Shown here one piece after another: positions 1 through 64,000 of a DNA stretch of 64,000 bases. This DNA is from Elusimicrobiota bacterium (GTDB lineage: Bacteria > Elusimicrobiota > UBA8919). Both the position numbers and the translations under genes were made by a program. Numbering within the stretch: position 1 is the stretch's first letter; the number at the start of each line of letters is the position of its first letter. Below the pieces are notes generated by a model. That model was given only the letters and a program-made list of their open reading frames with translations. It was not told the origin of the DNA and searched no databases. Location of the stretch: contig JBFLWK010000001.1 in assembly GCA_040757695.1 (NCBI GenBank), forward strand, positions 89,758 through 153,757, read 5' to 3'.

Positions 1-347
1 CGAACAAGGAAATAAACTAAAAGGACATTCAGGGTATGGAATAAAAGATTAGTCAAATGATAGCCAAACGGTTTCCATTTCCAGATTCTATAGTCAATGC
101 TTAATGCTAAAGTCCGCATTGGTGCCACAGGGACATATGCATCTACATCGTGAAACTTGCGGTAGTTTTTCCAGTAGGAAGGTGTAAGAAAAAAAAGCGG
201 ATTTTTCAGATGGTTTTGATAATCCTGTTGAGAAATCAGTTCTACAAGCCCTGCATCATCCCACATAAATGGGTTTCTTAATGTATTTGCAAAAGTCAAT
301 ATTGAAACAATCACTAAAAGTAAAACATTGATATAGGTTTTTTGCAT
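1..347 (-). CDS. 5'-partial gene (ATG at 345-347, continues past window start): N-terminus of a TMTC/PMT_2-like GT-C glycosyltransferase, probably with C-terminal TPRs
   Basis: My translation of the minus strand: MQKTYINVLLLVIVSILTFANTLRNPFMWDDAGLVELISQQ...YVPVAPMRTLALSIDYRIWKWKPFGYHLTNLLFHTLNVLLVYFLV. It has an N-terminal TM helix, an FxWDD motif and a PxRPLxxLSxxxDY...GYHLxNxLLH block typical of bacterial TMTC/DUF1736-type GT-C proteins. The start sits 3 nt after the stop of the upstream methyltransferase. It is absent from the ORF track only because the window truncates it. Confidence 0.5.
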   Translation of the reverse strand, partial: MQKTYINVLLLVIVSILTFANTLRNPFMWDDAGLVELISQQDYQNHLKNPLFFLTPSYWKNYRKFHDVDAYVPVAPMRTLALSIDYRIWKWKPFGYHLTNLLFHTLNVLLVYFLV

Positions 348-350
348 TTT

Positions 351-953
351 TTACTTTTCGGCGACAACAAGTTGATAGAATATCGGTCCAAACCTTTCAG
401 TTAATTTTACATAGAATTTATTCTCAACTAACAGTGTTTTCAATTGCTTAAAATTATATCTCCTTAAATGGTCGTTCGGCTTGAACCTTAAAAAAGTAGC
501 TATTTTATCAAGAAACGGGTCAACCGCAGTCAATACAATCAGTCCATTTTTTTTTAACACACGATAACTCTCTGAGAGCACTTTTCGGACATCGGTCACA
601 TGCTCAATTACCGATGCGATAATAACTATATCAAACTCGTTCTCATTAAACGGAAGATTCTCACCGTAACCGGCTAAAAGTTCTATATACGTGTCTTTTT
701 TTGCTAACCGAAGTTCATCCGAGGGCTCTATTCCGACTGCTTTTTTTAACTGTAACTCAGCGTTTAACCTGCTTAACATCTCGCCATCAGCCGCACCAAT
801 ATCAAGCACCTGTAAGCCCGGTTTGTAATTTTTTTTTAGTATTCCTAAAACTTTTTCGGTTCTTTTACGAAGCCGGTATCTGGTAAAAAGATTCTTCTGC
901 CGTTTCCTAAGATAACTTGTCATCGTTAAAAAAGCCTCGCTAACGCTCGGCAA
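351..953 (-). CDS. Class I SAM-dependent methyltransferase (type 11 domain)
   Basis: VLDIGAADGEML is a glycine-rich SAM-binding motif I, followed by the acidic loop IVIIASVIEHV; 200 aa. Confidence 0.7.
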   Translation of the reverse strand: MPSVSEAFLTMTSYLRKRQKNLFTRYRLRKRTEKVLGILKKNYKPGLQVLDIGAADGEMLSRLNAELQLKKAVGIEPSDELRLAKKDTYIELLAGYGENLPFNENEFDIVIIASVIEHVTDVRKVLSESYRVLKKNGLIVLTAVDPFLDKIATFLRFKPNDHLRRYNFKQLKTLLVENKFYVKLTERFGPIFYQLVVAEK

Positions 954-1209
954 CCCGCAGAAACCGCAGAATACCCGCAGATTACGCAGAGATTTTTATC
1001 TCTTTCTGCGGACTCTGCGGCTTTTCTGCGTAATCAGCGGACAATACTACAGCGAACACAGAGATTTATTTCTTTTTCAATTTAAGAAACTGTATTACAA
1101 CCAAACTGTCTAATGAAACCAATCCGCATAGTACTGCTGCATCAAAAGGCGTATTTATCACCTTAACCAAGTGTAAAACCAGAAACAAAATCGTTCCCAT
1201 TAGTTTTTT

Positions 1210-2223
1210 TTACCCTGTTAAATAGCAGGGCAACCCTCCTTTTTTTATTACATTCAGTACTGATTTGATTGTGCCGAACTTAAATGCAAGTAAAAAACTT
1301 AACTCAAGCGAGCCGCAAAAGCCGCAACCACTACAACGAACTTCCGGAAGATTAGCAAATGCATTCTTAAAGCCAACCTTAAGCCAATTTGGCAGTTCTG
1401 TTTTATAGCAGATTCGGTCACAAGGATAGACCGTTCCGTCGGTATCAACAATACAGAAAAGTTTACCAGCAGCACAGTGTAATTTTGGATAATCGGGCCA
1501 GTAAAAGATATGTTTAAGTCCGAGTAGTGAATTCCTCATATATCCGTTTCCTTTTTGTTTTAGTTCAATAAGTTCTGAGAGCGCTTTTTGATATTTACTT
1601 TTTTCGGGATAAAGTGATTCTATATTATCTGTACCGTAACCGAATTTTTTTAACGGCTGGAATGCAACGATAGTCTTATATTTTTTTGCCAAGCCAAGTA
1701 TAAAATCTAGCTGCTCAATATTTTGTTTGGTCAGGGTTGTAGCGATTGTTGTTTTTATACCGTGTTTTATAGCGGTTTCTATCGCTTTAATTGATTGTGT
1801 AAATGCGCCTTTTCTGCCGGATAAAAAATCGTGTGTCTGTTCATCACCGTTTATGCTCACTTTAAGCAGGTCCAGATTTTTAATTTTATGAACTTTAGTT
1901 TCAATCCCAGCACCGCGGGAATTCATCTCAGGCGAGATATCCAACGCCCTGCAATAGTCAATAATTTCACCTATATCACTGCGTAAAAGCGGCTCACCAC
2001 CACTGAAAGAAATTTTTTTTGTTCCGGCAGTTTTCAGTTGTCTGATCAGTTCAAAAACCTGCTCCGTTGTCATCTCTTCAGATTTTGTCTGCCATATATC
2101 ACAATAAAGACATTTGTGGTCGCACCGATTGGTCAGTTGAATCCTAACTGCAACAGGAATCCTTTTCCCTGCTTTTACTTTCAGAATAGAAACAGCAGAA
2201 TTTATTATTGCGTTCAGTTTCAT
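1210..2223 (-). CDS. Radical SAM enzyme with C-terminal SPASM/twitch Cys cluster
   Basis: CDHKCLYCDIW is a CxxxCxxC rSAM motif and SFSGGEPLL a G-rich SAM motif. C-terminal cysteines (CAAGKLFCIVDTDGTVYPCDRIC...CSGCGFCGS) fit a SPASM auxiliary cluster domain. Confidence 0.8.
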   Translation of the reverse strand: MKLNAIINSAVSILKVKAGKRIPVAVRIQLTNRCDHKCLYCDIWQTKSEEMTTEQVFELIRQLKTAGTKKISFSGGEPLLRSDIGEIIDYCRALDISPEMNSRGAGIETKVHKIKNLDLLKVSINGDEQTHDFLSGRKGAFTQSIKAIETAIKHGIKTTIATTLTKQNIEQLDFILGLAKKYKTIVAFQPLKKFGYGTDNIESLYPEKSKYQKALSELIELKQKGNGYMRNSLLGLKHIFYWPDYPKLHCAAGKLFCIVDTDGTVYPCDRICYKTELPNWLKVGFKNAFANLPEVRCSGCGFCGSLELSFLLAFKFGTIKSVLNVIKKGGLPCYLTG

Positions 2224-2318
2224 ACTTTTTTTGACAGGATTAACTGGATTTTGACTTAATCCTGTAAATCCTGTCAGAAATATCTTTTGACTTTATCCTG
2301 TTAATCCTGTCAGGGTCT
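2224..2318. promoter_or_regulatory. Direct-repeat motif ATCCTGT(A/T)AATCCTGTCAG(A/G) ×2 plus a related TTGACAGGATTAA, in the 5' region of the rSAM gene at 1210-2223
   Basis: ttgacaggattaactggattttgacttaatcctgtaaatcctgtcagaaatatcttttgactttatcctgttaatcctgtcagggtc. The same motif is upstream of lysA at ~10258-10282. Confidence 0.5.
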
Positions 2319-4529
2319 CTTTAAAGCAGAAACAGTTTTTAAACTTCTGAACATAACGCCTAAAGTGAACTTTGACTTCCCGAAAATTCTGTCGTGATAG
2401 ATTATTGGAATCTCTTTTATTTTTAACCCGTTTCTGACCGCTTTATAGACCGTTTCTATAAGCACTGATGTGCCTTCAACGGACCGAACTGAATCCATGT
2501 TTATGGATTCAATTGCTCCACGGCTGTAACACCTGAATCCTGATGTGCAATCAAAAATACCGTTAAGTTTAAGTTTATTCCTGACATATAAATTGGCAAG
2601 CCAACTTGCCGATTTTCTTAAAATACTTCTGCCTGTCTCGGCGCCACCTGGGACATATCTTGAGCCGATAACTATATCAAAATAATGTATCCAGTAAAGA
2701 AATTCTGAAATATAGCCAGGGTCATGCGATAAATCCGCATCCATCTCTATGATTGTCTCCGCACCTGTAGATAATGCAGCTGAAAAACCGGCTTTAACCG
2801 CGAGACCTCTTTCATTCCAGTGATTATATTTTTTACTTTTTAGAAGATGTACCTGTGGATATAAAACCGAGAATTGTTGAACTGCTACACCGGTGTCATC
2901 AGTAGAATTATGGTCAACAACATATATCCGAATTGACGGGTACAACACAATAATTTTTTTCAATAAGCCGAGTATATTGTCTCGCTCGTTGAATGCCGGG
3001 ATAACAACAGCGACTTTTGTAACAGGTTCAGTTATTATATTTTTATGTAACTGCTGATGGGCTAATTTTTGGATAAACCTTGAGCCCATAGCAATACTAA
3101 CATCCGTATAAAAATAATGAAAAACCATTCTGATAGCAACTTTTATATATCTTGCCAGTTCACTGAAAGATTTTGTTCGTTGAAGCGTTTGAAAAATATA
3201 GCCGGGTCTGAAATAGAAACTGTAATATGCCCGTTTTAATAGTTTCTCTATTTTTGCTTGATTCATTCTTACCCATGGTGTAGGGATTCGCTGTTCGCCA
3301 AGTTTCATCAAAACAAAATCACGCCAGTAATCAGTGCCTGTATTTTTTACCAGTTGTTTATGAAGTTCGGTAGCGGGTTTCGCAATTGTTCTACAAATCT
3401 GAACATAGTCAAGCGCCAATTTTTTAGCGAATTTTACTGTATCGGTTACCGTATCTTCCGTATCGCCAGGGTTGCCTATCATCAAGAATCCAAGATTTCT
3501 TATGCCGAATTTTTTAGCTGTTTTTATAACAACCGCCGTTCTGTTGTGTGTTATTCCTTTATTCACTTCATTCAGTACCTTTTGCGAACTGGATTCTATA
3601 CCCCAGAAAATCATCCTGCAACCGGATAAAGATGCTTCTTTTAAGATTTCGTCGTCAACAACATCAACTCGCGTTCTGCAACTCCATTGGATATCAAGAT
3701 GCCGGTTTCGTATTTCCTGAAATAGTTTGATAGATTTCTGTTTGTCCACAAAAAAAGTAGCATCAAAAAAGTCAATCTCTCTTACACCATAATCATAATA
3801 ACATTCTTCTATTTCGCGGATAACATTTTCCCAGGTTCTCTCTCGGTAATGGTTTAGTGCAGCGATTGCGCAGAACCTGCATCTATACGGGCAGCCGGTA
3901 GAAGTAAGCATAACGGTAAAATTCTTATTTTGTGAAACAAAAGAATGATAGCGGTCGTTCGGCAGAAGATGTCTTGCCGGGAATGGATAAGTATCAAAAT
4001 TAACCAGTTCTGTATCTGGTGGATTGATATGAACTCCACCATTATTATCGCGCCAGCATAACCCTGGAATATTTTGATACGGTTCTGAATTTTCTAAATT
4101 CCGAATAAACTGCGGTAATGTGCGAACCGCCTCGCCAATCAGCCCGAAATCAATCTCTTTATGCGACATTGTCTCAGTCGGATAAAGTGACATATTTATC
4201 CCGCCGACAAGCACAGGCAATCCCGTTGCGAGTTTCAAATACTGTATCCATTCCAATGTCTCCTGAAAATTGTATGTATCCAGCCGGAATGCAATCAGGT
4301 TGGTGTTAAACATTTTTATTTTTTTCAGGACCTGCTCTTTTGATAACCCGAGTGCATGCGCATCTATTAAGATAACATCATTCCCAGCATGCTCTAAAAT
4401 CGAGGATACATAGGCAAGAATAATCGGCGGTGATAGAGTGAATTCCTCGTCTACAACTTTCAGGTTTTCAGAAAATTTCCTATGATGAAACGGCGGAAAA
4501 ATTAGCGCTACTCGCATAGCAAACACCAT
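2310..4529 (-). CDS. Fusion protein: B12-binding domain + radical SAM core + C-terminal GT2 (DPM1/polyprenyl-phosphate sugar synthase-like) glycosyltransferase
   Basis: N-terminal Rossmann-like B12-binding region (RVALIFPP...LIDAHAL), then rSAM CxxxCxxC (TSTGCPYRCRFCAIA). The C-terminal ~230 aa form a GT-A fold: VAVVIPAFNERDNI...DHNSTDDT...EMDADLSHDP...IVIGSRY. Confidence 0.75.
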   Translation of the reverse strand: MVFAMRVALIFPPFHHRKFSENLKVVDEEFTLSPPIILAYVSSILEHAGNDVILIDAHALGLSKEQVLKKIKMFNTNLIAFRLDTYNFQETLEWIQYLKLATGLPVLVGGINMSLYPTETMSHKEIDFGLIGEAVRTLPQFIRNLENSEPYQNIPGLCWRDNNGGVHINPPDTELVNFDTYPFPARHLLPNDRYHSFVSQNKNFTVMLTSTGCPYRCRFCAIAALNHYRERTWENVIREIEECYYDYGVREIDFFDATFFVDKQKSIKLFQEIRNRHLDIQWSCRTRVDVVDDEILKEASLSGCRMIFWGIESSSQKVLNEVNKGITHNRTAVVIKTAKKFGIRNLGFLMIGNPGDTEDTVTDTVKFAKKLALDYVQICRTIAKPATELHKQLVKNTGTDYWRDFVLMKLGEQRIPTPWVRMNQAKIEKLLKRAYYSFYFRPGYIFQTLQRTKSFSELARYIKVAIRMVFHYFYTDVSIAMGSRFIQKLAHQQLHKNIITEPVTKVAVVIPAFNERDNILGLLKKIIVLYPSIRIYVVDHNSTDDTGVAVQQFSVLYPQVHLLKSKKYNHWNERGLAVKAGFSAALSTGAETIIEMDADLSHDPGYISEFLYWIHYFDIVIGSRYVPGGAETGRSILRKSASWLANLYVRNKLKLNGIFDCTSGFRCYSRGAIESINMDSVRSVEGTSVLIETVYKAVRNGLKIKEIPIIYHDRIFGKSKFTLGVMFRSLKTVSALKRP

Positions 4530-4581
4530 CCTTTTTTATTAAGTTCTTTAATTTAACCACGAAAACACGAAAACACGAAAT

Positions 4582-4630
4582 TTCTACGAAACTTTAGTTT
4601 CGGTTATACCGCCACTAAAGTGGCGTAGAA
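4582..4630. repeat. Double-hairpin intergenic element TTCTACGAAACTTTAGTTTCGGTTATACCGCCACTAAAGTGGCGTAGAA (family copy 1), preceded by (ACGAAAAC)×3
   Basis: Outer stem TTCTACG/CGTAGAA; inner hairpins CGAAAC-TTTA-GTTTCG and GCCAC-TAAA-GTGGC. Confidence 0.7.
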
Positions 4631-4697
4631 AGTAGCCTTACTGATATCAATTCTATCTTTCTGTGATTCTGTACTTCAGTGGTAAATACTTTTATCG

Positions 4698-5774
4698 TTA
4701 TATCATAATGGCTCTGATAATCAATGGTAATAACTGATTGATATTAAAAAACGAATTTATCTGCAGGTTACATTCGTTAGTGCACCAGCATCTGCCGTCG
4801 GCTATGTATTCTCTCGTTTTTTCGGCTGCATCCGAAAACCACAGAGACCTGAAATTGTAATCATAATCCCTTAAATTACCCAATTTCTTATCCAGAGATT
4901 CACAGGGATATACATCTAACGAACTATCTATTACCGTACTTAATCTGCCGGCATAACAATCAATCGGATATTTTTTCGTATTCACAATTTCAGTAACCAA
5001 TTCGCTTATTTTTGTCTTGTATGCTGAATAAAACTCGTAAAAACCGAATCCATTCTTTTTTTCTTTTAACAAATCATTGAGAATCTGAAAATACAATTTC
5101 TGATAATCCGCTATATTTATATCATTAGTCGAGCTATCTGTAAAATTTCTACGGCTAAAGTTTAACCCAACAACATCCGGTGACAAATTATTTTTTATGT
5201 ATGTATAAGTATCGCTGAGTGTGTCTTGATTCAACTTTGAGAATGTTAGTAGGATACCGAGTTTAAAATTTGGATATTTCTGTTTCAATCCTTTCAATAC
5301 AGTAAATGTTTCAATATCTTTATTAAAACTACCGTCAATTGCTCTGATATTATCATGCTTTTCACCAATGCCGTCAATAGATATTTTAACTAAAATTTTT
5401 GTCTTACCTGCAATCTTAAGTATCTTTCGGGTTGAATCAAAAATCTTCTCCGTAAAAAAACCGTTGGTCGGAATAGAAATTCTGGCAACTTTGTTTATGT
5501 TAACAAATAGTCCAGCGATTTCTGACAAATCCTCTCTTAAAAACGGCTCACCACCAGTCAAACTCAAAAAACTGAACCTGCCTAAACTGGGAATTATTCT
5601 TTTTAATTCATCTAAAGTAAACTCCACATTTGCTTTGTTCAAATTCTGTCGGTAGAAACAATGCTGGCAGTTCATATTACATCTGTTTGTGACAAAAAAT
5701 GTTACCTGTTCCGGTAGAACACCATTATGCAAAAATATCTTTTTTGACCATCGTATTTTATCAGAAACAGCCAT
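4698..5774 (-). CDS. Radical SAM enzyme with C-terminal auxiliary Cys cluster (SPASM/twitch-like)
   Basis: NRCNMNCQHCFY is CxxxCxxC; LTGGEPFL; C-terminal Cys motif CYAGRL...YPCESL...DGRCWCTNEC. Confidence 0.75.
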   Translation of the reverse strand: MAVSDKIRWSKKIFLHNGVLPEQVTFFVTNRCNMNCQHCFYRQNLNKANVEFTLDELKRIIPSLGRFSFLSLTGGEPFLREDLSEIAGLFVNINKVARISIPTNGFFTEKIFDSTRKILKIAGKTKILVKISIDGIGEKHDNIRAIDGSFNKDIETFTVLKGLKQKYPNFKLGILLTFSKLNQDTLSDTYTYIKNNLSPDVVGLNFSRRNFTDSSTNDINIADYQKLYFQILNDLLKEKKNGFGFYEFYSAYKTKISELVTEIVNTKKYPIDCYAGRLSTVIDSSLDVYPCESLDKKLGNLRDYDYNFRSLWFSDAAEKTREYIADGRCWCTNECNLQINSFFNINQLLPLIIRAIMI

Positions 5775-5775
5775 A

Positions 5776-6804
5776 TTAGTATCTTTTTTTTATGGGAAAC
5801 ATCAGCAGGGTACTGAAAATCGCCATCTGCGCTATCAGCATCTCAAAATAATATACGAAAAAACAGCCGACAGAAATAAATAATCCTTTTCTTTTCCTGA
5901 TAAGATTCAAAAAATCAAAATTCAGAAAAATAAATAACAGAATCAATGCGATACTCACATAAAGGAAATACTGGCTTTTGGATAACGCCGCACCGGTAAC
6001 ACTAGCGGCAATCAAAAACGACAAAAAAATGCTGATAAATTCGGGCATCATTTTTTCCTTTGGGTTCAGCGAATAAGTTATCTCCACAGAATTTTCTGGT
6101 ATTGCCGTTTTCGGTTTAAAATAATTATTCAACAATAAATTCGTTTTGGCGTATACTTTACGGTAATCAGTTCTTAAAAGTCTGGTAAATGTATACCGTT
6201 TCAAATGTTTCACACGAAGATTTTTATCCAATAGAATCTTATAACCGTTTTTTACCAGCCGCATACCGAGTTCAACATCTTCAACTCCTTCATACTGTGG
6301 ATTAAAACCATTTATCTTTTCAAACACCTTTTTTTTAATTGCAAAACAGTAACTGTTAATTCCGTTAATCTGACTACGGTTTATTTTTTCAATTTTATGG
6401 TATTTGTAATAATTTCTGGTCAATGTGGATACATTGTTATCGGCTGCTTCTTCCGTATAAACCCCCTGTATAACATCGGTTTCCGGGTATTTTTCATATA
6501 TTTCGGCGATTCGGTGCAAACAATTTTTCTGTAACATAACATCGGCGTCAAGAAAAAGTATTACTTCTGCATCAGCATTTTTGGCACCTTCGTTTCTTGA
6601 TACGGATGCACCGGAACGCTTACTTAAATTCATAATTTTACACGGGAAGTCCTTCAATCTGTCCGATAAACCGTCTTCCGAACAATCATTAACAACCGTC
6701 ACATCGTATTCTGGATAATTCTGGACATAAATTGCACTTAAACACTGCTTAATGGCATCGCCAGCATTGTGCACAGGCACAACAATAGAAATCTTTTTAA
6801 CCAT
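5776..6804 (-). CDS. Family 2 glycosyltransferase with C-terminal transmembrane helices
   Basis: ISIVVPVHNAGDAI...VVNDCSEDG...FLDADV is a GT-A DxD-type fold; two hydrophobic helices at the C-terminus. Confidence 0.7.
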   Translation of the reverse strand: MVKKISIVVPVHNAGDAIKQCLSAIYVQNYPEYDVTVVNDCSEDGLSDRLKDFPCKIMNLSKRSGASVSRNEGAKNADAEVILFLDADVMLQKNCLHRIAEIYEKYPETDVIQGVYTEEAADNNVSTLTRNYYKYHKIEKINRSQINGINSYCFAIKKKVFEKINGFNPQYEGVEDVELGMRLVKNGYKILLDKNLRVKHLKRYTFTRLLRTDYRKVYAKTNLLLNNYFKPKTAIPENSVEITYSLNPKEKMMPEFISIFLSFLIAASVTGAALSKSQYFLYVSIALILLFIFLNFDFLNLIRKRKGLFISVGCFFVYYFEMLIAQMAIFSTLLMFPIKKRY

Positions 6805-6899
6805 AATAACTTATAACCCATCACTCACATATTGAGATTTTTTATTCATTGTAAGTAATCGGTTATTAGTTATCACATTAACTGCCGGGTGTTCGGGTA

Positions 6900-7514
6900 T
6901 TAAAGCCGAAGGTTGTGGAAACGGTAGTAAAGGCAAGGTGATAAGGTGATAAGGTGATAAGGTGATAAGTAAAAACAAGGAAGTAAAACAACAAAACCTA
7001 AAAGAAGCAAGAATAGTTTTTCAAAAAATTTCTTTAAAACCGTAAATATAACTGCTAAATCTGCAATCTGCAATCTGCAATCTGCAATCTTCAAATAGTG
7101 TTTAGCCACTGTGAATAACTTCTGGAGCAAATTCACAACCAGGATTTGTGAATGAACCGGTGTATTGAATGTCAGTGTGATGAGTGAACTCAAAAAAAGC
7201 GTCCGAAGTCCGAGGCCGGGGATTCGAGACCTGTCATTCTGAGCCGAAGGCGAAGAATCTTGTGTGTTAACACCAGGATTCTTCACTTCGCTGACGCTCC
7301 GTTCAGAATGACAACCTTCTACTCGCAACTCGCTACTCGCTACTTGCTGGTTTTGGGTATCTCTTTCATCCAGACCGCTGTCCCAATTCTTGATTGCCTG
7401 TTTTACTTCATTAGGGCAATTGGGATTGATAGTATTTGCAAAACAAAAAGCACTCGCTAACCCTATTAAGAAAGCGGCAGAAACTATAATAATAATAATT
7501 TCTCGTTTTGACAT
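6900..7514 (-). CDS. Hypothetical small secreted/membrane protein. Only the N-terminal ~60-100 aa look genuine; the 3' part of the ORF runs through SSRs and an inverted-repeat element.
   Basis: N-terminus MSKREIIIIIVSAAFLIGLASAFCFANTINPNCPNEV looks like a signal/TM segment followed by a Cys-containing mature region. The downstream part of the ORF spans the palindromic element at ~7232-7313 and (aatctgc)n / (ggtgataa)n repeats, so the true stop is doubtful. Confidence 0.25.
   Translation of the reverse strand: MSKREIIIIIVSAAFLIGLASAFCFANTINPNCPNEVKQAIKNWDSGLDERDTQNQQVASSELRVEGCHSERSVSEVKNPGVNTQDSSPSAQNDRSRIPGLGLRTLFLSSLITLTFNTPVHSQILVVNLLQKLFTVAKHYLKIADCRLQIADLAVIFTVLKKFFEKLFLLLLGFVVLLPCFYLSPYHLITLSPCLYYRFHNLRL
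7057..7093. repeat. 5× AATCTGC heptanucleotide repeat, with 3× GGTGATAA octamer repeat at 6948-6971, in the 5' region ~150-290 nt upstream of the GT2 gene at 5776-6804
   Basis: ctgcaatctgcaatctgcaatctgcaatct; ggtgataaggtgataaggtgataagg. Confidence 0.8.
7232..7313. repeat. Large imperfect inverted repeat: TGTCATTCTGAGCCGAAGGCGAAGAATC ... GATTCTTCACTTCGCTGACGCTCCGTTCAGAATGACA
   Basis: The two arms share the termini TGTCATTCTGA and GAAGAATC in opposite orientation. A related element is at 40419-40495. Confidence 0.6.
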
Positions 7515-8036
7515 TTTTTGTTCAATCCTTTTTTTTCGGCAGTCAAGCCTCCAAAAATAGCAAATAGCTTCTGGCTTATAGCATATAGTTTTTATAGAAC
7601 TATTCTGCGAAACTTTACCCCGTATCTAATACGGGGCGATGCTAAAGCCTCGTAGAATAAAACCTTACCGAAATTGCAAACTGTTACAGAACCACATTTG
7701 CTATTTTCGTTTAACTATACTTACATCGGCTCGGTACTATGGTACTATAATTATAAAGAATTTTTTGAATTTTGTCAATTACTTTTTTTGTAGTTTCTGT
7801 AGTCAAAAAGAAAACAAGATAACACAGTCTGAAGCCTGCGGCTACCAACCAACAAGGTAGCCGCTCCGATAAATCGGAGCCGCAAAGGACGGTAGAAAGC
7901 TTTTAATTGAAATTTCTGGGTTAAAAAGAAGTGTAAGCACGAAACAAGCGAGCAACCACGAGCAGCAGTGTGTCTCCCGATATTCATCGGGTTCGCAATG
8001 ATACAGGAAATAGATGTCAACCAATTTTGTGGATAT

Positions 8037-8066
8037 CAAAAATGTAAGCATTTGCTTACATTTTTA
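8037..8066. repeat. Perfect palindrome AATGTAAGCATTTGCTTACATT (copy 1 of 3), immediately downstream of the dapF stop
   Basis: Identical 22-mer at ~8041-8062, ~8869-8890 and ~31695-31716; flanked here by A/T runs. Confidence 0.8.
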
Positions 8067-8077
8067 TTATTCTCTTT

Positions 8078-8854
8078 TTAAAGAATGTAATGGACTTTAC
8101 CTTCAAAAAAGGCAGTTCTGCCATTGTAATATATTTTTAACGTTTCACCGCCTTGAGTAAGCACATTGACCGGTGAACAGACATATTTTTTTAGGATAGA
8201 AATTATTGCTGAGGCAACGACACCTGTTCCACAGGCGAGTGTCTCGGCTTCCACACCGCGTTCATATGTTCTGATTTGCAATTTATTTCTGCTTAAAACT
8301 TTTACGAAATTAACATTTGTGCCTGATGGCTGAAATCTCTTGTGCCATCTGATAGCCCTGCCTAAATGTTCAACATCAACATTTTTAATATCTTTAACAA
8401 AAATTACTGTATGTGGCACGCCAGTATCGGCAAAAGATGCTTCAAACTTTTTGCCGGCTATTTTTAGCAAAAAATCTAACCCAAAATTTTTGGGTTCAGG
8501 CATCTTTATTTTTACAACTGATTTTTTTTTTACTTCGGCATTAATCAAACCAGCATCCGATTCAAAAACCATTTTTGCTGAAGAAATTTTATTAAGGTAT
8601 GCAAAAAGTGCTATACATCTGGCACCATTACCGCAAAAAGCAGCGTGACTACCATCAGAATTGTAATAAACCATTCTGAAATCAGTATTTCGGCGCAAAG
8701 ATTTTTCAACAAGCAAAAGCCCGTCTATATCTTCTCTGCGGCAGTATTTTTTTGCGAATACCGACGGATTGCTTACAAGTGGTTTTCTGTTATCAATCAC
8801 AATAAAATTATTACCGCTACCCGACATTTTTGTAAGATTCAAACTTTTTTTCAT
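8078..8854 (-). CDS. dapF: Diaminopimelate epimerase
   Basis: MSGSGNNFIVIDNR at the N-terminus; catalytic cysteines in FCGNGARC and LACGTG; 258 aa. Confidence 0.9.
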   Translation of the reverse strand: MKKSLNLTKMSGSGNNFIVIDNRKPLVSNPSVFAKKYCRREDIDGLLLVEKSLRRNTDFRMVYYNSDGSHAAFCGNGARCIALFAYLNKISSAKMVFESDAGLINAEVKKKSVVKIKMPEPKNFGLDFLLKIAGKKFEASFADTGVPHTVIFVKDIKNVDVEHLGRAIRWHKRFQPSGTNVNFVKVLSRNKLQIRTYERGVEAETLACGTGVVASAIISILKKYVCSPVNVLTQGGETLKIYYNGRTAFFEGKVHYIL

Positions 8855-8865
8855 ATTTGTCGTCT

Positions 8866-8890
8866 AAAAATGTAAGCATTTGCTTACATT
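8866..8890. repeat. Palindrome AATGTAAGCATTTGCTTACATT (copy 2) in the lysA–dapF junction, overlapping the lysA stop
   Basis: Exact match to copies 1 and 3. On the transcribed strand the hairpin is followed by TTTTTAGACG, so it could act as an attenuator/terminator or an operator. Confidence 0.8.
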
Positions 8891-10095
8891 CCAATTTTAT
8901 CGCGTTTTCTTAATACCTCCCACTTTTTTTCTTCAGCCAGTACTTCTACAAGATGGGGTCGCAGGTTATAATTTGACGACATTGAATACCCGTAGGCACC
9001 AGCGCATAAGATAGCAAGAAAATCATTTTCTAAAACCGGCGGTATTGTTCTATCTTTTGCAAAAATATCCGACGATTCGCAAACAGGTCCTACAATATCC
9101 CATTTATGTGTTGTCCCTTCTCTTCTTACAATCGGGATTATTTCGTGATATGCATTATACATCGCAGGACGGAGTAAATCATTCATTCCAGCATCAACTA
9201 TTAAAAAATTCTTTTTTGCTGTTTTTTTGATATAAATTATTCTTGTCACTAATATGCCGGATTCACCGACAATAAATCTGCCCGGTTCTAAAATAACGGT
9301 ACGCTTTGGGGGTAGGTTTGACATAATCGCATCTGCATAGTCCGTTGGATTGATTATTTTCTCATCCTTATATTTTATTCCAAGCCCACCACCCATATCA
9401 ATATATTTCAGTTTTATTCCGTCTTCTGAAAGTTTTTTAATATAGCATCCTACTTTTCGGGAGGCAAGCACAAACGAGTCTAAATCAGTTATTTGGGAAC
9501 CAATATGAATATGAAGTCCGACGATACTGATATTTTTAAGCGATTTTGCTAAAATATAGCCCTCTTTTGCTTCTTCAAATGAAAGTCCAAACTTGTTATG
9601 TAAAAGCCCTGTTGTAATATGCGGATGTGTTCTGGGATTTATATCCGGATTCACTCTGAACGAGATTCTCGCAATTCTGCCGACTGATTTTGCAATTTTG
9701 TTAATTTTGTATAATTCCGGAATAGATTCAACATTAAACATTAAAATATCCTGTTTGATTGCTTCTTTAATTTCATCATCTCTCTTCCCGACACCAGCAA
9801 ACACTATTTTTTGACAACTGATACCACATGATATTGCAAGTTTTAACTCGCCAGATGAAACAATATCACAACCACACCCGTTTTTAGCAAGAATTTTTAA
9901 TAGTTTCGGATTAGCGTTCGCCTTGACTGCATAGCATATAATATGTTTTGTTTTTGAGAATGCGATATCAAGCAGTTTATAATTTTCCAGAATTTTATTT
10001 TTGCTGTAAATATAAACTGGAGTGCCAACTTTATTTGCAATCTCTAAAACTGAAACACCATCCATCAATAACAAACCGTTTTCATACTTTAGCAT
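8884..10095 (-). CDS. lysA: Diaminopimelate decarboxylase
   Basis: PLP-fold motifs YAVKANANPKLLKILA, HIHIGSQ, EPGRFIVGESG, CESSD; 403 aa. Confidence 0.9.
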   Translation of the reverse strand: MLKYENGLLLMDGVSVLEIANKVGTPVYIYSKNKILENYKLLDIAFSKTKHIICYAVKANANPKLLKILAKNGCGCDIVSSGELKLAISCGISCQKIVFAGVGKRDDEIKEAIKQDILMFNVESIPELYKINKIAKSVGRIARISFRVNPDINPRTHPHITTGLLHNKFGLSFEEAKEGYILAKSLKNISIVGLHIHIGSQITDLDSFVLASRKVGCYIKKLSEDGIKLKYIDMGGGLGIKYKDEKIINPTDYADAIMSNLPPKRTVILEPGRFIVGESGILVTRIIYIKKTAKKNFLIVDAGMNDLLRPAMYNAYHEIIPIVRREGTTHKWDIVGPVCESSDIFAKDRTIPPVLENDFLAILCAGAYGYSMSSNYNLRPHLVEVLAEEKKWEVLRKRDKIGM

Positions 10096-10139
10096 ATTTA
10101 TCCTTTTTAAGTTAGTCAGGGCTTCGCCCTGAAACCTGT

Positions 10140-10285
10140 TTTTGACTAGATTAACAGGATTTTATTTTTTGCTACTGAATTTCACTGAAATATTTTCAAA
10201 TCTAAATTCTGTGTATTTCTGTGTGATTCTGTGGCTTGTGTATTTCTGTGGCTGTCTTTTTATCCTGTAAATCCTGTCAGAATCT
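10140..10285. promoter_or_regulatory. Second occurrence of the ATCCTGTAAATCCTGTCAGAA motif (plus ttgactagattaacaggatt) in the lysA 5' region
   Basis: ...ctttttatcctgtaaatcctgtcagaatcttttt...; 19/19 identical to the 2262-2280 copy. Confidence 0.5.
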
Positions 10286-10462
10286 TTTTTTGCCGACTGA
10301 AGTCGGGTATAAATCTTTTTTTCAGTGTTTTCAGTGGTTCCGTGGTGAAAAGAACCAAAACGGTGATTAAAAATCACCGACTACAATTCATACGTTTTCA
10401 GCAAAATTGAACTGTTACCACTGATTAGCATGTTGGTTTTATCTGTGTAATAGAGAAATTTG

Positions 10463-11341
10463 TCATTCAATATATTTCTGTAAAGCAATTGCAAGTTTTT
10501 TAGAAAGCGTGTTTTCTTCGGTATTTAACAAAACTGCCAGATTTTTTTTAGCTTCTGCGATATTATTCTTTTTTAGATAAGTTAGTGCAACTAAAAAATG
10601 CGCATTCACCGCTGTAAAGTTAGAAATTGCGATATCTGGATTTTTTTTCATATTAATATATCCTTCTAAAATTCGGGAATCAAACGATGTAGTAAAAAAT
10701 GGTTCTGATTCAGCATATTTACCAGTTAAAACATTCAACTGTAAAATACTGTTTTTTATACTATCGGTTGGACATAGTGCCAGCGCCCTTTTGTATAAAT
10801 CAATAGCTTCGTTATCTCGCCCGGTATTTTTATAAATAACCGCAAGCCCGTTTAATGCTTCAATACTGCTGTTATCAAGTTGCAGTACTTTTTTATAGTA
10901 TTCTTCTGCCTTTTCGTATAGCAATTTTTTATAATAAACCGCACCCAGCCCGAGATAAATCCGTATATCTTTTGAGCCGTATTTTAATGCTTTATTATAT
11001 TCAAAAATCGCTTCATTATGCATATCAGCACCGCGATATGCCTCCCCTAATTTTAGAAGGACAACCGGGTTTTTTTTCTTAATTTTTTTGGCATCAGTAT
11101 AAAATGTAATTGCATAACTGTACTCGCCACGCATTAAATACTCATCACCTTTAGAGATATAGAATCTAATTTTTTCTTTTTTTGATTCTGCATATAAAAA
11201 GATGGAAAGATAGAAAGATAGAAAGATGGAAAGATAGAGAGATGGAAAGATAGAAAGATGGAAAGATAGAAAGGAAAATCTATTGCCCAACCACCTAGCC
11301 ATCTTACCATCTATCCATCTATTAGAATAGTATTTTTTCAT
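10463..11341 (-). CDS. TPR-repeat protein with a repeat-encoded hydrophobic N-terminus
   Basis: Several TPR-like segments (AITFYTDAKKI..., LYEKAEEYYKKVLQLD...). The N-terminal FSFLSFHLSIFPSLYLSIFLSFYLSIFLY is encoded by 8-nt tandem repeats (agatRgaa)n at ~11199-11275. Confidence 0.5.
   Translation of the reverse strand: MKKYYSNRWIDGKMARWLGNRFSFLSFHLSIFPSLYLSIFLSFYLSIFLYAESKKEKIRFYISKGDEYLMRGEYSYAITFYTDAKKIKKKNPVVLLKLGEAYRGADMHNEAIFEYNKALKYGSKDIRIYLGLGAVYYKKLLYEKAEEYYKKVLQLDNSSIEALNGLAVIYKNTGRDNEAIDLYKRALALCPTDSIKNSILQLNVLTGKYAESEPFFTTSFDSRILEGYINMKKNPDIAISNFTAVNAHFLVALTYLKKNNIAEAKKNLAVLLNTEENTLSKKLAIALQKYIE
11199..11275. repeat. Tandem octanucleotide repeats (AGATAGAA/AGATGGAA, ~9 units) inside the 5' coding end of the TPR gene
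   Basis: Read directly from the sequence. The unit length is not a multiple of 3 and gives an 8-aa periodic hydrophobic peptide. Confidence 0.8.
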
Positions 11342-12294
11342 TTTAGAAATACTATTTTATCAATAAACTTTTCAAGTATTTTATCTTTGATAGCATTCGC
11401 CTTACTTCTTGTGGCAACAAGCCCTGCCTCTATACATTCTGCTGACCTGTCAAGTTCTATCATACTCACATTTTTTATATTCGGTATTATTACAAAATCG
11501 GCATTTTTTATCTGATTAGATACCAGGAATCCAGCTTGAATATTTATCGCCTGAATGAGTGTTTTCATAACATTATCTATATTAAATAATGAATAATCTA
11601 CCTGTGGCCAGACAGCAATTACAAAATCGGCAGCCATTACTTTTGCGATATCAATCGGTAGATTATCAACCAACCCGCCGTCTACAAGCAGCCGATGTCG
11701 GTATTCAACCGGCTTAAAGAGACCCGGGATTATTGCAGAAGCACGCATTGCAAATGCTGCCTCGCCTTCCTTAAAAACGATTCGTTCACCAGTTTTTATA
11801 TCACAGGCGATACAGGCAAACGAAATTTTTAACTCGTCAAACCTTTTTTGCCTGATATGTTTTTCCAGATATTTTTCAAGTTTTTCTGTGCTTAACAGCG
11901 ATTCCGCAGTAATAAGTGTTAGCAGTTTAGTTGCTGAAAGATTTGATATTTTATTCCAGCCAATATCAGTCCCTATCCGTTCTATATCAGTTATCGCCAT
12001 ACCTGTCGCATAGAGCCCGCCAACAAGCGCACCGGCACTGGTACCAACAATAATATCAGTCGGTATATTATTTTCTTGAAGCACCTTTAAGACGCCGATA
12101 TGACTCAGACCTCGTGCGCCGCCACCACCTAATACTACCGCGATTTTAGGCCGCTTAGAGTTCAATGCTAAAAAATCTTTCCATAATAAATCTCTTAATA
12201 AATTATCAGATTGAGCATAAAGGCAGGTAAAAGGTAAAAGGTAAAAGGTAAAAAGTAAAAGGTAAAATCTCAAACTGCGAAGAACAGGATACAT
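11338..12294 (-). CDS. Patatin-like phospholipase
   Basis: GGGARG oxyanion motif, GTSAGA (GxSxG nucleophile elbow), DGGLVDN (catalytic Asp). The signal peptide RFYLLLFTFYLLPFTCLYAQ is encoded by heptamer repeats. Confidence 0.8.
   Translation of the reverse strand: MYPVLRSLRFYLLLFTFYLLPFTCLYAQSDNLLRDLLWKDFLALNSKRPKIAVVLGGGGARGLSHIGVLKVLQENNIPTDIIVGTSAGALVGGLYATGMAITDIERIGTDIGWNKISNLSATKLLTLITAESLLSTEKLEKYLEKHIRQKRFDELKISFACIACDIKTGERIVFKEGEAAFAMRASAIIPGLFKPVEYRHRLLVDGGLVDNLPIDIAKVMAADFVIAVWPQVDYSLFNIDNVMKTLIQAINIQAGFLVSNQIKNADFVIIPNIKNVSMIELDRSAECIEAGLVATRSKANAIKDKILEKFIDKIVFLK
12226..12268. repeat. 6× GGTAAAA heptanucleotide tandem repeat (coding strand TTTTACC) encoding FYLLPFT in the signal peptide of the patatin gene
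   Basis: ggtaaaaggtaaaaggtaaaaggtaaaaagtaaaaggtaaaa. The 7-nt unit is in frame only in multiples of three units. Confidence 0.85.
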
Positions 12295-12297
12295 TTT

Positions 12298-13593
12298 TTA
12301 TTCAATAATTTTGCCGATACTGGTTTCTAAATTGATTTTTGCGATTATAACATCTTTCAATGCATCAATATATTCAAGTTGGATATTCATCGCTGTCTCT
12401 AACATTTCAATAAACTCAAGATATGTAAGTTCTTTTAATACCTCATCTGTTACAGTTGTAGCAAGTTGTTCTTTTTCGTTAGTTTTTTGTTCAAACTTTT
12501 TAACTGCAAACTCGTAATCAACAAAACATTTTCTTACCTCGGCCTGGATTGAGTCGGTAATACTTGCTCGGTTAATCTGTGTTTTTCTATATTGGTACTT
12601 TTTTTGTTTTATTCGGGCAAACTGACCAAAACCATCAAATATCGGTAGTGTAAAATTTATAGTTGCATTCCACGCTCTTTTTTCAAATGGCAACTGTCTA
12701 TCTTCAAGTTGATAGTTGCCACCGAGTGTAATTATAGGATACCTGCCGGATAATGATAGGTTTACTGAAAGCGCATCCATCTGTTCCTGAAGTTGCGTTT
12801 TTTTAAGTTCAGGCCGATATTCAAGCGCCCAGGCAATGCATTTATTGAGGTCTACCACAGCCTTTTTGTGCTCTAACTCGCCTTTGATTGTGAATATCGT
12901 ATTTAACTCTATCCCGATAGAATCAAGAAAATCAATTTCTGCCAGTTCCAGTTCTTTCTGGTTTTTGGTTTCTGCTGATTTTATTTTTTCAATTTTTTTT
13001 TCAGATATAAATCTGTCTTTAGGGTTTAAAGACTCATTTTTTCTATTTGATATTTTTTCAATAGTTGCTTTATAAATCTCAACTTTTTTCTGGATTGATA
13101 GAAGTGTATAGAAATTTTTTTTAGCCGATGAGCCTGTTTTGTTTTTGATTACCTCGTAATCACTTTCAGCCGATTTCAATTCTGTTTCTGCAAACTTCTT
13201 TGTAGCAGAAATTTTGGCACCACTCCATAATATCTGATAGAGCGAAATTTTGGCTGTATAATAATCTTCAATGTTATCAACCAGTGGCTCAATTTTTTGT
13301 GGCAGGATAGTGTTGCCCAAAATAGGCGAAATCAACAGCGGGCTTTCGGCTTTGAATTTGGAATAGTTGGCGTTGAACTCCAATTGCGGATACATTATTG
13401 ACCGCGCTTCTTTCAGCCGTTGTCTGGCAATCTCTATATCCTGTCGGGCGGATAGAAGTTGCTGGTTGTTTGAAATCGCAAGATTAACACTATCGTCAAC
13501 TGTTAAAACTCTTTCTACAAGTTGCTGGGAATAGAGACAGGTAAAAGGTAAAAGGTAAAAGGTAAAAGGTAAAAGGTAAAAAAATTTTTTCAT
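12298..13593 (-). CDS. TolC-like outer membrane efflux protein (OEP family)
   Basis: Signal peptide, then a TolC-type N-terminus LTVDDSVNLAISNNQQLLSARQDIEIARQRLKEARSIMYPQLEFNANYSK; two-repeat coiled-coil architecture; 431 aa. Confidence 0.65.
   Translation of the reverse strand: MKKFFYLLPFTFYLLPFTCLYSQQLVERVLTVDDSVNLAISNNQQLLSARQDIEIARQRLKEARSIMYPQLEFNANYSKFKAESPLLISPILGNTILPQKIEPLVDNIEDYYTAKISLYQILWSGAKISATKKFAETELKSAESDYEVIKNKTGSSAKKNFYTLLSIQKKVEIYKATIEKISNRKNESLNPKDRFISEKKIEKIKSAETKNQKELELAEIDFLDSIGIELNTIFTIKGELEHKKAVVDLNKCIAWALEYRPELKKTQLQEQMDALSVNLSLSGRYPIITLGGNYQLEDRQLPFEKRAWNATINFTLPIFDGFGQFARIKQKKYQYRKTQINRASITDSIQAEVRKCFVDYEFAVKKFEQKTNEKEQLATTVTDEVLKELTYLEFIEMLETAMNIQLEYIDALKDVIIAKINLETSIGKIIE
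13540..13581. repeat. 6× GGTAAAA heptanucleotide repeat encoding FYLLPFTFYLLPFT in the TolC-like signal peptide
   Basis: Near-identical ~50-nt cassette (acag + 6 units + aaaaattttttCAT) to those at 12226 and 20440. Confidence 0.85.
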
Positions 13594-14939
13594 AATCTTT
13601 TAAGTTGCTGTTTTACAGATGATAGCGATGTGCCGCCGTAGGATTTTCTTTTTTCAACAGATTTCCTGAAGTTTAACATATCAAAAACTGACCTGTCAAA
13701 TTTTTCAGAAAATTTTTTCCATTCTGTAATTGATAAGTCATCAAACTTTTTCTGGTTTTTTATACAATAATCCACAAGTTTAGCAACAATACTATGCGAT
13801 GTTCTAAACGGAAGCCCTTTGCAAACAAGATAATCAGCAATATCAGTCGCAAGAATAAAGCCATTCTTACAGGCAGAAAGCATTCTGTCAGGGTTAAGTT
13901 TCATTTCTGAAACCATTCCCGCACAAATATCAAGTATATTTTCTATTGTCTCAGCAGACGAAAAAAGCGGTTCCTTATCTTCCTGCATATCCCTGTTGTA
14001 AGATAACGGAAGCCCTTTCATAACGGTTAAAAACGAAATTAAATTACCGTAAATTCTGCCTGTTTTTGCTCTCACAAGTTCTGCAAAATCCGGGTTTTGT
14101 TTCTGCGGCATCACAGATGAACCTGTTGTAAATTTTGCTGAAAGTTTTATAAATCCAAACTGCTGTGAAGACCATATAACAATTTCTTCAGCAAGCCGTG
14201 AGCAATGCATTGACACTACTGCGCAATCAAACAAAAACTCAATTATGAAATCTCTATCAGCAACGGCATCCACAGAGTTTTCTGAAATTTTTGAGAATCC
14301 TAACTGGCTGGCAACAAAATTTCTGTCAATATTGAACTCTGTTCCTGCAAACGCTGCAGAACCTAACGGACAGATATCAATCCTTTTATAGCAGTCATAA
14401 AACCGTTCTTTATCCCGTTTTAACATCCACACATATGCGAGAAACCAGTGACTGAATAATACCGCCTGTGCATTTTGCAGATGTGTAAATCCGGGCATAA
14501 TTATATTTAAATTTTTTTGAGCAATTTTTTTGAGCATACTGATTGCCTTATCTATTTTTTCAATAATTATCTTTATCTCGTCTTTCAAATAAAGCCGTTC
14601 ATCAAGCGCCACCTGGTCATTTCTGCTTCTTGCAGTATGCATTTTGCCAGCAACATTACCGATTCTTTTTTTGAGTTCTACCTCTATTGAAGTATGAATA
14701 TCTTCATCAGTAAATCTTAATTTACCAGCATTGAAATCTTTCAAGATTGAGTTAAGCCCGTTGATAATTTTTGTGGCTTCTTTTTGTGTAACAATTTTGC
14801 ATTTAGCAAGCATTTTTACATGCGCAATGCTCCCTAAAATATCATACTTCGCAAGTTTTACATCGTAAGAAATTGATGAGACAAACTTTTTTAGTTCCAT
14901 AATACCTGTTAACAGCAAATTCCAAATTCTAAATTCCAA
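13590..14939 (-). CDS. argH: Argininosuccinate lyase
   Basis: Fumarate-lyase signature GSSVMPQKQNPD; SRNDQV; 449 aa; adjacent to argG. Confidence 0.85.
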   Translation of the reverse strand: MEFRIWNLLLTGIMELKKFVSSISYDVKLAKYDILGSIAHVKMLAKCKIVTQKEATKIINGLNSILKDFNAGKLRFTDEDIHTSIEVELKKRIGNVAGKMHTARSRNDQVALDERLYLKDEIKIIIEKIDKAISMLKKIAQKNLNIIMPGFTHLQNAQAVLFSHWFLAYVWMLKRDKERFYDCYKRIDICPLGSAAFAGTEFNIDRNFVASQLGFSKISENSVDAVADRDFIIEFLFDCAVVSMHCSRLAEEIVIWSSQQFGFIKLSAKFTTGSSVMPQKQNPDFAELVRAKTGRIYGNLISFLTVMKGLPLSYNRDMQEDKEPLFSSAETIENILDICAGMVSEMKLNPDRMLSACKNGFILATDIADYLVCKGLPFRTSHSIVAKLVDYCIKNQKKFDDLSITEWKKFSEKFDRSVFDMLNFRKSVEKRKSYGGTSLSSVKQQLKRL

Positions 14940-14971
14940 GTTGACCCGAACAAGTTCGCAACTCCAGTAGC

Positions 14972-15018
14972 CTACCCCTTAAGGGGTAGGCTACATTGGA
15001 ATCCTCAACTTGTTGAGG
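14972..15018. other. Two consecutive perfect hairpins in the argG–argH spacer (12-bp stem GTAGCCTACCCC/GGGGTAGGCTAC, then CCTCAAC/GTTGAGG)
   Basis: Read from the sequence. Neither has a strong U-tract on the transcribed strand, so this is an attenuator, RNA-processing element or REP-like element rather than a classic terminator. Confidence 0.6.
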
Positions 15019-15027
15019 ACAGCTTTT

Positions 15028-16242
15028 TTATTTTCCATTTCTCAAAATCGCTTCAACTTTCTGCGATAGTCCGAACAGATTTATAAAGCCCTCCGCATCT
15101 TTCTGGTTGTAGATATTTTTTTCTCCCCCCCCTTCAAATGTAGACAGTTTTTCCCAGTAAAGTGATTTTGGCGAACTTCTTCCTAAAACAATGCAATTAC
15201 CTTTGTAAAGTTTCAATTTTACAGAGCCACAAACATTTTTTTGTGTTTCGTTTATAAATCCGTCTATTGATTCCTTTAACCGCGAATGCCACAAGCCATA
15301 ATAAATCAGTTCTGAATATCTTTGTGCCAGAATCTCTTTGAAATGCGAGGTTTCTCTATCCAACACCAGCGATTCAATTTCTTTATGCACAGTATACAAA
15401 ATAACCGCCGCAGGACATTCATAAACACCTCGGGACTTCATACCAACCAGCCGGTTTTCAACGAGATCACATCTGCCAATACCATTTTTGCCACCGAGTT
15501 CATTTAACTTTTTGATTATTTTAACAGAGTCGTATTTTTGGTTGTTGATCTTTACCGGGACACCTTTTTCAAAATAGATATCTATGATTGTCGGTTTATT
15601 GGGTGCCCGTTCGGGTGAAACGGTCATTTGGAACATCCCCCCCTTTTTATCATCGGGTGCGTTTGCTGGATTTTCCAAAATACCACCTTCATATGAAATA
15701 TGCCATAGATTCGCATCGGATGAATACGGCTTCTCTGCAGTAACTGATACTGGTATCTTATGTTTTTTAGCGTATTGTAATTCATCCTGTCTTGATTTTA
15801 ATTCCCACTCCCGCCATGGGGCAATAATTTTTATAGACGGCAGCAACGCTTTGAATGTAAGTTCAAACCTTACCTGGTCGTTACCTTTACCTGTTGCACC
15901 GTGTGAAACTGCATCCGCCTTTTCTTTTTTTGCAATTTCTATAACCTTTTCAGCAATTAACGGTCTGGCAAGTGCTGTTGCTAAATAATACTTTCCTTCG
16001 TAAATCGCATTTGCTTTTAATGCCTGGAATATATACTTTTCTACAAATTCTTTTTTTGCGTCTATAATATATGCTTTTACAGCACCTGTTTGCAGCGCTT
16101 TTTTGTAAATTTTTGATAAATCCTCGTCGGGCTGACCTACATCAACAATACAGGCAACCACATCAGCATGATAATTTTCGTTCAGCCATTTTATCATCAC
16201 CGAAGTATCTAACCCACCTGAATATGCAAGAACAATTTTCAT
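15028..16242 (-). CDS. argG: Argininosuccinate synthase. The start is set at the internal Met (MKIVLAYSGGLDTSV); the track ORF extends to 16386.
   Basis: AYSGGLDTS PP-loop, YEGGILE and other ArgG blocks. The 48 codons upstream of MKIVL lack homology and overlap the toxin gene region. Confidence 0.9.
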   Translation of the reverse strand: MKIVLAYSGGLDTSVMIKWLNENYHADVVACIVDVGQPDEDLSKIYKKALQTGAVKAYIIDAKKEFVEKYIFQALKANAIYEGKYYLATALARPLIAEKVIEIAKKEKADAVSHGATGKGNDQVRFELTFKALLPSIKIIAPWREWELKSRQDELQYAKKHKIPVSVTAEKPYSSDANLWHISYEGGILENPANAPDDKKGGMFQMTVSPERAPNKPTIIDIYFEKGVPVKINNQKYDSVKIIKKLNELGGKNGIGRCDLVENRLVGMKSRGVYECPAAVILYTVHKEIESLVLDRETSHFKEILAQRYSELIYYGLWHSRLKESIDGFINETQKNVCGSVKLKLYKGNCIVLGRSSPKSLYWEKLSTFEGGGEKNIYNQKDAEGFINLFGLSQKVEAILRNGK

Positions 16243-16276
16243 AAAATCTCCATAAAAATAGTATTTTTTTAAAAAT

Positions 16277-16582
16277 TTACCTATACACTTCTTTGCGATG
16301 CTTAATTCTGTAAACAAATATACTCTTGGCAGTATCATCAATTCTGTAACAGCATCTGTAATTGCCGAACCGTATCCGATAAGCATCTTGCTGAGATAAA
16401 AGTTTATTGCAACCCCGTGGTCTAGAATCAGATTTTAATACAAGTAAACCTGCTTTTATTTTGGCGAGCGTTTTTTTATCTTTTATGTCGTCTAAATCCC
16501 GTTGTGCTGAAGGCAGAAGTAATACTTTATACTCCTCTTTTTGCAAAATAATCCTCCAACGGTGTAGCAGCAGATTCTTCAA
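16277..16582 (-). CDS. Type II toxin, RelE/ParE family
   Basis: Small basic protein. C-terminal ...AYRIRFGNYRCCYRIDDTAKSIFVYRIKHRKEVY matches the RelE/ParE core. It overlaps the upstream small ORF; the exact start is uncertain. Confidence 0.65.
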   Translation of the reverse strand: MKNLLLHRWRIILQKEEYKVLLLPSAQRDLDDIKDKKTLAKIKAGLLVLKSDSRPRGCNKLLSQQDAYRIRFGNYRCCYRIDDTAKSIFVYRIKHRKEVYR

Positions 16583-16757
16583 ATCGCAATTTCATCATAT
16601 CCGCTGAATCTTCCAATAACTCTTCTCGTTCAATTTTTTCTTTAATAGCATGGCTAATAAACACCCCTATTTTAATGCCTTTTTCTTTACAGTACTTTCT
16701 TATTTCAGTGATTGTATCCTGAGGTAATTTTGCAGCAAAGGATATAACTCTACTCAT
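16527..16757 (-). CDS. Putative cognate antitoxin (small acidic protein)
   Basis: 76 aa with an acidic C-terminus (EREELLEDSADMMKLRFEESAATPLEDYF), immediately upstream of and overlapping the RelE-like gene in the classic antitoxin-first arrangement. Confidence 0.45.
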   Translation of the reverse strand: MSRVISFAAKLPQDTITEIRKYCKEKGIKIGVFISHAIKEKIEREELLEDSADMMKLRFEESAATPLEDYFAKRGV

Positions 16758-17122
16758 TTTTCCCCCTTGTTAGAGAAAAGTTTACTTTCTATTATTAGTA
16801 TATAGAATATTTTACTTTTTGTCAATAGTTTTTTTGTTTTGTAAATTTTTTTATATTTAAGGTAAGGACATTAGGCAGGTTTTACCGTCTCGGAATTGGC
16901 TTTACCACTGAATACTCTGAAGTCACTGAACATACTTTTTTTCTCGCTATCTTCTGTGTCCTCTGGGGTTTCTTTCGTTTAGCCTGGAAGCCTCAGTTGA
17001 AAGTTTTCTACCGTCTAAATGCATCTAACTTTTTTGTTCGTGGTAGCCGATGCTTCAGTGCCACCGATACTGAAGCCCACAAGGGGCTGAAGTATCGGCT
17101 ACAAAAGGCACTTCAGCGTCGG
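16758..17122. repeat. 365-nt non-coding region dense in direct/inverted copies of GTAGCCGATRCTGAAG/CTTCAG motifs
   Basis: tggtagccgatgcttcagtgccaccgatactgaagccc...ggctgaagtatcggctac...cacttcagcgtcggctacc. It shares cagtgccaccgatactgaa with the element at 47114. Confidence 0.5.
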
Positions 17123-18352
17123 CTACCGATTACAATTGAGTAATTCAGGTTCAATAATTTTTTTTAGTACTTTCTGGGCTTTAAGGAGTGCTTCGGCGAG
17201 TGGTGAACGGATAACTGCCTGAACAGATGCACCAGCACGCTGACAGGATTTTTCGGTAAATTGAGTAACAATTTTGTTATGAATAATTTTTAGCGGTATT
17301 CTTTCCTTGATTCTCGGTAGATAAACAATCCTATCCGGATTCAGCTTGTTTTTTCGTGGAATACCTGTAATCCGCTGAGCATAATAACTGATATCCGGAT
17401 GGTTTTTGCCGATAATTTTTTCAGCATACTCAACCGCTTGGGCATTTTCAATATACTCCAACTCTGATAGATACGCTGCATCACCGCATTTTATCTCATC
17501 GTTGGCTGATTCAATATTTTTGTAATGGACCGGTTCTATATCTGACAATTGAAACTCGCATTTATCAACAATCTCCTGGCTATTATCTAAAAATTGTTGT
17601 GGCATCCCGGCATCCAGCATTTCTTTTTCTGATTTCAACCAGTAATGATGCGAATCAATTTTGAACGATGAAATTTTATCAAATCTGGTTTTTATAACTA
17701 AATCGTGTGAAAGCCAATCATCAATCTCTAAATAATGCACATCATTTGTAGCAACGGGCTTGACATCGTATTTTTTAGCAAGTTCTAAAAGCGCTTTGTT
17801 TGATATTTCCTCGTCGGTAATCCCGTGTTTCCCAATCTCAACATAAAAATTTGTTTGAAATATATTTTTGTATCTTAAAAAAATTTTTTCGGCTTCCGGA
17901 AAACCACTCTTTATGTAGACCTGTGATATCTGGTTAAAAAAACAACTTGTTGTCGCAATCAAGCCATCAGAATATTTTTCCAGCAGTTGCCAGTCAACAA
18001 GCCCGCGTTTCTCATAATAGTTATTCTCAAGCCAGCTATCTGAAACAAGTGATACAAGATTCTTATAACCGATAGGATTTTTAGCGAGTAATAGCAGGTG
18101 GTATCTGCTTTTATCCTTTTTGTAAATTGATTTTTTAGCATCATCAACAAAATATACTTCAACTCCAAAAATCGGTTTTATGCCATATTTTTTACAAATA
18201 TCCGAAAACTCATACATAAACGGCATCTCGCCATGCTCGGTTATTGCAATTGCGTTCTGTCCAAGTGTTTTTGCTTTTTTTATACCTTCTTCAAGTTGAA
18301 GTGCACTATCAGAAAACGAGCCAATAAAATGGTTATGCAGATGTGAAAACAT
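17123..18352 (-). CDS. PHP (polymerase/histidinol-phosphatase) domain metal-dependent phosphoesterase
   Basis: N-terminal HxH motif MFSHLHNHFIGSFSD...AIAITEHGEM; 409 aa. Confidence 0.65.
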   Translation of the reverse strand: MFSHLHNHFIGSFSDSALQLEEGIKKAKTLGQNAIAITEHGEMPFMYEFSDICKKYGIKPIFGVEVYFVDDAKKSIYKKDKSRYHLLLLAKNPIGYKNLVSLVSDSWLENNYYEKRGLVDWQLLEKYSDGLIATTSCFFNQISQVYIKSGFPEAEKIFLRYKNIFQTNFYVEIGKHGITDEEISNKALLELAKKYDVKPVATNDVHYLEIDDWLSHDLVIKTRFDKISSFKIDSHHYWLKSEKEMLDAGMPQQFLDNSQEIVDKCEFQLSDIEPVHYKNIESANDEIKCGDAAYLSELEYIENAQAVEYAEKIIGKNHPDISYYAQRITGIPRKNKLNPDRIVYLPRIKERIPLKIIHNKIVTQFTEKSCQRAGASVQAVIRSPLAEALLKAQKVLKKIIEPELLNCNR

Positions 18353-20493
18353 TATTTCTCAGGCAGATTAAATAAATCAATTTTTAGGTTCTGGTTAAAA
18401 TACAACTTTTTAAGCAACAAGTTAGTTTTTACATTAAGCGTGGGATTACTAAAATCAAGCCGATGCGGAAAAATTATTCTGCCGGCTGGTTTATAGTCGG
18501 CAAATTGTATCACAGAACCGTTGTCAAACTCCAGTTCGGTAATTGTATGCGATTTCTTGTCAATTTTTAAGTTGACAGTACTATTTTTAAAACTATAAAG
18601 ATTTTTTTCTTCATTCACAAAATTCAGTTCATCAAAACATTCGGTATCAAAAATCTTGAAAATATCTCTAACCCAGCAAAAGTCGCTAGTTAAGTCATAC
18701 ATTGTTTGAGATGGTGTAATATACACGATTGTCCCCTGTCGTAATAGAATAAGCCCTTGCGGGACTGAAAACAGCCCTAAAATTTCTACTCTGAGTTGTT
18801 TAGGTTTCTTGAAGAAAAACGGGCCATTGATACTGTAGGATTTGTTTTTATAGTTAGTTGTGGCTTTTACAAAGCCGGCAATATCTTGCAGGTTTTTGAA
18901 ACATTTTAACGCACGATTTTTTACCATTTCCGACGACCATTCCAGATTTTTTTTATATTTTCTTATTTTGTTTTCTATCAGTTTATTTCTTTCTAACTCT
19001 AATAACAATGCGGTTTCCCAGTTGTCAACCGCATTCTGAACATCGCCAACAGATAAGTAGCAATCGCCGAGATGGTCAAAAATTATAGGGTCATCCAATT
19101 TCTCAGATGCTTTTTTTAACAATTTTAATGCCTCGTCATATTCTGCCCGACGATAATACACCCAGCCAAGCGAATCAATATATGCGGGATTTTCAGGTTC
19201 TAACTCTAACGCTTGTTTAATAAACTGTTCTGCTTCTACAAGTTTTACATTCTTATCCGCCCAGGTATAGCCAAGATAATTATACGCCTGCGAAGTGGTT
19301 GTATCTATTTCTATAACCTTAAAAAACGATTGCTCTGCCAAAGCCCATTTTTTCAGTTTATCATAAACCACACCGAGTTCAAAATGATATTTAGCATTTT
19401 GTGGCTCCATTTTGAGTGCTTTGTTAAGATATTTTTCTGCTTTCTTGTAGTTATTCAGAACCTCGTAATTCATCGCCAGAAAAAAATATACATCCGGATT
19501 TTCAGAACCTAACCTGATTGCTTGTTCAAACGATTTTACTGCCTGTTTGGTATTTTCTAAAATTGTAAAAATATAGCCCTTCTGTATGTATGGTTCAGGC
19601 AATTTTTTGTTTAGATGAATTGAATGGTCAAAATATTTTAGTGCCTCATCATATTTTTTTTCATCAAGCGCAATCAAGCCAAGATAGTAATCAACCCAGT
19701 GATTTGTTGGAATAGTTTCTTTTATTTTTAACAGATATTTTTTAGCAGTTAATAAATCCTTATTAAGAATTGAAAGCCCGGCAATTTTTAGCATAGGTTC
19801 GGTATCTTCAGGAAAGATATTAAGTAATTTCTCGTATAATTCAATTGCTTTTTTGTAGTCCTTTTTTTCTTCGTAAATCCCAGCAAGCGCAACCAATGGA
19901 ACAATAGAATTGGAGTCCATCTCATATGCTTTTTTAAGATACGATTCGGCTTCAACGGGCTTATTAAGTTTGTGATACAGAATTCCGATACTTACATAGA
20001 TTTCTGGTGATTCCGGCTGTAACTGAAGATATTTTTCAAAATATGTAATTGCTTTTTCGTAATTTTTAATTTCAGCATATAGAACAGCCAGGTTATAAAG
20101 TGCTTTTTCATTTGCTGGTTCTGTTGACAAAATTTTTTCATATGCAGAGATAGCATCTTCAGGTTTTTTTTGATAAACCGATATTTCGGCAATAAGTTCA
20201 GTTGTTAATTTATCTTCAGGCTGCTGTCTGGCTATTTCAGAAATCAGTTCAGATGCGGAGTTTATATCGCCTGTTAGAAAATAGAGGCTCAGCAGTTGTT
20301 TTTTGAGATATATTGAAGCAGAATCATACACTGCAGATTTTTTATACTCGTCTATCGCTTTTTTAGAATCACCCATCAGTTCTGCGATATTGCCTAAAAT
20401 ATAATGATAGTATGCATCGGATTGGGCAGAATGAAGACAGGTAAAAGGTAAAAGGTAAAAGGTAAAAGGTAAAAGGTAAAAATACTTTTTCAT
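18352..20493 (-). CDS. TPR-repeat secreted protein with a C-terminal LolA-like/lipoprotein-sorting-like domain
   Basis: At least ten TPR units (AISAYEKILSTEP..., AITYFEKYLQLQP..., etc.). Signal peptide MKKYFYLLPFTFYLLPFTCLHSAQ encoded by heptamer repeats. C-terminal domain assignment is low-confidence. Confidence 0.6.
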   Translation of the reverse strand: MKKYFYLLPFTFYLLPFTCLHSAQSDAYYHYILGNIAELMGDSKKAIDEYKKSAVYDSASIYLKKQLLSLYFLTGDINSASELISEIARQQPEDKLTTELIAEISVYQKKPEDAISAYEKILSTEPANEKALYNLAVLYAEIKNYEKAITYFEKYLQLQPESPEIYVSIGILYHKLNKPVEAESYLKKAYEMDSNSIVPLVALAGIYEEKKDYKKAIELYEKLLNIFPEDTEPMLKIAGLSILNKDLLTAKKYLLKIKETIPTNHWVDYYLGLIALDEKKYDEALKYFDHSIHLNKKLPEPYIQKGYIFTILENTKQAVKSFEQAIRLGSENPDVYFFLAMNYEVLNNYKKAEKYLNKALKMEPQNAKYHFELGVVYDKLKKWALAEQSFFKVIEIDTTTSQAYNYLGYTWADKNVKLVEAEQFIKQALELEPENPAYIDSLGWVYYRRAEYDEALKLLKKASEKLDDPIIFDHLGDCYLSVGDVQNAVDNWETALLLELERNKLIENKIRKYKKNLEWSSEMVKNRALKCFKNLQDIAGFVKATTNYKNKSYSINGPFFFKKPKQLRVEILGLFSVPQGLILLRQGTIVYITPSQTMYDLTSDFCWVRDIFKIFDTECFDELNFVNEEKNLYSFKNSTVNLKIDKKSHTITELEFDNGSVIQFADYKPAGRIIFPHRLDFSNPTLNVKTNLLLKKLYFNQNLKIDLFNLPEK
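20440..20481. repeat. 6× GGTAAAA heptanucleotide repeat in the signal-peptide codons of the TPR gene
   Basis: aggtaaaaggtaaaaggtaaaaggtaaaaggtaaaaa; same cassette as at 12226 and 13540. Confidence 0.85.
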
Positions 20494-21005
20494 ATGATTT
20501 TTGCCATAATTACTGCATCGTCGGTATTTGAATAGTATTTTTTACGAATACATATTTTTTTAAACCCGAAGTTTTTATAGAGTGTTATCGCAGGTAGATT
20601 GGTATCCCGGACCTCAAGATATATCTTCCCATTTTTTTTTATATTAAATGATTTTACAAAATCTATTACATATTTCAACATCGTTTTCCCAAAACCCTGG
20701 CGCCTATAATTTTTTGAGACGGTAAAATTTGTAAGATGTATTTCATCATCTATACACCAGAACACAACATAGCCGACAATTTTGGAAAAAAGTGTCACTA
20801 CAAAAAAATATGAGAATTCAAGTTGCAGTTCTTTGTAAAACATTTTTGGTGTCCACGGGTCAGGATATGCTTCGTTTTCAATTTTTACTATTTCAGGTAT
20901 ATCGCCGGGAGCAGCAAATCTGATATTTAAACTATCTGTTAATTTTTTTTTGTTCATCAACATATGCATGTCTGATATACAATGGCAAAACGGTTTCATA
21001 GCCAC
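20490..21005 (-). CDS. rimI: Ribosomal-protein-alanine N-acetyltransferase (GNAT). The true start is probably ~20960, since the track ORF overlaps tsaB.
   Basis: GNAT motif RRQGFGKTML; the conserved tsaB-rimI pairing. Confidence 0.7.
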   Translation of the reverse strand: MAMKPFCHCISDMHMLMNKKKLTDSLNIRFAAPGDIPEIVKIENEAYPDPWTPKMFYKELQLEFSYFFVVTLFSKIVGYVVFWCIDDEIHLTNFTVSKNYRRQGFGKTMLKYVIDFVKSFNIKKNGKIYLEVRDTNLPAITLYKNFGFKKICIRKKYYSNTDDAVIMAKII

Positions 21006-21597
21006 CTGTTATATTTTCCTTCTTCTTGAATTTTTTATATGCTAAAAAGCCAACTGTAGAAGCCAATTGTTGGACACAAATAAAATTCGTTTCCATAAAA
21101 TTTGTTTCTGTTGCGATTTTTTTTAGTATCTCAGGTTCTCCTGCGAGCACTGATTTTTTGCCAGCAAGTTTTTCCAAATTGCTTATTTTTACTATTTTGT
21201 ATTCCGTTTCTCGCTTTAAGCCAGTATATTGGGCTGTATAGACCTCTTCACGAAACGCGTCAACTATCGGGAAAATGCGGCTTGTAAAATTTATTCCTTG
21301 TATTGCTGAATATACTAAACAATCCAAACTGGATATTCCAACAACTGGGATTTTTAAGAACTGCCCGAAAACACGAGCTAACGAAATACCTATTCTTATA
21401 CCTGTAAAAGAACCAGGACCTGTATCAACTGCAACAGCATCAAACCGGTGTTTTTTTGTTATACCATTAATAATCTCAAAAATTTTAGATGACGATTTTT
21501 TTGGCAAAAAGATATTTTGCTCTGTAATTATCTCGGTATCACAAACCAGCGCAGCACCACAGGTATTACCCGATGTTTCAATTGCAAGTATTTTCAC
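20932..21597 (-). CDS. tsaB: tRNA threonylcarbamoyladenosine biosynthesis protein TsaB
   Basis: MKILAIETSGNTCGAALV and VDTGPGSFTGIRIGISLA, the ASKHA TsaB/YeaZ core. Confidence 0.85.
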   Translation of the reverse strand: MKILAIETSGNTCGAALVCDTEIITEQNIFLPKKSSSKIFEIINGITKKHRFDAVAVDTGPGSFTGIRIGISLARVFGQFLKIPVVGISSLDCLVYSAIQGINFTSRIFPIVDAFREEVYTAQYTGLKRETEYKIVKISNLEKLAGKKSVLAGEPEILKKIATETNFMETNFICVQQLASTVGFLAYKKFKKKENITGGYETVLPLYIRHAYVDEQKKINR

Positions 21598-23537
21598 TCA
21601 GCTCTTTCTCCATTGTTTTTCACGCATCCTTCTCGTTTTATTTCAGGAAGGGGGCGGGGTTTATAAATTTTTCTGCTGAAAAATAAAATTGAAAATATGG
21701 AAACCAAAATTCCGATTGTAAAAGATACTGGCATAAAAATAAAAACTATTTTTTTGGAGTTGGGGTTGACACTTACAGCACGGGTTAAAACATCTGTTTC
21801 TTTTATTCGTGCTGGTAAACCATCAACAAAAACTCGCCAGCCTGGATAGTTATAATCCGAAAGAATAATTGTGCCATCTTTATTTATATCTTTTTCTATT
21901 TCTATTTTACTATCTTGATATTGTAAAAACTGTAAAGGCAATTTTTTTTGTGTTTTTTTATCTACAAAAATAGCGTGTGAAATATAATCGTTATTGCAAT
22001 AAATTTTCAATTCCGGTAGAAACAACGGTAAATAAATTTTTTCAACCAATACCAATCTTCTATCATTCAATACAGATGATGAGAAAATATATTTTACCGT
22101 TGATTTAGCAAGTTTTAAATACTCTGACTCGTTAACTGGTGCAAGTGGTGAATAAATATTTATAGAACTGATATTAAAAATTGTATTTATATTTGCTGGT
22201 AAATAGTTCAGATAACTTTTTTGCGATATATAATTGGTTTCCGGTTGTGTAGATAGAATATAGTTTCTAATCCACGCTTTCTTGCTATCATCTATCACTA
22301 AAACTTTTGGATTTTCTTTATCGTTTCTTAAGAACTTGACTGAAGCAGGTGGTAAAAAATAGTTCAGATTCAATACCTTATTAAAATCAAAACCAAAGTT
22401 TATCAGTTCTAAAAGAATGATTGAAAAAACTATTATTTTAAATCTTTTTAGTGTCTGAAATCCGGATGCTGAAACTATAGCAAGCGAAAATGCGACAAAA
22501 ACCAGAAAACGCTGTGGTAAACGAAAAAAATTGAAGCAGGGTATATACGAAACCAATTTGGAAATTAACGGGAATACAAGTAAAAAGAGAATTATACCGA
22601 TAACAATTCCATAAAAAAATTTGACAAATTTTTCTTTTTTATTTTTTATAAATCCGATAATCACCAGCAAAAGTGTCATAATTCCGACAAACGCACAATT
22701 CTCATATAAAATGCTATGATAATATCTGTAAGTACCTCGTACAGGATTACCAAATATATAAGGATAAATAAATAACAAAAGGTCTTTTACATAATAGCCC
22801 CAAGAAAACATATCCGCAGATACAACACCTTTAGTCCGTATAGAGTGTGGAATAAGTTCAATCGTAGGCAAAACCTGGCAAAACGCAATCTCAATTGCAA
22901 AAACAGCCGATAATAGAAAATTAAGTATATCTTTAATTTTTCTTGTATTAAATAACAACCAGAAAAATAAAACTATTCCGGTATAATACCCAATTTGTGG
23001 GAAACCTGATAACAATTGTAACGCAAAAATGGCAGACAAGAGTAGATACTTTTTTCTTATGATAAATAGAAACCCTAATGGAATCCATATACATGAATTT
23101 AATAAATTCATATGTTCAGCATGGCAGGCAAAAAAACCTGAAAGGCAGAAAATAACTGCCGCTAAAACTGCGGATATTTTTTTAAGTTTTACTTCTTTTA
23201 CAAAAAGGTACATAAAAAATCCTGCAAAAAAAATATGCAAAACATATACATAATTATACGCAATCCACTGCGGAAAAATCGCAAAAAGAATATTTAGTGG
23301 ATAAAGAAAGCCACCCTGCCCTTCCGCATGAATAGGAAAACCTAAAAATATATTATTATTCCACAGTGGAAATTCACCTGTATACAGAGAATTACCAAAG
23401 AAAAAACGTGCAGGGAAATACATCTTTGTAATATCATTGACACCAGCTTGCTGGGCTGAAAATAGTCCGAACATTAAAATTGTTTTGAAATGCAAAACAA
23501 AAATTAAAAATAACAATACTATTGATACCGCTGCCAT
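21594..23537 (-). CDS. YfhO-like polytopic membrane protein (GT-C-type glycosyl carrier lipid-dependent transferase family)
   Basis: At least 12 TM helices; N-terminal FPLWNNNIFLGFPIHAEGQGGFLYPLN resembles the YfhO signature; large C-terminal extracytoplasmic domain. Confidence 0.5.
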   Translation of the reverse strand: MAAVSIVLLFLIFVLHFKTILMFGLFSAQQAGVNDITKMYFPARFFFGNSLYTGEFPLWNNNIFLGFPIHAEGQGGFLYPLNILFAIFPQWIAYNYVYVLHIFFAGFFMYLFVKEVKLKKISAVLAAVIFCLSGFFACHAEHMNLLNSCIWIPLGFLFIIRKKYLLLSAIFALQLLSGFPQIGYYTGIVLFFWLLFNTRKIKDILNFLLSAVFAIEIAFCQVLPTIELIPHSIRTKGVVSADMFSWGYYVKDLLLFIYPYIFGNPVRGTYRYYHSILYENCAFVGIMTLLLVIIGFIKNKKEKFVKFFYGIVIGIILFLLVFPLISKLVSYIPCFNFFRLPQRFLVFVAFSLAIVSASGFQTLKRFKIIVFSIILLELINFGFDFNKVLNLNYFLPPASVKFLRNDKENPKVLVIDDSKKAWIRNYILSTQPETNYISQKSYLNYLPANINTIFNISSINIYSPLAPVNESEYLKLAKSTVKYIFSSSVLNDRRLVLVEKIYLPLFLPELKIYCNNDYISHAIFVDKKTQKKLPLQFLQYQDSKIEIEKDINKDGTIILSDYNYPGWRVFVDGLPARIKETDVLTRAVSVNPNSKKIVFIFMPVSFTIGILVSIFSILFFSRKIYKPRPLPEIKREGCVKNNGERAE

Positions 23538-23941
23538 TTTATTTCTCTTGTGTTTTCATTCTTAATCTCAATCTTAATCTCAATTCTTTTTTTAGGCGGA
23601 TTTTTTTTGCCTAATTTTTCTGCCCATTCAATTAAAGTAATTCCGTCACCATAAATATACTCGTCAAGCCCTAAATCATTTATTTCTTTTGCCGAATTTA
23701 AACGATACAAATCAATATGATAAACCTGAAATTTCCTTTTGTACTCATTTATAATTTTGAACGATGGGCTATTGACAACATTTTTTACTTTAAGCCCCTT
23801 ACAAATCCCTTGAACAAGCACAGTTTTTCCAGCACCGAGCGGTCCAATAAGATATACAATATCTTTTTTTTTAAGTGTTCGGGCTAACTTAATGCCGAAT
23901 TTTACAGTAGATTCAACTTTATTTGAGATAAAATTTCTCAT
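23519..23941 (-). CDS. tsaE: tRNA t6A biosynthesis ATPase TsaE
   Basis: Walker A LIGPLGAGKTVLVQGI; SPSFKI...YHIDLYRL. Confidence 0.85.
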   Translation of the reverse strand: MRNFISNKVESTVKFGIKLARTLKKKDIVYLIGPLGAGKTVLVQGICKGLKVKNVVNSPSFKIINEYKRKFQVYHIDLYRLNSAKEINDLGLDEYIYGDGITLIEWAEKLGKKNPPKKRIEIKIEIKNENTREIKWQRYQ

Positions 23942-25371
23942 TGTCTTACAAAAATATACAGATTATCATGCCACTGTCCGAAATCTTCAAATTTCTTTGT
24001 AAAAACAAAACCTTTTTTTTCCATTTTTTCAAGTATATCTTTTTTTTGCAAACCGAATCTGTGCATATCAAAATCTTCAATCGCAATCAATTTTATTTTC
24101 GGGTCTGAAATATAGTCCGCAAAAATTTCGTTATTTACTCTTTTATACCGTTTGCATTTATCGGTTGACCAGCCGACCTTGTGCGAGAAACAATCTTCGG
24201 TAAATTCATCCGGAATAAAACGACGCGATTGAACCGCTAATAAAGTGGAAAATGTTAAAATCGTTTCGGATTTTTTTGTGTTGTCTGCGATATAGCCAGC
24301 AACTTCATCAATTTTTTTTATCGGATTTTCTTTCTGCAAAAGATGATGTTCATTTACCAAAACAACCTGCTCCGCAAAATTCAGTAGCAAGACTACTATT
24401 AGTCCAACCGCTATGTATTTTTTTCTTCCGAATACATTTGCAAAAACATAGCCGAGAACAATAAATAGAAACGGTATATTTAGAACATTGTAATAACTTC
24501 CTCTATTACTAATCGGAAAAAGATGCGTAATAAATAATACACTAAAACTCAGCAAAATGAAAACAATTTTGCTCAAATGCTTATTTTTTCGTTTAAGAAA
24601 ATATATACAACTTATAAGAAAACTAATCGCTAAAACTGTATAATCTTTTAAGTTTGCAAGAAATGTATCCAGTATTGTAATTATCCTTTGCTTCATACTT
24701 ATAGAACCAAGATGCCCGCCAAGTATATTATATAAAAATACATCCGATGATTTAAGAATAAAAGGTAAAAAAATAATGGAATAAAATATAACCGTAATTG
24801 TGAATAACAGCCAAACTATTTTTTTCTTATTTTCACTTTCTATTATCAAATAAGCGGCTAAAATCGGAATTATTACTAAAACACTCAAACGGATTGCGGA
24901 AACGAACAATATTACCAAATACGACAATATGGTTTTATTTTTACATACTGCAAAAAACACCGCCGAATAAAGTAAAAATGCCGTAACTGCATATGTTGAA
25001 ACTACGATATAATGTATGAGAATATAAATAGAAGTTATACAAAATAAAAAATAGATGGATTCAGCGGTTTTGCCGCCGAGTTTTTTGGCAATCAAACCAC
25101 CGAATATAAGTCCTGATAAACCAAACAAAGTTGTAACGATTCTATTGATGTAAATATCCTGCCCGAATACAATATTGAGTAATCCGTAAAAAACCGGAAA
25201 TAACGGGCCCTGAACATGCGCAAAATCAAGATATGGAATTTTACCTTCAGAAACCAGTTTGCCCGCATAAAGATAAACACCTTCATCAATTATAACTGCT
25301 CTATGTGATATCAATACAACCATCAGGATTGCTAAAACAAGTATTAGAAAATTTATTTTACTTAAAGACAT
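23938..25371 (-). CDS. GT-C family glycosyltransferase, ArnT/PMT-like (GT39/GT83)
   Basis: N-terminal TM helix, then IIDEGVYLYAGKLVSEGKIPYLDFAHVQGPLFPVFYG (the DE...KPPL-type periplasmic loop of ArnT/PMT enzymes); at least 10 TM helices; C-terminal soluble domain. Confidence 0.6.
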   Translation of the reverse strand: MSLSKINFLILVLAILMVVLISHRAVIIDEGVYLYAGKLVSEGKIPYLDFAHVQGPLFPVFYGLLNIVFGQDIYINRIVTTLFGLSGLIFGGLIAKKLGGKTAESIYFLFCITSIYILIHYIVVSTYAVTAFLLYSAVFFAVCKNKTILSYLVILFVSAIRLSVLVIIPILAAYLIIESENKKKIVWLLFTITVIFYSIIFLPFILKSSDVFLYNILGGHLGSISMKQRIITILDTFLANLKDYTVLAISFLISCIYFLKRKNKHLSKIVFILLSFSVLFITHLFPISNRGSYYNVLNIPFLFIVLGYVFANVFGRKKYIAVGLIVVLLLNFAEQVVLVNEHHLLQKENPIKKIDEVAGYIADNTKKSETILTFSTLLAVQSRRFIPDEFTEDCFSHKVGWSTDKCKRYKRVNNEIFADYISDPKIKLIAIEDFDMHRFGLQKKDILEKMEKKGFVFTKKFEDFGQWHDNLYIFVRQ

Positions 25372-25777
25372 CTCTTGGCCTCGTTGGTTTTGAAAGATTA
25401 TGAATCACCGTAATATCGCCAATTTCTGAAATTTTATAACTTCCGTGACATCTTTTCCTCTTGGCGTAAAATTCCGTCTTGCAAAAGCCGGGCAGAAGCC
25501 ATAAAAAATTCCCCAAAACAATCCCATATACAGTCCCAAAAAGTTTGAATGACAATGCAATTAGAAATGCCTCTATAAAAGTACCACCACCGTAAGAAAC
25601 ATTGTAGGGCTTTATTGTTGTCTTGCCAGTTTCAACCAATTCTTTTGCTATCAAACCATATATCGCTTCCTCGCCAGAAGGATATTGATAGGTTGTAGAA
25701 AGCAAACTAAACCTTAATATCCCTACAGATAATAATATCGTAACAATAGCCAAATTTTTTATATTTTTTTTTGTCAC
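25358..25777 (-). pseudogene. Short ArnT/PMT-like N-terminal paralog fragment (139 aa); possibly a remnant, or a split N-terminal module
   Basis: YPSGEEAIYGLIAKELVETGK mirrors the DE...Y...A motif of the neighbouring GT-C genes, but the protein ends after ~3 TM helices. Confidence 0.3.
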
Positions 25778-27363
25778 CGTATCTCGTAAATTGTAAATTT
25801 TTCTACCGGTATTCTTGAGAATGAATACGGCAGTAGCCCATACATATTTAAGTGAAAACCTGCCTGTGCTAACGGACTCATCGTTTTGAATGGATTCTTC
25901 GTTAGTATATACTTTTGTTCAACAAGTTTTAATCTTTTAACAATCACAGGATGAATTTTCTGCGGAACTGGTAAAACAGGGCAGACAATCAAAGAACCAC
26001 TCGCATAATTCTTACTGTCTGATTCTACCGCATAAAATCCATTTCTTTCCATATAATACTGAAACCCAAGATGTCCTGTAAAATAGACACTTTTGTCAGC
26101 GTATCCTTTTTTGATATATTCTGAAATGTTTCTATATGAATTGGCTAAAATATAATCTGATTGTGCAATCAAAAACGATAAAATAAGCCCGATAATAACC
26201 GTGGTAATCAAAAATATTTTATGTTTTAGGCATATGTCTGAAATTTTTACAAAAAGCAAAATTACAGGCGGCAAAAGTGGTAACAGATACCTGACTGCGA
26301 TTATTGCTGAAACTGCTACAAAAAAAAATAGATACAAAAAAAACCAGCTCACCAGAAAAATTATTTCTTTTTGATAATCCCATTTTTTAAGCGAGCGAAT
26401 AAAAACAAAAAACAAAAGAATTGCTGACGAGCTAAAAAGTCCAAAAAGAAAATTTTGTAGTTTAGTGTATCCAAGTAAATCAAAAAAAAAGGTTCCTGTT
26501 GCAAAAACTACTAAAAAAAGCCAGACAGCACTTTTTTTTAACTGGTAACCTAACCATAATATACTCAATGGAAAAACAAAAGCACCACCAATATAAGTAA
26601 GTAGTGGGATTTCTTTTACAAGCCCAAAAGAGATACCAATACTGACTGATTTTTTCAGAATCTGGAGTTCGTTATAAACAAATTTGTTATGTAATGACCA
26701 TGCAACTAAAAAAAGAATCGGAATTATAAAAAAACCGATATTTTTTTTCAGGGTTTTATTCAGCAGAAACCAAACAAAAAGCAGTCCGAGATTTATTAAT
26801 GCTACAAATTTTATTAAAATTGTAAACCCGAGCAGGAGCCAGCCTAAATATTTTTCACGAATACAAAAATAAATTCCCCATACTGAAAATGTAATCAGCG
26901 GTACATCCAGCATTATATCGGTTGCATTTACAAAAAACGCAGGACTTGCTATCAAAAGAAGCGCAGAAAAAAGTGGATCTGTTTTCAACTTTCTCGCCAA
27001 AAAATACATACCCACAACGGAAAGTATCGCAAAACAAAGAAATGCCAAATGCAGTGCTTTTTCATTTTCGCCGAAAATTTTTATAACACCTGCCAGAAAA
27101 TACGATATAAGCGGAGGATTATTAGCAACATCCCATCCTGAATAATTTTTGTCAGCACAATTTATTGTGAAACTAAACGGTTTTGCTGGCTCCTTTAGAA
27201 TCTGCCTGGCAGTGTAAATATAAAATATAGCATCAGAAGAAATTGCTTTATTATAAAATGGGAATAAAAGCAAAAATGTTAAAAAGCAGAGAAATCTGAT
27301 TTCCGAACATTTGTTCGGTTTTGTATTTCCGAACATTTGTTCGGTTTTATTTGAAATGGTCAT
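25774..27363 (-). CDS. GT-C family glycosyltransferase, ArnT/PMT-like; start uncertain
   Basis: DAIFYIYTARQI...NPPLISYFLAG (KPPL-like motif), at least 11 TM helices. Its first ~20 codons contain two CGAACATTTGTTCG palindromes and overlap the thiL stop. Confidence 0.55.
   Translation of the reverse strand: MTISNKTEQMFGNTKPNKCSEIRFLCFLTFLLLFPFYNKAISSDAIFYIYTARQILKEPAKPFSFTINCADKNYSGWDVANNPPLISYFLAGVIKIFGENEKALHLAFLCFAILSVVGMYFLARKLKTDPLFSALLLIASPAFFVNATDIMLDVPLITFSVWGIYFCIREKYLGWLLLGFTILIKFVALINLGLLFVWFLLNKTLKKNIGFFIIPILFLVAWSLHNKFVYNELQILKKSVSIGISFGLVKEIPLLTYIGGAFVFPLSILWLGYQLKKSAVWLFLVVFATGTFFFDLLGYTKLQNFLFGLFSSSAILLFFVFIRSLKKWDYQKEIIFLVSWFFLYLFFFVAVSAIIAVRYLLPLLPPVILLFVKISDICLKHKIFLITTVIIGLILSFLIAQSDYILANSYRNISEYIKKGYADKSVYFTGHLGFQYYMERNGFYAVESDSKNYASGSLIVCPVLPVPQKIHPVIVKRLKLVEQKYILTKNPFKTMSPLAQAGFHLNMYGLLPYSFSRIPVEKFTIYEIR
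27303..27344. promoter_or_regulatory. Tandem pair of Cheo-box-like palindromes CCGAACATTTGTTCGG (CGAAC-N4-GTTCG), 26 nt apart, directly after the thiL stop and at the 5' end of the GT-C gene
   Basis: Read from the sequence: tttccgaacatttgttcggttttgtatttccgaacatttgttcggtttt. It matches the LexA/DinR operator consensus CGAACRNRYGTTCG of Firmicutes-type SOS boxes. Confidence 0.55.
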
Positions 27364-28321
27364 AGCCGTTATCCTGTAAACTAATTTTTTTATTATTAGA
27401 ATCCAGATAGATAATTTTTCTGTTTTTTGTTATTTTGCCGACCTCATAAAATCTTTTGCAAAAATATGATTTTTTAGACGGTGAAACTGTAAAGAGAAGT
27501 TCGTATTCTTCACCACCAAATAAGACAAAGTGTGAAGTGTGGAGTGTGAAGTGTGAAGTAAAAGCATTCAAAGACGTGGAAACAGGAATTTTATCTAAAT
27601 ATATTTCACAGCCAACTTTTGATTCCTGACAGATAAACCGAACCGACTTATCAAATCCGTCGGAAGAATCAATCATTGCTGTAGCGAACCCGCTTTTGGC
27701 AATAAAAAGCCCTTCTTTTACTTTGGGGTAAGGTCGCAGGTGCTTTTTTTTGAGTTCTTCGTAACCTTTAAATTTCTTTTGCAACAAATACAGCCCTGCA
27801 GCAGAATCACCAAAAGTGCCGGTAGTAAAAATTATATCGCCCGGTTTCGCACCACTTCTTAAAATACCAGCGCCATAATTCTGTTTTCCTATAAGTGTGA
27901 TTGAAATTATTATACAAGCAGGAGATTTTACTGTATCACCGCCAATAATATCAACATTGAACTCTGTGGCAAGTTTTTTGAGCCCTTTATAGAGTGCATC
28001 TATACCAGCAACTTTTACAGACGGCGGAAGTCCAACAGTCACAAGACAGTAAAGCGGCACTCCACCCATTGCGGCAATATCAGACAGGTTGACCGATAAC
28101 GCTTTATATCCAATATCAAAAAAACTGTAATACTTCTGGGAAAAATGGATATTTTCTACAAGAGTATCCGTTGTAAAAAGCAGGTTTTCGTTTTTGCTCT
28201 TTATAACAGCACAATCATCACCTATACTTACTATTACATTATCATTATGAGTGCCGCTTGATAGTTTTTTTTTTCTGATTTTTTCAATCAGGCCGAACTC
28301 ACCAAGTTGGGTTATTTTCAA
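27347..28321 (-). CDS. thiL: Thiamine-monophosphate kinase
   Basis: MKITQLGEFGLIEKI...SIGDDCAVIK...TTDTLVENIHF, the AIR-synthase-related ThiL N-terminus. Confidence 0.8.
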   Translation of the reverse strand: MKITQLGEFGLIEKIRKKKLSSGTHNDNVIVSIGDDCAVIKSKNENLLFTTDTLVENIHFSQKYYSFFDIGYKALSVNLSDIAAMGGVPLYCLVTVGLPPSVKVAGIDALYKGLKKLATEFNVDIIGGDTVKSPACIIISITLIGKQNYGAGILRSGAKPGDIIFTTGTFGDSAAGLYLLQKKFKGYEELKKKHLRPYPKVKEGLFIAKSGFATAMIDSSDGFDKSVRFICQESKVGCEIYLDKIPVSTSLNAFTSHFTLHTSHFVLFGGEEYELLFTVSPSKKSYFCKRFYEVGKITKNRKIIYLDSNNKKISLQDNGYDHFK

Positions 28322-28543
28322 TTATTTCTTTTCCTCAGCCTTTTCTTTCATTTTATCCTTGACTGCTGAAATACCCGCTATAATAGCAAGCACTCCGCCA
28401 AGAACAAGTCCTGAAGAAACTGTTCCTTTCAGACAAACAAGGAAATCATCCCACATATAAACGGGAAGACCGAAAAGCGGCCCTCCAAACAAAAGTACGA
28501 TACCGACTATTACGGCAACTAAACCACCGAGAACTGCTAACAT
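28322..28543 (-). CDS. Small two-TM membrane protein
   Basis: 73 aa, two hydrophobic helices, lysine-rich C-terminus. Confidence 0.3.
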   Translation of the reverse strand: MLAVLGGLVAVIVGIVLLFGGPLFGLPVYMWDDFLVCLKGTVSSGLVLGGVLAIIAGISAVKDKMKEKAEEKK

Positions 28544-28639
28544 TTTTGCTCACCTCCTTTGTAACGACAGAAATTAAGAAAATAGAAATTGAGAGATTAA
28601 AGGAAACTTCGTAGCCATTTTTCAGTATTTTCAGTGCTT

Positions 28640-29455
28640 TCAGTGATTCTCATTTTTAATTTCTAAATTTTTCAGATCTCCATAAATGTTTAAGTTGATA
28701 TTTGCTTTTTTAAAAACTACTATTTTTGTCTTGTATAAACTGGCTAAAAAAATATTGTTGAACAACTCACCATTGCCTCTAGCATACAGGTTAAAACTCA
28801 TTTCACTTAAATTAAATAATTTTTTAATAATCCCAGTAACAGCTAGATTTTTTTTGGTACTATTAAAAACTAATTCTTGTATCCGGAGTTGTTGTTTTGT
28901 AAAATTATATTCTGCTTTTAGCATAGCGGGAATATCATTGACATTAAACGAAAATTGTATTGGTAAAGAACGGTTAAATGAAACATTTTTGATAATCCCG
29001 TGTAAATTGGTGATGGTGTCAAGTTTTGCCCAATCAATTCTGCCGTTTTCAACCACCAGTTCGCCTATTAGTAGAGTATAACCCGGTGAAACAAATTTTT
29101 TGTTTAAATTAAAACCTTTTGTTATCTGAATTACAGGATTTATTATTTCTATTTTATTAAATGTTAACTGTTTTCTGACTAAAGGGAAAAAAATGGGTGA
29201 AATTATTACCTTTTTAATTACTATATCGGATTTGTCAGGAAAAATAATTTTTATATTGTTTAATATAAACCCACGAAAACTAGCCGATACTTCTTTAATT
29301 TCTGTTTTACCGCCGATGATTTCTGAAATCCATAATTGAGCATAATTTTTTAGTACTTTTGATGGCAGAAAAAATTTTACCAAAACTATAGAAGTACCTA
29401 TTACAAAAAACAGTATTAAAAAGAACGCTAAAAAAAACTTCTTAATACCTGTCAT
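28640..29455 (-). CDS. Hypothetical membrane-anchored periplasmic protein (AsmA-like N-terminus)
   Basis: N-terminal TM anchor; no diagnostic motif. Confidence 0.3.
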   Translation of the reverse strand: MTGIKKFFLAFFLILFFVIGTSIVLVKFFLPSKVLKNYAQLWISEIIGGKTEIKEVSASFRGFILNNIKIIFPDKSDIVIKKVIISPIFFPLVRKQLTFNKIEIINPVIQITKGFNLNKKFVSPGYTLLIGELVVENGRIDWAKLDTITNLHGIIKNVSFNRSLPIQFSFNVNDIPAMLKAEYNFTKQQLRIQELVFNSTKKNLAVTGIIKKLFNLSEMSFNLYARGNGELFNNIFLASLYKTKIVVFKKANINLNIYGDLKNLEIKNENH

Positions 29456-30561
29456 TATTTTTTCAAGATTATTATTTCAACCCGCCTGTTCTGTTCGCGG
29501 CCATCGGCAGTTTTATTGTCTGCGATTGGTTTTTCTTCACCATAACCAATCACTTGAAGACGACTTTTATCAACATCATATTTTGTGATTAACATATTAT
29601 AGACCGCCTGTGCCCTTTTTTCAGATAATTTTTTATTATATGCATTACTACCATAACTATCAGTATGTCCCTCAATCAAAACCTTGTTTTCCGGATAATC
29701 CTGCATAAGCTTTACAACCTCGTTCAGTGGAGTAAAAGCGGTTGGTTTTAATTCGGATTTACCAGAATCAAAAAGTACTGACGAGGCAAGATTCACAACC
29801 AGCCCTCTTTTCTCTTCTTTTACCGCAATCGTTTTTACTTCCTGCACTACCACTTTTTCAGGCACATTAACCACTACTTCAACTGGTTCGGCTTCCGCTT
29901 TATTCCCAGCAGCATCGTATATGGTCAACTTTATTTTGTAGACATCATTTGGAACGACATTTTTGTAATAATCGTCTTTACCATCCCATTTGAAATTTTT
30001 CGGTACATCTGTTGTTCCTTTCATAGAGATGACATCTATCCCTTTAGAATTGACAATTGACAACTGCCAGAGTGAAATTCCAGAAGGGTCGTCGGCAATA
30101 AAAGTACAATCACAAAAATCATCCACACTATCGTTATTGGGCGATATACCAAATGTTGATACGGAAATACCAGCAAAAGGTTCAATCGTATCAACATTTA
30201 GCCAGAGTTCATTAGACCGTGCAGGATATTTGCCATCAATAGTCATAACGCAGACATATTTACCGTCAGGCATAACCGCATTTTTGTCATCAGTTCCATC
30301 CCATTCCAATACAGTTGGAATTGTTTCTTCGCCTGAAAATGTTTTTACCGGAACACCTATATCGTTCTTTATTTCAAGTGCCCATTTCTTTATCTTGCCA
30401 ACATCAACAGATGTAACAAATCTTGTTTTTTCATAAAGCCCGTCTTGATTAGGTGAAATAGTTTTGGGCAGTGAATCTAAATTAACCATACCAACTTTTT
30501 TGGCTAATAAAAAATTACACAAACCCACAACACAAACTACACAGATTAAAAACTGTTTCAT
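29455..30561 (-). CDS. OmpA-family protein (signal peptide + Ig-like/FlgD-like repeats + OmpA C-terminal peptidoglycan-binding domain)
   Basis: C-terminus VLFDSGKSELKP...LIEGHTDSYGSNAYNKKLSEKRAQAV...REQNRRVEI is the canonical OmpA-like domain. Confidence 0.85.
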   Translation of the reverse strand: MKQFLICVVCVVGLCNFLLAKKVGMVNLDSLPKTISPNQDGLYEKTRFVTSVDVGKIKKWALEIKNDIGVPVKTFSGEETIPTVLEWDGTDDKNAVMPDGKYVCVMTIDGKYPARSNELWLNVDTIEPFAGISVSTFGISPNNDSVDDFCDCTFIADDPSGISLWQLSIVNSKGIDVISMKGTTDVPKNFKWDGKDDYYKNVVPNDVYKIKLTIYDAAGNKAEAEPVEVVVNVPEKVVVQEVKTIAVKEEKRGLVVNLASSVLFDSGKSELKPTAFTPLNEVVKLMQDYPENKVLIEGHTDSYGSNAYNKKLSEKRAQAVYNMLITKYDVDKSRLQVIGYGEEKPIADNKTADGREQNRRVEIIILKK

Positions 30562-30631
30562 ACACCCTCCAAATTAATGGCAAATTTTAAATTCTAAATT
30601 CTAAATTTAATATAAGTTTGGTTACACTTCC

Positions 30632-31597
30632 TCATTGCGGACAGGAGTGCATTAATTTGTGAATATAATTTTTAATTTCTTTAACTGCAGCAGGGTGGTT
30701 CATAACGAGAATATCGCTGCCGGCTTGAATATACCCGCAGGCAGTTATGATTTCCCAGTTAATACCTCTTGTTTCAAGATTTCCCCACTCGGGCTTTTCG
30801 GTTTCGTCTGCTTTACATTCTTTAGTTTTCCATGTTTCCTGACCAATGAATGTAATTACTGGTTGTGCCATCATTTTGTCATTCACAAGTGCAGCAAGCC
30901 GTGTTCGTTCAATTATAGAATAGCAGTACTCAAACCCGTAACCAAGTCCACCCGTTGAAGGATGAATAACAATTCTGTCTGCTGAAAATCCTATATCGGT
31001 AATCAAAATATTTAACTGTTTTTCAAGATTTATATCAAGCGGTGTCTCTGCAATTAAAGAATGTCCACCTGCCTGCGCAGCGGCAACGAATGTTTTATGA
31101 TTTTCTTTGGTTGCCATACCGAACAAGCAGTTTTCACCTTTTGCTGCCTGGCTTATATCCATAATAATCAACGAGTCTTTCTCATTATTCCCACAGCCGA
31201 CGATTATTAAAGGAACCGAAGTAACAGCCAAAACATCTTTTACTGTTTTTGCTACTTCAGATGCATCCGCGTTTTTACCGTCTGGGTTTGCACTTTCTAA
31301 TCGCAAACATATCAAATCAGCACCGAGTTGCTCGCATTTTTTAGCCCACTGTACTGGATTTTCCAAAACATCACCATACTCATTTTTAAGAATATCAGGC
31401 CAATCAGTTGGCTCAACATCCCAGACCTCCATAGCAACTGCAGGTAGATTAGGGATTTGTCCTTCAAAAAAAAGGAACGGCAGTGTATTGCTACCACCTA
31501 TTTTGATTTTTTTAGTCCGTGTTCCACCTTCCTCTTTTATAGCGCCGATTGTCAGTTCATAAATTTTTCCTTGCCATTTTTCAAGAACCTGCTCCAT
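30632..31597 (-). CDS. acsD: Corrinoid iron-sulfur protein small subunit (CODH/ACS delta subunit)
   Basis: TIM-barrel AcsD/CdhD-like: WQGKIYELTIGA...GGTRTKKIKIGGSNTLPFLFFEG...AVAMEVWDVEP...VPLIIVGCG; 321 aa. Confidence 0.7.
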   Translation of the reverse strand: MEQVLEKWQGKIYELTIGAIKEEGGTRTKKIKIGGSNTLPFLFFEGQIPNLPAVAMEVWDVEPTDWPDILKNEYGDVLENPVQWAKKCEQLGADLICLRLESANPDGKNADASEVAKTVKDVLAVTSVPLIIVGCGNNEKDSLIIMDISQAAKGENCLFGMATKENHKTFVAAAQAGGHSLIAETPLDINLEKQLNILITDIGFSADRIVIHPSTGGLGYGFEYCYSIIERTRLAALVNDKMMAQPVITFIGQETWKTKECKADETEKPEWGNLETRGINWEIITACGYIQAGSDILVMNHPAAVKEIKNYIHKLMHSCPQ

Positions 31598-31694
31598 TGT
31601 AACTCCTGATATAACAGTAAATTCTAAATCCTAAATTTCAATTAGACCATTTGGGCTAATTGAAAAATCAAAAATTACCGACGACCAATATTCA

Positions 31695-31716
31695 AATGTA
31701 AGCATTTGCTTACATT
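31695..31716. repeat. Palindrome AATGTAAGCATTTGCTTACATT (copy 3), ~100 nt upstream of the acsD start
   Basis: Exact 22-mer identical to copies flanking dapF. Confidence 0.8.
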
Positions 31717-31891
31717 CTCAAACAGAACTCTGTTAAGATTTAAACTCCTAAAATCAAGTTTTTAATCACTATTTATTCGTAAATCGAAAATTCACGACTA
31801 CAAATTTCAGCAAAATTTACTTGTTACCAGTACTAAACCTGCCTGCCGGCAAGACAGGGCGAGACAGGTAGAAAGTAGTTAAAACCATTTC

Positions 31892-33820
31892 CTACTTCCT
31901 CCTTCCCGCCATTCTTACTGACGGGAATAGTTCCATATTTGTATGTGGTAAAAACAGGGCTGCGGTATAATTATTCATAAATTCTGGGTCAGCACTTAAA
32001 TCGATATAGGTCATTTTTTGTGCAATCTCTTGGGCTTTTTTCATTGCATTTTGTGATAGCAGGCACATTTTAGCACCCGTTATTGAACCATTCCCGATGA
32101 ATATAAATCTTTCTTTTGGCAAATCCGGCAATAGCCCGAGTGTTATTGATTTCTCAATATCAAGCGCATTTCCAAGCCCACCTGCAATAATGACCCGTGC
32201 AAGTTGGTGGAAAGAAACCCCCATTTTTTTTAGCAACAGTTCACAGCCAGTAAAAATCGCACCTTTAGAATGAATCAGGTTTTTTATATCCGCCTGAGTT
32301 ATTGAAATGTTTGGGGTGATAAAAAACTCAAATTCATCTTCGGTTTTTCTTAAATACTTTGATGAGAGAACCGCAGTTTCTATAAAATTGCCGGATTTGT
32401 CTATCACGCCATTTGTAAAAAGCTCAGCGACAACAGAAATTATCCCTGCGCCGCAGATACCGACTGGTTTTTCGTTACCGATTGTTTCAATTTTGAATTC
32501 TGGTTCTGACTGGCTTGGAGCTTGGATTTTGAATTTCTCTATCGCACCTGCTTGTGCTCGGATACCGTGTTTTATCCCGCCACCTTCAAAACAAGGTCCT
32601 GCAGATGTAGAGCAACATACCAAAAAATCTTTGTTACCGAGCACAACTTCGCCATTGGTACCTAAATCAACAAAAAGTGTAAGTTGTGAAAAATTAGCGA
32701 GACCGCTTGCCAAGACACCGGCGGTAATATCGCCACCAATATATGATGCTATATTCGGTAGAGTTGCCAGTAACCCTCTTGGATTTATTTTTATACCTAC
32801 CTCAGCAGCACGGAGCACAGGAAAATTGTTTGCAACAGGTATATATGGTGACCGCCGGATATTTGACGGGTCAACTTTTAGAAGCAAGTGAATCATTGTA
32901 GTATTACCTGCGCAGACAATACAGTTTATATCGTTAAGTGGTATTTTATTTTCAATAATATGTGAAATAATAAGGTCGTTGATTACCTCAACAACTGTGT
33001 GGTGCAGTCGGTCAAGTCCTGAAAGTTGACCCGCTTGAATTATTCTTGTAATCACATCTTCACCAAACGAAATCTGGGGGTTATAGGTTGCTTTCGCAGA
33101 GATAATCTCTTGTGTGTTCAAATTAACAAGATACGAAACGATTGTAGTAGTTCCGATATCAACTGCAACACCAAAATTTTTTTTAGATGTATTGCCAGGT
33201 TCAACAAGCACGACTTCGGTTGTGCCATTCCGGTTACCGACTGTAACAGTGATTTGGAAATCGGATGGAGGCTGTGATCTTAAAAGTGCGGGCAATTTTT
33301 TTATATTAGCGAGTCCCATCTGCATTACAGGGTTAATGATATTAGATTTTTTTATCTCTCTAAATAACCGTTCAAGGTCAGCAGTTGAATCATCTAAAGA
33401 TGGTTTCGGTAGTTTCAGAAACAGTTTGGTTGAAAGCGGGTTGTATTCAAACACTTTTTCTTCAAAAACAGCAGGTTCAATTCTAGCGGTTTCTGCAGGT
33501 GTATAAATTTGGGTTAAAATTTCTGGTTTTTCAACACGGGTTTCTTCCGGGATAAAAACTTCAATATCACCATCATCTTCTTTACAAACTGTTCTACAGG
33601 CAAGGACATAGCCGTCTTTTTTTTCTTTATCAGACAGGATTGCAGAATCACTTATTACCTGCCCTTTTGTAATTTTTATCTTGCATCTGCCACAAATACC
33701 CTCGCCACCGCAGGAGTTATAAATCTGGATACCTGCCATCATTGCAGCAGTAAGCAAATCAGTTTCAGCGGGAACTGTTATTTCTTTATTATACGGCAAA
33801 AACTTTATTGTACAGGACAT
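31892..33820 (-). CDS. RACo-like reductive activator of corrinoid iron-sulfur protein: N-terminal plant-type [2Fe-2S] ferredoxin domain + ASKHA ATPase domain. Start set at the internal Met MSCTIKF; the track ORF extends to 33919.
   Basis: 2Fe-2S motif NSCGGEGICGRCKIKI...LACRT; linker; ASKHA/DUF4445 region VAVDIGTTTIV...GICGAGIISV. Confidence 0.65.
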   Translation of the reverse strand: MSCTIKFLPYNKEITVPAETDLLTAAMMAGIQIYNSCGGEGICGRCKIKITKGQVISDSAILSDKEKKDGYVLACRTVCKEDDGDIEVFIPEETRVEKPEILTQIYTPAETARIEPAVFEEKVFEYNPLSTKLFLKLPKPSLDDSTADLERLFREIKKSNIINPVMQMGLANIKKLPALLRSQPPSDFQITVTVGNRNGTTEVVLVEPGNTSKKNFGVAVDIGTTTIVSYLVNLNTQEIISAKATYNPQISFGEDVITRIIQAGQLSGLDRLHHTVVEVINDLIISHIIENKIPLNDINCIVCAGNTTMIHLLLKVDPSNIRRSPYIPVANNFPVLRAAEVGIKINPRGLLATLPNIASYIGGDITAGVLASGLANFSQLTLFVDLGTNGEVVLGNKDFLVCCSTSAGPCFEGGGIKHGIRAQAGAIEKFKIQAPSQSEPEFKIETIGNEKPVGICGAGIISVVAELFTNGVIDKSGNFIETAVLSSKYLRKTEDEFEFFITPNISITQADIKNLIHSKGAIFTGCELLLKKMGVSFHQLARVIIAGGLGNALDIEKSITLGLLPDLPKERFIFIGNGSITGAKMCLLSQNAMKKAQEIAQKMTYIDLSADPEFMNNYTAALFLPHTNMELFPSVRMAGRRK

Positions 33821-33866
33821 GGTATTCAATACCAAAACTTTTTGAATTCTTGTAATTCGGCAATTT

Positions 33867-36539
33867 TTAATCGCCGAACAGTTTATCAAATATGTTTTTT
33901 TTCTTACCCTCCACATCACCCTTTTTTTTGGCTTCTTCCTGTTGTTTTACCTGCCATTCTAACAGTCGTTTTTTTAACATCTCGTTTTCTTTAAGTACTG
34001 TTTGATATTTAATCTGCCAGTTTGTTTCAGTCAACATTATTTGTTTTTTAAGTGATGCTGTTTGGCTTTCTAACTCCTCAATTTTCTTATTTAATATCTT
34101 TTTCTGTTCCTCTATTCCTTGCCGGACAAGTTTTTCTATTTCATTAGTTTTTTCTTGTAGTATCTGTTGTTTTTCTTGCTGTAGATTAAATATCTTTTCA
34201 TTCAGTGAGATTCGCTCATCATTCATTTTCTTGTGTAATATTTCCGTTTCGGTTTCAACCTGCGAGAGCCGGTTTAGAAGTTCCTGTTCTTTCTGTTTCG
34301 TTTTTTCAATATGTTTCTCGTTTTCTGCCTGTTGATTTATAAGCATTTGCTCAAATTTTTGCTTCTCAACATTCGCGGATTCTCGCAGTTTTATTATTTG
34401 CATTTGCTCTATCTGTAATTGTTCTTTAACCGTTTTGAGAAGTTGTTCGCGCTTTTCTATTTCAATTTGCCAATTAGCATCTTTCTGGATTATTACTGCT
34501 TCTAATTCATTCTGTTGTGTTACATCTTTTTCTACAACACTCTTTAATCTGTTTATTTCTGCTCTTAATTCATTTATTGTCTGCTTTTTTTCTTCAAACT
34601 CTTTTCGCCAGTGTTCGTCGTTTTGCTTGAACTCCTGTATAAGTGCTAATTTTTCTTTTTCATTATTATCTATTCTGTTTTTGAAACTATTTATTATTCG
34701 TTCCTTTTCCTCTTTCTCTATTTGATACTGTGTTGCTTTTTCTCGTTCAACCAAAATTATCCCGCCCAATTTGTTTAAATCCTCGTCGGTATGTTTTATT
34801 TCCTGTTGTAATTGTTTTATCTTCTGTTCAAAACTCTGCACGATGGTATCTTTTGATTGTAATTGCTCATTGAGCAGTTTTATTGTCAGGTCTTTTTTTT
34901 GCAACTCAGTTTGAAGTTGGAAGGTCTGCTGTAACATTTCTGTTTCTAATTTTTTTATTTCGTCTTCTTTAAGGTTAAGTTTGGCAACCAACTGACTATT
35001 ATTTTCAAGCATTTGATTTTTCAGAGTATAGATTTCTACCTCTTTATTTTCTACTGTTGTTTCTAACTCTTTTAATTGGTTTTCTAATGTTTTGAGCATC
35101 TGGTCTCGTTTCTGAAGTTCAATTTGTAACTGTGTATCTTTCTGTAATATCTCGGTTCCTAATTCACCTTTTTGTTTGATATTTTCTTCTATTGTCTTTT
35201 TTAGTTTACTGATTTCACTCCGTAACTCATCTATTGTTTGTTTTTTCTCTTCAAACCCTTTTCGCCAGCGTTCGTCGTTTTCCTTAAATTCCTGTAAAAG
35301 TGTCTGATTCTCTTGCCCTAATTCTACTATCCGTTTGCTTAAATTGCTTATTTCTTTCTCTTTCGCTTCATGCTCTACACACCATTGCGAAACCTTTTGC
35401 ACTAGTTCTAAATCTAACTCTGCCCGTTGTTGCTCTAATTTGTTCGTTTTTAACTGCCAATCTCTATCATGTTCTTCTAATGTTTTATTAAATGTCTCAC
35501 GCACTTCTTTTATCTGTTTTTTTAATGTTTCTATTTCCTGTTCTTTCTGTTGAACCGTCCCTTGAAACTGGTCATTAATTACATCTTTTTCTCTATCATA
35601 TTTCTCACGCTCGGCTAAAATTATTGCACCTAATCTGTTCAAGTCGTTTTTCTCTCGGTTTAATTCTGTCTGTAATTGTTTTTCTTTTTCGTCAAAACCC
35701 TGTATAAGCGAGCTTTTCTCTTTTTCAAACTCTTTTTTTAACTGCGAACTCTCTATTTCAACCATTTGTAATTTGTCGTTCAGTAATTTTATTGTTTGCT
35801 CTTTTTTCTGCAACTCGGTTTGAAGTTGAAAATTCTGCTGTAACATTTCTGTTTCTAACACACTTTTTTCTTTTATTATAATACCGAGATTTTTATGTGT
35901 TTCGTTTAATTCTTTGCGTAGTTCATCAATTTCTTGCTGTCTGTTCTGCAGACCTTCCTGCCAGCGGTTCTCTTTTTGAACAAATTTATCTATCAGTGAG
36001 TCCTTCTCTTTATCAAAATTATCTTGTAACTCTTTTTCACGAGTTCTGATTTTCCCTAATGCTTCAACTCGGATTTCTTCCCGCTGTCTATCCAGTTTCC
36101 TAATTTCTTCTTCTTTTAGTTGAAATACATCCTGCCAGTGCTTGTTATTTTCAAAAATCTGGGTTTTGAGATTCTGGATTTCAATATCTTTATGTTTAAT
36201 TTTTGTCATTAACTCTGTGATTTCCTGTTTGTATGGTATTTCTATCTCTTTAACTTTTGTCTCTGCTTCTGCCAATTTTTGGGTTATTTGAATTTGTTGC
36301 GATTTAATTTTTTGTATTTCATCTGACCATTGTATCAGTTTGTCTTCTAATTCTTTAACTATATCTGACAGGATTCTTTTAATATTTGTTGCAACTGCAA
36401 AAGCACGAATATCAGTATCAGATTTCCCGGGTTTTGTTATTTTTTCTTCGGTATAACCAAAACCAGTTTTCATTTTGGTTTTTATTTCTAACAGCAAGGC
36501 GTCTATCTCGTCTTTATATTTTTCCATAATTATTTCCAA
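33867..36539 (-). CDS. 890-aa coiled-coil protein with ~100-aa internal repeats (Q/E/K-rich), inserted between acsC and the RACo gene
   Basis: Heptad-rich sequence throughout. Repeated blocks: ETEMLQQNFQLQTELQKKEQTIKLLNDKLQ / ETEMLQQTFQLQTELQKKDLTIKLLNEQLQ, and RWQEGLQNRQQEIDELRKEL / RWRKGFEEKKQTIDELRSEI / HWRKEFEEKKQTINELRAEI. No enzymatic motif. Confidence 0.6.
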   Translation of the reverse strand: MEIIMEKYKDEIDALLLEIKTKMKTGFGYTEEKITKPGKSDTDIRAFAVATNIKRILSDIVKELEDKLIQWSDEIQKIKSQQIQITQKLAEAETKVKEIEIPYKQEITELMTKIKHKDIEIQNLKTQIFENNKHWQDVFQLKEEEIRKLDRQREEIRVEALGKIRTREKELQDNFDKEKDSLIDKFVQKENRWQEGLQNRQQEIDELRKELNETHKNLGIIIKEKSVLETEMLQQNFQLQTELQKKEQTIKLLNDKLQMVEIESSQLKKEFEKEKSSLIQGFDEKEKQLQTELNREKNDLNRLGAIILAEREKYDREKDVINDQFQGTVQQKEQEIETLKKQIKEVRETFNKTLEEHDRDWQLKTNKLEQQRAELDLELVQKVSQWCVEHEAKEKEISNLSKRIVELGQENQTLLQEFKENDERWRKGFEEKKQTIDELRSEISKLKKTIEENIKQKGELGTEILQKDTQLQIELQKRDQMLKTLENQLKELETTVENKEVEIYTLKNQMLENNSQLVAKLNLKEDEIKKLETEMLQQTFQLQTELQKKDLTIKLLNEQLQSKDTIVQSFEQKIKQLQQEIKHTDEDLNKLGGIILVEREKATQYQIEKEEKERIINSFKNRIDNNEKEKLALIQEFKQNDEHWRKEFEEKKQTINELRAEINRLKSVVEKDVTQQNELEAVIIQKDANWQIEIEKREQLLKTVKEQLQIEQMQIIKLRESANVEKQKFEQMLINQQAENEKHIEKTKQKEQELLNRLSQVETETEILHKKMNDERISLNEKIFNLQQEKQQILQEKTNEIEKLVRQGIEEQKKILNKKIEELESQTASLKKQIMLTETNWQIKYQTVLKENEMLKKRLLEWQVKQQEEAKKKGDVEGKKKNIFDKLFGD

Positions 36540-37843
36540 ACAGTTTTCAGATATTTTGGAATACCTGACGCTTCCTTAGGCCCAACCAGAACCTGCCAGC
36601 CGGTAGTATCTTCCAATTTCCCGCTCATCACGGAGACATATCCGGGAATGATTATTTTTTTATGTGAGACCTTACTTGCAATTTCCGTTTTTTTCATCCA
36701 GGTATCAACTATTTCAGCATTAAACTTATCCGCAGCCCAAGCAGTTAAAACAGACATACCATCGGAATCACAGACCAGAAGCCACGCAGGCATTTTTGAG
36801 TTTTCTACTTCAGGCACGACGGTAAAAAATGTTAACGAAAAGTTTGTTGTAACTAAAAAAGGTGATTGAGCATCAGGTGTGCCAATGGTATAAAGTTTGG
36901 GCTCCATCATTATAGGTTTCTGCGGGTCAGTATAGATATTAAGCCGAAGTGTAATCAACGGCAGGATATCTTCAACTTTATCGGTTTCTACAACAAGTAT
37001 GTTCGCATATTTTGTAATATATGTTGACGCTTCAAATATATCTTTGGCAAATGCAAGGACAGGATAGCCAAGCGGTCTAAAATTCTTTTTTAGTGCCAGC
37101 CGTCTGATTTGTGTAAAATCCTGCACACATTTTGATAGTTCCCGAGAACCGCAATCAAGCACAATATCTTTAATACCTGATGAAGATGCCTTTTGAGAAA
37201 GTGAAACAAGTTTTTCAATATTTTCTCCATATACGCAAATCGGTACTTTATACTTTTTTGCCAATCCGAACATTTGTTCGGATTGCTTTTCAGTTGCACA
37301 ATAAATCAGTGGTTTTTTTTGAGAAATATTTTTCAGCACCTCATCTATTGCCGTCGGATTTTCACTAATAAGAATTAAAGGCAATTTTATTTTATCAGAA
37401 AGTTCTTTTGATATATCTGCGAATTTTGATATATCATTTGAAACATTTTTAACCGCAACAAGGTCTATGCTAACCAGCATTCCAACTCTTTCAAACTGAA
37501 GTTTTTTTATTTTTTCTATTTTAGTTGAAAGATTGGGCTCGTTATCGGCGACAGATACAGCAATCGCTGTTGGATGATAGAATGTTTTTTCATGACGGAA
37601 AAGCACTGTCTCGCCACCGATTTCTACTTTTTTTTCACCTTCGCCAATTGTGATTGTTGCCATTGGTGGAAGCGATGCGGACTCTAAAAGTTGTTTTGCC
37701 TGTTCAGTTACATCCGGACATTTATCCAGCGTAGTTTTTTTTCCAGCGAGTGCCATTGCAAATGCCAGACAGGTAGGGAATCCACATTTTTTACAATTTG
37801 TTTTTGGCAGATGTTTGTAAATATCAAGCCCTGAAAGCGCCAT
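36530..37843 (-). CDS. acsC: Corrinoid iron-sulfur protein large subunit (CODH/ACS gamma subunit)
   Basis: N-terminal [4Fe-4S] motif CKKCGFPTCLAFAMALAGKKTTLDKC; TIM-barrel and C-terminal B12-binding Rossmann region; 437 aa. Confidence 0.75.
   Translation of the reverse strand: MALSGLDIYKHLPKTNCKKCGFPTCLAFAMALAGKKTTLDKCPDVTEQAKQLLESASLPPMATITIGEGEKKVEIGGETVLFRHEKTFYHPTAIAVSVADNEPNLSTKIEKIKKLQFERVGMLVSIDLVAVKNVSNDISKFADISKELSDKIKLPLILISENPTAIDEVLKNISQKKPLIYCATEKQSEQMFGLAKKYKVPICVYGENIEKLVSLSQKASSSGIKDIVLDCGSRELSKCVQDFTQIRRLALKKNFRPLGYPVLAFAKDIFEASTYITKYANILVVETDKVEDILPLITLRLNIYTDPQKPIMMEPKLYTIGTPDAQSPFLVTTNFSLTFFTVVPEVENSKMPAWLLVCDSDGMSVLTAWAADKFNAEIVDTWMKKTEIASKVSHKKIIIPGYVSVMSGKLEDTTGWQVLVGPKEASGIPKYLKTVWK
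37263..37284. promoter_or_regulatory. Single 22-nt palindrome AATCCGAACATTTGTTCGGATT (Cheo-box-like core) inside acsC coding sequence
   Basis: Read from the sequence; it encodes ...SEQMFGL in frame. Confidence 0.4.
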
Positions 37844-37871
37844 AAAATCCCTCCAAAAAATTATATGAGTT

Positions 37872-40424
37872 TTATGCTTCTTTCAATGCGGATTTTTCTT
37901 CAGCAGTACGATCTCGCATAGACAACGCGCCTGATAAACATTTTTGAACACAGATACTGCAACCGATACATTTTTCCGGGTCGGTTACTGGATGTTTATC
38001 TTTATCAAATGAGATTGCCTGATATGAACATCTTGTGCAGTTCCCACAGGAAAGACATATATCTGTATTACAGGTTGATATTTTTTTTACCGGTGATAGA
38101 GCCATAAAATCAGTAATCGGCTTTGGCAGTGCGATTCCTATTAGTTCTTTCATTGATTTTATTCCGCGTTCTTTCATCAGGTAACTTGTCCCACTAACAA
38201 GTTCGTCAAAGATTGAGTACCCGTTTTTCATTACGATTGTGCAGAACTGTACCGTTTTACAGCCAAGTGCAAGAAAGTTACAAGCTGCCTTGTAATTCAT
38301 AGGTCCACCATTGCCTGAAACCGCAACACCTAAATGTGAAACATTTGCCAGAGTTAAATAACTTATTGGTAACACCCCTTCACCGCTCATCCCGACAATA
38401 ATTCCTTCTTCCCAATTTGTTTTATTACCCGGTCTAATACACAAAGTTGGGAAAGTATTGGCAAGTGTAATACCAGCTTTTTTATTTGGATATTTAGCAA
38501 AAACTTTTTTTATTGCGTTGATGATTACTGCGATTGAGGTAACCGCTGCAGTTAATTTGAAAAGTTTCGGAATCTCAGGATTACTTATCTCCATAATCCA
38601 GTCAATAATTTTGGCAGTTAATGCTGCATTCTGCGAGACGATATCGCCTTCAGTTCCATCGCCACCCTGCGGGCAGGAAAGCGAGTATTCAATTCCCATC
38701 ACACCGGCATTTTCAAGTTTTTTGGTGTTTGATTGCCAGCCTTTTTTATCGTTTTCATCATTACATGTAACAGGCCCGCCTGTAGAAGCCATTGTAAGCC
38801 GGTCAGGAAATTCTTTAACTAATTTCTGGACTTCTCGGCAAACCCTGTCAAGCGGATGACCTGAAACATTATCGCAATTTCCATATGTTAAATTATTAAA
38901 CAGATGCATATATTCACCAGGGATATGGATTGGGACATTATCAAATGCGGTTTTCATTATCCCACCAGACCAGCCGGCTTCATAACCTTTTTTCATCTGC
39001 TCGTAACCGTCAGATGGTGGTGCAGCAGAAAGCAAAAACGGTGATGATATTTTTCTGTCAAAAAAGTCAGTTTCAAGTGAAACAGGCAGATGAACATACC
39101 CTTTAAGCACCGTTGTGTTTTTTACTTTATTCTCAATTTTTGGTTTTTTAATATTATTTACGAATGCATCAATTTCTAATGCTGCGTTTTTACCAGCAGC
39201 AACTGCTTCTACAACAGTTGTTGGTCCTTGAATACAATCACCTGAATAAAAGACAGTGGGATTATCCGTGTTATTCAATTTTGCTTTTGCACCAATTGCT
39301 ACTATAACTGTTGATATATCCGTTCGGGTTTGTTCGGTATCAGGAATTTCTTTTATGTCTTTGAGGTTAAACTTTACACCTTTAGGTAGTGATACTTTGA
39401 TTGTTTTTAAGCCAGCGATAGCATTACCTTTTTTAAGAATTGAACCAACTTTTGTTCTGCCGGTCAGTTCTATATTGTTTTCCAAAAGTTCGTTCATTTC
39501 TTTTGGTGTAAGTGGCATTTCACCGACGGTTTCTAATGCAATCATTTCAACATTAGTAGCACCATTTAGTTTCGCAATCATCGCACAATCCGCTGCGGTT
39601 GCACCACCACCAATCACTGCAACTTTACTATTCGCTTCGCTCTTAAATTTATATTTCTTTGGGTTTCTTAAATAATCCAAACCAACAATAGCGAGGTCTT
39701 CATTTTCTATACCTAATTTGATTGGTTCTGTAAGCCCGACTGCTACGAGAACTGCATCATAACCACCTGTTTTTTCAAGCAATGTATCCGGATTTTCTAT
39801 CTCTGAATTCAATTTTAGATTTATATCACCCAGCGATGTTAGAAATTTTATATCTTCTTGAAGCATCTCTTTTGTAAGCCGATATTCCGGGATAAGATTA
39901 CACATTCCGCCAGCAACTTTTTCTTTTTCGTAGATATCAACTTTGTAACCGAGTGTGCCGAGTAGTGACGCAGCACCTAACCCAGCAGGACCTGAACCTA
40001 TTATTGCCACTTTTTTGCCATTTGATTTCGGCTTGACAAATTCTGCTATTTCGCCTAACTCTCTTGCTTTTTTTACAATTGTCGCCTGCACTGCTGGGAT
40101 ATTAACTGCAGAATCAAATTTTTTATGCACACAGGCAGCCATACAGAACCGGTCAGGACAGACCAACCCGCACACACCACCGAGTGGATTATTTTTCATT
40201 ATTTGTGCCGCAGACCGTTTTATATCTGAACTGCTAAAAATACTGGCAGCCATAATGAAATCAGCTGCAGAGCAATCGCAGGGACATTTATCCTTGCAAG
40301 GTTTCTCCTCGCAGAATTCACATTTAGCAAATTCATTTTTTAACTGTGCATCCGTCAAAAAAAATTTTTCATCAAGTTTAGCAACCATATTTTCTCCAAT
40401 CATAGCGCACCTCTGAAATGTCAT
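37872..40424 (-). CDS. Dihydropyrimidine-dehydrogenase-like fused oxidoreductase: GltD-like Fe-S/FAD/NAD(P)H module + DHODH-like FMN TIM barrel + 2×[4Fe-4S] ferredoxin domain. The start is probably an internal Met, since the first codons overlap an IR element.
   Basis: Cys-rich N-terminus CEFCEEKPCKDKCPCDC...GVCGLVCP...FCMAAC; dinucleotide folds VAIIGSGPAGLGAA and VAVIGGGATAADCA; C-terminal ferredoxin motifs CLSCGNCTRC and CIGCSICVQKC. Confidence 0.7.
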   Translation of the reverse strand: MTFQRCAMIGENMVAKLDEKFFLTDAQLKNEFAKCEFCEEKPCKDKCPCDCSAADFIMAASIFSSSDIKRSAAQIMKNNPLGGVCGLVCPDRFCMAACVHKKFDSAVNIPAVQATIVKKARELGEIAEFVKPKSNGKKVAIIGSGPAGLGAASLLGTLGYKVDIYEKEKVAGGMCNLIPEYRLTKEMLQEDIKFLTSLGDINLKLNSEIENPDTLLEKTGGYDAVLVAVGLTEPIKLGIENEDLAIVGLDYLRNPKKYKFKSEANSKVAVIGGGATAADCAMIAKLNGATNVEMIALETVGEMPLTPKEMNELLENNIELTGRTKVGSILKKGNAIAGLKTIKVSLPKGVKFNLKDIKEIPDTEQTRTDISTVIVAIGAKAKLNNTDNPTVFYSGDCIQGPTTVVEAVAAGKNAALEIDAFVNNIKKPKIENKVKNTTVLKGYVHLPVSLETDFFDRKISSPFLLSAAPPSDGYEQMKKGYEAGWSGGIMKTAFDNVPIHIPGEYMHLFNNLTYGNCDNVSGHPLDRVCREVQKLVKEFPDRLTMASTGGPVTCNDENDKKGWQSNTKKLENAGVMGIEYSLSCPQGGDGTEGDIVSQNAALTAKIIDWIMEISNPEIPKLFKLTAAVTSIAVIINAIKKVFAKYPNKKAGITLANTFPTLCIRPGNKTNWEEGIIVGMSGEGVLPISYLTLANVSHLGVAVSGNGGPMNYKAACNFLALGCKTVQFCTIVMKNGYSIFDELVSGTSYLMKERGIKSMKELIGIALPKPITDFMALSPVKKISTCNTDICLSCGNCTRCSYQAISFDKDKHPVTDPEKCIGCSICVQKCLSGALSMRDRTAEEKSALKEA

Positions 40425-40495
40425 TGCGAGGGCACTGAAAGTGACCGTGGCAATCCCATATTAAGATTGCTTCGGGCTTTGCCCTCGCATCATTC
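40419..40495. repeat. Inverted-repeat element TGTCATTGCGAGGGCACTGAAAGTGACCGTGGCAATC ... GATTGCTTCGGGCTTTGCCCTCGCATCATTC
   Basis: The arms share GTCATTGCGAGGGCA and GCAATC in opposite orientation. Related in design, and partly in sequence (GTCATT...GAGC/GAGG...AATC), to the element at 7232-7313. Confidence 0.6.
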
Positions 40496-40526
40496 TATTA
40501 TTCTTATCAATAAGTTGCCTTTTTTT

Positions 40527-40928
40527 TCATTTGAGTAATAACAGTATACCACAACCAATCGCTAGTAACCCGCAGACGCGTGCTAACCAGATTGAGATTC
40601 TTACTCCACACATTGCCACTGTCTCTGGTGTTGCAAATGGGAACAATATTGTCAACACACCAAGAAATATGACGGTAATATTAAATGCTGTTTGTATACC
40701 AACGGTTCCAAAAATTATAATTGCAATGATTGAGCCGAGAACAAGTAGCAAGAAAAGAATAGCATATTTTGTGACATATTCTGCAAATCTTCTGAAATTA
40801 CTTTCGTATTCTGGCAGAATATAAAACGTTCGTTCCTGAGGTTTTAAACCAATTCTATTCGGCACTTTTACTATAATTTCTTTTAAGTTATCACTTTTTC
40901 TATTTGTCCAAATACATCGTTTCTTCAT
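40527..40928 (-). CDS. Small membrane protein (3-4 TM helices)
   Basis: Hydrophobic profile only. Confidence 0.3.
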   Translation of the reverse strand: MKKRCIWTNRKSDNLKEIIVKVPNRIGLKPQERTFYILPEYESNFRRFAEYVTKYAILFLLLVLGSIIAIIIFGTVGIQTAFNITVIFLGVLTILFPFATPETVAMCGVRISIWLARVCGLLAIGCGILLLLK

Positions 40929-40959
40929 CTTCTTAAATCCTTTCTTTTGTGTCCCATAT

Positions 40960-42195
40960 TCACAAATACTGATTTCTTAGCGCAATGGGAATATTATATC
41001 TGCGGAGTTTGATATCAGCAAATTTTTCTTCTGATACATCTTTTTCTGAAAGAATTAAGTTATTCATAAACCCGCTGCCTGTGACATCGCCGACATTGAT
41101 ATAGCCAACTAATTTATCATCTTTAAGCACAAATTTTTTATATTTATTTGCCGTGTTAACAACAACCTCTTTGAAACCTTCTTCTTTGGGACGAGAAATA
41201 CCAAAAGAAACCGCAGGGATACCAAAAAATTCACCGATATTCATCGCATATCCACCTTCATAGCTAATTTTTTCACCTGCCATATTTAGCCCGGCAATTT
41301 TTCCCTGTACAACAGCATTAGGCCACATAGCATTGATACGGTTATCTTCATAGAGTGAATCCCATCCTTGTGCAACATCGCCTGCCGCAAAAATATCCGG
41401 GATGTTTGTATTGAGGTATTTATCTACAATTACTCCGCGGTCAACTTTTACACCTGAACCTTTAAGAAAATCAATGTTGGGCTTCACTCCTTTACCGACA
41501 ACTACAAGTTCGCAAATTATTTTCGTACCATCATTAAGTATAACACCTGATACAGATTCTTTGCCAAAAATCTCTTTTACATCAGTATTAAATTTTATTT
41601 CAATTCCTAATGATTCTGCTTTTTTTTGAACTATTGCTGAAGCCTCGTTATCAAGCATCTGTGAAAGCAGCCGATTTGAAGCAACAACGATTGTTACTTT
41701 TAGTCCTCTTTTTATTAAGGAATAAGCTGCTTTGCAAGAAACAAGCCCACCACCGATAATTATTGCTCTTTTTGTCTTTGCAATCCGTTTAACTATCGCA
41801 TTAGCATCTTCAATAGTTCTCAAACCAAACACACCGCTAAGTTTTATTCCAGGTATATCAGGAAAGGTTGGTGTAGCGCCGGTTGCTATTAGCAGTTTAT
41901 CGTAAGAAATTTTTTTGCCATCATCAATTTGAATCTTTTTTTCTTTTACAAAAAGTGTTTTGACCTTTTTTCCAAGTAAATGCTTGATTTTGAATTCATC
42001 ATAGAAATTCCGGGGTCGCATTAACATTTCATTTTCTGTTATTTCGCCTGCAATATAACTGCTTGTAAAAATGCGACAATAAGGTCCGAATCGCTCATCG
42101 GAGATAATCGTAATCTCGCTTTTTTTAGCCGTTGACCTTATTACCTCGGCAGCGGTTACGCCAGCCGCACTGTTTCCTATAATAACATATTTCAT
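40960..42195 (-). CDS. FAD-dependent pyridine-nucleotide-disulfide oxidoreductase family protein (NADH oxidase / rubredoxin- or ferredoxin-reductase-like). The start is probably the Met of MKYVIIGNSAAG.
   Basis: Two Rossmann motifs (VIIGNSAAGVTAA; AIIIGGGLVSCKAA) and a C-terminal AAGDVA FAD motif. Confidence 0.7.
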   Translation of the reverse strand: MKYVIIGNSAAGVTAAEVIRSTAKKSEITIISDERFGPYCRIFTSSYIAGEITENEMLMRPRNFYDEFKIKHLLGKKVKTLFVKEKKIQIDDGKKISYDKLLIATGATPTFPDIPGIKLSGVFGLRTIEDANAIVKRIAKTKRAIIIGGGLVSCKAAYSLIKRGLKVTIVVASNRLLSQMLDNEASAIVQKKAESLGIEIKFNTDVKEIFGKESVSGVILNDGTKIICELVVVGKGVKPNIDFLKGSGVKVDRGVIVDKYLNTNIPDIFAAGDVAQGWDSLYEDNRINAMWPNAVVQGKIAGLNMAGEKISYEGGYAMNIGEFFGIPAVSFGISRPKEEGFKEVVVNTANKYKKFVLKDDKLVGYINVGDVTGSGFMNNLILSEKDVSEEKFADIKLRRYNIPIALRNQYL

Positions 42196-42306
42196 TGTTC
42201 GCTTTCGCTCCATCACGAATATAACCAAATAATAACCGAATTAAACCAAATATTCGGTTATATTCGGTGTTATTATTTGGTTTTCATTCGGGTTTTGTTT
42301 CGCGTT

Positions 42307-42612
42307 TTATTCCAGCATATAATCTTCAAACGGGATTTTTTTCTTTCTTAAATCCTCTTTCCACTTTTCTTTAGCTTGTGGCATTTTTTGTTTTGACATT
42401 TTTACCCATTTTGAGTTGGGCGGTGAAAATTGTTCAACTGCAGTTTGATACCACACATATGCCATCTTCCAGTCGTTATTTGCGGCTGCTTTTTCTGCTT
42501 CTTGGTAAGAATGTCTTGCACGAAACCAGACATCAAGATATATCATAACATACATTACAACTACTGTTAAAATTACTGTAACCGCAGTTCTAACCCATTT
42601 TTTGTTAAACAT
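42307..42612 (-). CDS. Small membrane-anchored protein
   Basis: 101 aa, one N-terminal TM helix, charged C-terminus. Confidence 0.25.
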   Translation of the reverse strand: MFNKKWVRTAVTVILTVVVMYVMIYLDVWFRARHSYQEAEKAAANNDWKMAYVWYQTAVEQFSPPNSKWVKMSKQKMPQAKEKWKEDLRKKKIPFEDYMLE

Positions 42613-43015
42613 TGTTCCTCCTTTCGGTTTCTAAAACTTTTTTTATGTCTAAAACAAGGTTCGCTATATCTATCGGCTTGGAGTAAAAACCTTTTACATT
42701 CGGCTGCGACTTTAAGAACTCGTAGGTTGTTCCGTCGGTAAATTTACCGGTAATAATCATAACCGGTATTTCTTTTGTAGTTTCGTTTTGCTGAAGATTC
42801 TTTAGCACCTGAAATCCACCCTGCTTGGGCAACATCAAATCAAGAATTATTATATCGGGCTTGAGATTTTCAACTTTCAGTAGCGCTTCTGTTCCATCGT
42901 AAGCAACAAAAACAGTAAGGTTTTCTCTTGAAAGAATATGCTTGAACAGTTCTACAATATTTTCATCATCATCAACAACAAGTACTTTTTTGCTTACCAA
43001 ATTTTTTAACTGCAT
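42605..43015 (-). CDS. Single-domain response regulator (CheY-like receiver)
   Basis: KVLVVDDDENIVELF...DIIILDLMLPKQGG...KPIDI; phospho-acceptor Asp in LDLMLP. Confidence 0.8.
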   Translation of the reverse strand: MQLKNLVSKKVLVVDDDENIVELFKHILSRENLTVFVAYDGTEALLKVENLKPDIIILDLMLPKQGGFQVLKNLQQNETTKEIPVMIITGKFTDGTTYEFLKSQPNVKGFYSKPIDIANLVLDIKKVLETERRNNV

Positions 43016-43022
43016 CTATGTA

Positions 43023-43706
43023 TTACCTTACGATTTTGGTTTTTACATTACCAATAATAGAAACTGTTTCTTTGTCAACTGCAAGCACGATTTTGTCACC
43101 GGAGTACTCTGAAACACCATCGGCATCAGTTCTGACTATTTTTGGTGGACCGCCTAAAAGTAAAATTTCGTTTGTTTTATGGTCGTAAAATGCTTCCTTA
43201 CTGAATGCTTCTGTTTCCGATTGAGAAATTTTAACATTTTGGATTGCATGGAACCGGTCGCCGAACTCAAAAATCTCTAATTCTTCACATTTTAATTCAA
43301 TAACATCTGTTGTGTTCTGGCTTAATGTTCTTTTTACTTTTACATTCTTTTTCAAAATACCCTGTCCGTTATTTTTGTTATATTCTGCTTCATCACCCCA
43401 GGAATATGTAACGGATGTGCCACTGGAATAACAGATATAGATATTTCCGGTGCCTGAAATCACACTTGTTTTTTCGTTTGATTTCATTTTATCCGCAGAG
43501 ATTGTAAGGTTCTGCTGTGTAAATTTTACATTCCCAATAAATTCAAGAATCTCGCCTTTAGATAGTATCTTCATCTGGTCACCGGTGATTGTTGCCTGTT
43601 CACCAGCATAGAGGCAGTAAATAAGTGAATAAGTGAGTAAGTGAATAAGTGAAAGACACATAACCACATAACCACTTAACCACTCAACCACTTTATTTAT
43701 CTTCAT
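43023..43706 (-). CDS. LptA/OstA-like periplasmic LPS-transport protein
   Basis: Beta-jellyroll OstA-type repeats (ITGDQMKILSKGEILEFIGNVKFTQQNLTISADKM...); adjacent to lptC-like; signal peptide encoded by octamer repeats. Confidence 0.5.
   Translation of the reverse strand: MKINKVVEWLSGYVVMCLSLIHLLTYSLIYCLYAGEQATITGDQMKILSKGEILEFIGNVKFTQQNLTISADKMKSNEKTSVISGTGNIYICYSSGTSVTYSWGDEAEYNKNNGQGILKKNVKVKRTLSQNTTDVIELKCEELEIFEFGDRFHAIQNVKISQSETEAFSKEAFYDHKTNEILLLGGPPKIVRTDADGVSEYSGDKIVLAVDKETVSIIGNVKTKIVR
43621..43692. repeat. Two blocks of 8-nt tandem repeats (AAGTGAAT ×4; CATAACCA ×4) encoding the signal peptide of the LptA-like gene
   Basis: ataagtgaataagtgagtaagtgaataagtgaaagacacataaccacataaccacttaaccactcaaccac. 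Confidence 0.8.
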
Positions 43707-44344
43707 TTTTTTATTACTTTGACATTTTTTAAAATTGTTATATCTGATAGGTCAGCATTCGCTTCTAAACCGATACCTGTAATCGTCACATCCTGTTTTT
43801 CCTGACGGATAGGGCTATCAGATAAGACCTTGCCAGTTTTTTCAGAATAGTTTATTGATTCTGTAAAAATTGTTGTCGCTCTTGATAACGAAAAAATTAC
43901 AACATTCCCGGAAGCCTGAATATCGCCTGTTTTTGTCTGCATTCCCGCATTATCCGCTGTGATGATAGACGATATTTTTTTATTGTTTTCGTAAAAAGTC
44001 ATTTTTATTTTTTTTGTATTGATACTATTTCTTTTTTCGTATATATCACCTCTATCAGCGACAAAATTCCATTTTTGGTTTTCAAGTTCATATTTATCTA
44101 TTGAAAAATTTTTTACAACCTGGTCAGGAAACGAATCGTTTATAACAATTTTTTCAACTTTTCTACTACACGAAAATTGCATAACCACAGTGACAGCGAG
44201 CCACAGCGAAAAAAATACGTCAACAAGATAACCTGAACAGGTTCGGGACCCCAGAACTGAAATTCTACGACACTTCAGTGTCGGTTCTGATTCAGTTTTT
44301 ATTTTTGTGTATCTGTGGTATAATACTTTATAACTTTGCCCCAT
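43703..44344 (-). CDS. LptC-like membrane-anchored LPS export protein
   Basis: N-terminal TM, then an LptC-type beta-jellyroll segment (…FYENNKKISSIITADNAGMQTKTGDIQASGNVVIFS…); position upstream of lptA-like and next to kdsC. Confidence 0.5.
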   Translation of the reverse strand: MGQSYKVLYHRYTKIKTESEPTLKCRRISVLGSRTCSGYLVDVFFSLWLAVTVVMQFSCSRKVEKIVINDSFPDQVVKNFSIDKYELENQKWNFVADRGDIYEKRNSINTKKIKMTFYENNKKISSIITADNAGMQTKTGDIQASGNVVIFSLSRATTIFTESINYSEKTGKVLSDSPIRQEKQDVTITGIGLEANADLSDITILKNVKVIKK

Positions 44345-44850
44345 ATGCCCTGTGCCTGAAAAATCAGTTCAACAACCTCTCTGAAAACACCCTTGCCACT
44401 TTCAGCATTTGTTACATAATCAACCCGGCTTTTTACTTCCGGTGGCGCATTTTCAGGACATGCAGAAAAACCAGATTGTAAAATTACAGATAAGTCAACC
44501 AAATCATCGCCGATAAACGCAATTTCATCTATTGTTAGATTTTCTTTTTTTAATATCTCGTTTATTGCTGAAATTTTATCCATACATTTCTGATACAGAT
44601 AATGAATACCGACCTCTTTTGCCCTGTTTTCAACCTGCTGTGTTTGCCGACCTGTAATCCAGGCGAGTTTGATATTTTTAGCAAATTTTTTTAATAGCGT
44701 AAATGCAAACCTGTCGTATGTATCCCAGAATTTTATCTCTTCACCGTTGTTTAATATAATGATTTTGCCGTCAGTTAAAACACCATCTACATCTGTAGCA
44801 ATCAATTTTATTTTTTTTGCTTTATTTAGAATTGCTTTTTTAATTTTCAT
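44299..44850 (-). CDS. kdsC: 3-deoxy-D-manno-octulosonate-8-phosphate phosphatase
   Basis: HAD motif I IATDVDGVLTDG; FIGDDLVDL (motif IV); 183 aa. Confidence 0.85.
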   Translation of the reverse strand: MKIKKAILNKAKKIKLIATDVDGVLTDGKIIILNNGEEIKFWDTYDRFAFTLLKKFAKNIKLAWITGRQTQQVENRAKEVGIHYLYQKCMDKISAINEILKKENLTIDEIAFIGDDLVDLSVILQSGFSACPENAPPEVKSRVDYVTNAESGKGVFREVVELIFQAQGIWGKVIKYYTTDTQK

Positions 44851-44873
44851 CTTTTAATTTTTCACTTTTTCCT

Positions 44874-45932
44874 TTAACCTGCCTTTCTCGTGTTTTTTTC
44901 TATATCTAAAAACAATAAAATTGTTTCGGCAATTGCATTAAATGTAATAAAGACCATATACGAGCCCACAGATATACCAATCATTGCTAATAGCGAACTA
45001 AAAATACTTTTAGCAAGCAGTATAACAAAATAACCAAGCGCTGTAATCAGCCCGATAATCAAAACGAACCGAGCAAGGAATCGGAAAACATTTGAGATCC
45101 GGTAAAGCGCTCCATAGCGTCTCGGACTGGCGATTTGAGGTGCTTTCAGAATATTCCCGCAGTTGATACAATACCCGCTAACAGGCGTCTCTTTGTTACA
45201 GATTGCACATATCATTACTGTTTCTTCTTCAGCAATTTTTTCATCAACACCGGGCGTGAACCGTTCTGCCATTCCTAAAAACAAAAATATAATTCCTGCG
45301 GTAATCGCGCCAGAAAAAGCATCAGAAGTTACCAGCATACCTGTTGTAGTCGCCTCGTATCTTAACCGCAAAAATAATTCCCAACCAACCGCACCGCCAA
45401 TCGCACCACCTAACGCACCGCCGATAAATGCTGAAATCCGTTTTCGGCGCTGAGCGGTAAAAAGCCCTATAAACGCACCTGATATTAACCAGGCAACGCT
45501 ACTGGCAGTAGTGTATAACGAAAACTCTAAATTACTTGATTTTTCCGGTATAAACAACCACATAGGAACATCGTTTTTCAAAATAAATATCGCAATAATT
45601 CCGCCTATAAATCCACCAATAAGCCCGCCCAAAATTCCTGAAATTATTTTGCCAGTAGATTTCTCCAATACGCCAACAACAATCCCAATAAATATTGACG
45701 AGACGATAATTCTTAATATGACATTGACGGTTTCTGAAATTTCTAAATTGACAAAATTAAAAAGCCGCGCACAAAGAATCCAGCCAATTAAGCCCGCAAT
45801 TGCGCCTGCAAGTGTTCTTCTTAAAAGCCACGCTACTGTGGTAAGCACAAAATTCATCCCACAATTTCCACAGTATCTTGAACCTTCTCTTACTTCTGCA
45901 TCACAATTTGAACATCGCATTTTTCCTCCCAA
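44874..45932 (-). CDS. Zinc-ribbon-containing polytopic membrane protein
   Basis: CSNCDAEVREGSRYCGNCG and CAICNKETPVSGYCINCG zinc ribbons; Gly-zipper TM helices (GGLIGGFIGGIIA). Confidence 0.4.
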   Translation of the reverse strand: MGGKMRCSNCDAEVREGSRYCGNCGMNFVLTTVAWLLRRTLAGAIAGLIGWILCARLFNFVNLEISETVNVILRIIVSSIFIGIVVGVLEKSTGKIISGILGGLIGGFIGGIIAIFILKNDVPMWLFIPEKSSNLEFSLYTTASSVAWLISGAFIGLFTAQRRKRISAFIGGALGGAIGGAVGWELFLRLRYEATTTGMLVTSDAFSGAITAGIIFLFLGMAERFTPGVDEKIAEEETVMICAICNKETPVSGYCINCGNILKAPQIASPRRYGALYRISNVFRFLARFVLIIGLITALGYFVILLAKSIFSSLLAMIGISVGSYMVFITFNAIAETILLFLDIEKNTRKAG

Positions 45933-46006
45933 AAACGGTAACTAAAAATTATAAATTAAAAATGTAAAATTATGGAATTTATTTTCAGTCTTCAATTTTT
46001 CATTTT

Positions 46007-46267
46007 TCATTTTACATTTTTCATTGGTTCAGTCTTTTCATACATTGGATATTCTGATTCCCAAGTTGGTAAATTTCGGTCAAACTTATCAAGAAAAAAG
46101 CGGGCAACAAAAAACAAAACAATCACAATAGCATAGATTATTCCTAAAACTTTTAAGTGCCATTTCCAACTCGGTCGCCACGGGATATAAGTCAAATCCA
46201 CACCACAACCCTTACAGAATTTCGCAGAATCCTTGTTCTCCATCTGACAGTTATAACATTTAATCAT
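46007..46267 (-). CDS. Small zinc-ribbon + single-TM protein
   Basis: CYNCQMENKDSAKFCKGCG, then a hydrophobic helix. Confidence 0.35.
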   Translation of the reverse strand: MIKCYNCQMENKDSAKFCKGCGVDLTYIPWRPSWKWHLKVLGIIYAIVIVLFFVARFFLDKFDRNLPTWESEYPMYEKTEPMKNVK

Positions 46268-47073
46268 TTCAGCACCTCATACAAAAAATTTTTCAATTCG
46301 GATAGTTTTATTGAGTTGGGGCCGTCGGAAAGTGCTTTTTCGGGCACAGGATGGACTTCTAAAAAAAGTGCATCTACGCCAACGGCAATAGCCGCTTTTG
46401 ATAATGGCAGAATAAATTCTTTCTGTCCACCGGTTCTATCACCAAGCCCGCCTGGAAGTTGAACACTGTGCGTAGCATCAAACACAACCGGATAACCAAA
46501 CTTTTTCAGTATCACAACAGACCGGAAATCAACTACAAGATTGTTGTAACCGAAACAGGTACCACGTTCTGTTAACAAAATTTTTCTATTACCGGTAGAT
46601 TCAATTTTTTCTATCACATTTTTCATATCGGCTGGTGCAAGAAATTGTGCTTTCTTTATATTTATCGTCTTATTGGTTTTTGCGGCGGTAACTATCAAAT
46701 CTGTCTGCCGACATAAATATGCAGGGATTTGAATTATATCCGCAACTTCCGCTACAAACCGGACATCGTGAGTGCAGTGAACATCAACCAAAATTGGGAT
46801 ATTATACTTTTGCTTAACCTTTGCCAGAATCTTAAGCCCTTTTTTAAGCCCGGGACCTCTGAATGATTTTATTGATGTTCGGTTTGCTTTATCATATGAT
46901 GCCTTAAAAATAAATGGAATTTTTAGATTCTGCGTAATCTCTTTTAATTTTTCTGCGATATCTGCGGTACTTTTTTCGGTTTCAATCACGCAGGGACCTG
47001 CAATCAAAACGACAGGATTCCCACCCTCACCACCAACTTTTATATTACTGATTTTAATTTCTCTAAGAATCAT
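46264..47073 (-). CDS. kdsA: 2-dehydro-3-deoxyphosphooctonate aldolase (KDO8P synthase)
   Basis: GGEGGNPVVLIAGPCVIE, FKASYDKANRTS, HCTHDVRF, and other DAHP/KDO8PS TIM-barrel blocks. Confidence 0.9.
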   Translation of the reverse strand: MILREIKISNIKVGGEGGNPVVLIAGPCVIETEKSTADIAEKLKEITQNLKIPFIFKASYDKANRTSIKSFRGPGLKKGLKILAKVKQKYNIPILVDVHCTHDVRFVAEVADIIQIPAYLCRQTDLIVTAAKTNKTINIKKAQFLAPADMKNVIEKIESTGNRKILLTERGTCFGYNNLVVDFRSVVILKKFGYPVVFDATHSVQLPGGLGDRTGGQKEFILPLSKAAIAVGVDALFLEVHPVPEKALSDGPNSIKLSELKNFLYEVLK

Positions 47074-47097
47074 TGGATAAGGACTATCAGGCAGGGA

Positions 47098-47184
47098 GAC
47101 CCTGCCATTACTACAGTGCCACCGATACTGAAACTTCTACGAAACTTAGCGCTTATTCTATACTGCCACTAAAGTGGCATAGAA
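47098..47184. repeat. Composite intergenic repeat: CAGTGCCACCGATACTGAA (shared with 17060) + ~50-nt double-hairpin element TTCTACGAAACTT...TGCCACTAAAGTGGCATAGAA
   Basis: Same family as 4582-4630 and 54359-54417. Confidence 0.65.
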
Positions 47185-47236
47185 ATCAGGGTATGCTCGG
47201 TAATGATATTTTACATAATTTTCAGCAGTTTTTCAA

Positions 47237-47980
47237 TCAAATTATTTCAATATATTTTTTTTCTACCCAGCCACGAACACCGAGTGATTTTACGCCTATC
47301 TCTAACCACTCGCCCCCCTCGCCTGATGTTCCTAACAGTATCACCTTTTTACCTTCCGGCACGGTAAAGTTAACCTTGAAATTAGTATCAGGTCCTGACC
47401 TAACCTCAGCGGTATTGATAACAACTGCTTCCTGCCGGGCTTGTTGACGGTATTTTATCAAATAGAGTGCTGAAAAGAAACCAAAAAATAAAACTGATAC
47501 AACAACCAGCCAAAACATTTTTTTAAACGGATAAACAAATTTTATAGAAATAACAACTACAAAACTAAACAACGAAATCGCAAATAATAATCTTAACCTG
47601 TTTATATTAAACCTTGAAATCAGTGATTGCTCGTAATCCGGGTCTTTTATCAGTTGTGCAATAAACTTTATGTTATAATTAACATCGTCATCCGCTGGCG
47701 AAATTTTTCTTGCTTTTTCATAATAGACCATTGCTAAACCAATTCTACCCAGTCGGAAATAGGTGTTGCCAAGATTATAAAAAAGGTTTGTAGACGGATA
47801 CGATTTTTCAATTATTAAAAACTGTTCAAGTGCTTTTTCATAGTTGCTCTTTTTGTAAAACTCGCAGCCGGTAGAAAAAATTTCAGTTTCTGAAACAGCA
47901 TAGAGGTGATTGCAGATTGCAGATTGCAGATTGCAGATTAAAAACAACAAAAAAATTTGTAATTTTTTCATATTTCCCAT
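47237..47980 (-). CDS. batE: BatE-like TPR + bacterial SH3 domain protein
   Basis: TPR units; C-terminal SH3b (VINTAEVRSGPDTNFKV...GEWLEI...RGWVEKKYIE); signal peptide encoded by (GATTGCA)n. Confidence 0.55.
   Translation of the reverse strand: MGNMKKLQIFLLFLICNLQSAICNHLYAVSETEIFSTGCEFYKKSNYEKALEQFLIIEKSYPSTNLFYNLGNTYFRLGRIGLAMVYYEKARKISPADDDVNYNIKFIAQLIKDPDYEQSLISRFNINRLRLLFAISLFSFVVVISIKFVYPFKKMFWLVVVSVLFFGFFSALYLIKYRQQARQEAVVINTAEVRSGPDTNFKVNFTVPEGKKVILLGTSGEGGEWLEIGVKSLGVRGWVEKKYIEII
47907..47940. repeat. 4.5× GATTGCA heptanucleotide repeat (coding strand CTGCAAT) encoding LQSAICNLQSAICN in the batE-like signal peptide
   Basis: tgattgcagattgcagattgcagattgcagatta. The same unit (aatctgc) is repeated at 7057-7093. 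Confidence 0.85.
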
Positions 47981-49812
47981 TCTTTTTCAATCTCGGAAAT
48001 AATACTTTTTATTTTTTTTATCTCGGTTGCCAAATTAACATTTTTGTCTACCGAGGGTGCAAATCTCATAAAATCAGCATTTTCAAGTAGTTCTCTAATT
48101 TTTTTTATAGCCGTTACAGCAAGATTTTTTTGTGCTAATACATTTTCAATCTCGCTAAAAGTAAAGCCTGACAGATTACTACTCGTTTTATCAGAAAGAT
48201 ATTCTACGACTGAATCAAATACAGTCCCGTAAAATTCTTTAACATCAATAGTATGTTTAATTTTATTTATGTTTTTTTCAAACTTTTTAAAAGCCTTTTT
48301 ACTTCTAATAAACTCGTAATTTTTAGAAACAAAAAATCTGTATCTGTTATATCCTAATCTACCAAAAAAAACCAACACCGAACAAACAAGCAATACATCT
48401 GCGATAATTTTTTCAGATTTCCAACTGATATTTTTGTCCAATTCAGTTTTTATAAACCTTATATCCTGACCGACAATATTGATACCGGAAGCAATCACAG
48501 GCAGGGTTGGGACTGCTGATATTTTAGACGGTAAAACTTTCAGATTAACTACTGGTGTTTTTAGTTTCTGGTATTCTTTTTTTTCAGGATTAAAATACGA
48601 AAAAACAACCTCCGGGATTATCAGATTACCAGCCCGGTCGGGAACGAGTACTGTCTTAAACACTTTAGAGCCGGTAACTTTATAGTTGGCTTTTGATATA
48701 TTAACTGACGAAATCGTATCATATTTTCTTACACCGATAATACTGGGAAATTGCGGCTCCGGAATTGATTTTATATTACCTTCACCTGAAATTGTAACAG
48801 TTAGCGTCACAGGATTGTTTGCTTCTATTTCTTTTTTGTCAACAGAAGCGCTGATATTATAAGCGCCTACAGCACCTGAAAAATCGGCTGGTTTATTTTC
48901 AGTCGGCAATGGTAGAACCTCAACAGATAGCGGTTTTGACTGAACAACGACAGATTTGCCACCACCAAAAAACCCTCTAAAAAAATCATCATCAAAAAAA
49001 CCGCTAAACGGGTCTCGTGTAAAATCCTGAACACTCGCTTTTAAGGACGCCGAGCCAAGCGCATATTTTCCGCTGGTAGTTGGGAACAATTTTGTTTTTA
49101 TCTCAATAACATTGTATCTTTTACCGTTAATAATTGTTTGATAATTTCGTTGTGGTGGTAAATCTTCAACAATAAAACCGGTGAAATTAGGCGGATTATA
49201 TTCCGGATTTGAAAACAGATTTCGTGAAGTAAAAAATCTGAATGTATAGGTTATTCCTTCATTAACAAAACATTTTCTTTTGTCCAATTCGGCTGTTACA
49301 AAAAGTCCTTGTGCTTTTTCATCATCAAGTTTGAATTGTTGAGTATCAACAGGTTTCTGCGATTGTCCGCTTAACACTTCAATATTTATTGGGTTAGTTG
49401 TATAATCTTTTCCACTGACGGTCAATTTTACAGGTCCGATTGCGAATTTCCCAGCACGATTCGGTGAGAGGATAAAATTATATGTTATAGATGCCGATAC
49501 TCTGCCATTAACAAACGAGATATTTTGTGAAGTGCCTGATGAATAAACATTAAAATCGGCTAACGGCGGAAGTTCAGGTTTAGGGATATTTGCAACATCG
49601 CCGGCGACGGTGACCTGCAGAGTAATTGATTCGCCGAAATTAACCGTGTTTCTGTCAACAGTTGCCTGGATATTTATATCCGCATAAAGGCAAGACAGAA
49701 GTAAGAAGCAAGAAGTAAGAAGTAAGAAGACAGAAGACAGATGAAAGATGACAGATGAAAGACTCTGACTTCTGACTTCTGACCTCTGATTTCTGACTTC
49801 TGATTTTTTCAT
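47968..49812 (-). CDS. batD: BatD-like oxygen-tolerance protein (signal peptide, large periplasmic region, C-terminal TM helix)
   Basis: Size and architecture, plus its position in the batA-E operon; N-terminus built from heptamer repeats. Confidence 0.6.
   Translation of the reverse strand: MKKSEVRNQRSEVRSQSLSSVIFHLSSVFLLLTSCFLLLSCLYADINIQATVDRNTVNFGESITLQVTVAGDVANIPKPELPPLADFNVYSSGTSQNISFVNGRVSASITYNFILSPNRAGKFAIGPVKLTVSGKDYTTNPINIEVLSGQSQKPVDTQQFKLDDEKAQGLFVTAELDKRKCFVNEGITYTFRFFTSRNLFSNPEYNPPNFTGFIVEDLPPQRNYQTIINGKRYNVIEIKTKLFPTTSGKYALGSASLKASVQDFTRDPFSGFFDDDFFRGFFGGGKSVVVQSKPLSVEVLPLPTENKPADFSGAVGAYNISASVDKKEIEANNPVTLTVTISGEGNIKSIPEPQFPSIIGVRKYDTISSVNISKANYKVTGSKVFKTVLVPDRAGNLIIPEVVFSYFNPEKKEYQKLKTPVVNLKVLPSKISAVPTLPVIASGINIVGQDIRFIKTELDKNISWKSEKIIADVLLVCSVLVFFGRLGYNRYRFFVSKNYEFIRSKKAFKKFEKNINKIKHTIDVKEFYGTVFDSVVEYLSDKTSSNLSGFTFSEIENVLAQKNLAVTAIKKIRELLENADFMRFAPSVDKNVNLATEIKKIKSIISEIEKEWEI
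49693..49810. repeat. ~118 nt of consecutive heptanucleotide repeat blocks (GAAGTAA/GAAGACA/GATGAAA/TCTGACT types) encoding the first ~40 residues of the BatD-like protein
   Basis: gaagtaagaagcaagaagtaagaagtaagaagacagaagacagatgaaagatgacagatgaaagactctgacttctgacttctgacctctgatttctgacttctg. The protein shows matching 7-aa periodicity (SEVRNQRSEVRSQS; LLLTSCFLLLSC). Confidence 0.8.
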
Positions 49813-50493
49813 CTACCAATCCTTTTCGGGCATTCCAAACACTGGCATTTTTACATTCGCTTTTTCTTTAGGTCTCTTTTCTTCACCTGCTGATTCAAGC
49901 AGTCGTTTAGCATCCTCTTTTGACATTTTCTGTTGTTTATCTTCGCTTTTTTCTTTATCTTGCTCTTCCTTTTTTTTGTTTTCTTGTTCCTTTGTTTTTT
50001 TGTCTTCTTTTTTCGCCTGCTGTTTCAACTTTTTGTCAATATTCTCTTTCAATTTCTTCTGGACAAATTCTATATTGAATTTTGCATCGCTATCGTCGGG
50101 ATAAAGTTCCAGCGCCTTTTTATAAAGTTGTATGGCTTCAGGCAGCTTCCCTAATCTGAATAATGTATTACCTATATTGTAGTATGCTTTTGCCTGTAAT
50201 TTAATATCTTTTGAATATGTTGCCTTTTCATAATTTTTTAGTGCATCTTCATATGCACCTGTTTTGTAATAGACATTACCAAGATTAAACATTGTTTCTG
50301 GTAAATCGGGCTTTTCGGTTTCTGCCTGTTTGTATTTTTCAAGTGCAGTATCATATTTTTCCTTTTTGAATGCAATGTTGCCTTTACCTAAATTACTTCT
50401 CACAGATGGATACAGACCTGTTGAGAAAACCAACATAAACAACCATAGATTCACTCCGAATAGGAATTTTTCTCTGAATACCACAGATTTCAT
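49813..50493 (-). CDS. batC: BatC-like TPR protein with a Lys/Glu-rich C-terminal region
   Basis: N-terminal TM helix, three TPRs, KKEDKKTKEQENKKKEEQDKEKSEDK low-complexity tail. Confidence 0.5.
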   Translation of the reverse strand: MKSVVFREKFLFGVNLWLFMLVFSTGLYPSVRSNLGKGNIAFKKEKYDTALEKYKQAETEKPDLPETMFNLGNVYYKTGAYEDALKNYEKATYSKDIKLQAKAYYNIGNTLFRLGKLPEAIQLYKKALELYPDDSDAKFNIEFVQKKLKENIDKKLKQQAKKEDKKTKEQENKKKEEQDKEKSEDKQQKMSKEDAKRLLESAGEEKRPKEKANVKMPVFGMPEKDW

Positions 50494-50496
50494 ATA

Positions 50497-51507
50497 CTAA
50501 ACTCTTTTCTTGAACCCGTCGGGTAAAAAGAGTTCAACCAATAAAAGAAACAGTCCTATAGCTACAAAATAATAAAATTTGTCTTCATAACGTTCGAACT
50601 TCTGTGCTTTAAGTTGTTTTGTCTCCATATCTGAAATATCGTCTGCTATCCGCGTAACCTCTATCTCACCATCAGTTGCCTGATAATACTTGCCATCGGT
50701 TTGATATGCAATTTTTTGTAAAGCTGCTTCATCTAATTTTGTCATTATCGTTTCACCTTTTTTATTTTTTCTATAACCAACAACATTCCCTGTTTCATCC
50801 CGTTCAGGTATTAACTCGCCACGAGTTGTTCCAAATCCGATTGTAAAAATTTTTATACCTTCTTTTTTTGCTGCTAATGCAGAAGCCACAGGGTCGCTTT
50901 CGTGGTCTTCACCATCGGTTAGAATTACAAGTGCTTTATATTTCCGTTCTTCTTTTACAAAATTTTTTACTGCTAAATCTATCGCTTCGCCAATTGCGGT
51001 ACCCGGAACAGGAATAAGTTCAGTGGTTAGCGAGTTCATAAAAATTTTACAACTTGCTGTATCAAGTGTTAACGGACACTGTAAAAACGGTTTCCCTGCA
51101 AACGCAATAATACCAAGCCGATTGCCTGAAAGTTTATCAATAAGTGAGCGAAGTTCCAGTTTCGCTTTTTCAAGTCGGTTAGGTTGAATATCATTAGCAA
51201 GCATACTTTTTGAAACATCAATTGCAATTATTACATCCACACCGTATTTTTTTATCTTAACAAGTTTTGCACCAAATTTTGGACCTGTAAGCGCAAATAG
51301 TAGAAAAAATAAGCCAATAACTTTTAGAACTTTTTTTAACTCAATTATTCTGGAATCGTATCTTACAAAAAGCTTCTGGATATTTTCTGTAGAAAAAAGT
51401 TCCCTTAAAAATATCCGTTTGTTTTTTTCAGAGGTATATTCTAAAATTATGACTACTGGAATAATAAGAATTAGAAAATAAACAAAAACTGTTGCTGCAA
51501 ATTCCAT
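50497..51507 (-). CDS. batB: BatB: membrane-anchored von Willebrand factor A domain protein
   Basis: TM helices, then a VWA MIDAS-type motif IDVSKSM...; C-terminal TM. Confidence 0.8.
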   Translation of the reverse strand: MEFAATVFVYFLILIIPVVIILEYTSEKNKRIFLRELFSTENIQKLFVRYDSRIIELKKVLKVIGLFFLLFALTGPKFGAKLVKIKKYGVDVIIAIDVSKSMLANDIQPNRLEKAKLELRSLIDKLSGNRLGIIAFAGKPFLQCPLTLDTASCKIFMNSLTTELIPVPGTAIGEAIDLAVKNFVKEERKYKALVILTDGEDHESDPVASALAAKKEGIKIFTIGFGTTRGELIPERDETGNVVGYRKNKKGETIMTKLDEAALQKIAYQTDGKYYQATDGEIEVTRIADDISDMETKQLKAQKFERYEDKFYYFVAIGLFLLLVELFLPDGFKKRV

Positions 51508-51523
51508 AATTTTTTAGGAAAAG

Positions 51524-52507
51524 TTATGGCACTGTTTTATAAACCAAATTTCTTAAGATAATTTCTAACAGAAAAAGTATTACAGCAGAAATAAGAAACC
51601 ATCTGTAGAGCTCGTTGAAATCGGTATATTCTTCAACCTTGAATTCTGTCTTTTCCATAGTATCAATTTTTTTGTAAATTTCTTCTAACGATGATTTATC
51701 TTTTGCTCTGAAATACAAGCCACTGGTTTCATTTGCGATTTGTAAAAGTGTTGGCTCATCAAGATCTTCTTTAAGCCAGTGATATCTTCTGCCAAAAACA
51801 GGGTCATCTACAGGATATGGTGATGCACCAATCCCAGCTGCACCTATTGTATAAATTTTTATCCCGAATGATGATGCAGCACGGGCTGCGGTAATCGGAT
51901 CCACTTCGCCCATGTTATTTCTACCATCGGTAAGTAGAATTACAATTTTGCTTTTTGATGGTATTTCTTTTAAGCGGTTAATAGCGGTCAAAATTGCAGT
52001 CCCAATTGCAGTCCCATCTGTCTGTGTCATACCAATTTCTATTTTATCAATAAAATCCAAAACAGAACCGTAGTCGGTTGTTAATGGACATTGCGTAAAT
52101 GCAACTGCAGAAAAAACAACAACACCTATTCGGTCGTTTTTTCTACTTTTAATAAATTTTTTGACAACCTCTTTTGCCGCATCCAGCCGGTTTTGTGGCT
52201 TAAAATCTTCTGCTCGCATAGAAGTTGAGGTATCAATACACAGCATTATATCAATCCCCTTTTTTGTTAATTCTGCCGACTTCTCGCCACCTTGAGGTCG
52301 CGCAAGTGCAAATATCGTCAGAATCAGTGCAACAACTTTCAAGTTATCAACGACTTTTTTGCCAAATGGTATTTTTTGAGTTGCAAAAACTTTTATATCG
52401 GAAAAAATAATTCCTGAATCGTTTTTAATTCTTCTTTTTTTAAGATAGAAAACAGTACCGATAAAAACCGGAATTAATAATAAAATATACGGATAATAAA
52501 ACCGCAT
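51524..52507 (-). CDS. batA: BatA: membrane-anchored VWA domain protein
   Basis: CIDTSTSMRAEDFKPQNRLDAAKE VWA MIDAS region; TM helices at both ends. Confidence 0.8.
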   Translation of the reverse strand: MRFYYPYILLLIPVFIGTVFYLKKRRIKNDSGIIFSDIKVFATQKIPFGKKVVDNLKVVALILTIFALARPQGGEKSAELTKKGIDIMLCIDTSTSMRAEDFKPQNRLDAAKEVVKKFIKSRKNDRIGVVVFSAVAFTQCPLTTDYGSVLDFIDKIEIGMTQTDGTAIGTAILTAINRLKEIPSKSKIVILLTDGRNNMGEVDPITAARAASSFGIKIYTIGAAGIGASPYPVDDPVFGRRYHWLKEDLDEPTLLQIANETSGLYFRAKDKSSLEEIYKKIDTMEKTEFKVEEYTDFNELYRWFLISAVILFLLEIILRNLVYKTVP

Positions 52508-52518
52508 AATTTTTAAAC

Positions 52519-52555
52519 CCTAAACTCTAAACTCTAAACTCTAAACTCTAAACTC
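52519..52555. repeat. 5× TAAACTC heptanucleotide repeat spanning the stop codon of the DUF4381-like gene, ~25 nt upstream of the batA start
   Basis: ctaaactctaaactctaaactctaaactctaaactccc. On the coding strand this is (GAGTTTA)n, encoding ...SLEFRV with stop TAG inside the repeat. Confidence 0.8.
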
Positions 52556-53478
52556 CCTTCTTTTGGTTTTACCATTTCAACTATATTTCTTGCATTTTCA
52601 AAACTTTGGATTATGTCTTTTTCTTCAGGTATATATCTAGCAAATTTTACAAGGTCAGAAAATTCAAAAAACTCACGAAGTATTACTAGAAATTTTTTGT
52701 CCACAGATTTTTCACGAAGTGCTTTTATTGATTCAGAAGTGGTCATATCTATAATATTCACTAAAAATATCTTCGATAAATAAATCCGAACAATTTGTGT
52801 CAGCCGAAAATAAAATTCTTTCACCAGCCCTCTTTTTATCAAATCCGTTTTTTCCAGTTTTGCGAGTTCATCAGTCGCATACAAGTACGGGTCTACTATT
52901 TCATCAATAATTTGTGCAAAATTCTTTTTCTGTAATTGATACTTATAAATAAAATAACACAGCAAAACTAATATCGGGATACCTGCAACAAGAATATAAA
53001 AAACAGGGTGGTGCTTCAAGTTCACAGGCGGTTTGATGTCTTTTATATCAGCCGCACTTTCTTTATCCAGCAAACTCGTAACTTCTATCCTGATGGGATT
53101 CGTCTGGCTCTGTGCTGGTTTGCCGTCTTGCGTGATAAAATCTATAATGAACGGTTTTATCTCGTAAATCCCGGTTGTGAATGTAGCAAGAATATACTCA
53201 TATTTTTTTTTATATCGCCCGAATAACAGATATTTTTTTCTTTCTTTTGTAATTTTGTAATCTTTGATTTCAAAACTTTTAAGATTTTGTTCTGGTGTAA
53301 AGGAACTAATTTTTACGCCATCTGTATATTCTAGAATAAGCGTCAGTTTTACCTTATCGCCAATTGTTATTTTCTTTTTGTCAGTATAACCTAAAATATA
53401 GACATTGGATAAAAGTGGTTGCACAAAACAACCAATGAAAAATATCCAAGACGATAATCTGCGTAATCTATAATTCAT
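52534..53478 (-). CDS. DUF4381-like membrane protein of the Bat/MoxR operon
   Basis: Signal/TM at the N-terminus plus a central TM (VFYILVAGIPILVLLCYFI); operon position between DUF58 and batA. Confidence 0.4.
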   Translation of the reverse strand: MNYRLRRLSSWIFFIGCFVQPLLSNVYILGYTDKKKITIGDKVKLTLILEYTDGVKISSFTPEQNLKSFEIKDYKITKERKKYLLFGRYKKKYEYILATFTTGIYEIKPFIIDFITQDGKPAQSQTNPIRIEVTSLLDKESAADIKDIKPPVNLKHHPVFYILVAGIPILVLLCYFIYKYQLQKKNFAQIIDEIVDPYLYATDELAKLEKTDLIKRGLVKEFYFRLTQIVRIYLSKIFLVNIIDMTTSESIKALREKSVDKKFLVILREFFEFSDLVKFARYIPEEKDIIQSFENARNIVEMVKPKEGSLEFRV

Positions 53479-54368
53479 CTGTGTAATCTGCGTTCTCGCA
53501 TCTTAAAAAAATTTATCAACGGCAAAATGTATGCCTTATCAGTATAGAGGTTTAATTTATCAATCCCCATATTTTTAGATAGTTTTTCAAGGTATTCCAA
53601 GTTTTTATTTTTTGTTTCAGAAAATTTTTTCAGCAAAAAATAATCTTTTGCATCTACATAGATATCAGTGTTTGTTTCAGCATCTACAAAATGAAAAATC
53701 CCAAAGTTCGGGATTTCGTATTCCATCTGGTCACTAATATTTACAAGTATCAAATCATGTTTTTTAGATGTAACTTTTAATAGTTTATCATAACCAACAT
53801 CTAAAAAATCAGACAATAGAAAAACAACTGCCCGCTTTTTAATCACCCTGTTTAAGTAATCCAGTGCATTATAAATATCCGTTTGTGCTTTTGCTTCTTG
53901 TGAGAGAACTTCGCTGACAATTCTTAAACAATGAATTTTACCTTTCTTAGGCGGAATAAATTTTTCTATTTTATCCGAAAAAAATATAACACCTATTCTA
54001 TCATTGTTCTGTAGTGCAGAAAAACCGAGAATCCCGCATAACTCCGCAATCAGGTCAATTTTTGACTTTTTAGAACCAAACTTTTGAGAACCAGAAATAT
54101 CAATAAGCAACATTATCGTAAGTTCGCGTTCTTCAATAAACTTCTTTACAAAAAGTGAAGCATATCGTGCAGAAACATTCCAGTCAATTGTCTTTATGTC
54201 GTCACCAGCTTGATATTCACGAACTTCAGAGAATTCCATCCCTCTGCCTTTGAATACACTTTTATACTCACCAGCAAAAATCTCATTAACAAATTTTCCT
54301 GTTGTGATTTCTATTTTTCTTATTTTTTTTATTAACTCACCAGTCAACATATTATTACTTCTACGCAA
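53475..54368 (-). CDS. DUF58 family protein (VWA-like, MoxR partner)
   Basis: DDIKTIDWNVSARY...LLIDISGSQKFGS, the characteristic DUF58 segment. Confidence 0.7.
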   Translation of the reverse strand: MRRSNNMLTGELIKKIRKIEITTGKFVNEIFAGEYKSVFKGRGMEFSEVREYQAGDDIKTIDWNVSARYASLFVKKFIEERELTIMLLIDISGSQKFGSKKSKIDLIAELCGILGFSALQNNDRIGVIFFSDKIEKFIPPKKGKIHCLRIVSEVLSQEAKAQTDIYNALDYLNRVIKKRAVVFLLSDFLDVGYDKLLKVTSKKHDLILVNISDQMEYEIPNFGIFHFVDAETNTDIYVDAKDYFLLKKFSETKNKNLEYLEKLSKNMGIDKLNLYTDKAYILPLINFFKMRERRLHR

Positions 54369-54417
54369 CTTTAGTTGCGGTTGAAACCGTTATACCGACG
54401 CTAAAGCGTTGTAGAAG
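54359..54417. repeat. Double-hairpin intergenic element TTCTACGCAACTTTAGTTGCGG...CGACGCTAAAGCGTTGTAGAA (family copy 3)
   Basis: Both internal hairpins are retained through compensatory changes relative to copy 1: cgaaac/gtttcg becomes gcaac/gttgc, and gccac/gtggc becomes acgc/gcgt. Confidence 0.7.
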
Positions 54418-54425
54418 TCATTATT

Positions 54426-55415
54426 TTATGGAACCTCTATTTCGGAAAGGATTCGTTTCACAATATCCTCTGATGTAATATTTTCTGCTTCTGCCTCATA
54501 TGTTAAAATTATTCTGTGTCTTAAAATATCCATTGCGACATTCTTTATATCTTCGGGTGTCACATAGCCACGACCCTGTAGAAACGCATAACTTCTTGCA
54601 ACTTCAGCGAGATAAATTGACGCTCGCGGTGATGCACCGTATAAAATTGTATGTTTTAAATCTTTGATTTTGTAGTCGTCAGGATTTCTGGTCGCAAGCA
54701 CAATATCAACTATGTAGTCCTTTATTTTTTCATCCATATAAACCATACGAACCGTTTCGCGTGCCTTTTTTATTCTGTCAGGATTTACAACTTTTTTTAC
54801 AACACCAAACGCATTTGAGGATACCTTTTCTATAATTTCTTTTTCTTCTTTTCGGTCGGGATATGTTATTTTTAATTTCATAATGAACCTATCAACCTGT
54901 GCCTCAGGTAGCGGATATGTACCTTCCTGTTCTATTGGATTTTGTGTTGCTAAAACCATAAACGGGTCGTCAAGTAGATGGGTTTCGTTGCTGATAGAAA
55001 CCTGTCGTTCCTGCATTGCTTCTAAAAGCGCACTCTGAACTTTGGCAGGTACACGATTTATCTCATCAGCAAGAATCAGATTGGCAAAAATCGGTCCTTT
55101 TCGTATACTGAATTCGCTTGTTTTAGGATTGAAAACCATCGTTCCAATAATATCACCAGGCAGCAAATCCGGTGTGAATTGAATTCGTGAGAACTTGCAG
55201 TCAATTGATTGTGCTAATGTTTTAACTGCGAGTGTTTTGGCGAGTCCTGGAACGCCTTCAATCAGGATATGCCCGTCTGATAACAAGCCAATAAGAATCC
55301 GTTCTAAAAAGTATCGCTGTCCGACAATGACCTTCTGGAGTTCACTCATTACTTCCGATACAAACAACGATTCCTGTTTAACAACTTCGTTAATCTCCCT
55401 GATACTTTTTTCCAT
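54426..55415 (-). CDS. moxR: MoxR-like AAA+ ATPase
   Basis: Walker A GVPGLAKT; LLDEINRVPAKVQSALLEAMQE (Walker B/sensor); 329 aa. Confidence 0.85.
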   Translation of the reverse strand: MEKSIREINEVVKQESLFVSEVMSELQKVIVGQRYFLERILIGLLSDGHILIEGVPGLAKTLAVKTLAQSIDCKFSRIQFTPDLLPGDIIGTMVFNPKTSEFSIRKGPIFANLILADEINRVPAKVQSALLEAMQERQVSISNETHLLDDPFMVLATQNPIEQEGTYPLPEAQVDRFIMKLKITYPDRKEEKEIIEKVSSNAFGVVKKVVNPDRIKKARETVRMVYMDEKIKDYIVDIVLATRNPDDYKIKDLKHTILYGASPRASIYLAEVARSYAFLQGRGYVTPEDIKNVAMDILRHRIILTYEAEAENITSEDIVKRILSEIEVP

Positions 55416-55481
55416 AGTACCTCCTGATATAGTGATTAGTTTTGTAGTCGCAGGTTTTAACCTGCGATTTGTGGTTGGTGG

Positions 55482-56180
55482 TTAGTGGATGGCGAGCATT
55501 TTTTTGACTTTCTCTAAATCATTTTTGGTATCTACACCGATTGTTTTATGTTTTGTTTTCACAACATAAATTTTGTAATTATTTTCTAAAATCCGCAGTT
55601 GCTCAAGCTTTTCTGCTTTTTCAAGTGGTGTTTGGTCCATTTGTGCAAATTTTAGCAAAAAATTTCTGCGGTAGACATATAAGCCAATATGCTTTAATGA
55701 ATTAGGTAGTGGCAGCCGAGAAAAATAAATTGCAAAATTATTTTTGTCTAAAATTACTTTGACATTGTTTGGATTATTTTTTTCTTCTGTATCGTAAAAA
55801 TCGGCTGCAAGTGTTGAAACTAAAATGTTTTTATGCTCTATCACGGGCTTGATTGCAGAGTCAATCATTGCTGCTTTTATCAGCGGTTCGTCACATTGGA
55901 TATTTACAACAATATCGCAATCAATTTTTTTTGATGCAAAAGATATCCGGTCAGTTCCACTATTACAGCGAGGTGTCATAACAATATCTGCATTAAAAGA
56001 TTTTGCAACATCAAAAATTCTTTTGTCATCAGTTGCAATTATAATCCTATCCAGAAGTTTGGATTTTAATACTGCTTCATAAACCCATTGAATCATCGGT
56101 TTCCTGGAAATTTTAATAAGCGGTTTGCCTGGTAATCTTGTGGAAGAATATCTGGCTGGTATTATTCCAATAACATTCAT
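55482..56180 (-). CDS. kdsB: 3-deoxy-manno-octulosonate cytidylyltransferase (CMP-Kdo synthetase)
   Basis: IIPARYSSTRLPGKPL N-terminal nucleotidyltransferase motif; 232 aa. Confidence 0.85.
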   Translation of the reverse strand: MNVIGIIPARYSSTRLPGKPLIKISRKPMIQWVYEAVLKSKLLDRIIIATDDKRIFDVAKSFNADIVMTPRCNSGTDRISFASKKIDCDIVVNIQCDEPLIKAAMIDSAIKPVIEHKNILVSTLAADFYDTEEKNNPNNVKVILDKNNFAIYFSRLPLPNSLKHIGLYVYRRNFLLKFAQMDQTPLEKAEKLEQLRILENNYKIYVVKTKHKTIGVDTKNDLEKVKKMLAIH

Positions 56181-56192
56181 TTTCTCACTTGC

Positions 56193-57170
56193 TCATTTAG
56201 CTAAATGAGCAAGTGACCTTTTTAACTCTTCTATTGAAACGGTAGCAGTGCCTAATTTACCAACAACAATCCCAGCAGCACAATTTGCAATTTTTGCTGA
56301 CTCAATTAACGAAGCACCACACGATAATGCAAGCGTTAAAACCGCAACGACTGTATCACCAGCACCGGTTACATCAAACACTTCTCTTGCCGATGTCGGG
56401 ATATGTGTGCTATTCCCTTTTTCAAACAATGTCATTCCTTGTTCACCTTGTGTAATTAAAACCGAACGGCATTGTAGTTTTTTCAAGATTTTTTTGCCAA
56501 GGTTATCTAAATCTTTTTCTGCTTGTATTTTAGGAACATTCATACCAGTCATCGCTTCGGAAAGGTTCGGTGTAAGACAATCTACATGTTTGTATCTTGT
56601 AAAATGTTCTACCTTGGGATCAACAGTAACAATTTTTTTGTGGCTTTTTGCTAACTTCACCGTTTCTTGTATTATCGTTTTAGTAATAATCCCCTTGCCA
56701 TAATCAGATATTAAAATAGCATTGCAATCCTGTAGTTTTTTATTTATATATTCTAACATTTTTTTTGTCATAGCTGGTGAGAATTCACGAACTGTCTCTT
56801 TATCAAATCTTACAACCTGCTGATGTCCCGCGATAATTCTTGTTTTGATTGAGGTAGTTATTATATCGTCAGTAAAAACGCCTTCTGTATTAATCTTTTT
56901 TTTACGAAGTTCTTTAAGCAAAATCTCCGCAGTATAATCATTACCAACAATTCCACAAATTGAAACCTTTCCACCAAGTGATACAATGTTATTGGCAACA
57001 TTTCCAGCACCGCCTAAACAGTATGTCTCTGTCTTAACATCAACTACTGGAACAGGTGCTTCCGGCGAAATCCTTCTGGTCTCACCACGAATAAATCTAT
57101 CAAGTATCAAATCGCCAATAATAAGCACTCTGGTATCGGAAATCTTTTTCAGTATATTATTAAAACTCAT
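56193..57170 (-). CDS. hldA: D-glycero-beta-D-manno-heptose-7-phosphate kinase (RfaE domain I, PfkB family), stand-alone
   Basis: VLIIGDLILDRFIRGETRRISPEAPVPVVDV...GGAGNVA...DVTGAGDTVVA, ribokinase-like motifs with the RfaE-I N-terminus. Confidence 0.8.
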   Translation of the reverse strand: MSFNNILKKISDTRVLIIGDLILDRFIRGETRRISPEAPVPVVDVKTETYCLGGAGNVANNIVSLGGKVSICGIVGNDYTAEILLKELRKKKINTEGVFTDDIITTSIKTRIIAGHQQVVRFDKETVREFSPAMTKKMLEYINKKLQDCNAILISDYGKGIITKTIIQETVKLAKSHKKIVTVDPKVEHFTRYKHVDCLTPNLSEAMTGMNVPKIQAEKDLDNLGKKILKKLQCRSVLITQGEQGMTLFEKGNSTHIPTSAREVFDVTGAGDTVVAVLTLALSCGASLIESAKIANCAAGIVVGKLGTATVSIEELKRSLAHLAK

Positions 57171-57188
57171 GGAAAAAATTATACAAAT

Positions 57189-58208
57189 TTATTTGAGGAA
57201 AGTCAACAAAGAATTGTATAAAAGCGGGAGCATAATTTCATGGTGACCGATAAAGTAAAAACCGCTATTCCCAGATGGACGGGATACGACATTTTCAAAA
57301 GCACGATACTGATAATTCATATCAAAATTGGCAGCGGTAAAATTTTTTACTTTATACCCAAGATTTCTTGCAAGATTAAGCGCCTTAAGAAAAACTTCAG
57401 GTAAAATTACTGCAGAACCGAAATTTAAAATAACACCACCTTCAAGTTTTGAGATAACTTCAGAAAATTTCAGAAAATCGGTGTATGATGTCTTGCCCCA
57501 AGAGGCACCATCGCATTCAGGATGCTGGTAAATTACATCCGTGCCTATCCCAATATGAACAGTTGCTGGAATTTTTAATTTATATGCGTTTGCAAAAATG
57601 CTGAACTCTGAAAATTTTAATTTTTTTTCAGAAACCATTTTTCCAATACTTTCGCCAAGCCCGAGATTTTTTTCGGCACCGCTTTTTACCGTTTCATTTA
57701 GAAACTTGCCCGTCTCAAAAGCCATACCAAATTTTCCAGTTTTTAATTGTTTAACAACATCTTCGGATGTTTTTCCACAAAAGGCAAGTTCAAAATCGTG
57801 AATAACCGAAGCACCATTTGTTGCAATTGCTGTAACAATTTTTCTTTTCATCATATCAATAACAATACAGGAAAGCCCACATTTTATTATATGTGCTCCA
57901 AACATAAAAATTACTGGTTTTCTGTTTTTTCTTGCTGTAAATATCCTTTTTACAAGTTCTCTAAAGTTTTTACCTGCTAAAATATCGGGCAGCAAATTAA
58001 AAAAATCGTTCTTGAACAATTGTCTAGTGCGAACATTTGTTCGCAGCGAACATTTGTTCGCCTTCGCAAACATATCTATCTGCACTTTGCTTTTTCTTTT
58101 CACCAATGGGTATCTTTTTACATTTCTAAGGTTTAACATTTTTGCCCTCCCAAAATATTTGGAACCACAGATTCCCGCCTGAGGCGGATCCGCCTTTGGC
58201 GGAAACAC
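57189..58208 (-). CDS. Hypothetical protein, tentatively deoxyhypusine-synthase-like fold. The true start is probably the internal Met (MFAKANK..., ~58073).
   Basis: Weak resemblance to the DHS NAD-binding core (IFMFGAHII...GLSCIVIDMM...VTAIATNGASVIHDFE; GGVILNFGSAV). The 5' region carries two GCGAACATTTGTTCGC palindromes. Confidence 0.3.
   Translation of the reverse strand: MFPPKADPPQAGICGSKYFGRAKMLNLRNVKRYPLVKRKSKVQIDMFAKANKCSLRTNVRTRQLFKNDFFNLLPDILAGKNFRELVKRIFTARKNRKPVIFMFGAHIIKCGLSCIVIDMMKRKIVTAIATNGASVIHDFELAFCGKTSEDVVKQLKTGKFGMAFETGKFLNETVKSGAEKNLGLGESIGKMVSEKKLKFSEFSIFANAYKLKIPATVHIGIGTDVIYQHPECDGASWGKTSYTDFLKFSEVISKLEGGVILNFGSAVILPEVFLKALNLARNLGYKVKNFTAANFDMNYQYRAFENVVSRPSGNSGFYFIGHHEIMLPLLYNSLLTFLK
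58029..58061. promoter_or_regulatory. Tandem pair of Cheo-box-like palindromes GCGAACATTTGTTCGC (17 nt apart) at the 5' end of the DHS-like gene
   Basis: tgcgaacatttgttcgcagcgaacatttgttcgcc. Same core as 27303-27344 and 37265-37282. Confidence 0.55.
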
Positions 58209-58311
58209 AGATTTTCATAGATAAAAATCTTTTTAACGAAGATACGAATAAAATCTAAATTCCGTGTTTCCGTGCTTTTGCGGTAATATATTCTGCGGCC
58301 ATCTGCGTCAT

Positions 58312-59145
58312 CTATCTGCGGTCATCTGCGTTACTTAATTCAGCAACGATAGAGCCGACACCGATTTGGGATTTCATTTTAATTGGTATATGGTTTTCAT
58401 CGTCTGTCATCCAAACGAGAAGTTTTCCTTTTTGCATAAAGATTCCGGCATCTTGTAAGTCTGGTTCAACTACAACTGTCTCATATTTTTTGCCGTTAAT
58501 TTTTATTATTTCTTTATTATGAATTTTAACAACCATTTTATAGTTTTTCTTGTTTGAGTTGACATTAAGTGTTAAACTATTTTTAGGTTCTAACTTCTGG
58601 AGTCGTACCCAGTAAAGTGCTGCCAGAATATCCAGCACATTTTCTGGAATACTAAATTTTTCACCTTTATGATTTACTGCAAAATGTTTATCCTGATGAT
58701 AGACAATTTTTCGGTTTCGTTTATATCTACCTTCTGAAATATGCTGTTCAAAAACCAGCGAATGAAATTTTTCAACATCAATATATGATTCGTTTGTATC
58801 ACGCACTTTATAGAAAACATCAAAAAACGGTGAGGACTTTGCAGCAGAATGAATATGGTATGCGTTTCTACCTTGTAAATCTACAATATCTTTGATTTGC
58901 AGTGTTCCATAGCCAACTTTTATAAACTGCCAGTAGACATCAAAAACCAGTTTTTCGCCGACGGGCAGTTCTGAGAAACATAGATTACACAGATAAAAAC
59001 CACAGATTACACAGAAAAAAATTTGCGTTAATCTGCGACTATGGATTCCCGATATAGACATTCGGGAATGACACTTTGTGTCATCTGCGTTAATCTGCGT
59101 TTCTAAGAATCCTTTTCGCAGCATCCAAAATGTCCTTTGCAACAT
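58312..59145 (-). CDS. DUF3108-like secreted protein. The start is probably downstream of the annotated Met; the 5' end overlaps (t)aatctgcg repeats.
   Basis: ELPVGEKLVFDVYWQFIKVGYGTLQIKD...VVVEPDLQDAGIF...LLVWMTDDENHIPIKMKSQIGVGSIVAEL pattern typical of DUF3108. Confidence 0.45.
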   Translation of the reverse strand: MLQRTFWMLRKGFLETQINADDTKCHSRMSISGIHSRRLTQIFFCVICGFYLCNLCFSELPVGEKLVFDVYWQFIKVGYGTLQIKDIVDLQGRNAYHIHSAAKSSPFFDVFYKVRDTNESYIDVEKFHSLVFEQHISEGRYKRNRKIVYHQDKHFAVNHKGEKFSIPENVLDILAALYWVRLQKLEPKNSLTLNVNSNKKNYKMVVKIHNKEIIKINGKKYETVVVEPDLQDAGIFMQKGKLLVWMTDDENHIPIKMKSQIGVGSIVAELSNADDRR

Positions 59146-60817
59146 AATCTGCTCCTTTCACCTCTTTAATATCACCTGTCAAAACAAAAACGGATTTAAC
59201 ACCTACATTTTTTGCTAAATCAATATCGGATTGCATATCACCGACAATATATGAATTTTTTAGAGATATATTGAACTCGTTTTTTGCTCTAAGAACCATA
59301 CCGGGCTTGGGCTTCCGACAAAAACATTTATCATCAGGATGATGCGGACAGACATAAATACTGTTTATTACAGCATTTTTCTCTTTTAAATTTTTTACAA
59401 TAATATTGTTTAGTTTCTCAACATCTTTTTTTGTAAAATACTTTCTTGCAACCCCTGACTGATTTGAGACAATTATTACTTTGAACCCGGCGTTATTCAA
59501 TAATTTTATCGCAGGTGCAGATTCTTCAAAAATTTTTAGTTTTGCTTCGTCGGTTGAATAATGCATATCTTCATTGATTGTCCCATCACGGTCAAGAAAA
59601 ACAGCACGGCTTCTGTAAAATGTTAACGCCATCAGAAACCACATTGTCATCTGTACTTCCGAATCACCATATGAATACTCACTTAACCCTGACAAAAAAA
59701 ATCCAAATATACCGAATATACAACCCAAAATAAAAAATTTCTCATCATTACTTACATTTCTTGCTTTTTTTATACTGTAATAAAAGAAAACTGCAACCAG
59801 CCACAAGAATGCAATCAGTCCAAGAACACCTCTTTCTGCCAGTAAATGGATAAAATTGCTATGTAGATGCGAGAGCATATAAAACTCTTTTGGCAATTTC
59901 AATTTTTCATAATACTCGGGATATATTTTTCTCGTGTTTTTCAAGCCGACGCCCAATACGGGATAATCTTTGAAAATTTTGATGCCCACTTTCCACATAT
60001 TGATACGAACAGGTTCGTTAAAATTAGTTGCCCGTTTTATGATATTCCGCCGACCAGAAATAAAAAATCCTGAAATTAATGCTATATACAAAGCCGCTAC
60101 AAGTATATAGATAACTCTCTTCAAATGCCCAAATTCAACAAAAAATATAATACAGCCAATAAACACCGTCGCAATCCAAACCATTCTTACATAACTAAAA
60201 ACAATACCTAAAAAAATAAGGACTGTTATTAAATAAAAAATCTTTTTTCTGTAATACAATATCGCATAGATTGAAACAGGTAGTGCCATTAAAAGTCCTT
60301 CAGCATATGTCTGAGGCCAGGAACGTGTCCCGTGTGCTCGCCCATCCATCATACTGAATATTTCTCTGGTAGGCAGATTTTTGTCTGTTAGGTATTGTAA
60401 CAAGCCAAGAAAACCCATAATTGCCGACGAAATCACAAAAACAAGTATGATTTTTTTAGCATGTGCAAAATCCTTCACATTAGACAGAATAAGAAAGAAC
60501 AAAAAAAACTCCATTTCCGAATTCAGTCCTTTTATACTTCTGAAAAAATTGATACCGAAAACAGCAGAAATTATTGTTATACTAAAAAACAGCAGGATAG
60601 AATATGTTACAGGTGAAGAAAAATCTTCAGATTTTTTCTGTATTATTTTTATCAGCCATACTAAAAACAAAAAAATCCAAACGATATTTGTAGCCGCGAT
60701 AGAAATAGGAAGCACGAATGCAAGAACAAAAAGTCCATAATACAAAATTATATCAATTTTTTTTAGCAATTTCATTCTCCAAGAATTTTTTGAACTCGTC
60801 TTTTTGATGTATCTCAA
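59090..60817 (-). CDS. Fusion: O-antigen ligase/WaaL-like (Wzy_C) polytopic membrane domain + C-terminal D,D-heptose-1,7-bisphosphate phosphatase (GmhB, HAD-IIIA)
   Basis: ~10-12 TM helices with a Wzy_C-type loop (HLHSNFIHLLAERG). C-terminal AVFLDRDGTIN (HAD motif I)...VIIVSNQSGVARKYF...CPHHPDDKCFCRKPKPGM (GmhB zinc-binding Cys motif)...VGDMQSDIDLA. Confidence 0.7.
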   Translation of the reverse strand: MRYIKKTSSKNSWRMKLLKKIDIILYYGLFVLAFVLPISIAATNIVWIFLFLVWLIKIIQKKSEDFSSPVTYSILLFFSITIISAVFGINFFRSIKGLNSEMEFFLFFLILSNVKDFAHAKKIILVFVISSAIMGFLGLLQYLTDKNLPTREIFSMMDGRAHGTRSWPQTYAEGLLMALPVSIYAILYYRKKIFYLITVLIFLGIVFSYVRMVWIATVFIGCIIFFVEFGHLKRVIYILVAALYIALISGFFISGRRNIIKRATNFNEPVRINMWKVGIKIFKDYPVLGVGLKNTRKIYPEYYEKLKLPKEFYMLSHLHSNFIHLLAERGVLGLIAFLWLVAVFFYYSIKKARNVSNDEKFFILGCIFGIFGFFLSGLSEYSYGDSEVQMTMWFLMALTFYRSRAVFLDRDGTINEDMHYSTDEAKLKIFEESAPAIKLLNNAGFKVIIVSNQSGVARKYFTKKDVEKLNNIIVKNLKEKNAVINSIYVCPHHPDDKCFCRKPKPGMVLRAKNEFNISLKNSYIVGDMQSDIDLAKNVGVKSVFVLTGDIKEVKGADYVAKDILDAAKRILRNAD

Positions 60818-61784
60818 GTTTTATATCTAATACATAACACGGGAAATCCTCGGGTAGTCGGACAACATCTTTTGAAGTAGTAATCACAAATGCTTGAAAT
60901 TCTGCAGCATCCGAGTATAATTTTTTTATATCTTTATCTCTGAAAAAATAGTGGTCAGGAAATTTTTTATGAACCAGAAGATTTACTCCAAGTTCTTTAA
61001 GCGTTTTTTCAAAATCTTCAGGCACTGCAATCCCTGAAACAGCAATCGCATTTTGATTTTTAAGTATTACTGAATTTATTTCAGAACCGTTTTTATTAAA
61101 AATTTTTTTGTTGAAAGATGCATGAAAAATCGGTGCGGACTTGTTATGTTTTCGGATAACATCTTCTATTTTTGAAATACTTGTATTCGCTACCTTGTCA
61201 CATCTTGTAACAACGAATGCCGAAGCACGATTTATATTTTTAACCGGCTCCCTTAAATAACCTGATGGTAAAAGCAAATTGTTCCCGAATGGATTCAATG
61301 CATTTATACAGACAATATCAATATCCCTGAAAAGATTTAAGTGCTGGAACCCATCGTCTAAAATTATAGTATCAATACCAAATTTTTCAATTGCAAACAA
61401 GCCAGTTTTATATCTGTTTTTACCTATAATCACAGGGACGTTATTGAGCAATTTCGCGATAAGATACGGTTCATCACTGGCAATTTTAGGTCCTAAAAAT
61501 ACTTTCTTCCCATCACTTACTACATTTGTATTTTGTAATTTATAATTTGTAATTTGTCTTTTATATCCTCTTGAAATTACACAAACCTTTTTGTTCAATT
61601 TCTTCAACAATTCTGCTAAAAAAATCACAGTCGGCGTTTTACCCGTGCCACCGACTGTAATATTGCCAACCGATATAACCTTACAATGCAGTTTTTTTTG
61701 TTTTATTTTTTTTAACTTTTGTGAGATATTAAAAACTACCAGATATAGAAATGATAGCGGATATAAAATTTTTAATGGTTTCAT
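60753..61784 (-). CDS. lpxK: Tetraacyldisaccharide 4'-kinase
   Basis: P-loop ISVGNITVGGTGKTP; 343 aa. Confidence 0.8.
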   Translation of the reverse strand: MKPLKILYPLSFLYLVVFNISQKLKKIKQKKLHCKVISVGNITVGGTGKTPTVIFLAELLKKLNKKVCVISRGYKRQITNYKLQNTNVVSDGKKVFLGPKIASDEPYLIAKLLNNVPVIIGKNRYKTGLFAIEKFGIDTIILDDGFQHLNLFRDIDIVCINALNPFGNNLLLPSGYLREPVKNINRASAFVVTRCDKVANTSISKIEDVIRKHNKSAPIFHASFNKKIFNKNGSEINSVILKNQNAIAVSGIAVPEDFEKTLKELGVNLLVHKKFPDHYFFRDKDIKKLYSDAAEFQAFVITTSKDVVRLPEDFPCYVLDIKLEIHQKDEFKKFLENEIAKKN

Positions 61785-61817
61785 GTTTGTTTGATAAATC
61801 CCTGCAGTTTTGTAAAT

Positions 61818-62570
61818 TCATTTTTTTTCATTTTGTAATTCCTTTAATTTCAAAAATGATATAAACTCATTATACGAATCCATAACTGCCACTATCAATC
61901 CAACAAAACCATCTAAAAAACCAAATTTTAATATAAAACTTCTGAAAAATTTTAATTTCGAAAACGATATGATGAACAGAATGCTGTGTTTTTTGTTTTG
62001 TTTGAACATATATTCTGCTTTTCTTGATGTATAAAAATCAGATTTCTTCAACATATCAGAAATGTTTTGATATGGATAGTGTAGTATCGCTGATTTTAGT
62101 TTTGCAATTTTGCTGTCAATATAAATTCTTTCGTGAACATGCTCGCAAGGAAATTTCGCAAAACCTTTTTTAAATAGCCTTAATTGGTAATCTGGATATT
62201 TACCACCAAATTTTAAAAATCTACCAAAATAAAAATTCTTTCTCGGAATAAAATAACCGCTGATGACTGATGACCGATGACTGATAACTGATAAAATCTC
62301 ATTTCTTAATTCATCGGTAATTATTTCATCCGGATCAAGATATAAAATCCAATCACCATTGCACTGTTCAATCCCGAATTGCTTATTGACATTAAGATTC
62401 GGATTGTTTTCTTTGTAAAATATTTTTGTTGTATATTTCTTGACAATTTCAACAGTTTTATCCGTGGAAGCACAATCTACAAAAATTAACTCGTCTGCCC
62501 ATTTTATACTTTCGAGACATTGTCCGATGTTTTTTTCCTCATTATGCCCTATAATTGAAATAGATATCAT
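61818..62570 (-). CDS. Family 2 glycosyltransferase (LPS-core KdtX/WaaE-like)
   Basis: ISISIIGHNEEKNI...LIFVDCASTDKT...YLDPDE. Confidence 0.7.
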   Translation of the reverse strand: MISISIIGHNEEKNIGQCLESIKWADELIFVDCASTDKTVEIVKKYTTKIFYKENNPNLNVNKQFGIEQCNGDWILYLDPDEIITDELRNEILSVISHRSSVISGYFIPRKNFYFGRFLKFGGKYPDYQLRLFKKGFAKFPCEHVHERIYIDSKIAKLKSAILHYPYQNISDMLKKSDFYTSRKAEYMFKQNKKHSILFIISFSKLKFFRSFILKFGFLDGFVGLIVAVMDSYNEFISFLKLKELQNEKK

Positions 62571-63625
62571 AATAACCCAAAATAAATCTTTTCCGTTTTT
62601 TCAACCATTTTTTCTTTTGAGAAATTTTTTGATTTGATTTTACTGTTTTGTGAAAACTTTTGTTGTAAATTTTTTTCTGTTAAAATTTTTATCGTTTTTT
62701 CAGCAAGCAGTTCTGGATTTCTCGGTGGCACAAGAAAACCATTCACGCCGTCAGCCACCAATTCGCCTACTCCACCGACATTTGTAGCAACCACAGGCAC
62801 GCATGAAGCCATCGCATCAATTACTGATGTACAAAGTCCTTCTAGATATGATGATAAAACAAAGACATTAAAAATTGACAGAAGTTGCGGTACATCGTTT
62901 CTAAAACCCGTAAAAATTACCGAATCGAATATTTTAAGTTTTTCCGCAATCCGTATCAAAGCATTTTTCAATTTTCCTTCTCCGACAACTAAAAATTTTG
63001 TATTTGGCAGTTTTTCTTTAATAATAGCAGCCGCCTGCAAAAAATTTTTATGGTCCTTATGCGGGGCGAGCGAAGCGATAATACCGACGATATTATTATT
63101 TTTGTCAATTTCAAGTTCCTTGAAAAGATAATCGCTGCTGATATTTTCAAAACGGGAAAGGTCAACACCCGAATAAACAACGGATATTTCGGCATCGGGG
63201 ATACCGTCTTCCACCAAAACCTTTTTCACGCCTTCAGATATCGCTATTATCCTGTCAACATTTTTATATTTCCATAAACTTTTTATGTGGAAATCAACAC
63301 GGCGGGAAGAAACCAGTTTGGGTTTATGTTTCAAAATTTTTGAAGCCAGAAGCCCAATTGTATGAGCATGCGCTGAATGTAAATGAACTATGTCCGGTTT
63401 TATTTTATCTATAATTTTTGCTGTTCTATAAATCGTAAAAGGATCAAATTCAAAAAACATTTTTATAGAAAAGAAGTTTTTTTGTAATTTTGCCAGCAAT
63501 GCACTCCGGGGTTGACATAAAACAAAATTTTTATGTCCTTTTTTTTCGAGCTCCTCTAAAAGCCATAAAAGTTGCTGTTGCCCGCCACGCCATGTTTTTT
63601 CAAAATCAATGTGTAAGATTATCAT
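62567..63625 (-). CDS. Family 4 (GT-B) glycosyltransferase
   Basis: C-terminal EGLCTSVIDAMASCVPVVATNVGGVGELV, the GT4 EX7E-type motif. Confidence 0.75.
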   Translation of the reverse strand: MIILHIDFEKTWRGGQQQLLWLLEELEKKGHKNFVLCQPRSALLAKLQKNFFSIKMFFEFDPFTIYRTAKIIDKIKPDIVHLHSAHAHTIGLLASKILKHKPKLVSSRRVDFHIKSLWKYKNVDRIIAISEGVKKVLVEDGIPDAEISVVYSGVDLSRFENISSDYLFKELEIDKNNNIVGIIASLAPHKDHKNFLQAAAIIKEKLPNTKFLVVGEGKLKNALIRIAEKLKIFDSVIFTGFRNDVPQLLSIFNVFVLSSYLEGLCTSVIDAMASCVPVVATNVGGVGELVADGVNGFLVPPRNPELLAEKTIKILTEKNLQQKFSQNSKIKSKNFSKEKMVEKTEKIYFGLL

Positions 63626-64000
63626 AAATCTTTTCTAAATGATATGTCTGTTTTATTATATCATAATTTTTTTCAATATGTTCTCTGCCTTTTAAGCCTA
63701 ATTGATACCAACTATCAGGATTCAAAACTAAAAATTTTAATTTCTCAGCCAATGATTCAACATCCTGTTCAGGTACTAAATATCCATTATGGCCGTCTAA
63801 AATAACTTCCGGTATATCGCAATGCGTTGTTGAAACTACCGGCATACCTGATGCTGAAGCCTCTATAATGGATACGGGAACACCGCCTTCCGTTTCACCA
63901 TCAGAAGGAGTAATGCTTGGGGAAAGAAAAATATGATTCCTATAAATTTCTTTTAAGAAAAAAGAATAGGGCTTGTAACCCAACAGATCAATACTATTTT
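63606..64000 (-). CDS. Second GT4 glycosyltransferase, 3' portion only; the gene continues past the window end (no stop upstream within the window)
   Basis: ETEGGVPVSIIEASASGMPVVSTTHCDIPEVILDGHNGYLVP, a GT4 C-terminal domain; the reading frame stays open to position 64000. Confidence 0.6.
   Translation of the reverse strand, partial: NSIDLLGYKPYSFFLKEIYRNHIFLSPSITPSDGETEGGVPVSIIEASASGMPVVSTTHCDIPEVILDGHNGYLVPEQDVESLAEKLKFLVLNPDSWYQLGLKGREHIEKNYDIIKQTYHLEKIYDNLTH

What the first reader, a model, noticed from the sequence alone, without database searches (positions are those of the whole stretch)
11199..11275. Octanucleotide (AGATRGAA)n repeats form the hydrophobic N-terminus of a TPR protein
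About nine 8-nt units encode LSIFPSLYLSIFLSFYLSIFLY. The unit length is again not a multiple of three, so this has the same phase-variation potential, and it adds a second repeat family (8-nt) used to build signal or TM segments.
Basis: seen in the sequence. Interest (0 to 1): 0.5.

Follow-up and report, generated by a model that had tools for sequence, protein, structure and literature searches.

The report
Microsatellite-built export signal of TPR protein
The 8-base repeat is real and encodes the hydrophobic core of a protein-export signal; a whole group of uncultured Elusimicrobiota builds and quickly replaces export signals from such 7- or 8-base repeats, but rapid on/off switching of this gene is not shown.

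Summary
Observation confirmed. 11194..11273 holds ten 8-nt units, better described as a 16-nt unit x4.8 at 93% identity; none is expected by chance. On the minus strand they encode aa 23-50 of a 292-aa TPR protein. Orthologues show this is a Sec-type export signal (MKK, periodic hydrophobic core, (C)LY[AS], then D/E/Q).

It encodes the charged n-region and pairs with the hydrophobic array in a long mRNA hairpin (z = -5).

Seven envelope proteins in the window, and the OEP/patatin/TPR trio in nine related species, carry such arrays. Cytoplasmic neighbours carry none. Signal peptides turn over far faster than mature proteins (99% vs 37% identity).

Phase variation is only partly supported:
- For: two related assemblies with 0 SNPs in 15.85 kb differ only by two heptamers, which frameshifts the TPR orthologue.
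- Against: this array is interrupted (at most 2.9 perfect copies). Nearly all of roughly three dozen orthologous alleles inspected are in frame. Housekeeping genes (LptA-like, OEP) carry arrays. Strain sets 0.05-0.6% apart show no array change.
- Untested: no second assembly of this species exists.

Verdict: a new variant of the opa/oipA principle, more likely a mutational hot spot than a proven switch.

The parts
10463..11341 (-). Gene for a 292-aa TPR protein, the last exported gene of a conserved argG-argH-OEP-patatin-TPR block. Its ATG at 11341..11339 overlaps the TGA of the patatin-like gene (ATGA).
   Evidence: ORF list and sequence; Pfam TPR families; identical protein annotated in an Elusimicrobiota MAG (P0001); synteny in 9 species.
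11289..11321 (-). n-region array: (AGATGGNN)x4, purine-rich, encoding aa 7-18 RWIDGKMARWLG. It is the reverse complement of the core of the h-region unit (AGATGG / CCATCT, and CTATCT via G.U).
   Evidence: TRF period 8 x4.1; register listing; pairs with the h-array in the MFE fold, z = -5.0 and z = -7.7 against mononucleotide shuffles.
11274..11288 (-). Spacer between the two arrays (aa ~19-22, GNRF). It forms the apical part of the predicted hairpin.
   Evidence: Sequence and fold.
11194..11273 (-). h-region array, the finding itself: ten 8-nt units alternating TTTCTATC / TTTCCATC (effective 16-nt unit), encoding aa 23-50 FLSFHLSIFPSLYLSIFLSFYLSIFLY. It is open and hydrophobic in all three sense frames and has stops in the antisense frames.
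11189..11197 (-). Predicted c-region L49-Y50-A51. The inferred signal-peptidase I site lies between A51 and E52, and the mature protein would start ESKKEKI.
   Evidence: Orthologue alignment: all N-termini end in (C)L[YFH][AS], followed by D/E/Q/N, just before the conserved SKKEKI block. Cleavage itself is inferred, not shown.
12225..12267 (-). Same class: TTTTACC x6 (one mismatch) encoding the h-region of the patatin-like protein (RFYLLLFTFYLLPFTCLYAQ).
13539..13581 (-). Same class: perfect TTTTACC x6.1 (43 nt) encoding the h-region of the TolC-like OEP (MKKFFYLLPFTFYLLPFTCLYSQ).
20439..20481 (-). Same class: perfect TTTTACC x6.1 encoding the h-region of a 713-aa TPR protein.
43616..43693 (-). 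Same architecture: an 8-nt n-array (GTTAAGTG-like, 43657..43693) and an inverted 8-nt h-array (TATTCACT-like, 43616..43653) at the N-terminus of an LptA/LptC-like protein.
   Evidence: (hairpin z = -2.8).
47908..47939 (-). Same class: TGCAATC x4.6 (perfect over 32 nt) encoding the h-region of a TPR+SH3 protein.
49692..49803 (-). Same architecture: a 7-nt n-array (AGTCAGA x5.7, 49764..49803; SEVRNQRSEVRSQ) and an inverted 7-nt h-array (CTTTCTT-like x10, 49692..49762) at the N-terminus of a BatD protein.
   Evidence: (hairpin z = -3.8).

Best explanation
The octamer array is the coding sequence of the hydrophobic core (h-region) of a Sec-type export signal. The export signal itself is a product of microsatellite dynamics. 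In this clade of Elusimicrobiota, export signals of envelope proteins are made from T-rich 7- or 8-nt units. Because the unit length is not a multiple of three, every unit is read in all three frames in turn. A T-rich unit without stop codons therefore gives a periodic, moderately hydrophobic peptide of 7 or 8 residues. Replication slippage expands, contracts and homogenises these arrays, so the signal peptide is replaced much faster than the mature protein evolves. Selection keeps the total length in frame and the conserved (C)LYA cleavage motif in place. In this gene the array has grown to ten units (about 29 residues, roughly twice the length in orthologues), has since been interrupted by point changes, and is currently in frame. 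An inverted copy of the same unit family lies upstream. It supplies the positively charged n-region, because purine-rich complements of hydrophobic codons encode K/R/D/E/G, and it base-pairs with the h-array in the mRNA. A slip of 8 or 16 nt would abolish the exported protein, and a slip of 24 nt would only resize the h-region. This makes the array a mutational hot spot that can inactivate or retune export. I see it as a slowly ticking evolutionary feature rather than a demonstrated high-frequency switch. Shown: the array, its frame, its position, clade-wide recurrence, restriction to exported proteins, rapid turnover, and one natural 2-unit frameshifting variant in a relative. Inferred: Sec export and cleavage after A51, slippage as the mechanism, and the inverted array arising as an inverted duplication.
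For: The array is real and non-random. It is in frame with a TPR protein whose start (ATGA overlap, MKK) matches the orthologues, and weak Shine-Dalgarno use is normal in this genome. All three sense frames of the array are open and hydrophobic. Fourteen orthologues align only from SKKEKI onward. Their N-termini share MKK, a periodic hydrophobic stretch and CLY[AS][DE], but use different units such as TTTTACC, TTTTTAA, TTACTCAC, CTTTCTAC and TTTCTACC. In 9 species only OEP, patatin and TPR carry arrays; ArgG, ArgH, LysA, DapF and the MFS transporter carry none. In the window 10 of 19 arrays lie in the first 60 codons, against 15.5% of the sequence space (P = 1.9e-4). All seven carriers belong to envelope families. 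Turnover is fast: OEP pairs are 99% identical in the mature part but 37% in the signal peptide, and 94% vs 13%. In pairs 10-13% diverged, 25-78% of indel events fall in the 7-12% of sequence that encodes signal peptides. There is unit-level concerted change, TTTTACC vs TTTCTACC, between loci 87% identical. Count change is seen directly: L003 has 6 units and L002 has 4, with 0 SNPs in 15.85 kb, and the 4-unit allele is out of frame. Hairpins have z = -5.0, -2.8 and -3.8.
Against: There is no experimental or predictor-based proof of export or cleavage. A 29-residue h-region is long for a cleaved signal peptide. The same heptamer (TTTTACC) in three genes of this genome and in another species' TPR gene is not obviously expected from independent slippage; it may point to exchange between signal peptides or to strong constraint on allowed units. 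The single count variant could be an assembler artefact, since one partner is an older UBA assembly. Slippage as the mechanism is inferred, not measured.
Confidence: 0.6

Rival explanations
1. Active phase-variable (contingency) locus. The array slips at high frequency, so the population always contains cells with and without exported TPR protein, as with Neisseria opa or Helicobacter oipA.
For: The unit length is not a multiple of three and lies in the 5' coding region. Changes of +/-8 or +/-16 nt truncate the product. A 2-unit change with 0 SNPs over 15.85 kb was found in the orthologous gene of a relative. Several assemblies break, have N-gaps or become chimeric at arrays (L111, L113, L011), as expected if reads are heterogeneous. 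The opa precedent switches at about 1e-3 per cell per generation (PMC3960869).
Against: This array has at most 2.9 perfect 8-nt copies or 2.1 perfect 16-nt copies. Nearly all of the roughly three dozen orthologous alleles inspected are in frame. No array change is seen among 6 assemblies of one species or in a pair 0.6% apart with 68 SNPs. Arrays also sit in LptA-like and OEP genes, which are normally housekeeping. No second assembly of this species exists.
Confidence: 0.2
2. The functional unit is the mRNA hairpin. The n-array and h-array are kept complementary because the stem, placed just after the start codon, tunes translation initiation or elongation of exported proteins (for example to couple synthesis to targeting) or stabilises the polycistronic mRNA.
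For: The long imperfect hairpins have z = -5.0, -2.8 and -3.8. The same n/h complementarity recurs in other genes and species with unrelated units (L003 OEP, L097 TPR). The sense strand folds better than the antisense strand in 5 of 5 well-formed cases, by up to 22 kcal/mol, through G.U pairs.
Against: Four of the seven array-bearing genes in the window have no inverted partner and no structure. The G.U bias can be explained by protein-level selection for NTN codons in the h-region. A similar inverted-array hairpin is intergenic at 953..1040 (z = -5.4), which suggests a general mutational product. No alignment is possible between species, so there is no covariation test. The hairpin is not terminator-like.
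Confidence: 0.15
3. The expanded array has turned the cleavable signal peptide into an uncleaved N-terminal membrane anchor, so this TPR protein is tethered to the inner membrane, unlike its orthologues.
For: The h-region is about 29 residues here, against 14-16 in orthologues. The window protein also lacks the roughly 18-residue linker (DMEKTAEEKAAISYTTTAK) that follows the cleavage site in most orthologues.
Against: The LYA motif is retained directly before the conserved mature start. The segment is only moderately hydrophobic (Kyte-Doolittle 12-residue maximum 2.09, against more than 3 for the polytopic membrane proteins of the window) and is rich in S, P, H and Y.
Confidence: 0.2
4. The array is not translated. 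The true start lies downstream and the repeats are a 5'-UTR or intercistronic element, or an assembly artefact.
For: Gene callers started several orthologues at the internal Met (P0004, P0006, P0007, P0028, P0032).
Against: In those cases the upstream frame is open and identical to full-length calls (L004 = L005-L009), or is interrupted by an in-frame insert (L001), or the contig is broken. Only L002 is truly out of frame. The frame is open through every array in 9 species x 3 genes. OEP and LptA-like proteins need an export signal, and no other one is present. The same arrays are seen in independent assemblies.
Confidence: 0.04

Closest known systems
Neisseria opa genes: CTCTT pentamer repeats in the leader-peptide coding region (PMC3960869; that the repeats encode the hydrophobic core is from my own knowledge of Stern et al. 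1986)
   Same: A tandem repeat whose unit is not a multiple of three lies inside the signal-peptide coding region. It encodes the hydrophobic part of the leader in all three frames. A change in copy number shifts the frame of the mature protein.
   Different: Here the units are 7-8 nt (effectively 16 nt), not 5 nt. The array is interrupted. No switching has been measured. The carriers are periplasmic or outer-membrane housekeeping-type proteins of an environmental, uncultured lineage, not a paralogous adhesin family of a host-adapted pathogen. Nearly all alleles seen are ON. The repeat unit itself is replaced between close relatives. An inverted partner array builds the n-region.
Helicobacter pylori outer-membrane protein genes (oipA and others): CT dinucleotide repeats in the 5' signal-sequence region (PMC10564699, listed)
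   Same: A simple sequence repeat in the signal-sequence coding region causes frameshift on/off by slipped-strand mispairing.
   Different: Those are dinucleotide homogeneous tracts with well-documented on/off status among isolates. They have no inverted arrays and are not a general property of the secretome.
Haemophilus influenzae simple sequence repeats, including heptanucleotide repeats at hmw promoters (PMC2651432, PMC8262952, listed)
   Same: Repeats with units of up to 7 nt act as mutational hot spots for envelope proteins.
   Different: The hmw heptamers are in the promoter and 5' UTR and grade transcription. They are not translated into a signal peptide.
Short tandemly repeated repetitive (STRR) heptanucleotide sequences of heterocystous cyanobacteria (own knowledge, not tested here)
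   Same: Genome-wide abundance of tandem heptamers, which this window also shows (99 TRF rows in 64 kb).
   Different: As far as I know STRR are mostly intergenic and have not been described as building signal peptides. The phylum and the units are unrelated.

Membership tests
Translational SSR phase-variation (contingency) locus | Tandem repeat with a unit not divisible by three, inside the 5' part of the reading frame, so that a change in copy number shifts the frame | tested here: met
   Ten 8-nt units at aa 23-50. Changes of +/-8 or +/-16 nt give 55-71-aa truncated products.
Translational SSR phase-variation (contingency) locus | A long, perfect or near-perfect tract that slips at high frequency | tested here: not met
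   The longest perfect tract is 23 nt (2.9 copies, period 8) or 34 nt (2.1 copies, period 16). Neighbouring heptamer arrays are perfect over 43 nt (6.1 copies).
Translational SSR phase-variation (contingency) locus | Copy-number polymorphism, with ON and OFF alleles, among clonal or near-identical genomes | tested here: inconclusive
   This species has only one assembly. In relatives there is one ON/OFF pair with 0 SNPs in 15.85 kb. There is no change among 6 assemblies of another species or in a pair 0.6% apart. Read-level data are not available with these tools.
Translational SSR phase-variation (contingency) locus | The gene product is dispensable and under fluctuating selection (typically surface-exposed) | tested here: inconclusive
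   The TPR protein has no known function. The same repeat architecture occurs in LptA/LptC-like and TolC-like OEP genes, which are normally housekeeping, and that argues against a general contingency role.
Sec-type (signal peptidase I) signal peptide | Positively charged n-region after the initiator Met | tested here: met
   K2, K3, R8, K13, R15 and R21 against D11. Orthologues start with MKK.
Sec-type (signal peptidase I) signal peptide | Hydrophobic h-region of about 7-20 residues | tested here: inconclusive
   The segment is hydrophobic but about 29 residues long here, against 14-16 in orthologues. The Kyte-Doolittle 12-residue maximum is 2.09.
Sec-type (signal peptidase I) signal peptide | c-region with small residues at -1 and an acceptable residue at -3, followed by the mature protein; cleavage demonstrated | not testable with these tools
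   L-Y-A then E, with A at -1 and L at -3, is conserved as (C)L[YFH][AS] in all orthologues and in OEP and patatin. No signal-peptide predictor or experiment was available.
Lipoprotein (signal peptidase II) signal peptide | Lipobox [LVI][ASTVI][GAS]C with Cys at +1 | tested here: not met
   The window protein has no Cys in aa 1-60. The Cys of orthologues is preceded by FT, FN, TY or ST, not by a lipobox.
Known RNA families (Rfam 15) | A match at or above the family's gathering score | tested here: not met
   Only sub-threshold miRNA-precursor-like hits were found (26.9 bits against a gathering score of 53.5; 24.1 against 70). These reflect a generic long hairpin.
Intrinsic terminator | GC-rich short stem directly followed by a T-run | tested here: not met
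   The scan of 10300..13700 reports no site at 11190..11325.

The most novel reading that the evidence does not exclude
A clade of Elusimicrobiota generates and continually replaces the Sec signal peptides of much of its envelope proteome by expansion of non-triplet microsatellites. Self-complementary n-region and h-region arrays form mRNA hairpins. The system would be functional rather than a passive by-product of slippage. It could act as a population-level switch or tuner of which envelope proteins are exported, or as an RNA-level device coupling translation to export. It might also include exchange of signal-peptide cassettes between genes, since the same TTTTACC array occurs in three genes here and in another species.
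Probability: 0.22. Interest if true: 0.8.

Novelty: new variant of a known kind. Interest (0 to 1): 0.55.

Why it matters
Signal peptides are usually treated as slowly drifting, loosely constrained sequences. Here an entire clade appears to make them from 7-8-nt microsatellites. Three things follow.

- It offers a simple route for the de novo birth and rapid replacement of export signals. Any T-rich unit that is free of stop codons gives a hydrophobic peptide in all three frames, and its reverse complement gives a charged one.
- It puts a frameshift-prone tract at the entry of many envelope genes, including housekeeping ones. That raises the question of how such genomes tolerate or exploit this.
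- It extends the opa/oipA principle, so far known from host-adapted pathogens, to free-living groundwater bacteria.

There is also a practical consequence. These arrays mislead gene callers (starts placed at internal Met codons) and assemblers (breaks, N-gaps and chimeras at arrays), so exported proteins of these MAGs are easily annotated as cytoplasmic.

Tried and rejected
1. Direct comparison of this array's copy number failed. The protein's 90% cluster has one member on one contig, and neither the genome nor the metagenome scan found the species again.
2. "Short" orthologue calls as OFF alleles were mostly rejected.
   - P0028 has DNA identical to the full-length calls.
   - P0004 has an in-frame insert of about 130 nt.
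   - P0006/L011 is a low-coverage chimeric contig.
   - P0007/L111 and P0058/L114 start at a contig end.
   - P0043/L113 has a run of Ns inside the n-array.
   - Only P0032/L002 is a clean frameshift.
3. A shared mobile cassette behind the three TTTTACC arrays was rejected in that form, because the flanks differ on both sides. Exchange limited to the array itself is not excluded.
4. A terminator reading of the hairpin was not supported.
5. No known RNA family matched.
6. The sense-versus-antisense folding test for RNA-level selection showed a sense bias, but I judged it non-decisive because codon-level selection predicts the same bias.
7. Most of the 80 metagenome loci (L013-L089) and L099-L105 are unrelated TPR proteins and were not used.
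8. A MAFFT multiple alignment of six 20-kb loci timed out and was replaced by BLAST comparisons.
9. Literature searches found no description of this phenomenon in Elusimicrobia.
Full report
**1. The observation**

The window has 35% G+C, and all long ORFs lie on the minus strand. Tandem Repeats Finder reports 11194..11273 in two ways: period 8 x10.0 copies (84% matches), and period 16 x4.8 copies (93% matches, unit AAAGATAGAAAGATGG). The three-unit pattern (AGATRGAA)x3, with up to 2 mismatches, matches eight overlapping times there. It matches nowhere else in the window and never in 100 dinucleotide-preserving shuffles.

On the minus strand the array lies in ORF 10463..11341 (292 aa). The protein is a TPR protein. 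It is identical to an annotated protein of an Elusimicrobiota MAG (P0001).

Two refinements are needed.
- The array is interrupted. Units alternate between TTTCTATC and TTTCCATC with further changes. The longest perfect tract is 23 nt at period 8 or 34 nt at period 16.
- Fifteen bases upstream in the same ORF there is a second array in inverted orientation (11289..11321). On the minus strand it reads AGATGGAT AGATGGTA AGATGGCT AGGTGGTT and encodes RWIDGKMARWLG.

**2. What the segment is**

The ATG at 11341 overlaps the stop codon of the upstream patatin-like gene (ATGA) and opens with MKK. Shine-Dalgarno motifs are rare in this genome (11 of 40 genes), and the A/T-rich context of this start is typical.

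Fourteen orthologues (43-58% identical) align with the window protein only from SKKEKI onward. Their N-termini cannot be aligned, but all have the same plan: MKK, a periodic hydrophobic stretch, then (C)L[YFH][AS] followed by D/E/Q/N. That is the n/h/c layout of a Sec signal peptide. In the window protein the motif is L49-Y50-A51, followed by E52.

Cleavage is inferred, not shown. The h-region is about 29 residues here, against 14-16 in orthologues. The window protein also lacks the linker of about 18 residues that follows the motif in most orthologues. An uncleaved anchor therefore remains possible.

No lipobox is present. The array is open and hydrophobic in all three sense frames and has stops on the opposite strand.

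**3. It is not an isolated case**

In the window, seven genes carry 7- or 8-nt arrays in their first 60 codons.
- This TPR gene.
- The patatin-like gene, the TolC-like OEP gene and a 713-aa TPR gene, all with TTTTACC x6.
- An LptA/LptC-like gene, with two inverted 8-nt arrays.
- A TPR+SH3 gene, with TGCAATC x4.6.
- A BatD gene, with two inverted 7-nt arrays.

Ten of the 19 arrays with period 7-8 and at least 4 copies fall in N-terminal coding space, which is only 15.5% of the window (P = 1.9e-4). The encoded segments are moderately hydrophobic. Their Kyte-Doolittle 12-residue maxima are 1.5-2.8, against more than 3 for the polytopic membrane proteins. That fits signal peptides rather than transmembrane helices.

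The block argG-argH-OEP-patatin-TPR-(MFS)-lysA-dapF is conserved in nine further species. In every one of them OEP, patatin and TPR have repeat-encoded N-termini. ArgG, ArgH, LysA, DapF and the MFS transporter do not.

Units differ between species and genes: TTTTACC, TTTTTAA, TTACTAC, TTACTCAC, CTTTCTAC, TTTCTACC, TAATTTG and AAGAGAGC. The window's TTTCTATC/TTTCCATC is one base away from the TTTCTACC-type octamers seen in TPR, patatin and OEP genes of relatives. More distant OEP homologues (P0051, P0054) show no obvious arrays, so the trait looks clade-specific.

**4. Dynamics**

Signal peptides change far faster than the mature proteins.
- OEP pairs are 99% identical in the mature part but 37% in the signal peptide (P0040/P0062), and 94% vs 13% (P0039/P0057).
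- TPR pairs are 88% vs 26-37%.
- In locus pairs 10-13% diverged, the three signal-peptide windows make up 7-12% of the aligned sequence but hold 25-78% of the indel events.
- Two loci 87% identical differ by the unit itself, TTTTACC vs TTTCTACC, in every copy. That is concerted change.

One direct copy-number difference was found. L003 (ENA assembly) and L002 (UBA4817) are identical over 15.85 kb, with 0 SNPs, except for a 14-nt indel. L003 has six TTTTACC-type units in the TPR orthologue and L002 has four. The four-unit allele puts the ATG out of frame with the mature protein, so only the internal Met can be used.

On the other side, six assemblies of another species (4-12 SNPs per 12-20 kb) have identical, degenerate arrays. 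A pair 0.6% apart (68 SNPs) has no array change. Nearly all of the roughly three dozen orthologous gene copies inspected are in frame.

Several other "short" gene calls turned out to be caller choices, broken contigs, an N-gap or in-frame insertions, not frameshifts.

**5. The inverted arrays**

In three window genes, and in several relatives, a purine-rich array precedes the hydrophobic array and is its reverse complement, allowing for G.U pairs.

The mRNA is predicted to form long imperfect hairpins:
- TPR: -44.3 kcal/mol, z = -5.0.
- LptA-like: z = -2.8.
- BatD: z = -3.8.

The sense strand folds better than the antisense strand in all five well-formed cases. The largest gap is L097 TPR, at -45.6 vs -23.5 kcal/mol. 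Selection for T at second codon positions in the h-region predicts the same bias, so I do not count this as proof of an RNA function.

A similar inverted-array hairpin is intergenic at 953..1040 (z = -5.4). Four of the seven array-bearing genes have no partner array. The hairpin is not terminator-like and matches no Rfam family above threshold.

The most economical reading is an inverted duplication of the array. It is tolerated, and useful, because complements of hydrophobic codons encode charged residues suitable for an n-region. A regulatory role is possible but unproven.

**6. Mechanism, as far as it can be committed to**

The array is the h-region of an export signal that was created and resized by slippage of a T-rich non-triplet unit.
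- Shown: position, frame, recurrence, restriction to exported proteins, rapid turnover, and one natural two-unit frameshifting variant in a relative.
- Inferred: Sec export and cleavage after A51, slippage as the process, and an inverted duplication as the origin of the n-array.

For this particular array, +/-8 or +/-16 nt would truncate the product to 55-71 aa, and +/-24 nt would only change the h-region length. The array is interrupted, and arrays also occur in LptA-like and OEP genes. I therefore rate a classical high-frequency contingency switch as the less likely reading (about 0.2). I rate an evolutionary hot spot that occasionally inactivates or retunes export as the more likely one (about 0.6).

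**7. Comparison with what is known**

The principle is that of Neisseria opa. There, CTCTT repeats in the leader-peptide coding region switch at about 1e-3 per cell per generation (PMC3960869). The same principle applies to the CT repeats in Helicobacter outer-membrane protein genes (PMC10564699).

The differences here are:
- unit length of 7-8 nt, effectively 16 nt;
- an interrupted array;
- an environmental, uncultured lineage;
- spread over much of the envelope proteome, including housekeeping-type genes;
- nearly all alleles ON;
- replacement of the unit itself between close relatives;
- paired inverted arrays.

Full-text searches found no description of this in Elusimicrobia.

I file it as a new variant of a known kind. 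Membership in "phase-variable locus" fails the perfect-tract criterion and is untested for polymorphism in this species.

**8. Verdict**

The single array is of moderate interest. The clade-wide habit of building signal peptides from microsatellites, with n/h hairpins and very fast turnover, is the more interesting result and deserves a genome-wide and read-level follow-up.

Noticed in passing
window 27299..27348 and 58029..58061: Doubled palindromes containing CGAACATTTGTTCG (26-nt unit x1.9 and 17-nt unit x1.9). From memory they resemble the Cheo/LexA SOS box CGAACnnnnGTTCG. They lie at gene starts or junctions.
   Followed up: no
window 953..1040: Intergenic pair of inverted 20-nt arrays (CGCAGAA / TTCTGCG cores) folding into a strong hairpin (-46.5 kcal/mol, z = -5.4). 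Related CTGCG-containing short repeats occur at 58292..58330 and 59083..59101. This may be a REP-like family.
   Followed up: partly
L001 531..664; L113 about 6860..6945; L114 1..40: A small MITE-like element (ends GTCAT[GT]CTGA ... TCAGCATGAC ... GTGTCA, about 90-134 nt) is inserted inside TTTTTAAT arrays of the signal-peptide regions of TPR (two genomes) and OEP genes. In the two TPR copies (L001, L113) the reading frame stays open; the OEP copy (L114) is cut by the contig end.
   Followed up: partly
L005 4758..4903 and 7644..7788; L005 11996..12123: A 146-nt repeat occurs both upstream of argG and inside the 5' coding region of the OEP gene, giving a 471-aa OEP with a long N-terminal extension. 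A 127-nt segment is present only in L005 among six assemblies of that species.
   Followed up: no
window 6900..7514: A 204-aa ORF with no Pfam match contains three separate 7/8-nt arrays (6935..6969, 7058..7094, 7319..7348). It may be an array-built secreted protein or non-coding repeat DNA.
   Followed up: no
window 10095..10463: All relatives have an MFS transporter gene between the TPR gene and lysA. The window has only 368 nt there, with short repeats and a terminator-like hairpin at 10379..10361.
   Followed up: no
window 45982..46036 and 52514..52555: Other heptamer arrays lie outside signal peptides. (ATGAAAA)x6 on the gene strand sits about 50 nt upstream of ORF 44874..45932, so each unit contains an ATG. 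(GAGTTTA)x6 spans the junction of ORFs 52534..53478 and 51524..52507.
   Followed up: no
L111 (starts 20 nt before the internal Met), L113 about 4528..4546 (run of N), L011 1..215 (GC-rich foreign sequence): Assemblies tend to break, leave gaps or become chimeric exactly at these arrays. Gene callers often choose the internal Met, so exported proteins of these MAGs can be mis-annotated as lacking signal peptides.
   Followed up: partly
TPR orthologues, alignment A1 columns about 75-95: Most orthologues have a Met directly after the predicted cleavage site (CLYSD-MEK...). In the frameshifted L002 allele this Met is the only usable start and would give a cytoplasmic form. The window protein lacks this segment altogether.
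   Followed up: no

What the first reader, a model, noticed from the sequence alone, without database searches (positions are those of the whole stretch)
12226..13581. Identical 6×GGTAAAA heptanucleotide repeats encode the signal peptides of adjacent patatin lipase and TolC-like genes
The hydrophobic core FYLLPFTFYLLPFT of both signal peptides is the translation of (TTTTACC)6 on the coding strand. Because 7 is not divisible by 3, only multiples of three units keep the frame, and gain or loss of one unit by slipped-strand mispairing would abolish expression. This is the classic contingency-locus design (Neisseria, Haemophilus, Helicobacter), but here the repeat is itself the signal-peptide coding sequence. 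The ~50-nt cassette (cag + repeats + aaaaattttttCAT) is nearly identical between the genes and with a third copy at 20440, which suggests cassette spread by recombination.
Basis: seen in the sequence. Interest (0 to 1): 0.75.

Follow-up and report, generated by a model that had tools for sequence, protein, structure and literature searches.

The report
Signal peptides built from heptanucleotide repeats
Three exported-protein genes of an uncultured Elusimicrobiota bacterium have signal peptides encoded by the 7-base repeat TTTTACC, one case of a clade-wide habit of building export signals from short tandem repeats, and I found no evidence that it acts as an on/off switch.

Summary
(GGTAAAA)6 on the + strand, which is (TTTTACC)6 on the coding strand, sits at 12226-12267, 13540-13581 and 20440-20481. 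It encodes the hydrophobic core of the signal peptides of a patatin-like lipase, a TolC-family protein and a 713-aa TPR protein. The patatin tract has one substitution.

The frame arithmetic is right: a change of 1 or 2 units gives stops after 23-43 codons.

The context changes the reading:
- Seven of about 11 cleavable signal peptides in the window are encoded by 7- or 8-nt arrays, including those of LptA-like and BatD proteins.
- In 136 kb from this Elusimicrobiota clade, period 7 dominates tandem repeats, and 21 of 32 period-7/8 arrays lie in the first 50 codons of ORFs.
- TolC orthologues at 56-68% identity keep a 24-codon, 7-periodic signal peptide with species-specific units.
- Unrelated genes in one genome share cassettes.
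- No out-of-frame allele was seen in about 24 array-encoded signal peptides. Nine assemblies of two related populations were invariant.

Best reading: these are slippage-born Sec signal peptides, homogenised by gene conversion and held in frame by selection. They could slip, but nothing shows they are contingency loci. No population data exist for this species.

The parts
13540..13581 (-). (TTTTACC)6, perfect. Encodes FYLLPFTFYLLPFT, the hydrophobic core of the TolC-family signal peptide MKKFFYLLPFTFYLLPFTCLYSQQ.
   Evidence: The RNA is unstructured, dG 0.
12298..13593 (-). TolC/OEP-family outer-membrane protein gene, 431 aa. Its start overlaps the argH stop (ATGA).
   Evidence: Pfam OEP E 1e-37. 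TIGR01844 E 8e-26, below cut-off. 100% match to NCBI MAG protein MEW6555759.1, Elusimicrobiota.
12226..12267 (-). (TTTTACC)6 with one substitution (TTTTACT). Encodes FYLLLFTFYLLPFT in the patatin-like signal peptide MYPVLRSLRFYLLLFTFYLLPFTCLYAQ.
11338..12294 (-). Patatin-like phospholipase gene, 318 aa.
   Evidence: Pfam Patatin E 8e-37. RssA-like E 6e-38, below cut-off.
20440..20481 (-). (TTTTACC)6, perfect, in the signal peptide MKKYFYLLPFTFYLLPFTCLHSAQ of the 713-aa TPR protein.
18352..20493 (-). TPR-repeat protein gene, 713 aa.
   Evidence: Pfam TPR families. Orthologues in Elusimicrobia at 50-65% identity.
13529..13601 (-). 73-nt signal-peptide cassette: ATGAAAAA..TTTT + array + ACCTGTCT.. 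It is 90% identical to 20429-20501 and 71% identical to 12215-12287.
   Evidence: the repeat finder family D2; alignment A4
11194..11321 (-). Two octanucleotide arrays in the signal peptide of the 292-aa TPR protein (10463..11341): (CTTTCYAT)x10 for the hydrophobic core and (AGATGGNT)x4 for the n-region. The arms are roughly reverse-complementary and form a hairpin.
   Evidence: fold dG -38.8, z -5.3
43616..43693 (-). Two octanucleotide arrays encoding the n- and h-regions of the LptA-like protein (43023..43706). They form a hairpin.
   Evidence: LptA/OstA hits and kdsC-lptC-lptA gene context. Fold dG -28.3, z -4.1.
47908..47939 (-). (TGCAATC)x4.6, perfect, in the signal peptide of the TPR+SH3 (BatE-like) protein 47237..47980 (ICNLQSAICN).
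49692..49803 (-). Two heptanucleotide arrays encoding the n-region (SEVRNQRSEVRSQ) and h-region of BatD (47968..49812). They form a hairpin.
   Evidence: fold dG -41.8, z -4.9

Best explanation
Each (TTTTACC)6 tract is translated. Because 7 and 3 share no factor, every reading frame of the tract gives the same heptapeptide FYLLPFT. Two turns of it form the 14-residue hydrophobic core of a Sec-type, signal-peptidase-I signal peptide: n-region MKK, c-region C-L-Y-[SA], then Q. This peptide exports a TolC-family protein, a patatin-like lipase and a TPR protein.

The tracts are one instance of a habit of this Elusimicrobiota sub-clade. The coding segments of signal peptides are made of 7- or 8-nt simple-sequence arrays. 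I infer the following life cycle:
- Arrays arise by replication slippage. Inverted partner arrays arise by template switching.
- They are tolerated at this position because a hydrophobic core needs only hydrophobicity, and T-rich units give hydrophobic residues in all frames.
- They are copied and homogenised between signal-peptide regions of different genes by gene conversion. The conserved flanks ATGAAAAA... and ...TGYCTYTAT provide homology.
- They then decay by point substitution.
- Purifying selection holds the total length in frame, at 6 units or 24 codons in TolC.

Slips of 1 or 2 units would be null alleles. They probably arise but are removed rather than exploited.

Shown: position, translation, frame arithmetic, clade-wide pattern, cassette sharing, length conservation.
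Inferred: slippage and conversion as the generating mechanisms, cleavage after LY[SA], and the absence of adaptive switching.
For: - The tracts lie in codons 5-24 of three ORFs from exported-protein families.
- Seven of about 11 cleavable signal peptides in the window are array-encoded, each with a different unit. They include the LptA-like protein in a kdsC-lptC-lptA cluster, and BatD.
- TRF on 136 kb of clade DNA gives period 7 x26, period 8 x6, and none of period 3 or 6. Of the 32 period-7/8 arrays, 21 lie in the first 50 codons of ORFs. That region is 13% of the sequence, so binomial P is 8e-12.
- Outgroup Elusimicrobia loci L139 and L141 have 0 and 1 such array in 36 kb.
- The TolC signal peptide is 24 codons long in the window, L002, L139, L140 and L011, and in P0004, P0016, P0017, P0029 and P0034. 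Lag-7 autocorrelation is 0.68-0.90 against 0.32 in the outgroup. Units differ by species (TTACTCG, TAATTTG, ATTTTTA). L139 keeps a decayed TTTTACC-like array.
- TPR713 orthologues behave similarly.
- Cassettes are shared between non-homologous genes, with the interruption at the same position, in L010, L011 and L006 and in the window.
- Arrays are identical in 5 assemblies of one population and 4 of another.
- The only indel in the TolC signal peptide between L006 and L010 (88.5% DNA identity) is an in-frame 42-nt inverted copy of the array.
- Heptanucleotide repeats are reported to be the commonest long-repeat class in many bacteria, attributed to polymerase slippage (Mrazek 2007, as cited in PMC4679880 and PMC4692102).
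Against: - Two tracts are perfect (42/42) and the third is 41/42, although the orthologous arrays in relatives have diverged. This requires recent expansion or ongoing homogenisation, so the tracts are mutationally active. I cannot exclude that switching is used.
- Non-triplet units inside ORFs are what selection for switching would favour, and what selection against frameshifts should remove.
- No signal-peptide predictor or experiment was available. The core has two prolines per 14 residues and a modest mean Kyte-Doolittle hydropathy of 1.37.
- There are no population data for this species.
- The invariant arrays seen in relatives are imperfect and therefore expected to be stable anyway.
Confidence: 0.6

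Rival explanations
1. True contingency loci. Slipped-strand mispairing in the perfect (TTTTACC)6 tracts reversibly switches the TolC-like, patatin-like and TPR proteins on and off, and the population exploits this, as with Neisseria opa.
For: - A non-triplet unit inside the ORF. A change of 1 or 2 units truncates the product after 23-43 codons, and a change of 3 units restores the frame.
- The tracts are perfect or near-perfect although orthologous arrays have diverged, which implies recent slippage or homogenisation.
- Assemblies of relatives break inside signal-peptide arrays: a contig end in L133 and an N-gap in L136.
- There is precedent for repeats in leader-peptide coding sequence (PMC3960869) and for heptanucleotide phase variation in H. 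influenzae (PMC2651432).
Against: - About 24 array-encoded signal peptides in 8 or more related genomes are all in frame. None is out of frame.
- Arrays are identical in 5 and 4 assemblies of two populations.
- Signal-peptide length is conserved across orthologues at 56-68% identity.
- The same architecture occurs on LptA-like and BatD proteins, where off states should be costly.
- Six units is short compared with the cited phase-variable heptanucleotide tracts of 8-38 units.
- The genes are translationally coupled in an operon, so frameshifts would be polar.
Confidence: 0.2
2. The arrays are kept for a function at the nucleic-acid level, and the peptide is a by-product. Possible functions are an unstructured U-rich start of the coding region that favours translation initiation, binding of cold-shock or S1 proteins, or membrane targeting of the mRNA. 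In the paired inverted arrays, a hairpin could regulate translation or stabilise the mRNA.
For: - The (UUUUACC)6 region folds with dG 0.
- Paired arrays form long hairpins, with dG -28 to -42 and z -4 to -5.3.
- Related heptamer arrays (RGARTTT) sit 20-40 nt upstream of start codons of other genes. This resembles the TAACTGA repeats of Beggiatoaceae, for which binding of cold-shock or S1 proteins to heptamer repeats was proposed (PMC4679880).
- (GGTAAAA)n is mostly intergenic in other phyla.
Against: - Unstructured single arrays and strongly structured paired arrays would have opposite effects on initiation.
- Units differ widely between genes and species, so no common binding motif is evident.
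- In coding regions the arrays concentrate at the 5' ends of exported-protein genes. Only 3 in-frame arrays fall inside cytoplasmic enzymes. This fits tolerance at the peptide level.
Confidence: 0.12
3. The conserved cysteine after the array marks these as lipoprotein signal peptides cleaved by signal peptidase II, with the array supplying the hydrophobic region and lipobox.
For: A Cys follows the array in all three genes and in many clade signal peptides (FTC|LY., FNC|LYS). Many OEP/NodT-family proteins are lipoproteins (general knowledge).
Against: - Positions -3 to -1 are P-F-T or I-F-N, not L-[ASTVI]-[GAS].
- The Cys is absent in several orthologues, where LY[AS] is kept instead (P0007 DNLYSQQ, P0034 TILYAQQ, P0029 GFLYSQQ, window TPR292 IFLYAES).
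- The same motif occurs on the LptA-like protein. E. coli LptA is a soluble periplasmic protein rather than a lipoprotein (general knowledge).
Confidence: 0.05
4. Assembly or sequencing artefact.
For: The window comes from a metagenome-assembled genome, and assemblies of relatives sometimes break at such arrays.
Against: - The tracts are 42 nt, shorter than a typical short read (my assumption about read length).
- Each is flanked by unique, in-frame coding sequence.
- The same architecture recurs in independent assemblies from NCBI, JGI, ENA and Logan.
Confidence: 0.02

Closest known systems
Neisseria opa genes: CTCTT pentanucleotide coding repeats in the leader-peptide region
   Same: A non-triplet repeat lies inside the 5' coding region and is itself translated as the hydrophobic part of the signal peptide. 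Changes in unit number shift the frame of the mature protein (PMC3960869).
   Different: - opa tract length varies between and within strains, at about 1e-3 per generation. Many copies are out of frame at any time, and the products are variable surface adhesins.
- Here the tract has 6 units of 7 nt, and every copy seen in the clade is in frame.
- Length is conserved across divergent species.
- The same design sits on housekeeping envelope proteins.
Haemophilus influenzae heptanucleotide and octanucleotide repeats (hmw promoters; AACAACC in a TonB-dependent receptor ORF)
   Same: Unit sizes of 7 and 8 nt, associated with outer-membrane or secreted proteins, and some lie inside ORFs (PMC2651432).
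   Different: Those tracts have 8-38 units and vary between strains. They occur at a few loci in a host-adapted pathogen. Here most signal peptides of an environmental lineage carry short arrays, and these are stable in the populations sampled.
Long simple sequence repeats of 5-11 nt, heptanucleotide-dominated (Mrazek 2007): GGGAATC in Xanthomonas, STRR/GGGGAYT in Nostoc, TAACTGA in Beggiatoaceae, Cyanobacteria and Bacteroidetes
   Same: - Period 7 dominates and there are many arrays per genome.
- Arrays differ in length and sequence between close relatives.
- Inverted array pairs occur, and some arrays lie just upstream of start codons.
- Polymerase slippage is the proposed origin (PMC4692102, PMC4679880).
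   Different: - Those arrays are described as mainly intergenic. Here two thirds lie inside ORFs, at the signal-peptide position, and are translated.
- Many different units coexist in one genome rather than one dominant unit.
- I found no report of this in Elusimicrobiota.

Membership tests
Simple-sequence contingency locus (phase-variable gene) | A repeat with a unit that is not a multiple of 3, placed so that gain or loss of a unit shifts the reading frame or alters the promoter | tested here: met
   A change of 1 or 2 units gives stops after 23-43 codons in all three genes. A change of 3 units stays in frame.
Simple-sequence contingency locus (phase-variable gene) | Repeat-number polymorphism between strains or within populations, including out-of-frame alleles | tested here: not met
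   - For relatives: arrays are identical in L001-L005 and in L006-L009.
- The TolC signal peptide is fixed at 24 codons across species.
- None of about 24 array-encoded signal peptides is out of frame.
- For this species itself the test is not possible. The protein cluster has a single member, and the metagenome scan found no relative.
Simple-sequence contingency locus (phase-variable gene) | Tract long and perfect enough for a high slippage rate | tested here: inconclusive
   The tracts are perfect or near-perfect but have only 6 units. The cited phase-variable heptanucleotide tracts have 8-38 units.
Simple-sequence contingency locus (phase-variable gene) | Restricted to genes whose variable expression is plausibly adaptive, such as surface antigens, LOS modification or restriction-modification | tested here: not met
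   The same architecture is found on LptA-like, BatD, BatE-like and TPR proteins. It covers 7 of about 11 cleavable signal peptides in the window.
Sec-type signal peptide cleaved by signal peptidase I | N-terminal basic n-region followed by a hydrophobic h-region of about 7-15 residues | tested here: met
   MKK + FYLLPFTFYLLPFT, with mean Kyte-Doolittle hydropathy 1.37 (1.76 for patatin). This is by inspection only; no predictor was available.
Sec-type signal peptide cleaved by signal peptidase I | c-region with small residues at -1 and -3 before the mature protein | tested here: inconclusive
   L-Y-[SA] is conserved just before the conserved mature N-terminus (QQL.ER.LT) in orthologues. Position -1 is small, but -3 is Leu. 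The cleavage site has not been verified.
Sec-type signal peptide cleaved by signal peptidase I | The passenger belongs to an exported family | tested here: met
   It matches the OEP/TolC outer-membrane family. Orthologues all carry N-terminal signal-like segments.
Lipoprotein signal peptide (signal peptidase II) | Lipobox L-[ASTVI]-[GAS]-C with an invariant Cys | tested here: not met
   The sequence is P-F-T-C. The Cys is not conserved in orthologues, where LY[AS] is kept.
Heptanucleotide-dominated long simple sequence repeats (Mrazek 2007 class) | Tandem arrays of 5-11-nt units, over-represented, with period 7 the most common | tested here: met
   In 136 kb there are 26 arrays of period 7, 6 of period 8, and none of period 3 or 6. 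For the GGTAAAA pattern, shuffles give 0 expected matches.
Heptanucleotide-dominated long simple sequence repeats (Mrazek 2007 class) | Mainly intergenic location, as described for Xanthomonas, Nostoc and Beggiatoaceae | tested here: not met
   Of the 32 period-7/8 arrays, 21 lie in the first 50 codons of ORFs.

The most novel reading that the evidence does not exclude
In this Elusimicrobiota sub-clade the exported proteome may be fronted by a system of interchangeable repeat cassettes.
- Heptamer and octamer arrays would create, replace and spread signal peptides between genes.
- In paired form, the charged n-region and the hydrophobic h-region are encoded by complementary arrays that fold into long mRNA hairpins.
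- This would be a new way of originating and regulating signal peptides. It could include stochastic frame switching, or hairpin or protein-mediated translational control, across much of the envelope proteome rather than at a few antigen genes.
Probability: 0.15. Interest if true: 0.85.

Novelty: new variant of a known kind. Interest (0 to 1): 0.6.

Why it matters
- If the pattern holds genome-wide, it is a natural example of signal peptides being born and exchanged as short repeat cassettes. It would show how little sequence information a Sec signal needs.
- It would extend the poorly understood heptanucleotide repeat class from intergenic DNA into translated sequence.
- It is a caution for annotation and for phase-variation screens. 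A non-triplet repeat in a 5' coding region is not enough to call a contingency locus.
- The frame-independent translation of heptamer arrays could be useful for designing export tags. So could encoding the n-region and h-region from complementary strands.

Tried and rejected
- Population test in this species. The TolC protein cluster has one member. A metagenome scan for (TTTTACC)3+TGYCTYYAT found only two unrelated contigs. This was a dead end.
- Apparent orthologues without a signal peptide as possible off alleles. P0014 is a gene-calling difference: its DNA is identical to L002-L005. P0025 is cut by a contig end. L136 has an N-gap in the arrays, so its frame cannot be known.
- Protein search with a synthetic 40-aa FYLLPFT signal peptide. 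It returned only short spurious ORFs over intergenic arrays.
- Genome-collection scan for (GGTAAAA)3GG. It did not return the window's own genome. The base rate for an arbitrary heptamer is unknown, so I draw no conclusion about horizontal spread.
- Known RNA families. There were no Rfam matches in the window.
- Lipoprotein reading: rejected, because there is no lipobox and the Cys is not conserved.
- Literature. I found no paper on repeat-encoded signal peptides in Elusimicrobia.
Full report
**1. Observation**

The + strand carries (GGTAAAA)n at 12226-12267, 13540-13581 and 20440-20481. A three-unit probe with up to 1 mismatch matches only at these sites, against 0 expected in shuffles. TRF gives 6.1 copies at each site, with 94%, 100% and 100% matches.

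Every kept ORF of at least 100 aa in the window is on the minus strand. On that strand the tracts read (TTTTACC)6 and occupy codons 5-24 of three ORFs:
- 11338..12294, MYPVLRSLRFYLLLFTFYLLPFTCLYAQ... (Patatin, E 8e-37).
- 12298..13593, MKKFFYLLPFTFYLLPFTCLYSQQ... (OEP/TolC family, E 1e-37).
- 18352..20493, MKKYFYLLPFTFYLLPFTCLHSAQ... (TPR protein).

The patatin tract has one substitution, so "identical" is slightly overstated. The 73-nt cassette is 90% identical between TolC and TPR713 but only 71% identical for patatin, whose n-region differs.

Simulated gain or loss of 1 or 2 units gives stops after 23-43 codons. Gain or loss of 3 units stays in frame. Because 7 and 3 share no factor, all three frames of the tract encode the same heptapeptide. 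This follows directly from the sequence.

**2. Source and surroundings**

The TolC protein is 100% identical to an NCBI MAG protein annotated as Elusimicrobiota, on a 155-kb contig.

The tracts are not isolated. Four more exported-protein genes in the window have N-terminal regions encoded by other 7- or 8-nt arrays:
- TPR292 (10463..11341).
- An LptA-like protein (43023..43706) in a kdsC-lptC-lptA cluster.
- A TPR+SH3 BatE-like protein (47237..47980).
- BatD (47968..49812).

That makes seven of about 11 cleavable signal peptides in the window. Most end in L-Y-[AS], often preceded by Cys.

**3. Clade-wide pattern**

TRF was run on 136 kb: the window plus five syntenic loci from related MAGs. 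It finds 26 arrays of period 7, 6 of period 8, a handful of periods 9-21, and none of period 3 or 6. Of the 32 period-7/8 arrays, 21 lie in the first 50 codons of ORFs of at least 100 aa. That region is 13% of the sequence, so P is 8e-12.

Two more distant Elusimicrobia loci, L139 and L141, have 0 and 1 heptamer array in 36 kb, and L141's signal peptides show no array structure. The habit therefore belongs to a sub-clade, and the window's organism is its most array-rich member.

**4. Comparative test of the phase-variation idea**

- **Different signal peptides on near-identical proteins.** TolC orthologues in the same 90% cluster can carry entirely different array-encoded signal peptides. Examples are MRQTFLIFNFTFLIFNCLYSQQ, MKRIYSEWRVASSLIVLLFTTSCFLLPTSYIHSQQ and MKKTLIISIFNFQFLIFNCLYSQQ.
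- **Conserved length.** The basic length is nonetheless kept: 24 codons from ATG to the conserved QQ.
  - At DNA level this holds in the window, L002, L139, L140 and L011. At protein level it holds in P0004, P0016, P0017, P0029 and P0034. These orthologues are 56-68% identical in the mature part.
  - Lag-7 autocorrelation is 0.68-0.90, against 0.32 in the outgroup.
  - L139 retains a decayed TTTTACC-like array.
  - TPR713 orthologues show the same picture, with optional n-region insertions.
- **Unit turnover.** Units are homogeneous within an array but differ between species (TTACTCG, TAATTTG, ATTTTTA). That is the signature of concerted evolution or cassette replacement under a length constraint.
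- **No variation within populations.** Independent assemblies of two related populations, five and four assemblies, have identical signal-peptide DNA. These arrays are imperfect, so stability was expected.
- **The one indel is in frame.** Between L006 and L010 (88.5% identity over 8.8 kb), the only indel in the TolC signal peptide is an in-frame 42-nt inverted copy of the array.
- **No off alleles.** Apparent off candidates were artefacts of gene calling or contig ends. No out-of-frame array-encoded signal peptide was seen among about 24.
- **Limit of the test.** No second sequence of the window's species exists in the collections. Polymorphism at the three perfect tracts therefore remains untested.

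**5. Cassette sharing**

In L010, L011 and L006 the TolC gene and the neighbouring TPR gene share about 45 nt: ATTTTTAATTTTnnATTTTTAATTTTTAATTGYCTYTATTCC. The interruption sits at the same position, which independent slippage would not produce.

In the window, TolC and TPR713 are identical from TTTTTACC through ACCTGTCT. The patatin gene keeps an n-region like that of its orthologues (MYLIGYRIK...) but carries the TTTTACC array.

Gene conversion using the arrays and the conserved flanks as homology is the simplest mechanism, but this is an inference.

**6. Mechanism**

The best reading is that these are working Sec signal peptides whose coding sequence is a simple-sequence array. Such arrays are generated genome-wide in this lineage. 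They are also found:
- in intergenic DNA (953-1040, 14916, 30582, 52514);
- in frame inside cytoplasmic enzymes (27528 in an AIR-synthase-related protein, 61524 in LpxK, 62260 in a GT2).

They survive mainly where the sequence is least constrained. The signal-peptide hydrophobic core is such a place, and T-rich units give hydrophobic residues in every frame.

The perfect state of the window's tracts, set against diverged orthologous arrays, shows recent slippage or conversion. Unit changes must therefore occur. The conserved 6-unit length argues that they are selected against.

Heptanucleotide dominance and a slippage origin match what is reported for long simple sequence repeats in other bacteria (PMC4679880 and PMC4692102, citing Mrazek 2007).

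**7. Comparison with known systems**

The nearest functional analogue is the CTCTT leader-peptide repeat of Neisseria opa (PMC3960869). H. influenzae has phase-variable heptanucleotide tracts of 8-38 units (PMC2651432).

The present case shares their geometry but fails two defining tests of a contingency locus: polymorphism in relatives, and restriction to genes whose variation is plausibly adaptive. It fits the heptanucleotide long-repeat class in period and abundance, but not in location.

I found no description of repeat-encoded signal peptides in Elusimicrobia. These searches cover open-access literature only.

**8. Other points**

- **Paired arrays.** In TPR292, LptA and BatD, a purine-rich array encodes the charged n-region and its near-complement encodes the h-region. 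They form hairpins with dG -28 to -42 kcal/mol and z -4 to -5.3. The (UUUUACC)6 region is unstructured.
- **Other phyla.** The unit GGTAAAA occurs as arrays in more than 120 genome stretches from many phyla, mostly intergenic but occasionally encoding signal peptides. The base rate for an arbitrary heptamer is unknown.
- **RNA families.** There are no Rfam matches in the window.

**9. Verdict**

This is a new variant of a known kind, heptanucleotide repeats recruited wholesale as signal-peptide coding sequence. It is of moderate to high interest. The decisive missing piece is read-level or multi-strain data for this species.

Noticed in passing
window 11196-11345, 43605-43712, 49685-49818 (minus strand): In three signal peptides a purine-rich array encodes the charged n-region (RWIDGKMARW, VVEWLSGYVV, SEVRNQRSEVRSQ). 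A near-complementary pyrimidine-rich array encodes the h-region. The mRNA folds into long bulged hairpins, with dG -38.8, -28.3 and -41.8 and z -5.3, -4.1 and -4.9. L006 gained such an inverted arm as a 42-nt in-frame insertion relative to L010.
   Followed up: partly
window 953-1040: Intergenic hairpin whose two arms are themselves tandem arrays, (CCGCAGAA)n and (TTCTGCGG)n, with dG -46.3 and z -5.4. A similar design occurs in the unrelated contig L137, where (GGTAAAA)n and (TTTTACC)n flank a GC-rich terminator-like stem.
   Followed up: partly
window 14916-14939, 30582-30607, 52514-52555; L012:7289-7345: Heptamer arrays with related units (GGAATTT, AGAATTT, GAGTTTA) lie 20-40 nt upstream of the start codons of argH, an OmpA-family gene and a VWA (BatA-like) gene. 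They recall the TAACTGA repeats upstream of start codons in Beggiatoaceae.
   Followed up: no
window 27528-27559, 61524-61565, 62260-62292: In-frame heptamer arrays of 4.6-4.9 units lie inside cytoplasmic enzymes: an AIR-synthase-related protein, LpxK and a family-2 glycosyltransferase. They give 7-residue periodic peptide stretches.
   Followed up: no
window 6805-7514: A stretch with no protein-family match that is crowded with repeats.
- Three arrays: AAGGTGAT x4.4; AATCTGC x5.3, the same unit as 47908 on the other strand; CTACTCG x4.3.
- A palindrome, TGTCATTCTGAGCCGA/TCCGTTCAGAATGACA, at 7232-7313.
- An orphan signal-peptide-like tail, ...LLPCFYLSPYHLITLSPCLYY, with no mature domain behind it.
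   Followed up: partly
window 27299-27348, 37247-37289, 58029-58061: Copies of the palindrome CCGAACATTTGTTCGG (GCGAACATTTGTTCGC at 58029), two of them tandemly duplicated. They look like a dispersed hairpin element or terminator.
   Followed up: no
window 45943-46036 (minus strand): An (ATGAAAA)n-like array forms the last codons and 3' flank of a small zinc-ribbon/TM ORF (46007..46267). It lies upstream of the next zinc-ribbon gene (44874..45932).
   Followed up: no
It is mostly intergenic. In several cases it encodes a signal-peptide core, for example L059 MKKPLFLLPFTFYLLPFALCLATFAQT (Pyrinomonadaceae), L108 (a lipoprotein-like N-terminus), L014, L031, L065 and L066. Algivirga pacifica alone gave 7 loci.
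   Followed up: partly
P0008, P0009, P0011; L133:1-60; L136:4515-4560: The signal-peptide region of TolC orthologues also accepts other insertions, seen as long N-terminal extensions with sequences typical of dispersed palindromic elements. Assemblies break there: a contig end in L133 and an N-gap in L136.
   Followed up: no
window, whole: All 58 kept ORFs of at least 100 aa are on the minus strand. Many starts overlap the preceding stop (ATGA), so frameshifts in early codons would probably be polar on downstream genes.
   Followed up: no

What the first reader, a model, noticed from the sequence alone, without database searches (positions are those of the whole stretch)
20440..20481. Third copy of the GGTAAAA×6 signal-peptide cassette on a 713-aa TPR protein
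The cassette is the same as at 12226 and 13540 and gives MKKYFYLLPFTFYLLPFTCLHSAQ. Three unrelated exported proteins (a lipase, an OM channel and a TPR protein) share a DNA-identical N-terminus. This suggests either a mobile 5' cassette or coordinated phase variation of a surface or OM protein set.
Basis: seen in the sequence. Interest (0 to 1): 0.6.

Follow-up and report, generated by a model that had tools for sequence, protein, structure and literature searches.

The report
Heptamer microsatellite encoding signal-peptide cores
A perfect six-copy 7-base DNA repeat encodes the hydrophobic core of the export signal of three unrelated envelope proteins in an uncultured Elusimicrobiota bacterium; it is most likely a slippage-prone microsatellite tolerated there, and although a frameshift could switch the genes off, nothing shows that it does.

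Summary
(GGTAAAA)6 lies at 20440-20481 and 13540-13581 (both perfect) and at 12226-12267 (one mismatch). All genes are on the minus strand. There the array reads (TTTTACC)6 and encodes FYLLPFTFYLLPFT, the hydrophobic core of the N-terminal signal peptide of a TPR protein, a TolC-like protein and a patatin-like lipase.

It is not a mobile 5' cassette. Identity stops at the array plus a short TGY-CTY-YAT tail. Upstream DNA is unrelated, and two of the genes overlap the stop codon of the preceding gene.

The arrays belong to a wider pattern. Perfect tandem arrays in this Elusimicrobiota window have only period 7 or 8. Half of them sit in the first 60 codons of seven envelope-protein genes. Orthologues carry different, related 7/8-mers at the same site.

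Best reading: these are slippage-generated heptamer simple-sequence repeats (SSRs), a known bacterial bias. They persist where only hydrophobicity and length matter, seeded by a lineage-conserved TTTT(T)ACC-TGY-CTT motif. Only 3, 6 or 9 copies keep the frame; other counts truncate the product at 23-43 aa. An opa/neuO-like ON/OFF switch is therefore mechanically possible. However, all seven arrays are ON, one sits in an LptC-like gene, and no length variation was found. Verdict: new variant of a known kind, moderate interest.

The parts
20440..20481 (-). (TTTTACC)6 perfect heptanucleotide array. It covers codons 5-18 (FYLLPFTFYLLPFT), the h-region of the signal peptide of the 713-aa TPR protein.
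20482..20493 (-). n-region ATG AAA AAG TAT (MKKY). The ATG overlaps the TGA stop of the upstream GNAT acetyltransferase ORF 20490..20999.
20419..20439 (-). c-region and start of the mature protein: TGT CTT CAT TCT GCC CAA TCC (C L H S A Q S). Orthologues are conserved from (A)SQSDAYYHY onward.
18352..20493 (-). Gene for the 713-aa exported TPR protein. Its C-terminal about 200 aa give a weak, below-cutoff DUF4292 match. It is 100% identical to an NCBI Elusimicrobiota MAG protein (P0001).
13540..13581 (-). Second perfect (TTTTACC)6 array, forming the signal-peptide core of the TolC/OEP-like protein (ORF 12298..13593). The ATG overlaps the stop of the argininosuccinate-lyase ORF.
12226..12267 (-). 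Third array with one substitution (TTTTACT in unit 2, giving FYLLLFT). It forms the signal-peptide core of the patatin-like phospholipase (ORF 11338..12294).
11194..11321 (-). Same phenomenon with other units: CTTTCTAT/CTTTCCAT x10 (h-region LSIFLSFY...) and AGATGGTT x4 (n-region) in the 292-aa TPR protein ORF 10463..11341.
43616..43693 (-). Two adjacent 8-mer arrays (GTTAAGTG x4.6, TATTCACT x4.8) encoding the N-terminal hydrophobic anchor of the LptC/LptA-like protein (ORF 43023..43706).
47908..47939 (-). Perfect (TGCAATC)x4.6 array in the signal peptide of the TPR+SH3 (BatE-like) protein ORF 47237..47980.
49692..49803 (-). AGTCAGA x5.7 (n-region) and CTTTCTT x10 (h-region) arrays in the signal peptide of the BatD protein ORF 47968..49812.

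Best explanation
The feature is a heptanucleotide simple-sequence repeat (SSR), (TTTTACC)6, inside the 5' coding region of an operon-embedded gene of an Elusimicrobiota MAG.

What it encodes. Because 7 is coprime to 3, the array is read in all three phases and yields the 7-residue repeat FYLLPFT twice. These 14 residues are the hydrophobic core of a Sec-type (signal peptidase I) signal peptide: n-region MKK, then the array, then c-region C-L-[YH]-[SA].

How it arose. The array was generated by replication slippage, in a genome and lineage with a strong bias toward 7- and 8-nt tandem duplications. It persists because a signal-peptide core is constrained only for hydrophobicity and length.

Why three unrelated genes share the unit. 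I infer that signal peptides of this clade share a short coding motif, TTTT(T)ACC-TGY-CTT (..F-T-C-L..), which acts as the seed. For the patatin gene, the module may instead have been copied from a neighbouring gene.

Why six copies. Selection on reading frame (copy number divisible by 3) and on core length (7 aa too short, 21 aa a membrane anchor) fixes the number at six.

Consequence. Gain or loss of 1-2 units would truncate the protein after 23-43 aa. The array is therefore a latent reversible OFF switch, but I regard this as a by-product and not its function.

Shown: the anatomy, the frames, the window-wide period-7/8 bias, the 5' enrichment and the turnover among orthologues. Inferred: slippage as the generator, the seed motif, selection on copy number, and cleavage by signal peptidase I.
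For: 1. Anatomy and frames.
2. Frame consequences: one search shows that only 3, 6 or 9 units stay in frame.
3. Period bias: perfect arrays of at least 3.5 copies exist only for period 7 (six arrays) and period 8 (one array). There are none for periods 4-6 or 9-15, and 0 are expected for periods 5-15 in 50 shuffles (0.18 for period 4).
4. 5' enrichment: 10 of 20 TRF arrays (period 7/8, at least 4 copies) lie in the first 60 codons of ORFs, which make up 15% of the window (binomial p = 2e-4). Strong lag-7/8 periodicity is found in the first 150 nt of 7 of 50 ORFs and in none at nt 150-300.
5. Carriers: all seven are envelope proteins, namely TPR x2, OEP/TolC, patatin, LptC/LptA-like, TPR+SH3 and BatD.
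6. Arrays elsewhere: they also occupy other tolerant places, such as a variable ThiL loop, ORF ends and intergenic DNA. This points to a mutational bias, not a dedicated switch.
7. Orthologue turnover: orthologues (57-65% identical) are conserved from SQSDAYYHY onward but have hypervariable signal peptides. These are built from other, related 7/8-mers at the same site: TTTTAAC/TTTTTAC, CTTTTTAC, TTACTCG, CTCACTTA, TTCTCAC. The ACC/TAC-TGY-CTT boundary recurs.
8. The unit is not special: (GGTAAAA)4 occurs in more than 120 loci across many phyla. It is no commoner in viral contigs (9 hits) than composition-matched controls (18, 7, 4).
9. General heptamer bias: other arrays in those loci are almost all heptameric (54 of period 7 against at most 4 for any other period). 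[quoted passage not shown]
10. Independent assembly: Logan contigs of run SRR29635779 are 100% identical to the window and break inside perfect arrays.
Against: - Three arrays with the same unit, the same rotation and the same copy number are very unlikely if independent (about 6e-5 for a given triple). The 'shared seed' step carries much of the weight, yet it is only inferred from degenerate motifs in orthologues.
- The patatin orthologues show no such seed.
- The relatives examined have far fewer clean arrays, so something specific to this genome remains unexplained.
- Perfect arrays imply recent or continuing slippage. Length polymorphism, and hence real phase variation, may exist but could not be examined.
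- No signal-peptide predictor or cleavage-site tool was available. The signal peptidase I assignment rests on inspection and on the orthologue alignment.
Confidence: 0.55

Rival explanations
1. Adaptive contingency loci. The arrays are maintained because slipped-strand mispairing switches the TolC-like, patatin-like and TPR proteins (and other envelope proteins) ON and OFF at high frequency. This would diversify the cell surface of the population, for example against phage or predators, as in Neisseria opa, H. pylori oipA and E. coli neuO.
For: - The unit length is not divisible by 3, the arrays are perfect and they lie in the 5' coding region. A change of 1-2 units truncates the product at 23-43 aa, and the change is reversible.
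- Arrays are enriched at gene 5' ends, a signature linked to phase variation in PMC3315296.
- All carriers are envelope proteins.
- Precedents exist for repeats in signal-peptide coding regions and for heptamers that are ON only when the count is divisible by 3 (PMC3960869; PMC13001214; PMC10564699).
Against: - All 7 N-terminal arrays are ON, whereas 66% of neuO alleles are OFF.
- The arrays have only 6 units, while opa and neuO arrays are usually longer.
- Carriers include an LptC-like protein and genes inside housekeeping operons, where a frameshift may be polar.
- Arrays of the same type sit in a cytoplasmic enzyme loop and in intergenic DNA.
- No length variants were found among orthologue clusters or multi-sample loci. 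Those arrays are short or degenerate, and the window's own species has only one assembly.
Confidence: 0.2
2. Copying of a signal-peptide module between genes. The array plus its c-region was transferred by gene conversion, template switching or illegitimate recombination, and the arrays are kept identical by ongoing conversion (concerted evolution). This overlaps with the best explanation, since it could account for the patatin copy alone.
For: - Same unit, same rotation, exactly six units, and the same following TGY-CTY-YAT.
- Chance of a shared unit is about 6e-5.
- Patatin orthologues have an unrelated signal peptide (LLLAACCLLFLF..IYS|NNDNL), so the window's patatin 5' end was remodelled.
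- With one codon gap, TPR (TGT CTT CAT TCT GCC CAA TCC GAT) and patatin (TGC CTT TAT --- GCT CAA TCT GAT) match at 17 of 21 nt beyond the array (read).
- In a second species (L210), two different genes share a CTTTTTAC-like 8-mer followed by CTGYCTT.
- A second unit (AATCTGC) is shared by two loci in the window.
Against: - There is no similarity upstream of the array.
- The tail differs at 2 of 9 nt between copies although the arrays are perfect.
- The L-Y-[AS] tail is the general c-region of signal peptides here and in relatives, so convergence can explain it.
- TolC and TPR orthologues already carry related motifs at this site, so those two need no transfer.
Confidence: 0.2
3. Assembly or sequencing artefact, or a collapsed or mis-joined repeat in the MAG.
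For: Three identical 42-nt stretches within 8 kb are a classic source of mis-assembly. Logan k=31 contigs break inside perfect arrays, so the copy number is not independently confirmed.
Against: - All three arrays are embedded in intact, correctly framed ORFs. Their downstream parts match orthologues and conserved synteny: GNAT-TPR-...-ArgG-ArgH-OEP-patatin-TPR.
- The independent Logan contigs are 100% identical to the flanking DNA at the two other perfect arrays they reach, 52514-52555 and 47908-47939.
- Related arrays occur in other Elusimicrobia assemblies (L061, L062, L209).
Confidence: 0.03
4. FYLLPFT-C-L-Y-A is a specific functional sorting or lipidation signal (a variant lipobox or a clade-specific export tag), and the DNA repeat is secondary.
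For: FYLLPFT-like remnants followed by T-C-L recur in several signal peptides of relatives: LLPFYLLLLTCL, FYLLFFTC, FLLFTCL, LPFYLSTCL. The same peptide forms the signal peptide of a lipoprotein in Elusimicrobia UBA4817.
Against: - Orthologues of the same protein use quite different cores (LLLTSHFSLLTTV, LTYSLTHLLTF), and many lack the Cys.
- F-T-C does not fit the L-[AS]-[GA]-C lipobox, whereas the UBA4817 protein has a normal FFTGC after its array.
- Other signal peptides in the window use unrelated units.
Confidence: 0.04

Closest known systems
Neisseria opa genes: CTCTT pentamer coding repeats in the leader-peptide region (PMC3960869; bioRxiv 10.1101/2020.09.16.300947)
   Same: A pyrimidine-rich tandem repeat, with a unit not divisible by 3, lies inside the signal-peptide coding region and encodes its hydrophobic core. 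Only some copy numbers (6, 9, 12) keep the frame. Several genes in one genome carry the same unit.
   Different: The opa genes are paralogues of one family in a host-restricted pathogen, and they show documented switching at about 1e-3 per generation. Here the carriers are unrelated families, including housekeeping envelope functions, in an environmental Elusimicrobiota. The unit is 7 nt with only 6 copies. Switching has not been shown.
E. coli K1 neuO: 5' heptanucleotide repeat AAGACTC (PMC13001214)
   Same: A heptanucleotide coding repeat at the 5' end of a gene, giving a full-length product only when the copy number is divisible by 3.
   Different: neuO arrays range from 3 to 53 copies and are OFF in about two thirds of genomes. 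They encode a hydrophilic N-terminal extension of a cytoplasmic enzyme on a prophage, not a signal peptide.
H. pylori outer-membrane protein genes (oipA, sabA etc.): CT dinucleotide repeats in the 5' signal region (PMC10564699, PMC2715451)
   Same: An SSR in the signal-sequence coding region of outer-membrane proteins, with frame-dependent expression.
   Different: The unit is a dinucleotide, the genes are paralogous adhesins in a pathogen, and the switching is demonstrated.
Over-represented heptameric SSRs of bacteria (Mrazek et al. 2007 LSSR5-11; cyanobacterial STRR; Xanthomonas/Nostoc GGGNATC; PMC4692102)
   Same: Period-7 arrays dominate among longer SSRs. They occur in environmental, non-pathogenic bacteria of many phyla and vary between close relatives. 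They are thought to reflect polymerase slippage, not a specific function. My own counts agree.
   Different: The described cases are mostly intergenic. A concentration in signal-peptide or anchor coding segments, with one unit shared by three genes, is not reported in the papers I could search.
Conserved 5' signal-peptide cassettes of variable lipoprotein families (Mycoplasma vlp/vsa/vpma) - recalled from memory and from the titles
   Same: Several surface-protein genes share a near-identical 5' end that includes the signal peptide.
   Different: Those cassettes include the promoter or 5' UTR, belong to paralogous gene families, and switch by site-specific recombination or promoter repeats. 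Here nothing upstream of the array is shared.

Membership tests
SSR-mediated phase-variable (contingency) gene with coding repeat | Tandem repeat whose unit length is not a multiple of 3, inside the coding region near the 5' end | tested here: met
   7-nt unit, codons 5-18
SSR-mediated phase-variable (contingency) gene with coding repeat | Gain or loss of one unit shifts the frame and abolishes the full-length product; the change is reversible | tested here: met
   In silico, 4, 5, 7 or 8 units give 23-43 aa products and 3, 6 or 9 units give full length
SSR-mediated phase-variable (contingency) gene with coding repeat | Copy number polymorphic within populations or between strains, with OFF alleles present | tested here: inconclusive
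   The species has one assembly, and Logan contigs break in the arrays. Orthologue clusters and multi-sample loci show no length variants, but their arrays are short or degenerate. All 7 N-terminal arrays in the window are ON.
SSR-mediated phase-variable (contingency) gene with coding repeat | Dispensable, environment-facing gene product | tested here: inconclusive
   TolC-like, patatin and TPR proteins are plausible candidates. However, the same kind of array sits in an LptC-like gene and in a ThiL loop.
Bacterial heptameric/octameric SSR class (LSSR5-11) | Perfect or near-perfect arrays of 5-11-nt units far in excess of chance, with period 7 predominant | tested here: met
   6 perfect period-7 arrays and 1 period-8 array against 0 expected, with no other period from 4 to 15. 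The same bias holds in 1.6 Mb of other loci. Literature.
Bacterial heptameric/octameric SSR class (LSSR5-11) | Unit sequence not conserved; rapid turnover between relatives | tested here: met
   Different 7/8-mers occupy the orthologous site in five species. Control heptamers are as frequent as GGTAAAA.
Sec-type (signal peptidase I) signal peptide | Positively charged n-region, 7-15-residue hydrophobic h-region, and a c-region with small residues at -1/-3, followed by the conserved mature protein | tested here: inconclusive
   By inspection: MKK + 14-residue core (mean Kyte-Doolittle hydropathy 1.37) + C-L-H-S/A. Orthologue conservation starts at (A)SQSDAYYHY. No signal-peptide predictor was available.
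Lipoprotein (signal peptidase II) signal | Lipobox L-[AS]-[GA]-C | tested here: not met
   The sequence is P-F-T-C, and many orthologues lack the Cys. Contrast FFTGC in L061.
Mobile or shared 5' expression cassette | Shared promoter, 5' UTR or RBS, or recombination sites flanking the shared N-terminus | tested here: not met
   No upstream similarity. The ATG overlaps the upstream stop codon.
Known structured RNA element | Match to an Rfam family | tested here: not met
   No Rfam hit at gathering threshold anywhere in the window

The most novel reading that the evidence does not exclude
In this Elusimicrobiota lineage, microsatellites are the normal raw material of signal peptides. T-rich 7/8-nt arrays are repeatedly born, expanded to an in-frame length, decay and are replaced at the 5' ends of envelope-protein genes. 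The perfect arrays (three TTTTACC arrays, TGCAATC and others) would then form a set of independently slipping, reversible OFF switches. These would give a free-living groundwater bacterium stochastic heterogeneity of its envelope proteome, that is, contingency loci outside host-associated pathogens and on non-paralogous genes.
Probability: 0.2. Interest if true: 0.7.

Novelty: new variant of a known kind. Interest (0 to 1): 0.45.

Why it matters
If the arrays do slip at measurable rates, this would be SSR-based phase variation in an uncultivated, non-pathogenic environmental phylum. It would affect unrelated envelope functions (efflux channel, lipase, TPR/BAM-or-Lol-like protein, Bat proteins), not one adhesin family. 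Even if they do not, the locus shows concretely how signal peptides can be created and replaced by microsatellite expansion. That would explain why signal peptides of orthologues are unalignable while the mature proteins are 60-65% identical. Practically, such arrays break short-k assemblies (the Logan contigs end in them) and can mislead gene callers about start codons and about exported versus cytoplasmic status.

Tried and rejected
1. Genome-wide search for the repeat. It showed the unit is widespread but could not census this MAG.

2. Metagenome scan. It was useless for strain-level comparison.

3. Protein search with the signal-peptide sequence. A 51-aa concatenate returned only junk short ORFs at E > 0.01, because of composition bias.

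4. Exact look-ups in the look-up of encoding contigs. The TPR, TolC-like and GNAT proteins of the window are not on record. MoxR and BatC gave Logan contigs 100% identical to the window but ending inside perfect arrays, so they carry no copy-number information.

5. Candidate OFF allele. P0122 (676 aa against 730 aa) turned out to be a gene-calling difference with identical DNA.

6. Apparent indel between L125 and L126-128. It is a structural difference at a contig junction, not an SSR.

7. Is GGTAAAA a special unit? Rejected: composition-matched control heptamers are equally frequent in viral contigs.

8. Lipoprotein signal. Rejected on the lipobox test.

9. Antisense partner array. Rejected: all 15 matches are on one strand.

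10. Known RNA family. No Rfam match.

11. Crude hydrophobicity classifier. A Kyte-Doolittle test for 'signal-peptide-like' ORFs did not separate classes well (Fisher p = 0.12). I therefore rely on position enrichment and on Pfam identities.
Full report
**Observation.** On the + strand the window contains GGTAAAA x6 at 20440-20481 and 13540-13581. Both are perfect (TRF: period 7, 6.1 copies, 100% matches). A third array at 12226-12267 has a single G->A change at 12254. A double unit matches 15 times, against 0.16 expected from dinucleotide-preserving shuffles.

Every long ORF in the window lies on the minus strand, and GC skew is uniformly negative on the + strand. The coding strand therefore reads (TTTTACC)6. 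The three ORFs start as follows:
- MKKYFYLLPFTFYLLPFTCLHSAQ (713 aa, TPR)
- MKKFFYLLPFTFYLLPFTCLYSQQ (431 aa, OEP/TolC family)
- MYPVLRSLRFYLLLFTFYLLPFTCLYAQ (318 aa, patatin)

Family assignments come from Pfam and NCBIfam.

**Organism and context.** The TPR protein is 100% identical to a protein of an NCBI 'Elusimicrobiota bacterium' MAG on a 155-kb contig. The next relatives are 57-65% identical and all come from Elusimicrobia MAGs.

The TPR and TolC-like ATGs overlap the stop codons of the preceding genes, a GNAT acetyltransferase and an argininosuccinate lyase. Gene order GNAT-TPR-...-PHP-ArgG-ArgH-OEP-patatin-TPR is conserved in relatives. The arrays therefore sit inside operons, not behind their own promoters.

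Alignment of the three 5' regions shows identity only across the array and 7 of the following 9 nt (TGY CTY YAT = C-L-Y/H). Upstream sequence is unrelated. This rules out a mobile 5' expression cassette.

**The wider pattern.** The three arrays are part of something larger.
- TRF lists about 20 arrays of period 7 or 8 with at least 4 copies in 64 kb.
- Counting perfect arrays of at least 3.5 copies, there are six of period 7 and one of period 8. There are none of period 4-6 or 9-15, and none are expected by chance for periods 5-15 (0.18 for period 4).
- Ten of the 20 lie within the first 60 codons of ORFs, which make up 15% of the window (p = 2e-4).
- Strong lag-7/8 periodicity occurs in the first 150 nt of 7 of 50 ORFs and in none of the next 150 nt.

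The seven carriers are all envelope proteins:
- the three genes above;
- a second TPR protein (CTTTCTAT x10);
- an LptC/LptA-like protein (two 8-mers);
- a TPR+SH3 BatE-like protein (TGCAATC x4.6);
- BatD (AGTCAGA x5.7 and CTTTCTT x10).

In each case the array encodes the hydrophobic N-terminal segment and is followed by a (C)-L-Y-A-like tail. Arrays of the same kind also lie in other tolerant places:
- a variable loop of a ThiL-like enzyme, with no net length change relative to 3 of 4 orthologues;
- ORF ends and intergenic DNA;
- three times inside a 204-aa protein with no Pfam match.

**Comparison with relatives.** TPR orthologues align from (A)SQSDAYYHY onward, but their signal peptides cannot be aligned. 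At the DNA level the same site holds other short repeats:
- CTCACTTA x4 in L209/L124;
- TTCTCAC x3.4 in L211;
- a CTTTTTAC-like 8-mer x4 in L210;
- TTTTTATC-like remnants in L126.

The TolC orthologue has TTTTAAC x2 plus TTTTTAC x2 in L126 and a TTACTCG-like unit x5 in L210. The second TPR gene of L210 has CTTTTTAC x4. The boundary ...TTTT(T)AC(C)-TGY-CTT (T-C-L) recurs across genes and species.

Another Elusimicrobia MAG (UBA4817) uses (TTTTACC)5 in a lipoprotein signal peptide and (ACCTTTT)4.4 in a transmembrane segment.

The site is thus a hot spot of repeat birth, decay and replacement. TTTTACC-like sequence is an old component of signal peptides in this clade. The relatives have far fewer clean arrays than the window's genome.

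Most were in intergenic-looking DNA and a few in signal peptides.

In those 829 kb the other perfect arrays are almost all heptameric (54 of period 7 against at most 4 for any other period). In 757 kb of unrelated metagenome loci, 4 of 6 arrays are heptameric. In viral contigs (GGTAAAA)4 gives 9 hits, against 18, 7 and 4 for three composition-matched control heptamers.

The unit is therefore ordinary. What is general is the heptamer bias of bacterial SSRs. That bias is already documented and has been attributed to the footprint of the replicative polymerase (PMC4692102, citing Mrazek et al. 2007).

**Mechanism.** Because 7 and 3 are coprime, an array is translated in all three phases, and every 21 nt gives the same 7 residues. 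TTTTACC gives F-Y-L-L-P-F-T, with no stop, no charged residue and mean hydropathy 1.37. Six units give a 14-residue core.

In silico, 3, 6 or 9 units keep the frame, giving products of 706, 713 and 720 aa for the TPR gene. With 4, 5, 7 or 8 units the three genes yield products of 23-43 aa. With 3 units the core would be 7 residues, and with 9 units it would be 21. Six is therefore the only in-frame number giving a normal h-region. This explains the identical copy number without invoking copying (inference).

Of 2,344 heptamer rotation classes, 238 are 'signal-peptide compatible'. Three independent arrays would share one unit with probability about 6e-5, so the three are not independent. Two sources of dependence fit the data:
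- A shared seed. The conserved TTTT(T)ACC-TGY-CTT motif is seen in orthologues of the TolC and TPR genes.
- Copying of the signal-peptide module. This is most plausible for the patatin gene. Its orthologues have an unrelated signal peptide. Its post-array sequence matches that of the TPR gene at 17 of 21 nt with one codon gap (read).

**Phase variation?** The architecture is that of opa (CTCTT in the leader-peptide region; PMC3960869), oipA (CT repeats; PMC10564699) and neuO (a heptamer that is ON only when the count is divisible by 3; PMC13001214). A 5' bias of SSRs has been read as a signature of contingency loci (PMC3315296).

Four things weigh against an adaptive switch here:
- All seven N-terminal arrays are in frame.
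- The arrays are short (six units).
- An LptC-like gene and operon-internal genes are among the carriers.
- The same repeat class populates non-switch locations.

I found no length polymorphism. Orthologue clusters have identical N-termini. The one shorter member is a gene-calling difference. Four samples of one related species and two of another differ only by substitutions.

This test is weak, however. The arrays in those relatives are short or degenerate, and the window's own species is represented by one MAG plus k=31 Logan contigs that end inside the perfect arrays. Phase variation is therefore possible but unsupported. 'Coordinated' variation has no basis.

**Verdict.** The finding is a real, non-random feature: a heptanucleotide microsatellite that encodes a signal-peptide core, repeated on three unrelated envelope genes. 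It is best explained by the known heptamer-SSR slippage bias acting on a permissive protein segment seeded by a clade-typical motif, with selection for frame and core length.

It works like the opa/neuO class mechanically. Membership in the class of phase-variable genes is not established, because the defining feature, length polymorphism, could not be tested properly. I rate it a new variant of a known kind, of moderate interest. The most interesting open reading is SSR-driven turnover of signal peptides together with stochastic envelope switching in a free-living bacterium.

Noticed in passing
window 27304-27317, 27330-27343, 37267-37280, 58030-58043, 58047-58060: Five identical copies of the 14-nt palindrome CGAACATTTGTTCG (GAAC-N4-GTTC, which resembles a Cheo/LexA-type box; that resemblance is from memory). 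All are in one orientation, against 0.02 expected. Two pairs form tandem 26-nt and 17-nt repeats in the 5' parts of a PMT_2 glycosyltransferase ORF and of ORF 57189..58139. One copy lies inside ORF 36530..37843.
   Followed up: partly
window 52514-52555: The (GAGTTTA)6 array lies between two Bat-operon genes. It supplies the stop codon of ORF 52534..53478 and ends 7 nt before the ATG of the BatA-like gene. A Logan contig starts inside it.
   Followed up: partly
window 27528-27559: A (CACACTT)x4.6 array inside a ThiL-like (AIRS) enzyme encodes TSHFTLHTSHF in a variable loop. It has exactly the same length as the unrelated loop sequence of 3 of 4 orthologues, so it looks like replacement without net insertion.
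   Followed up: partly
window 6900-7514: A 204-aa ORF with an N-terminal hydrophobic segment and no Pfam match contains three separate arrays: AAGGTGAT x4.4, AATCTGC x5.3 and CTACTCG x4.3.
   Followed up: no
window 7058-7094 and 47908-47939: The same heptamer class (AATCTGC / GATTGCA) forms arrays at two unrelated loci in opposite orientation. It was detected because the end of a Logan contig matched both.
   Followed up: no
window 43023-43706: This ORF passes the NCBIfam LptC cutoff and also matches LptA/OstA. Its N-terminal anchor is encoded by two back-to-back 8-mer arrays.
   Followed up: partly
window 12226-12267 and 13540-13581: The two arrays are direct repeats 1.3 kb apart in the same codon phase. 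Recombination between them would delete the TolC-like gene and fuse its start in frame to the patatin gene (inference).
   Followed up: no
window 47237-55415: A complete Bat-like (aerotolerance-type) cluster: MoxR, DUF58, BatD-like, BatA, BatB, TPR (BatC-like), BatD and TPR+SH3 (BatE-like). Arrays lie at several gene boundaries.
   Followed up: partly
L125 22085-22193 versus L126-L128: One of four samples of a related Elusimicrobia species diverges completely after position 22085, with different sequence after the MFS gene. This is a structural variant or mobile insertion, not an SSR change.
   Followed up: partly
L062 6031-6094 (Elusimicrobia UBA4817): Two adjacent heptamer arrays, GGGAGAC x4.3 (GDGRRETGDGK) and ACCTTTT x4.4 (PFTFYLLPFT), lie in a loop plus transmembrane segment of a 681-aa membrane protein. 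Two further heptamer arrays lie within 2 kb.
   Followed up: partly
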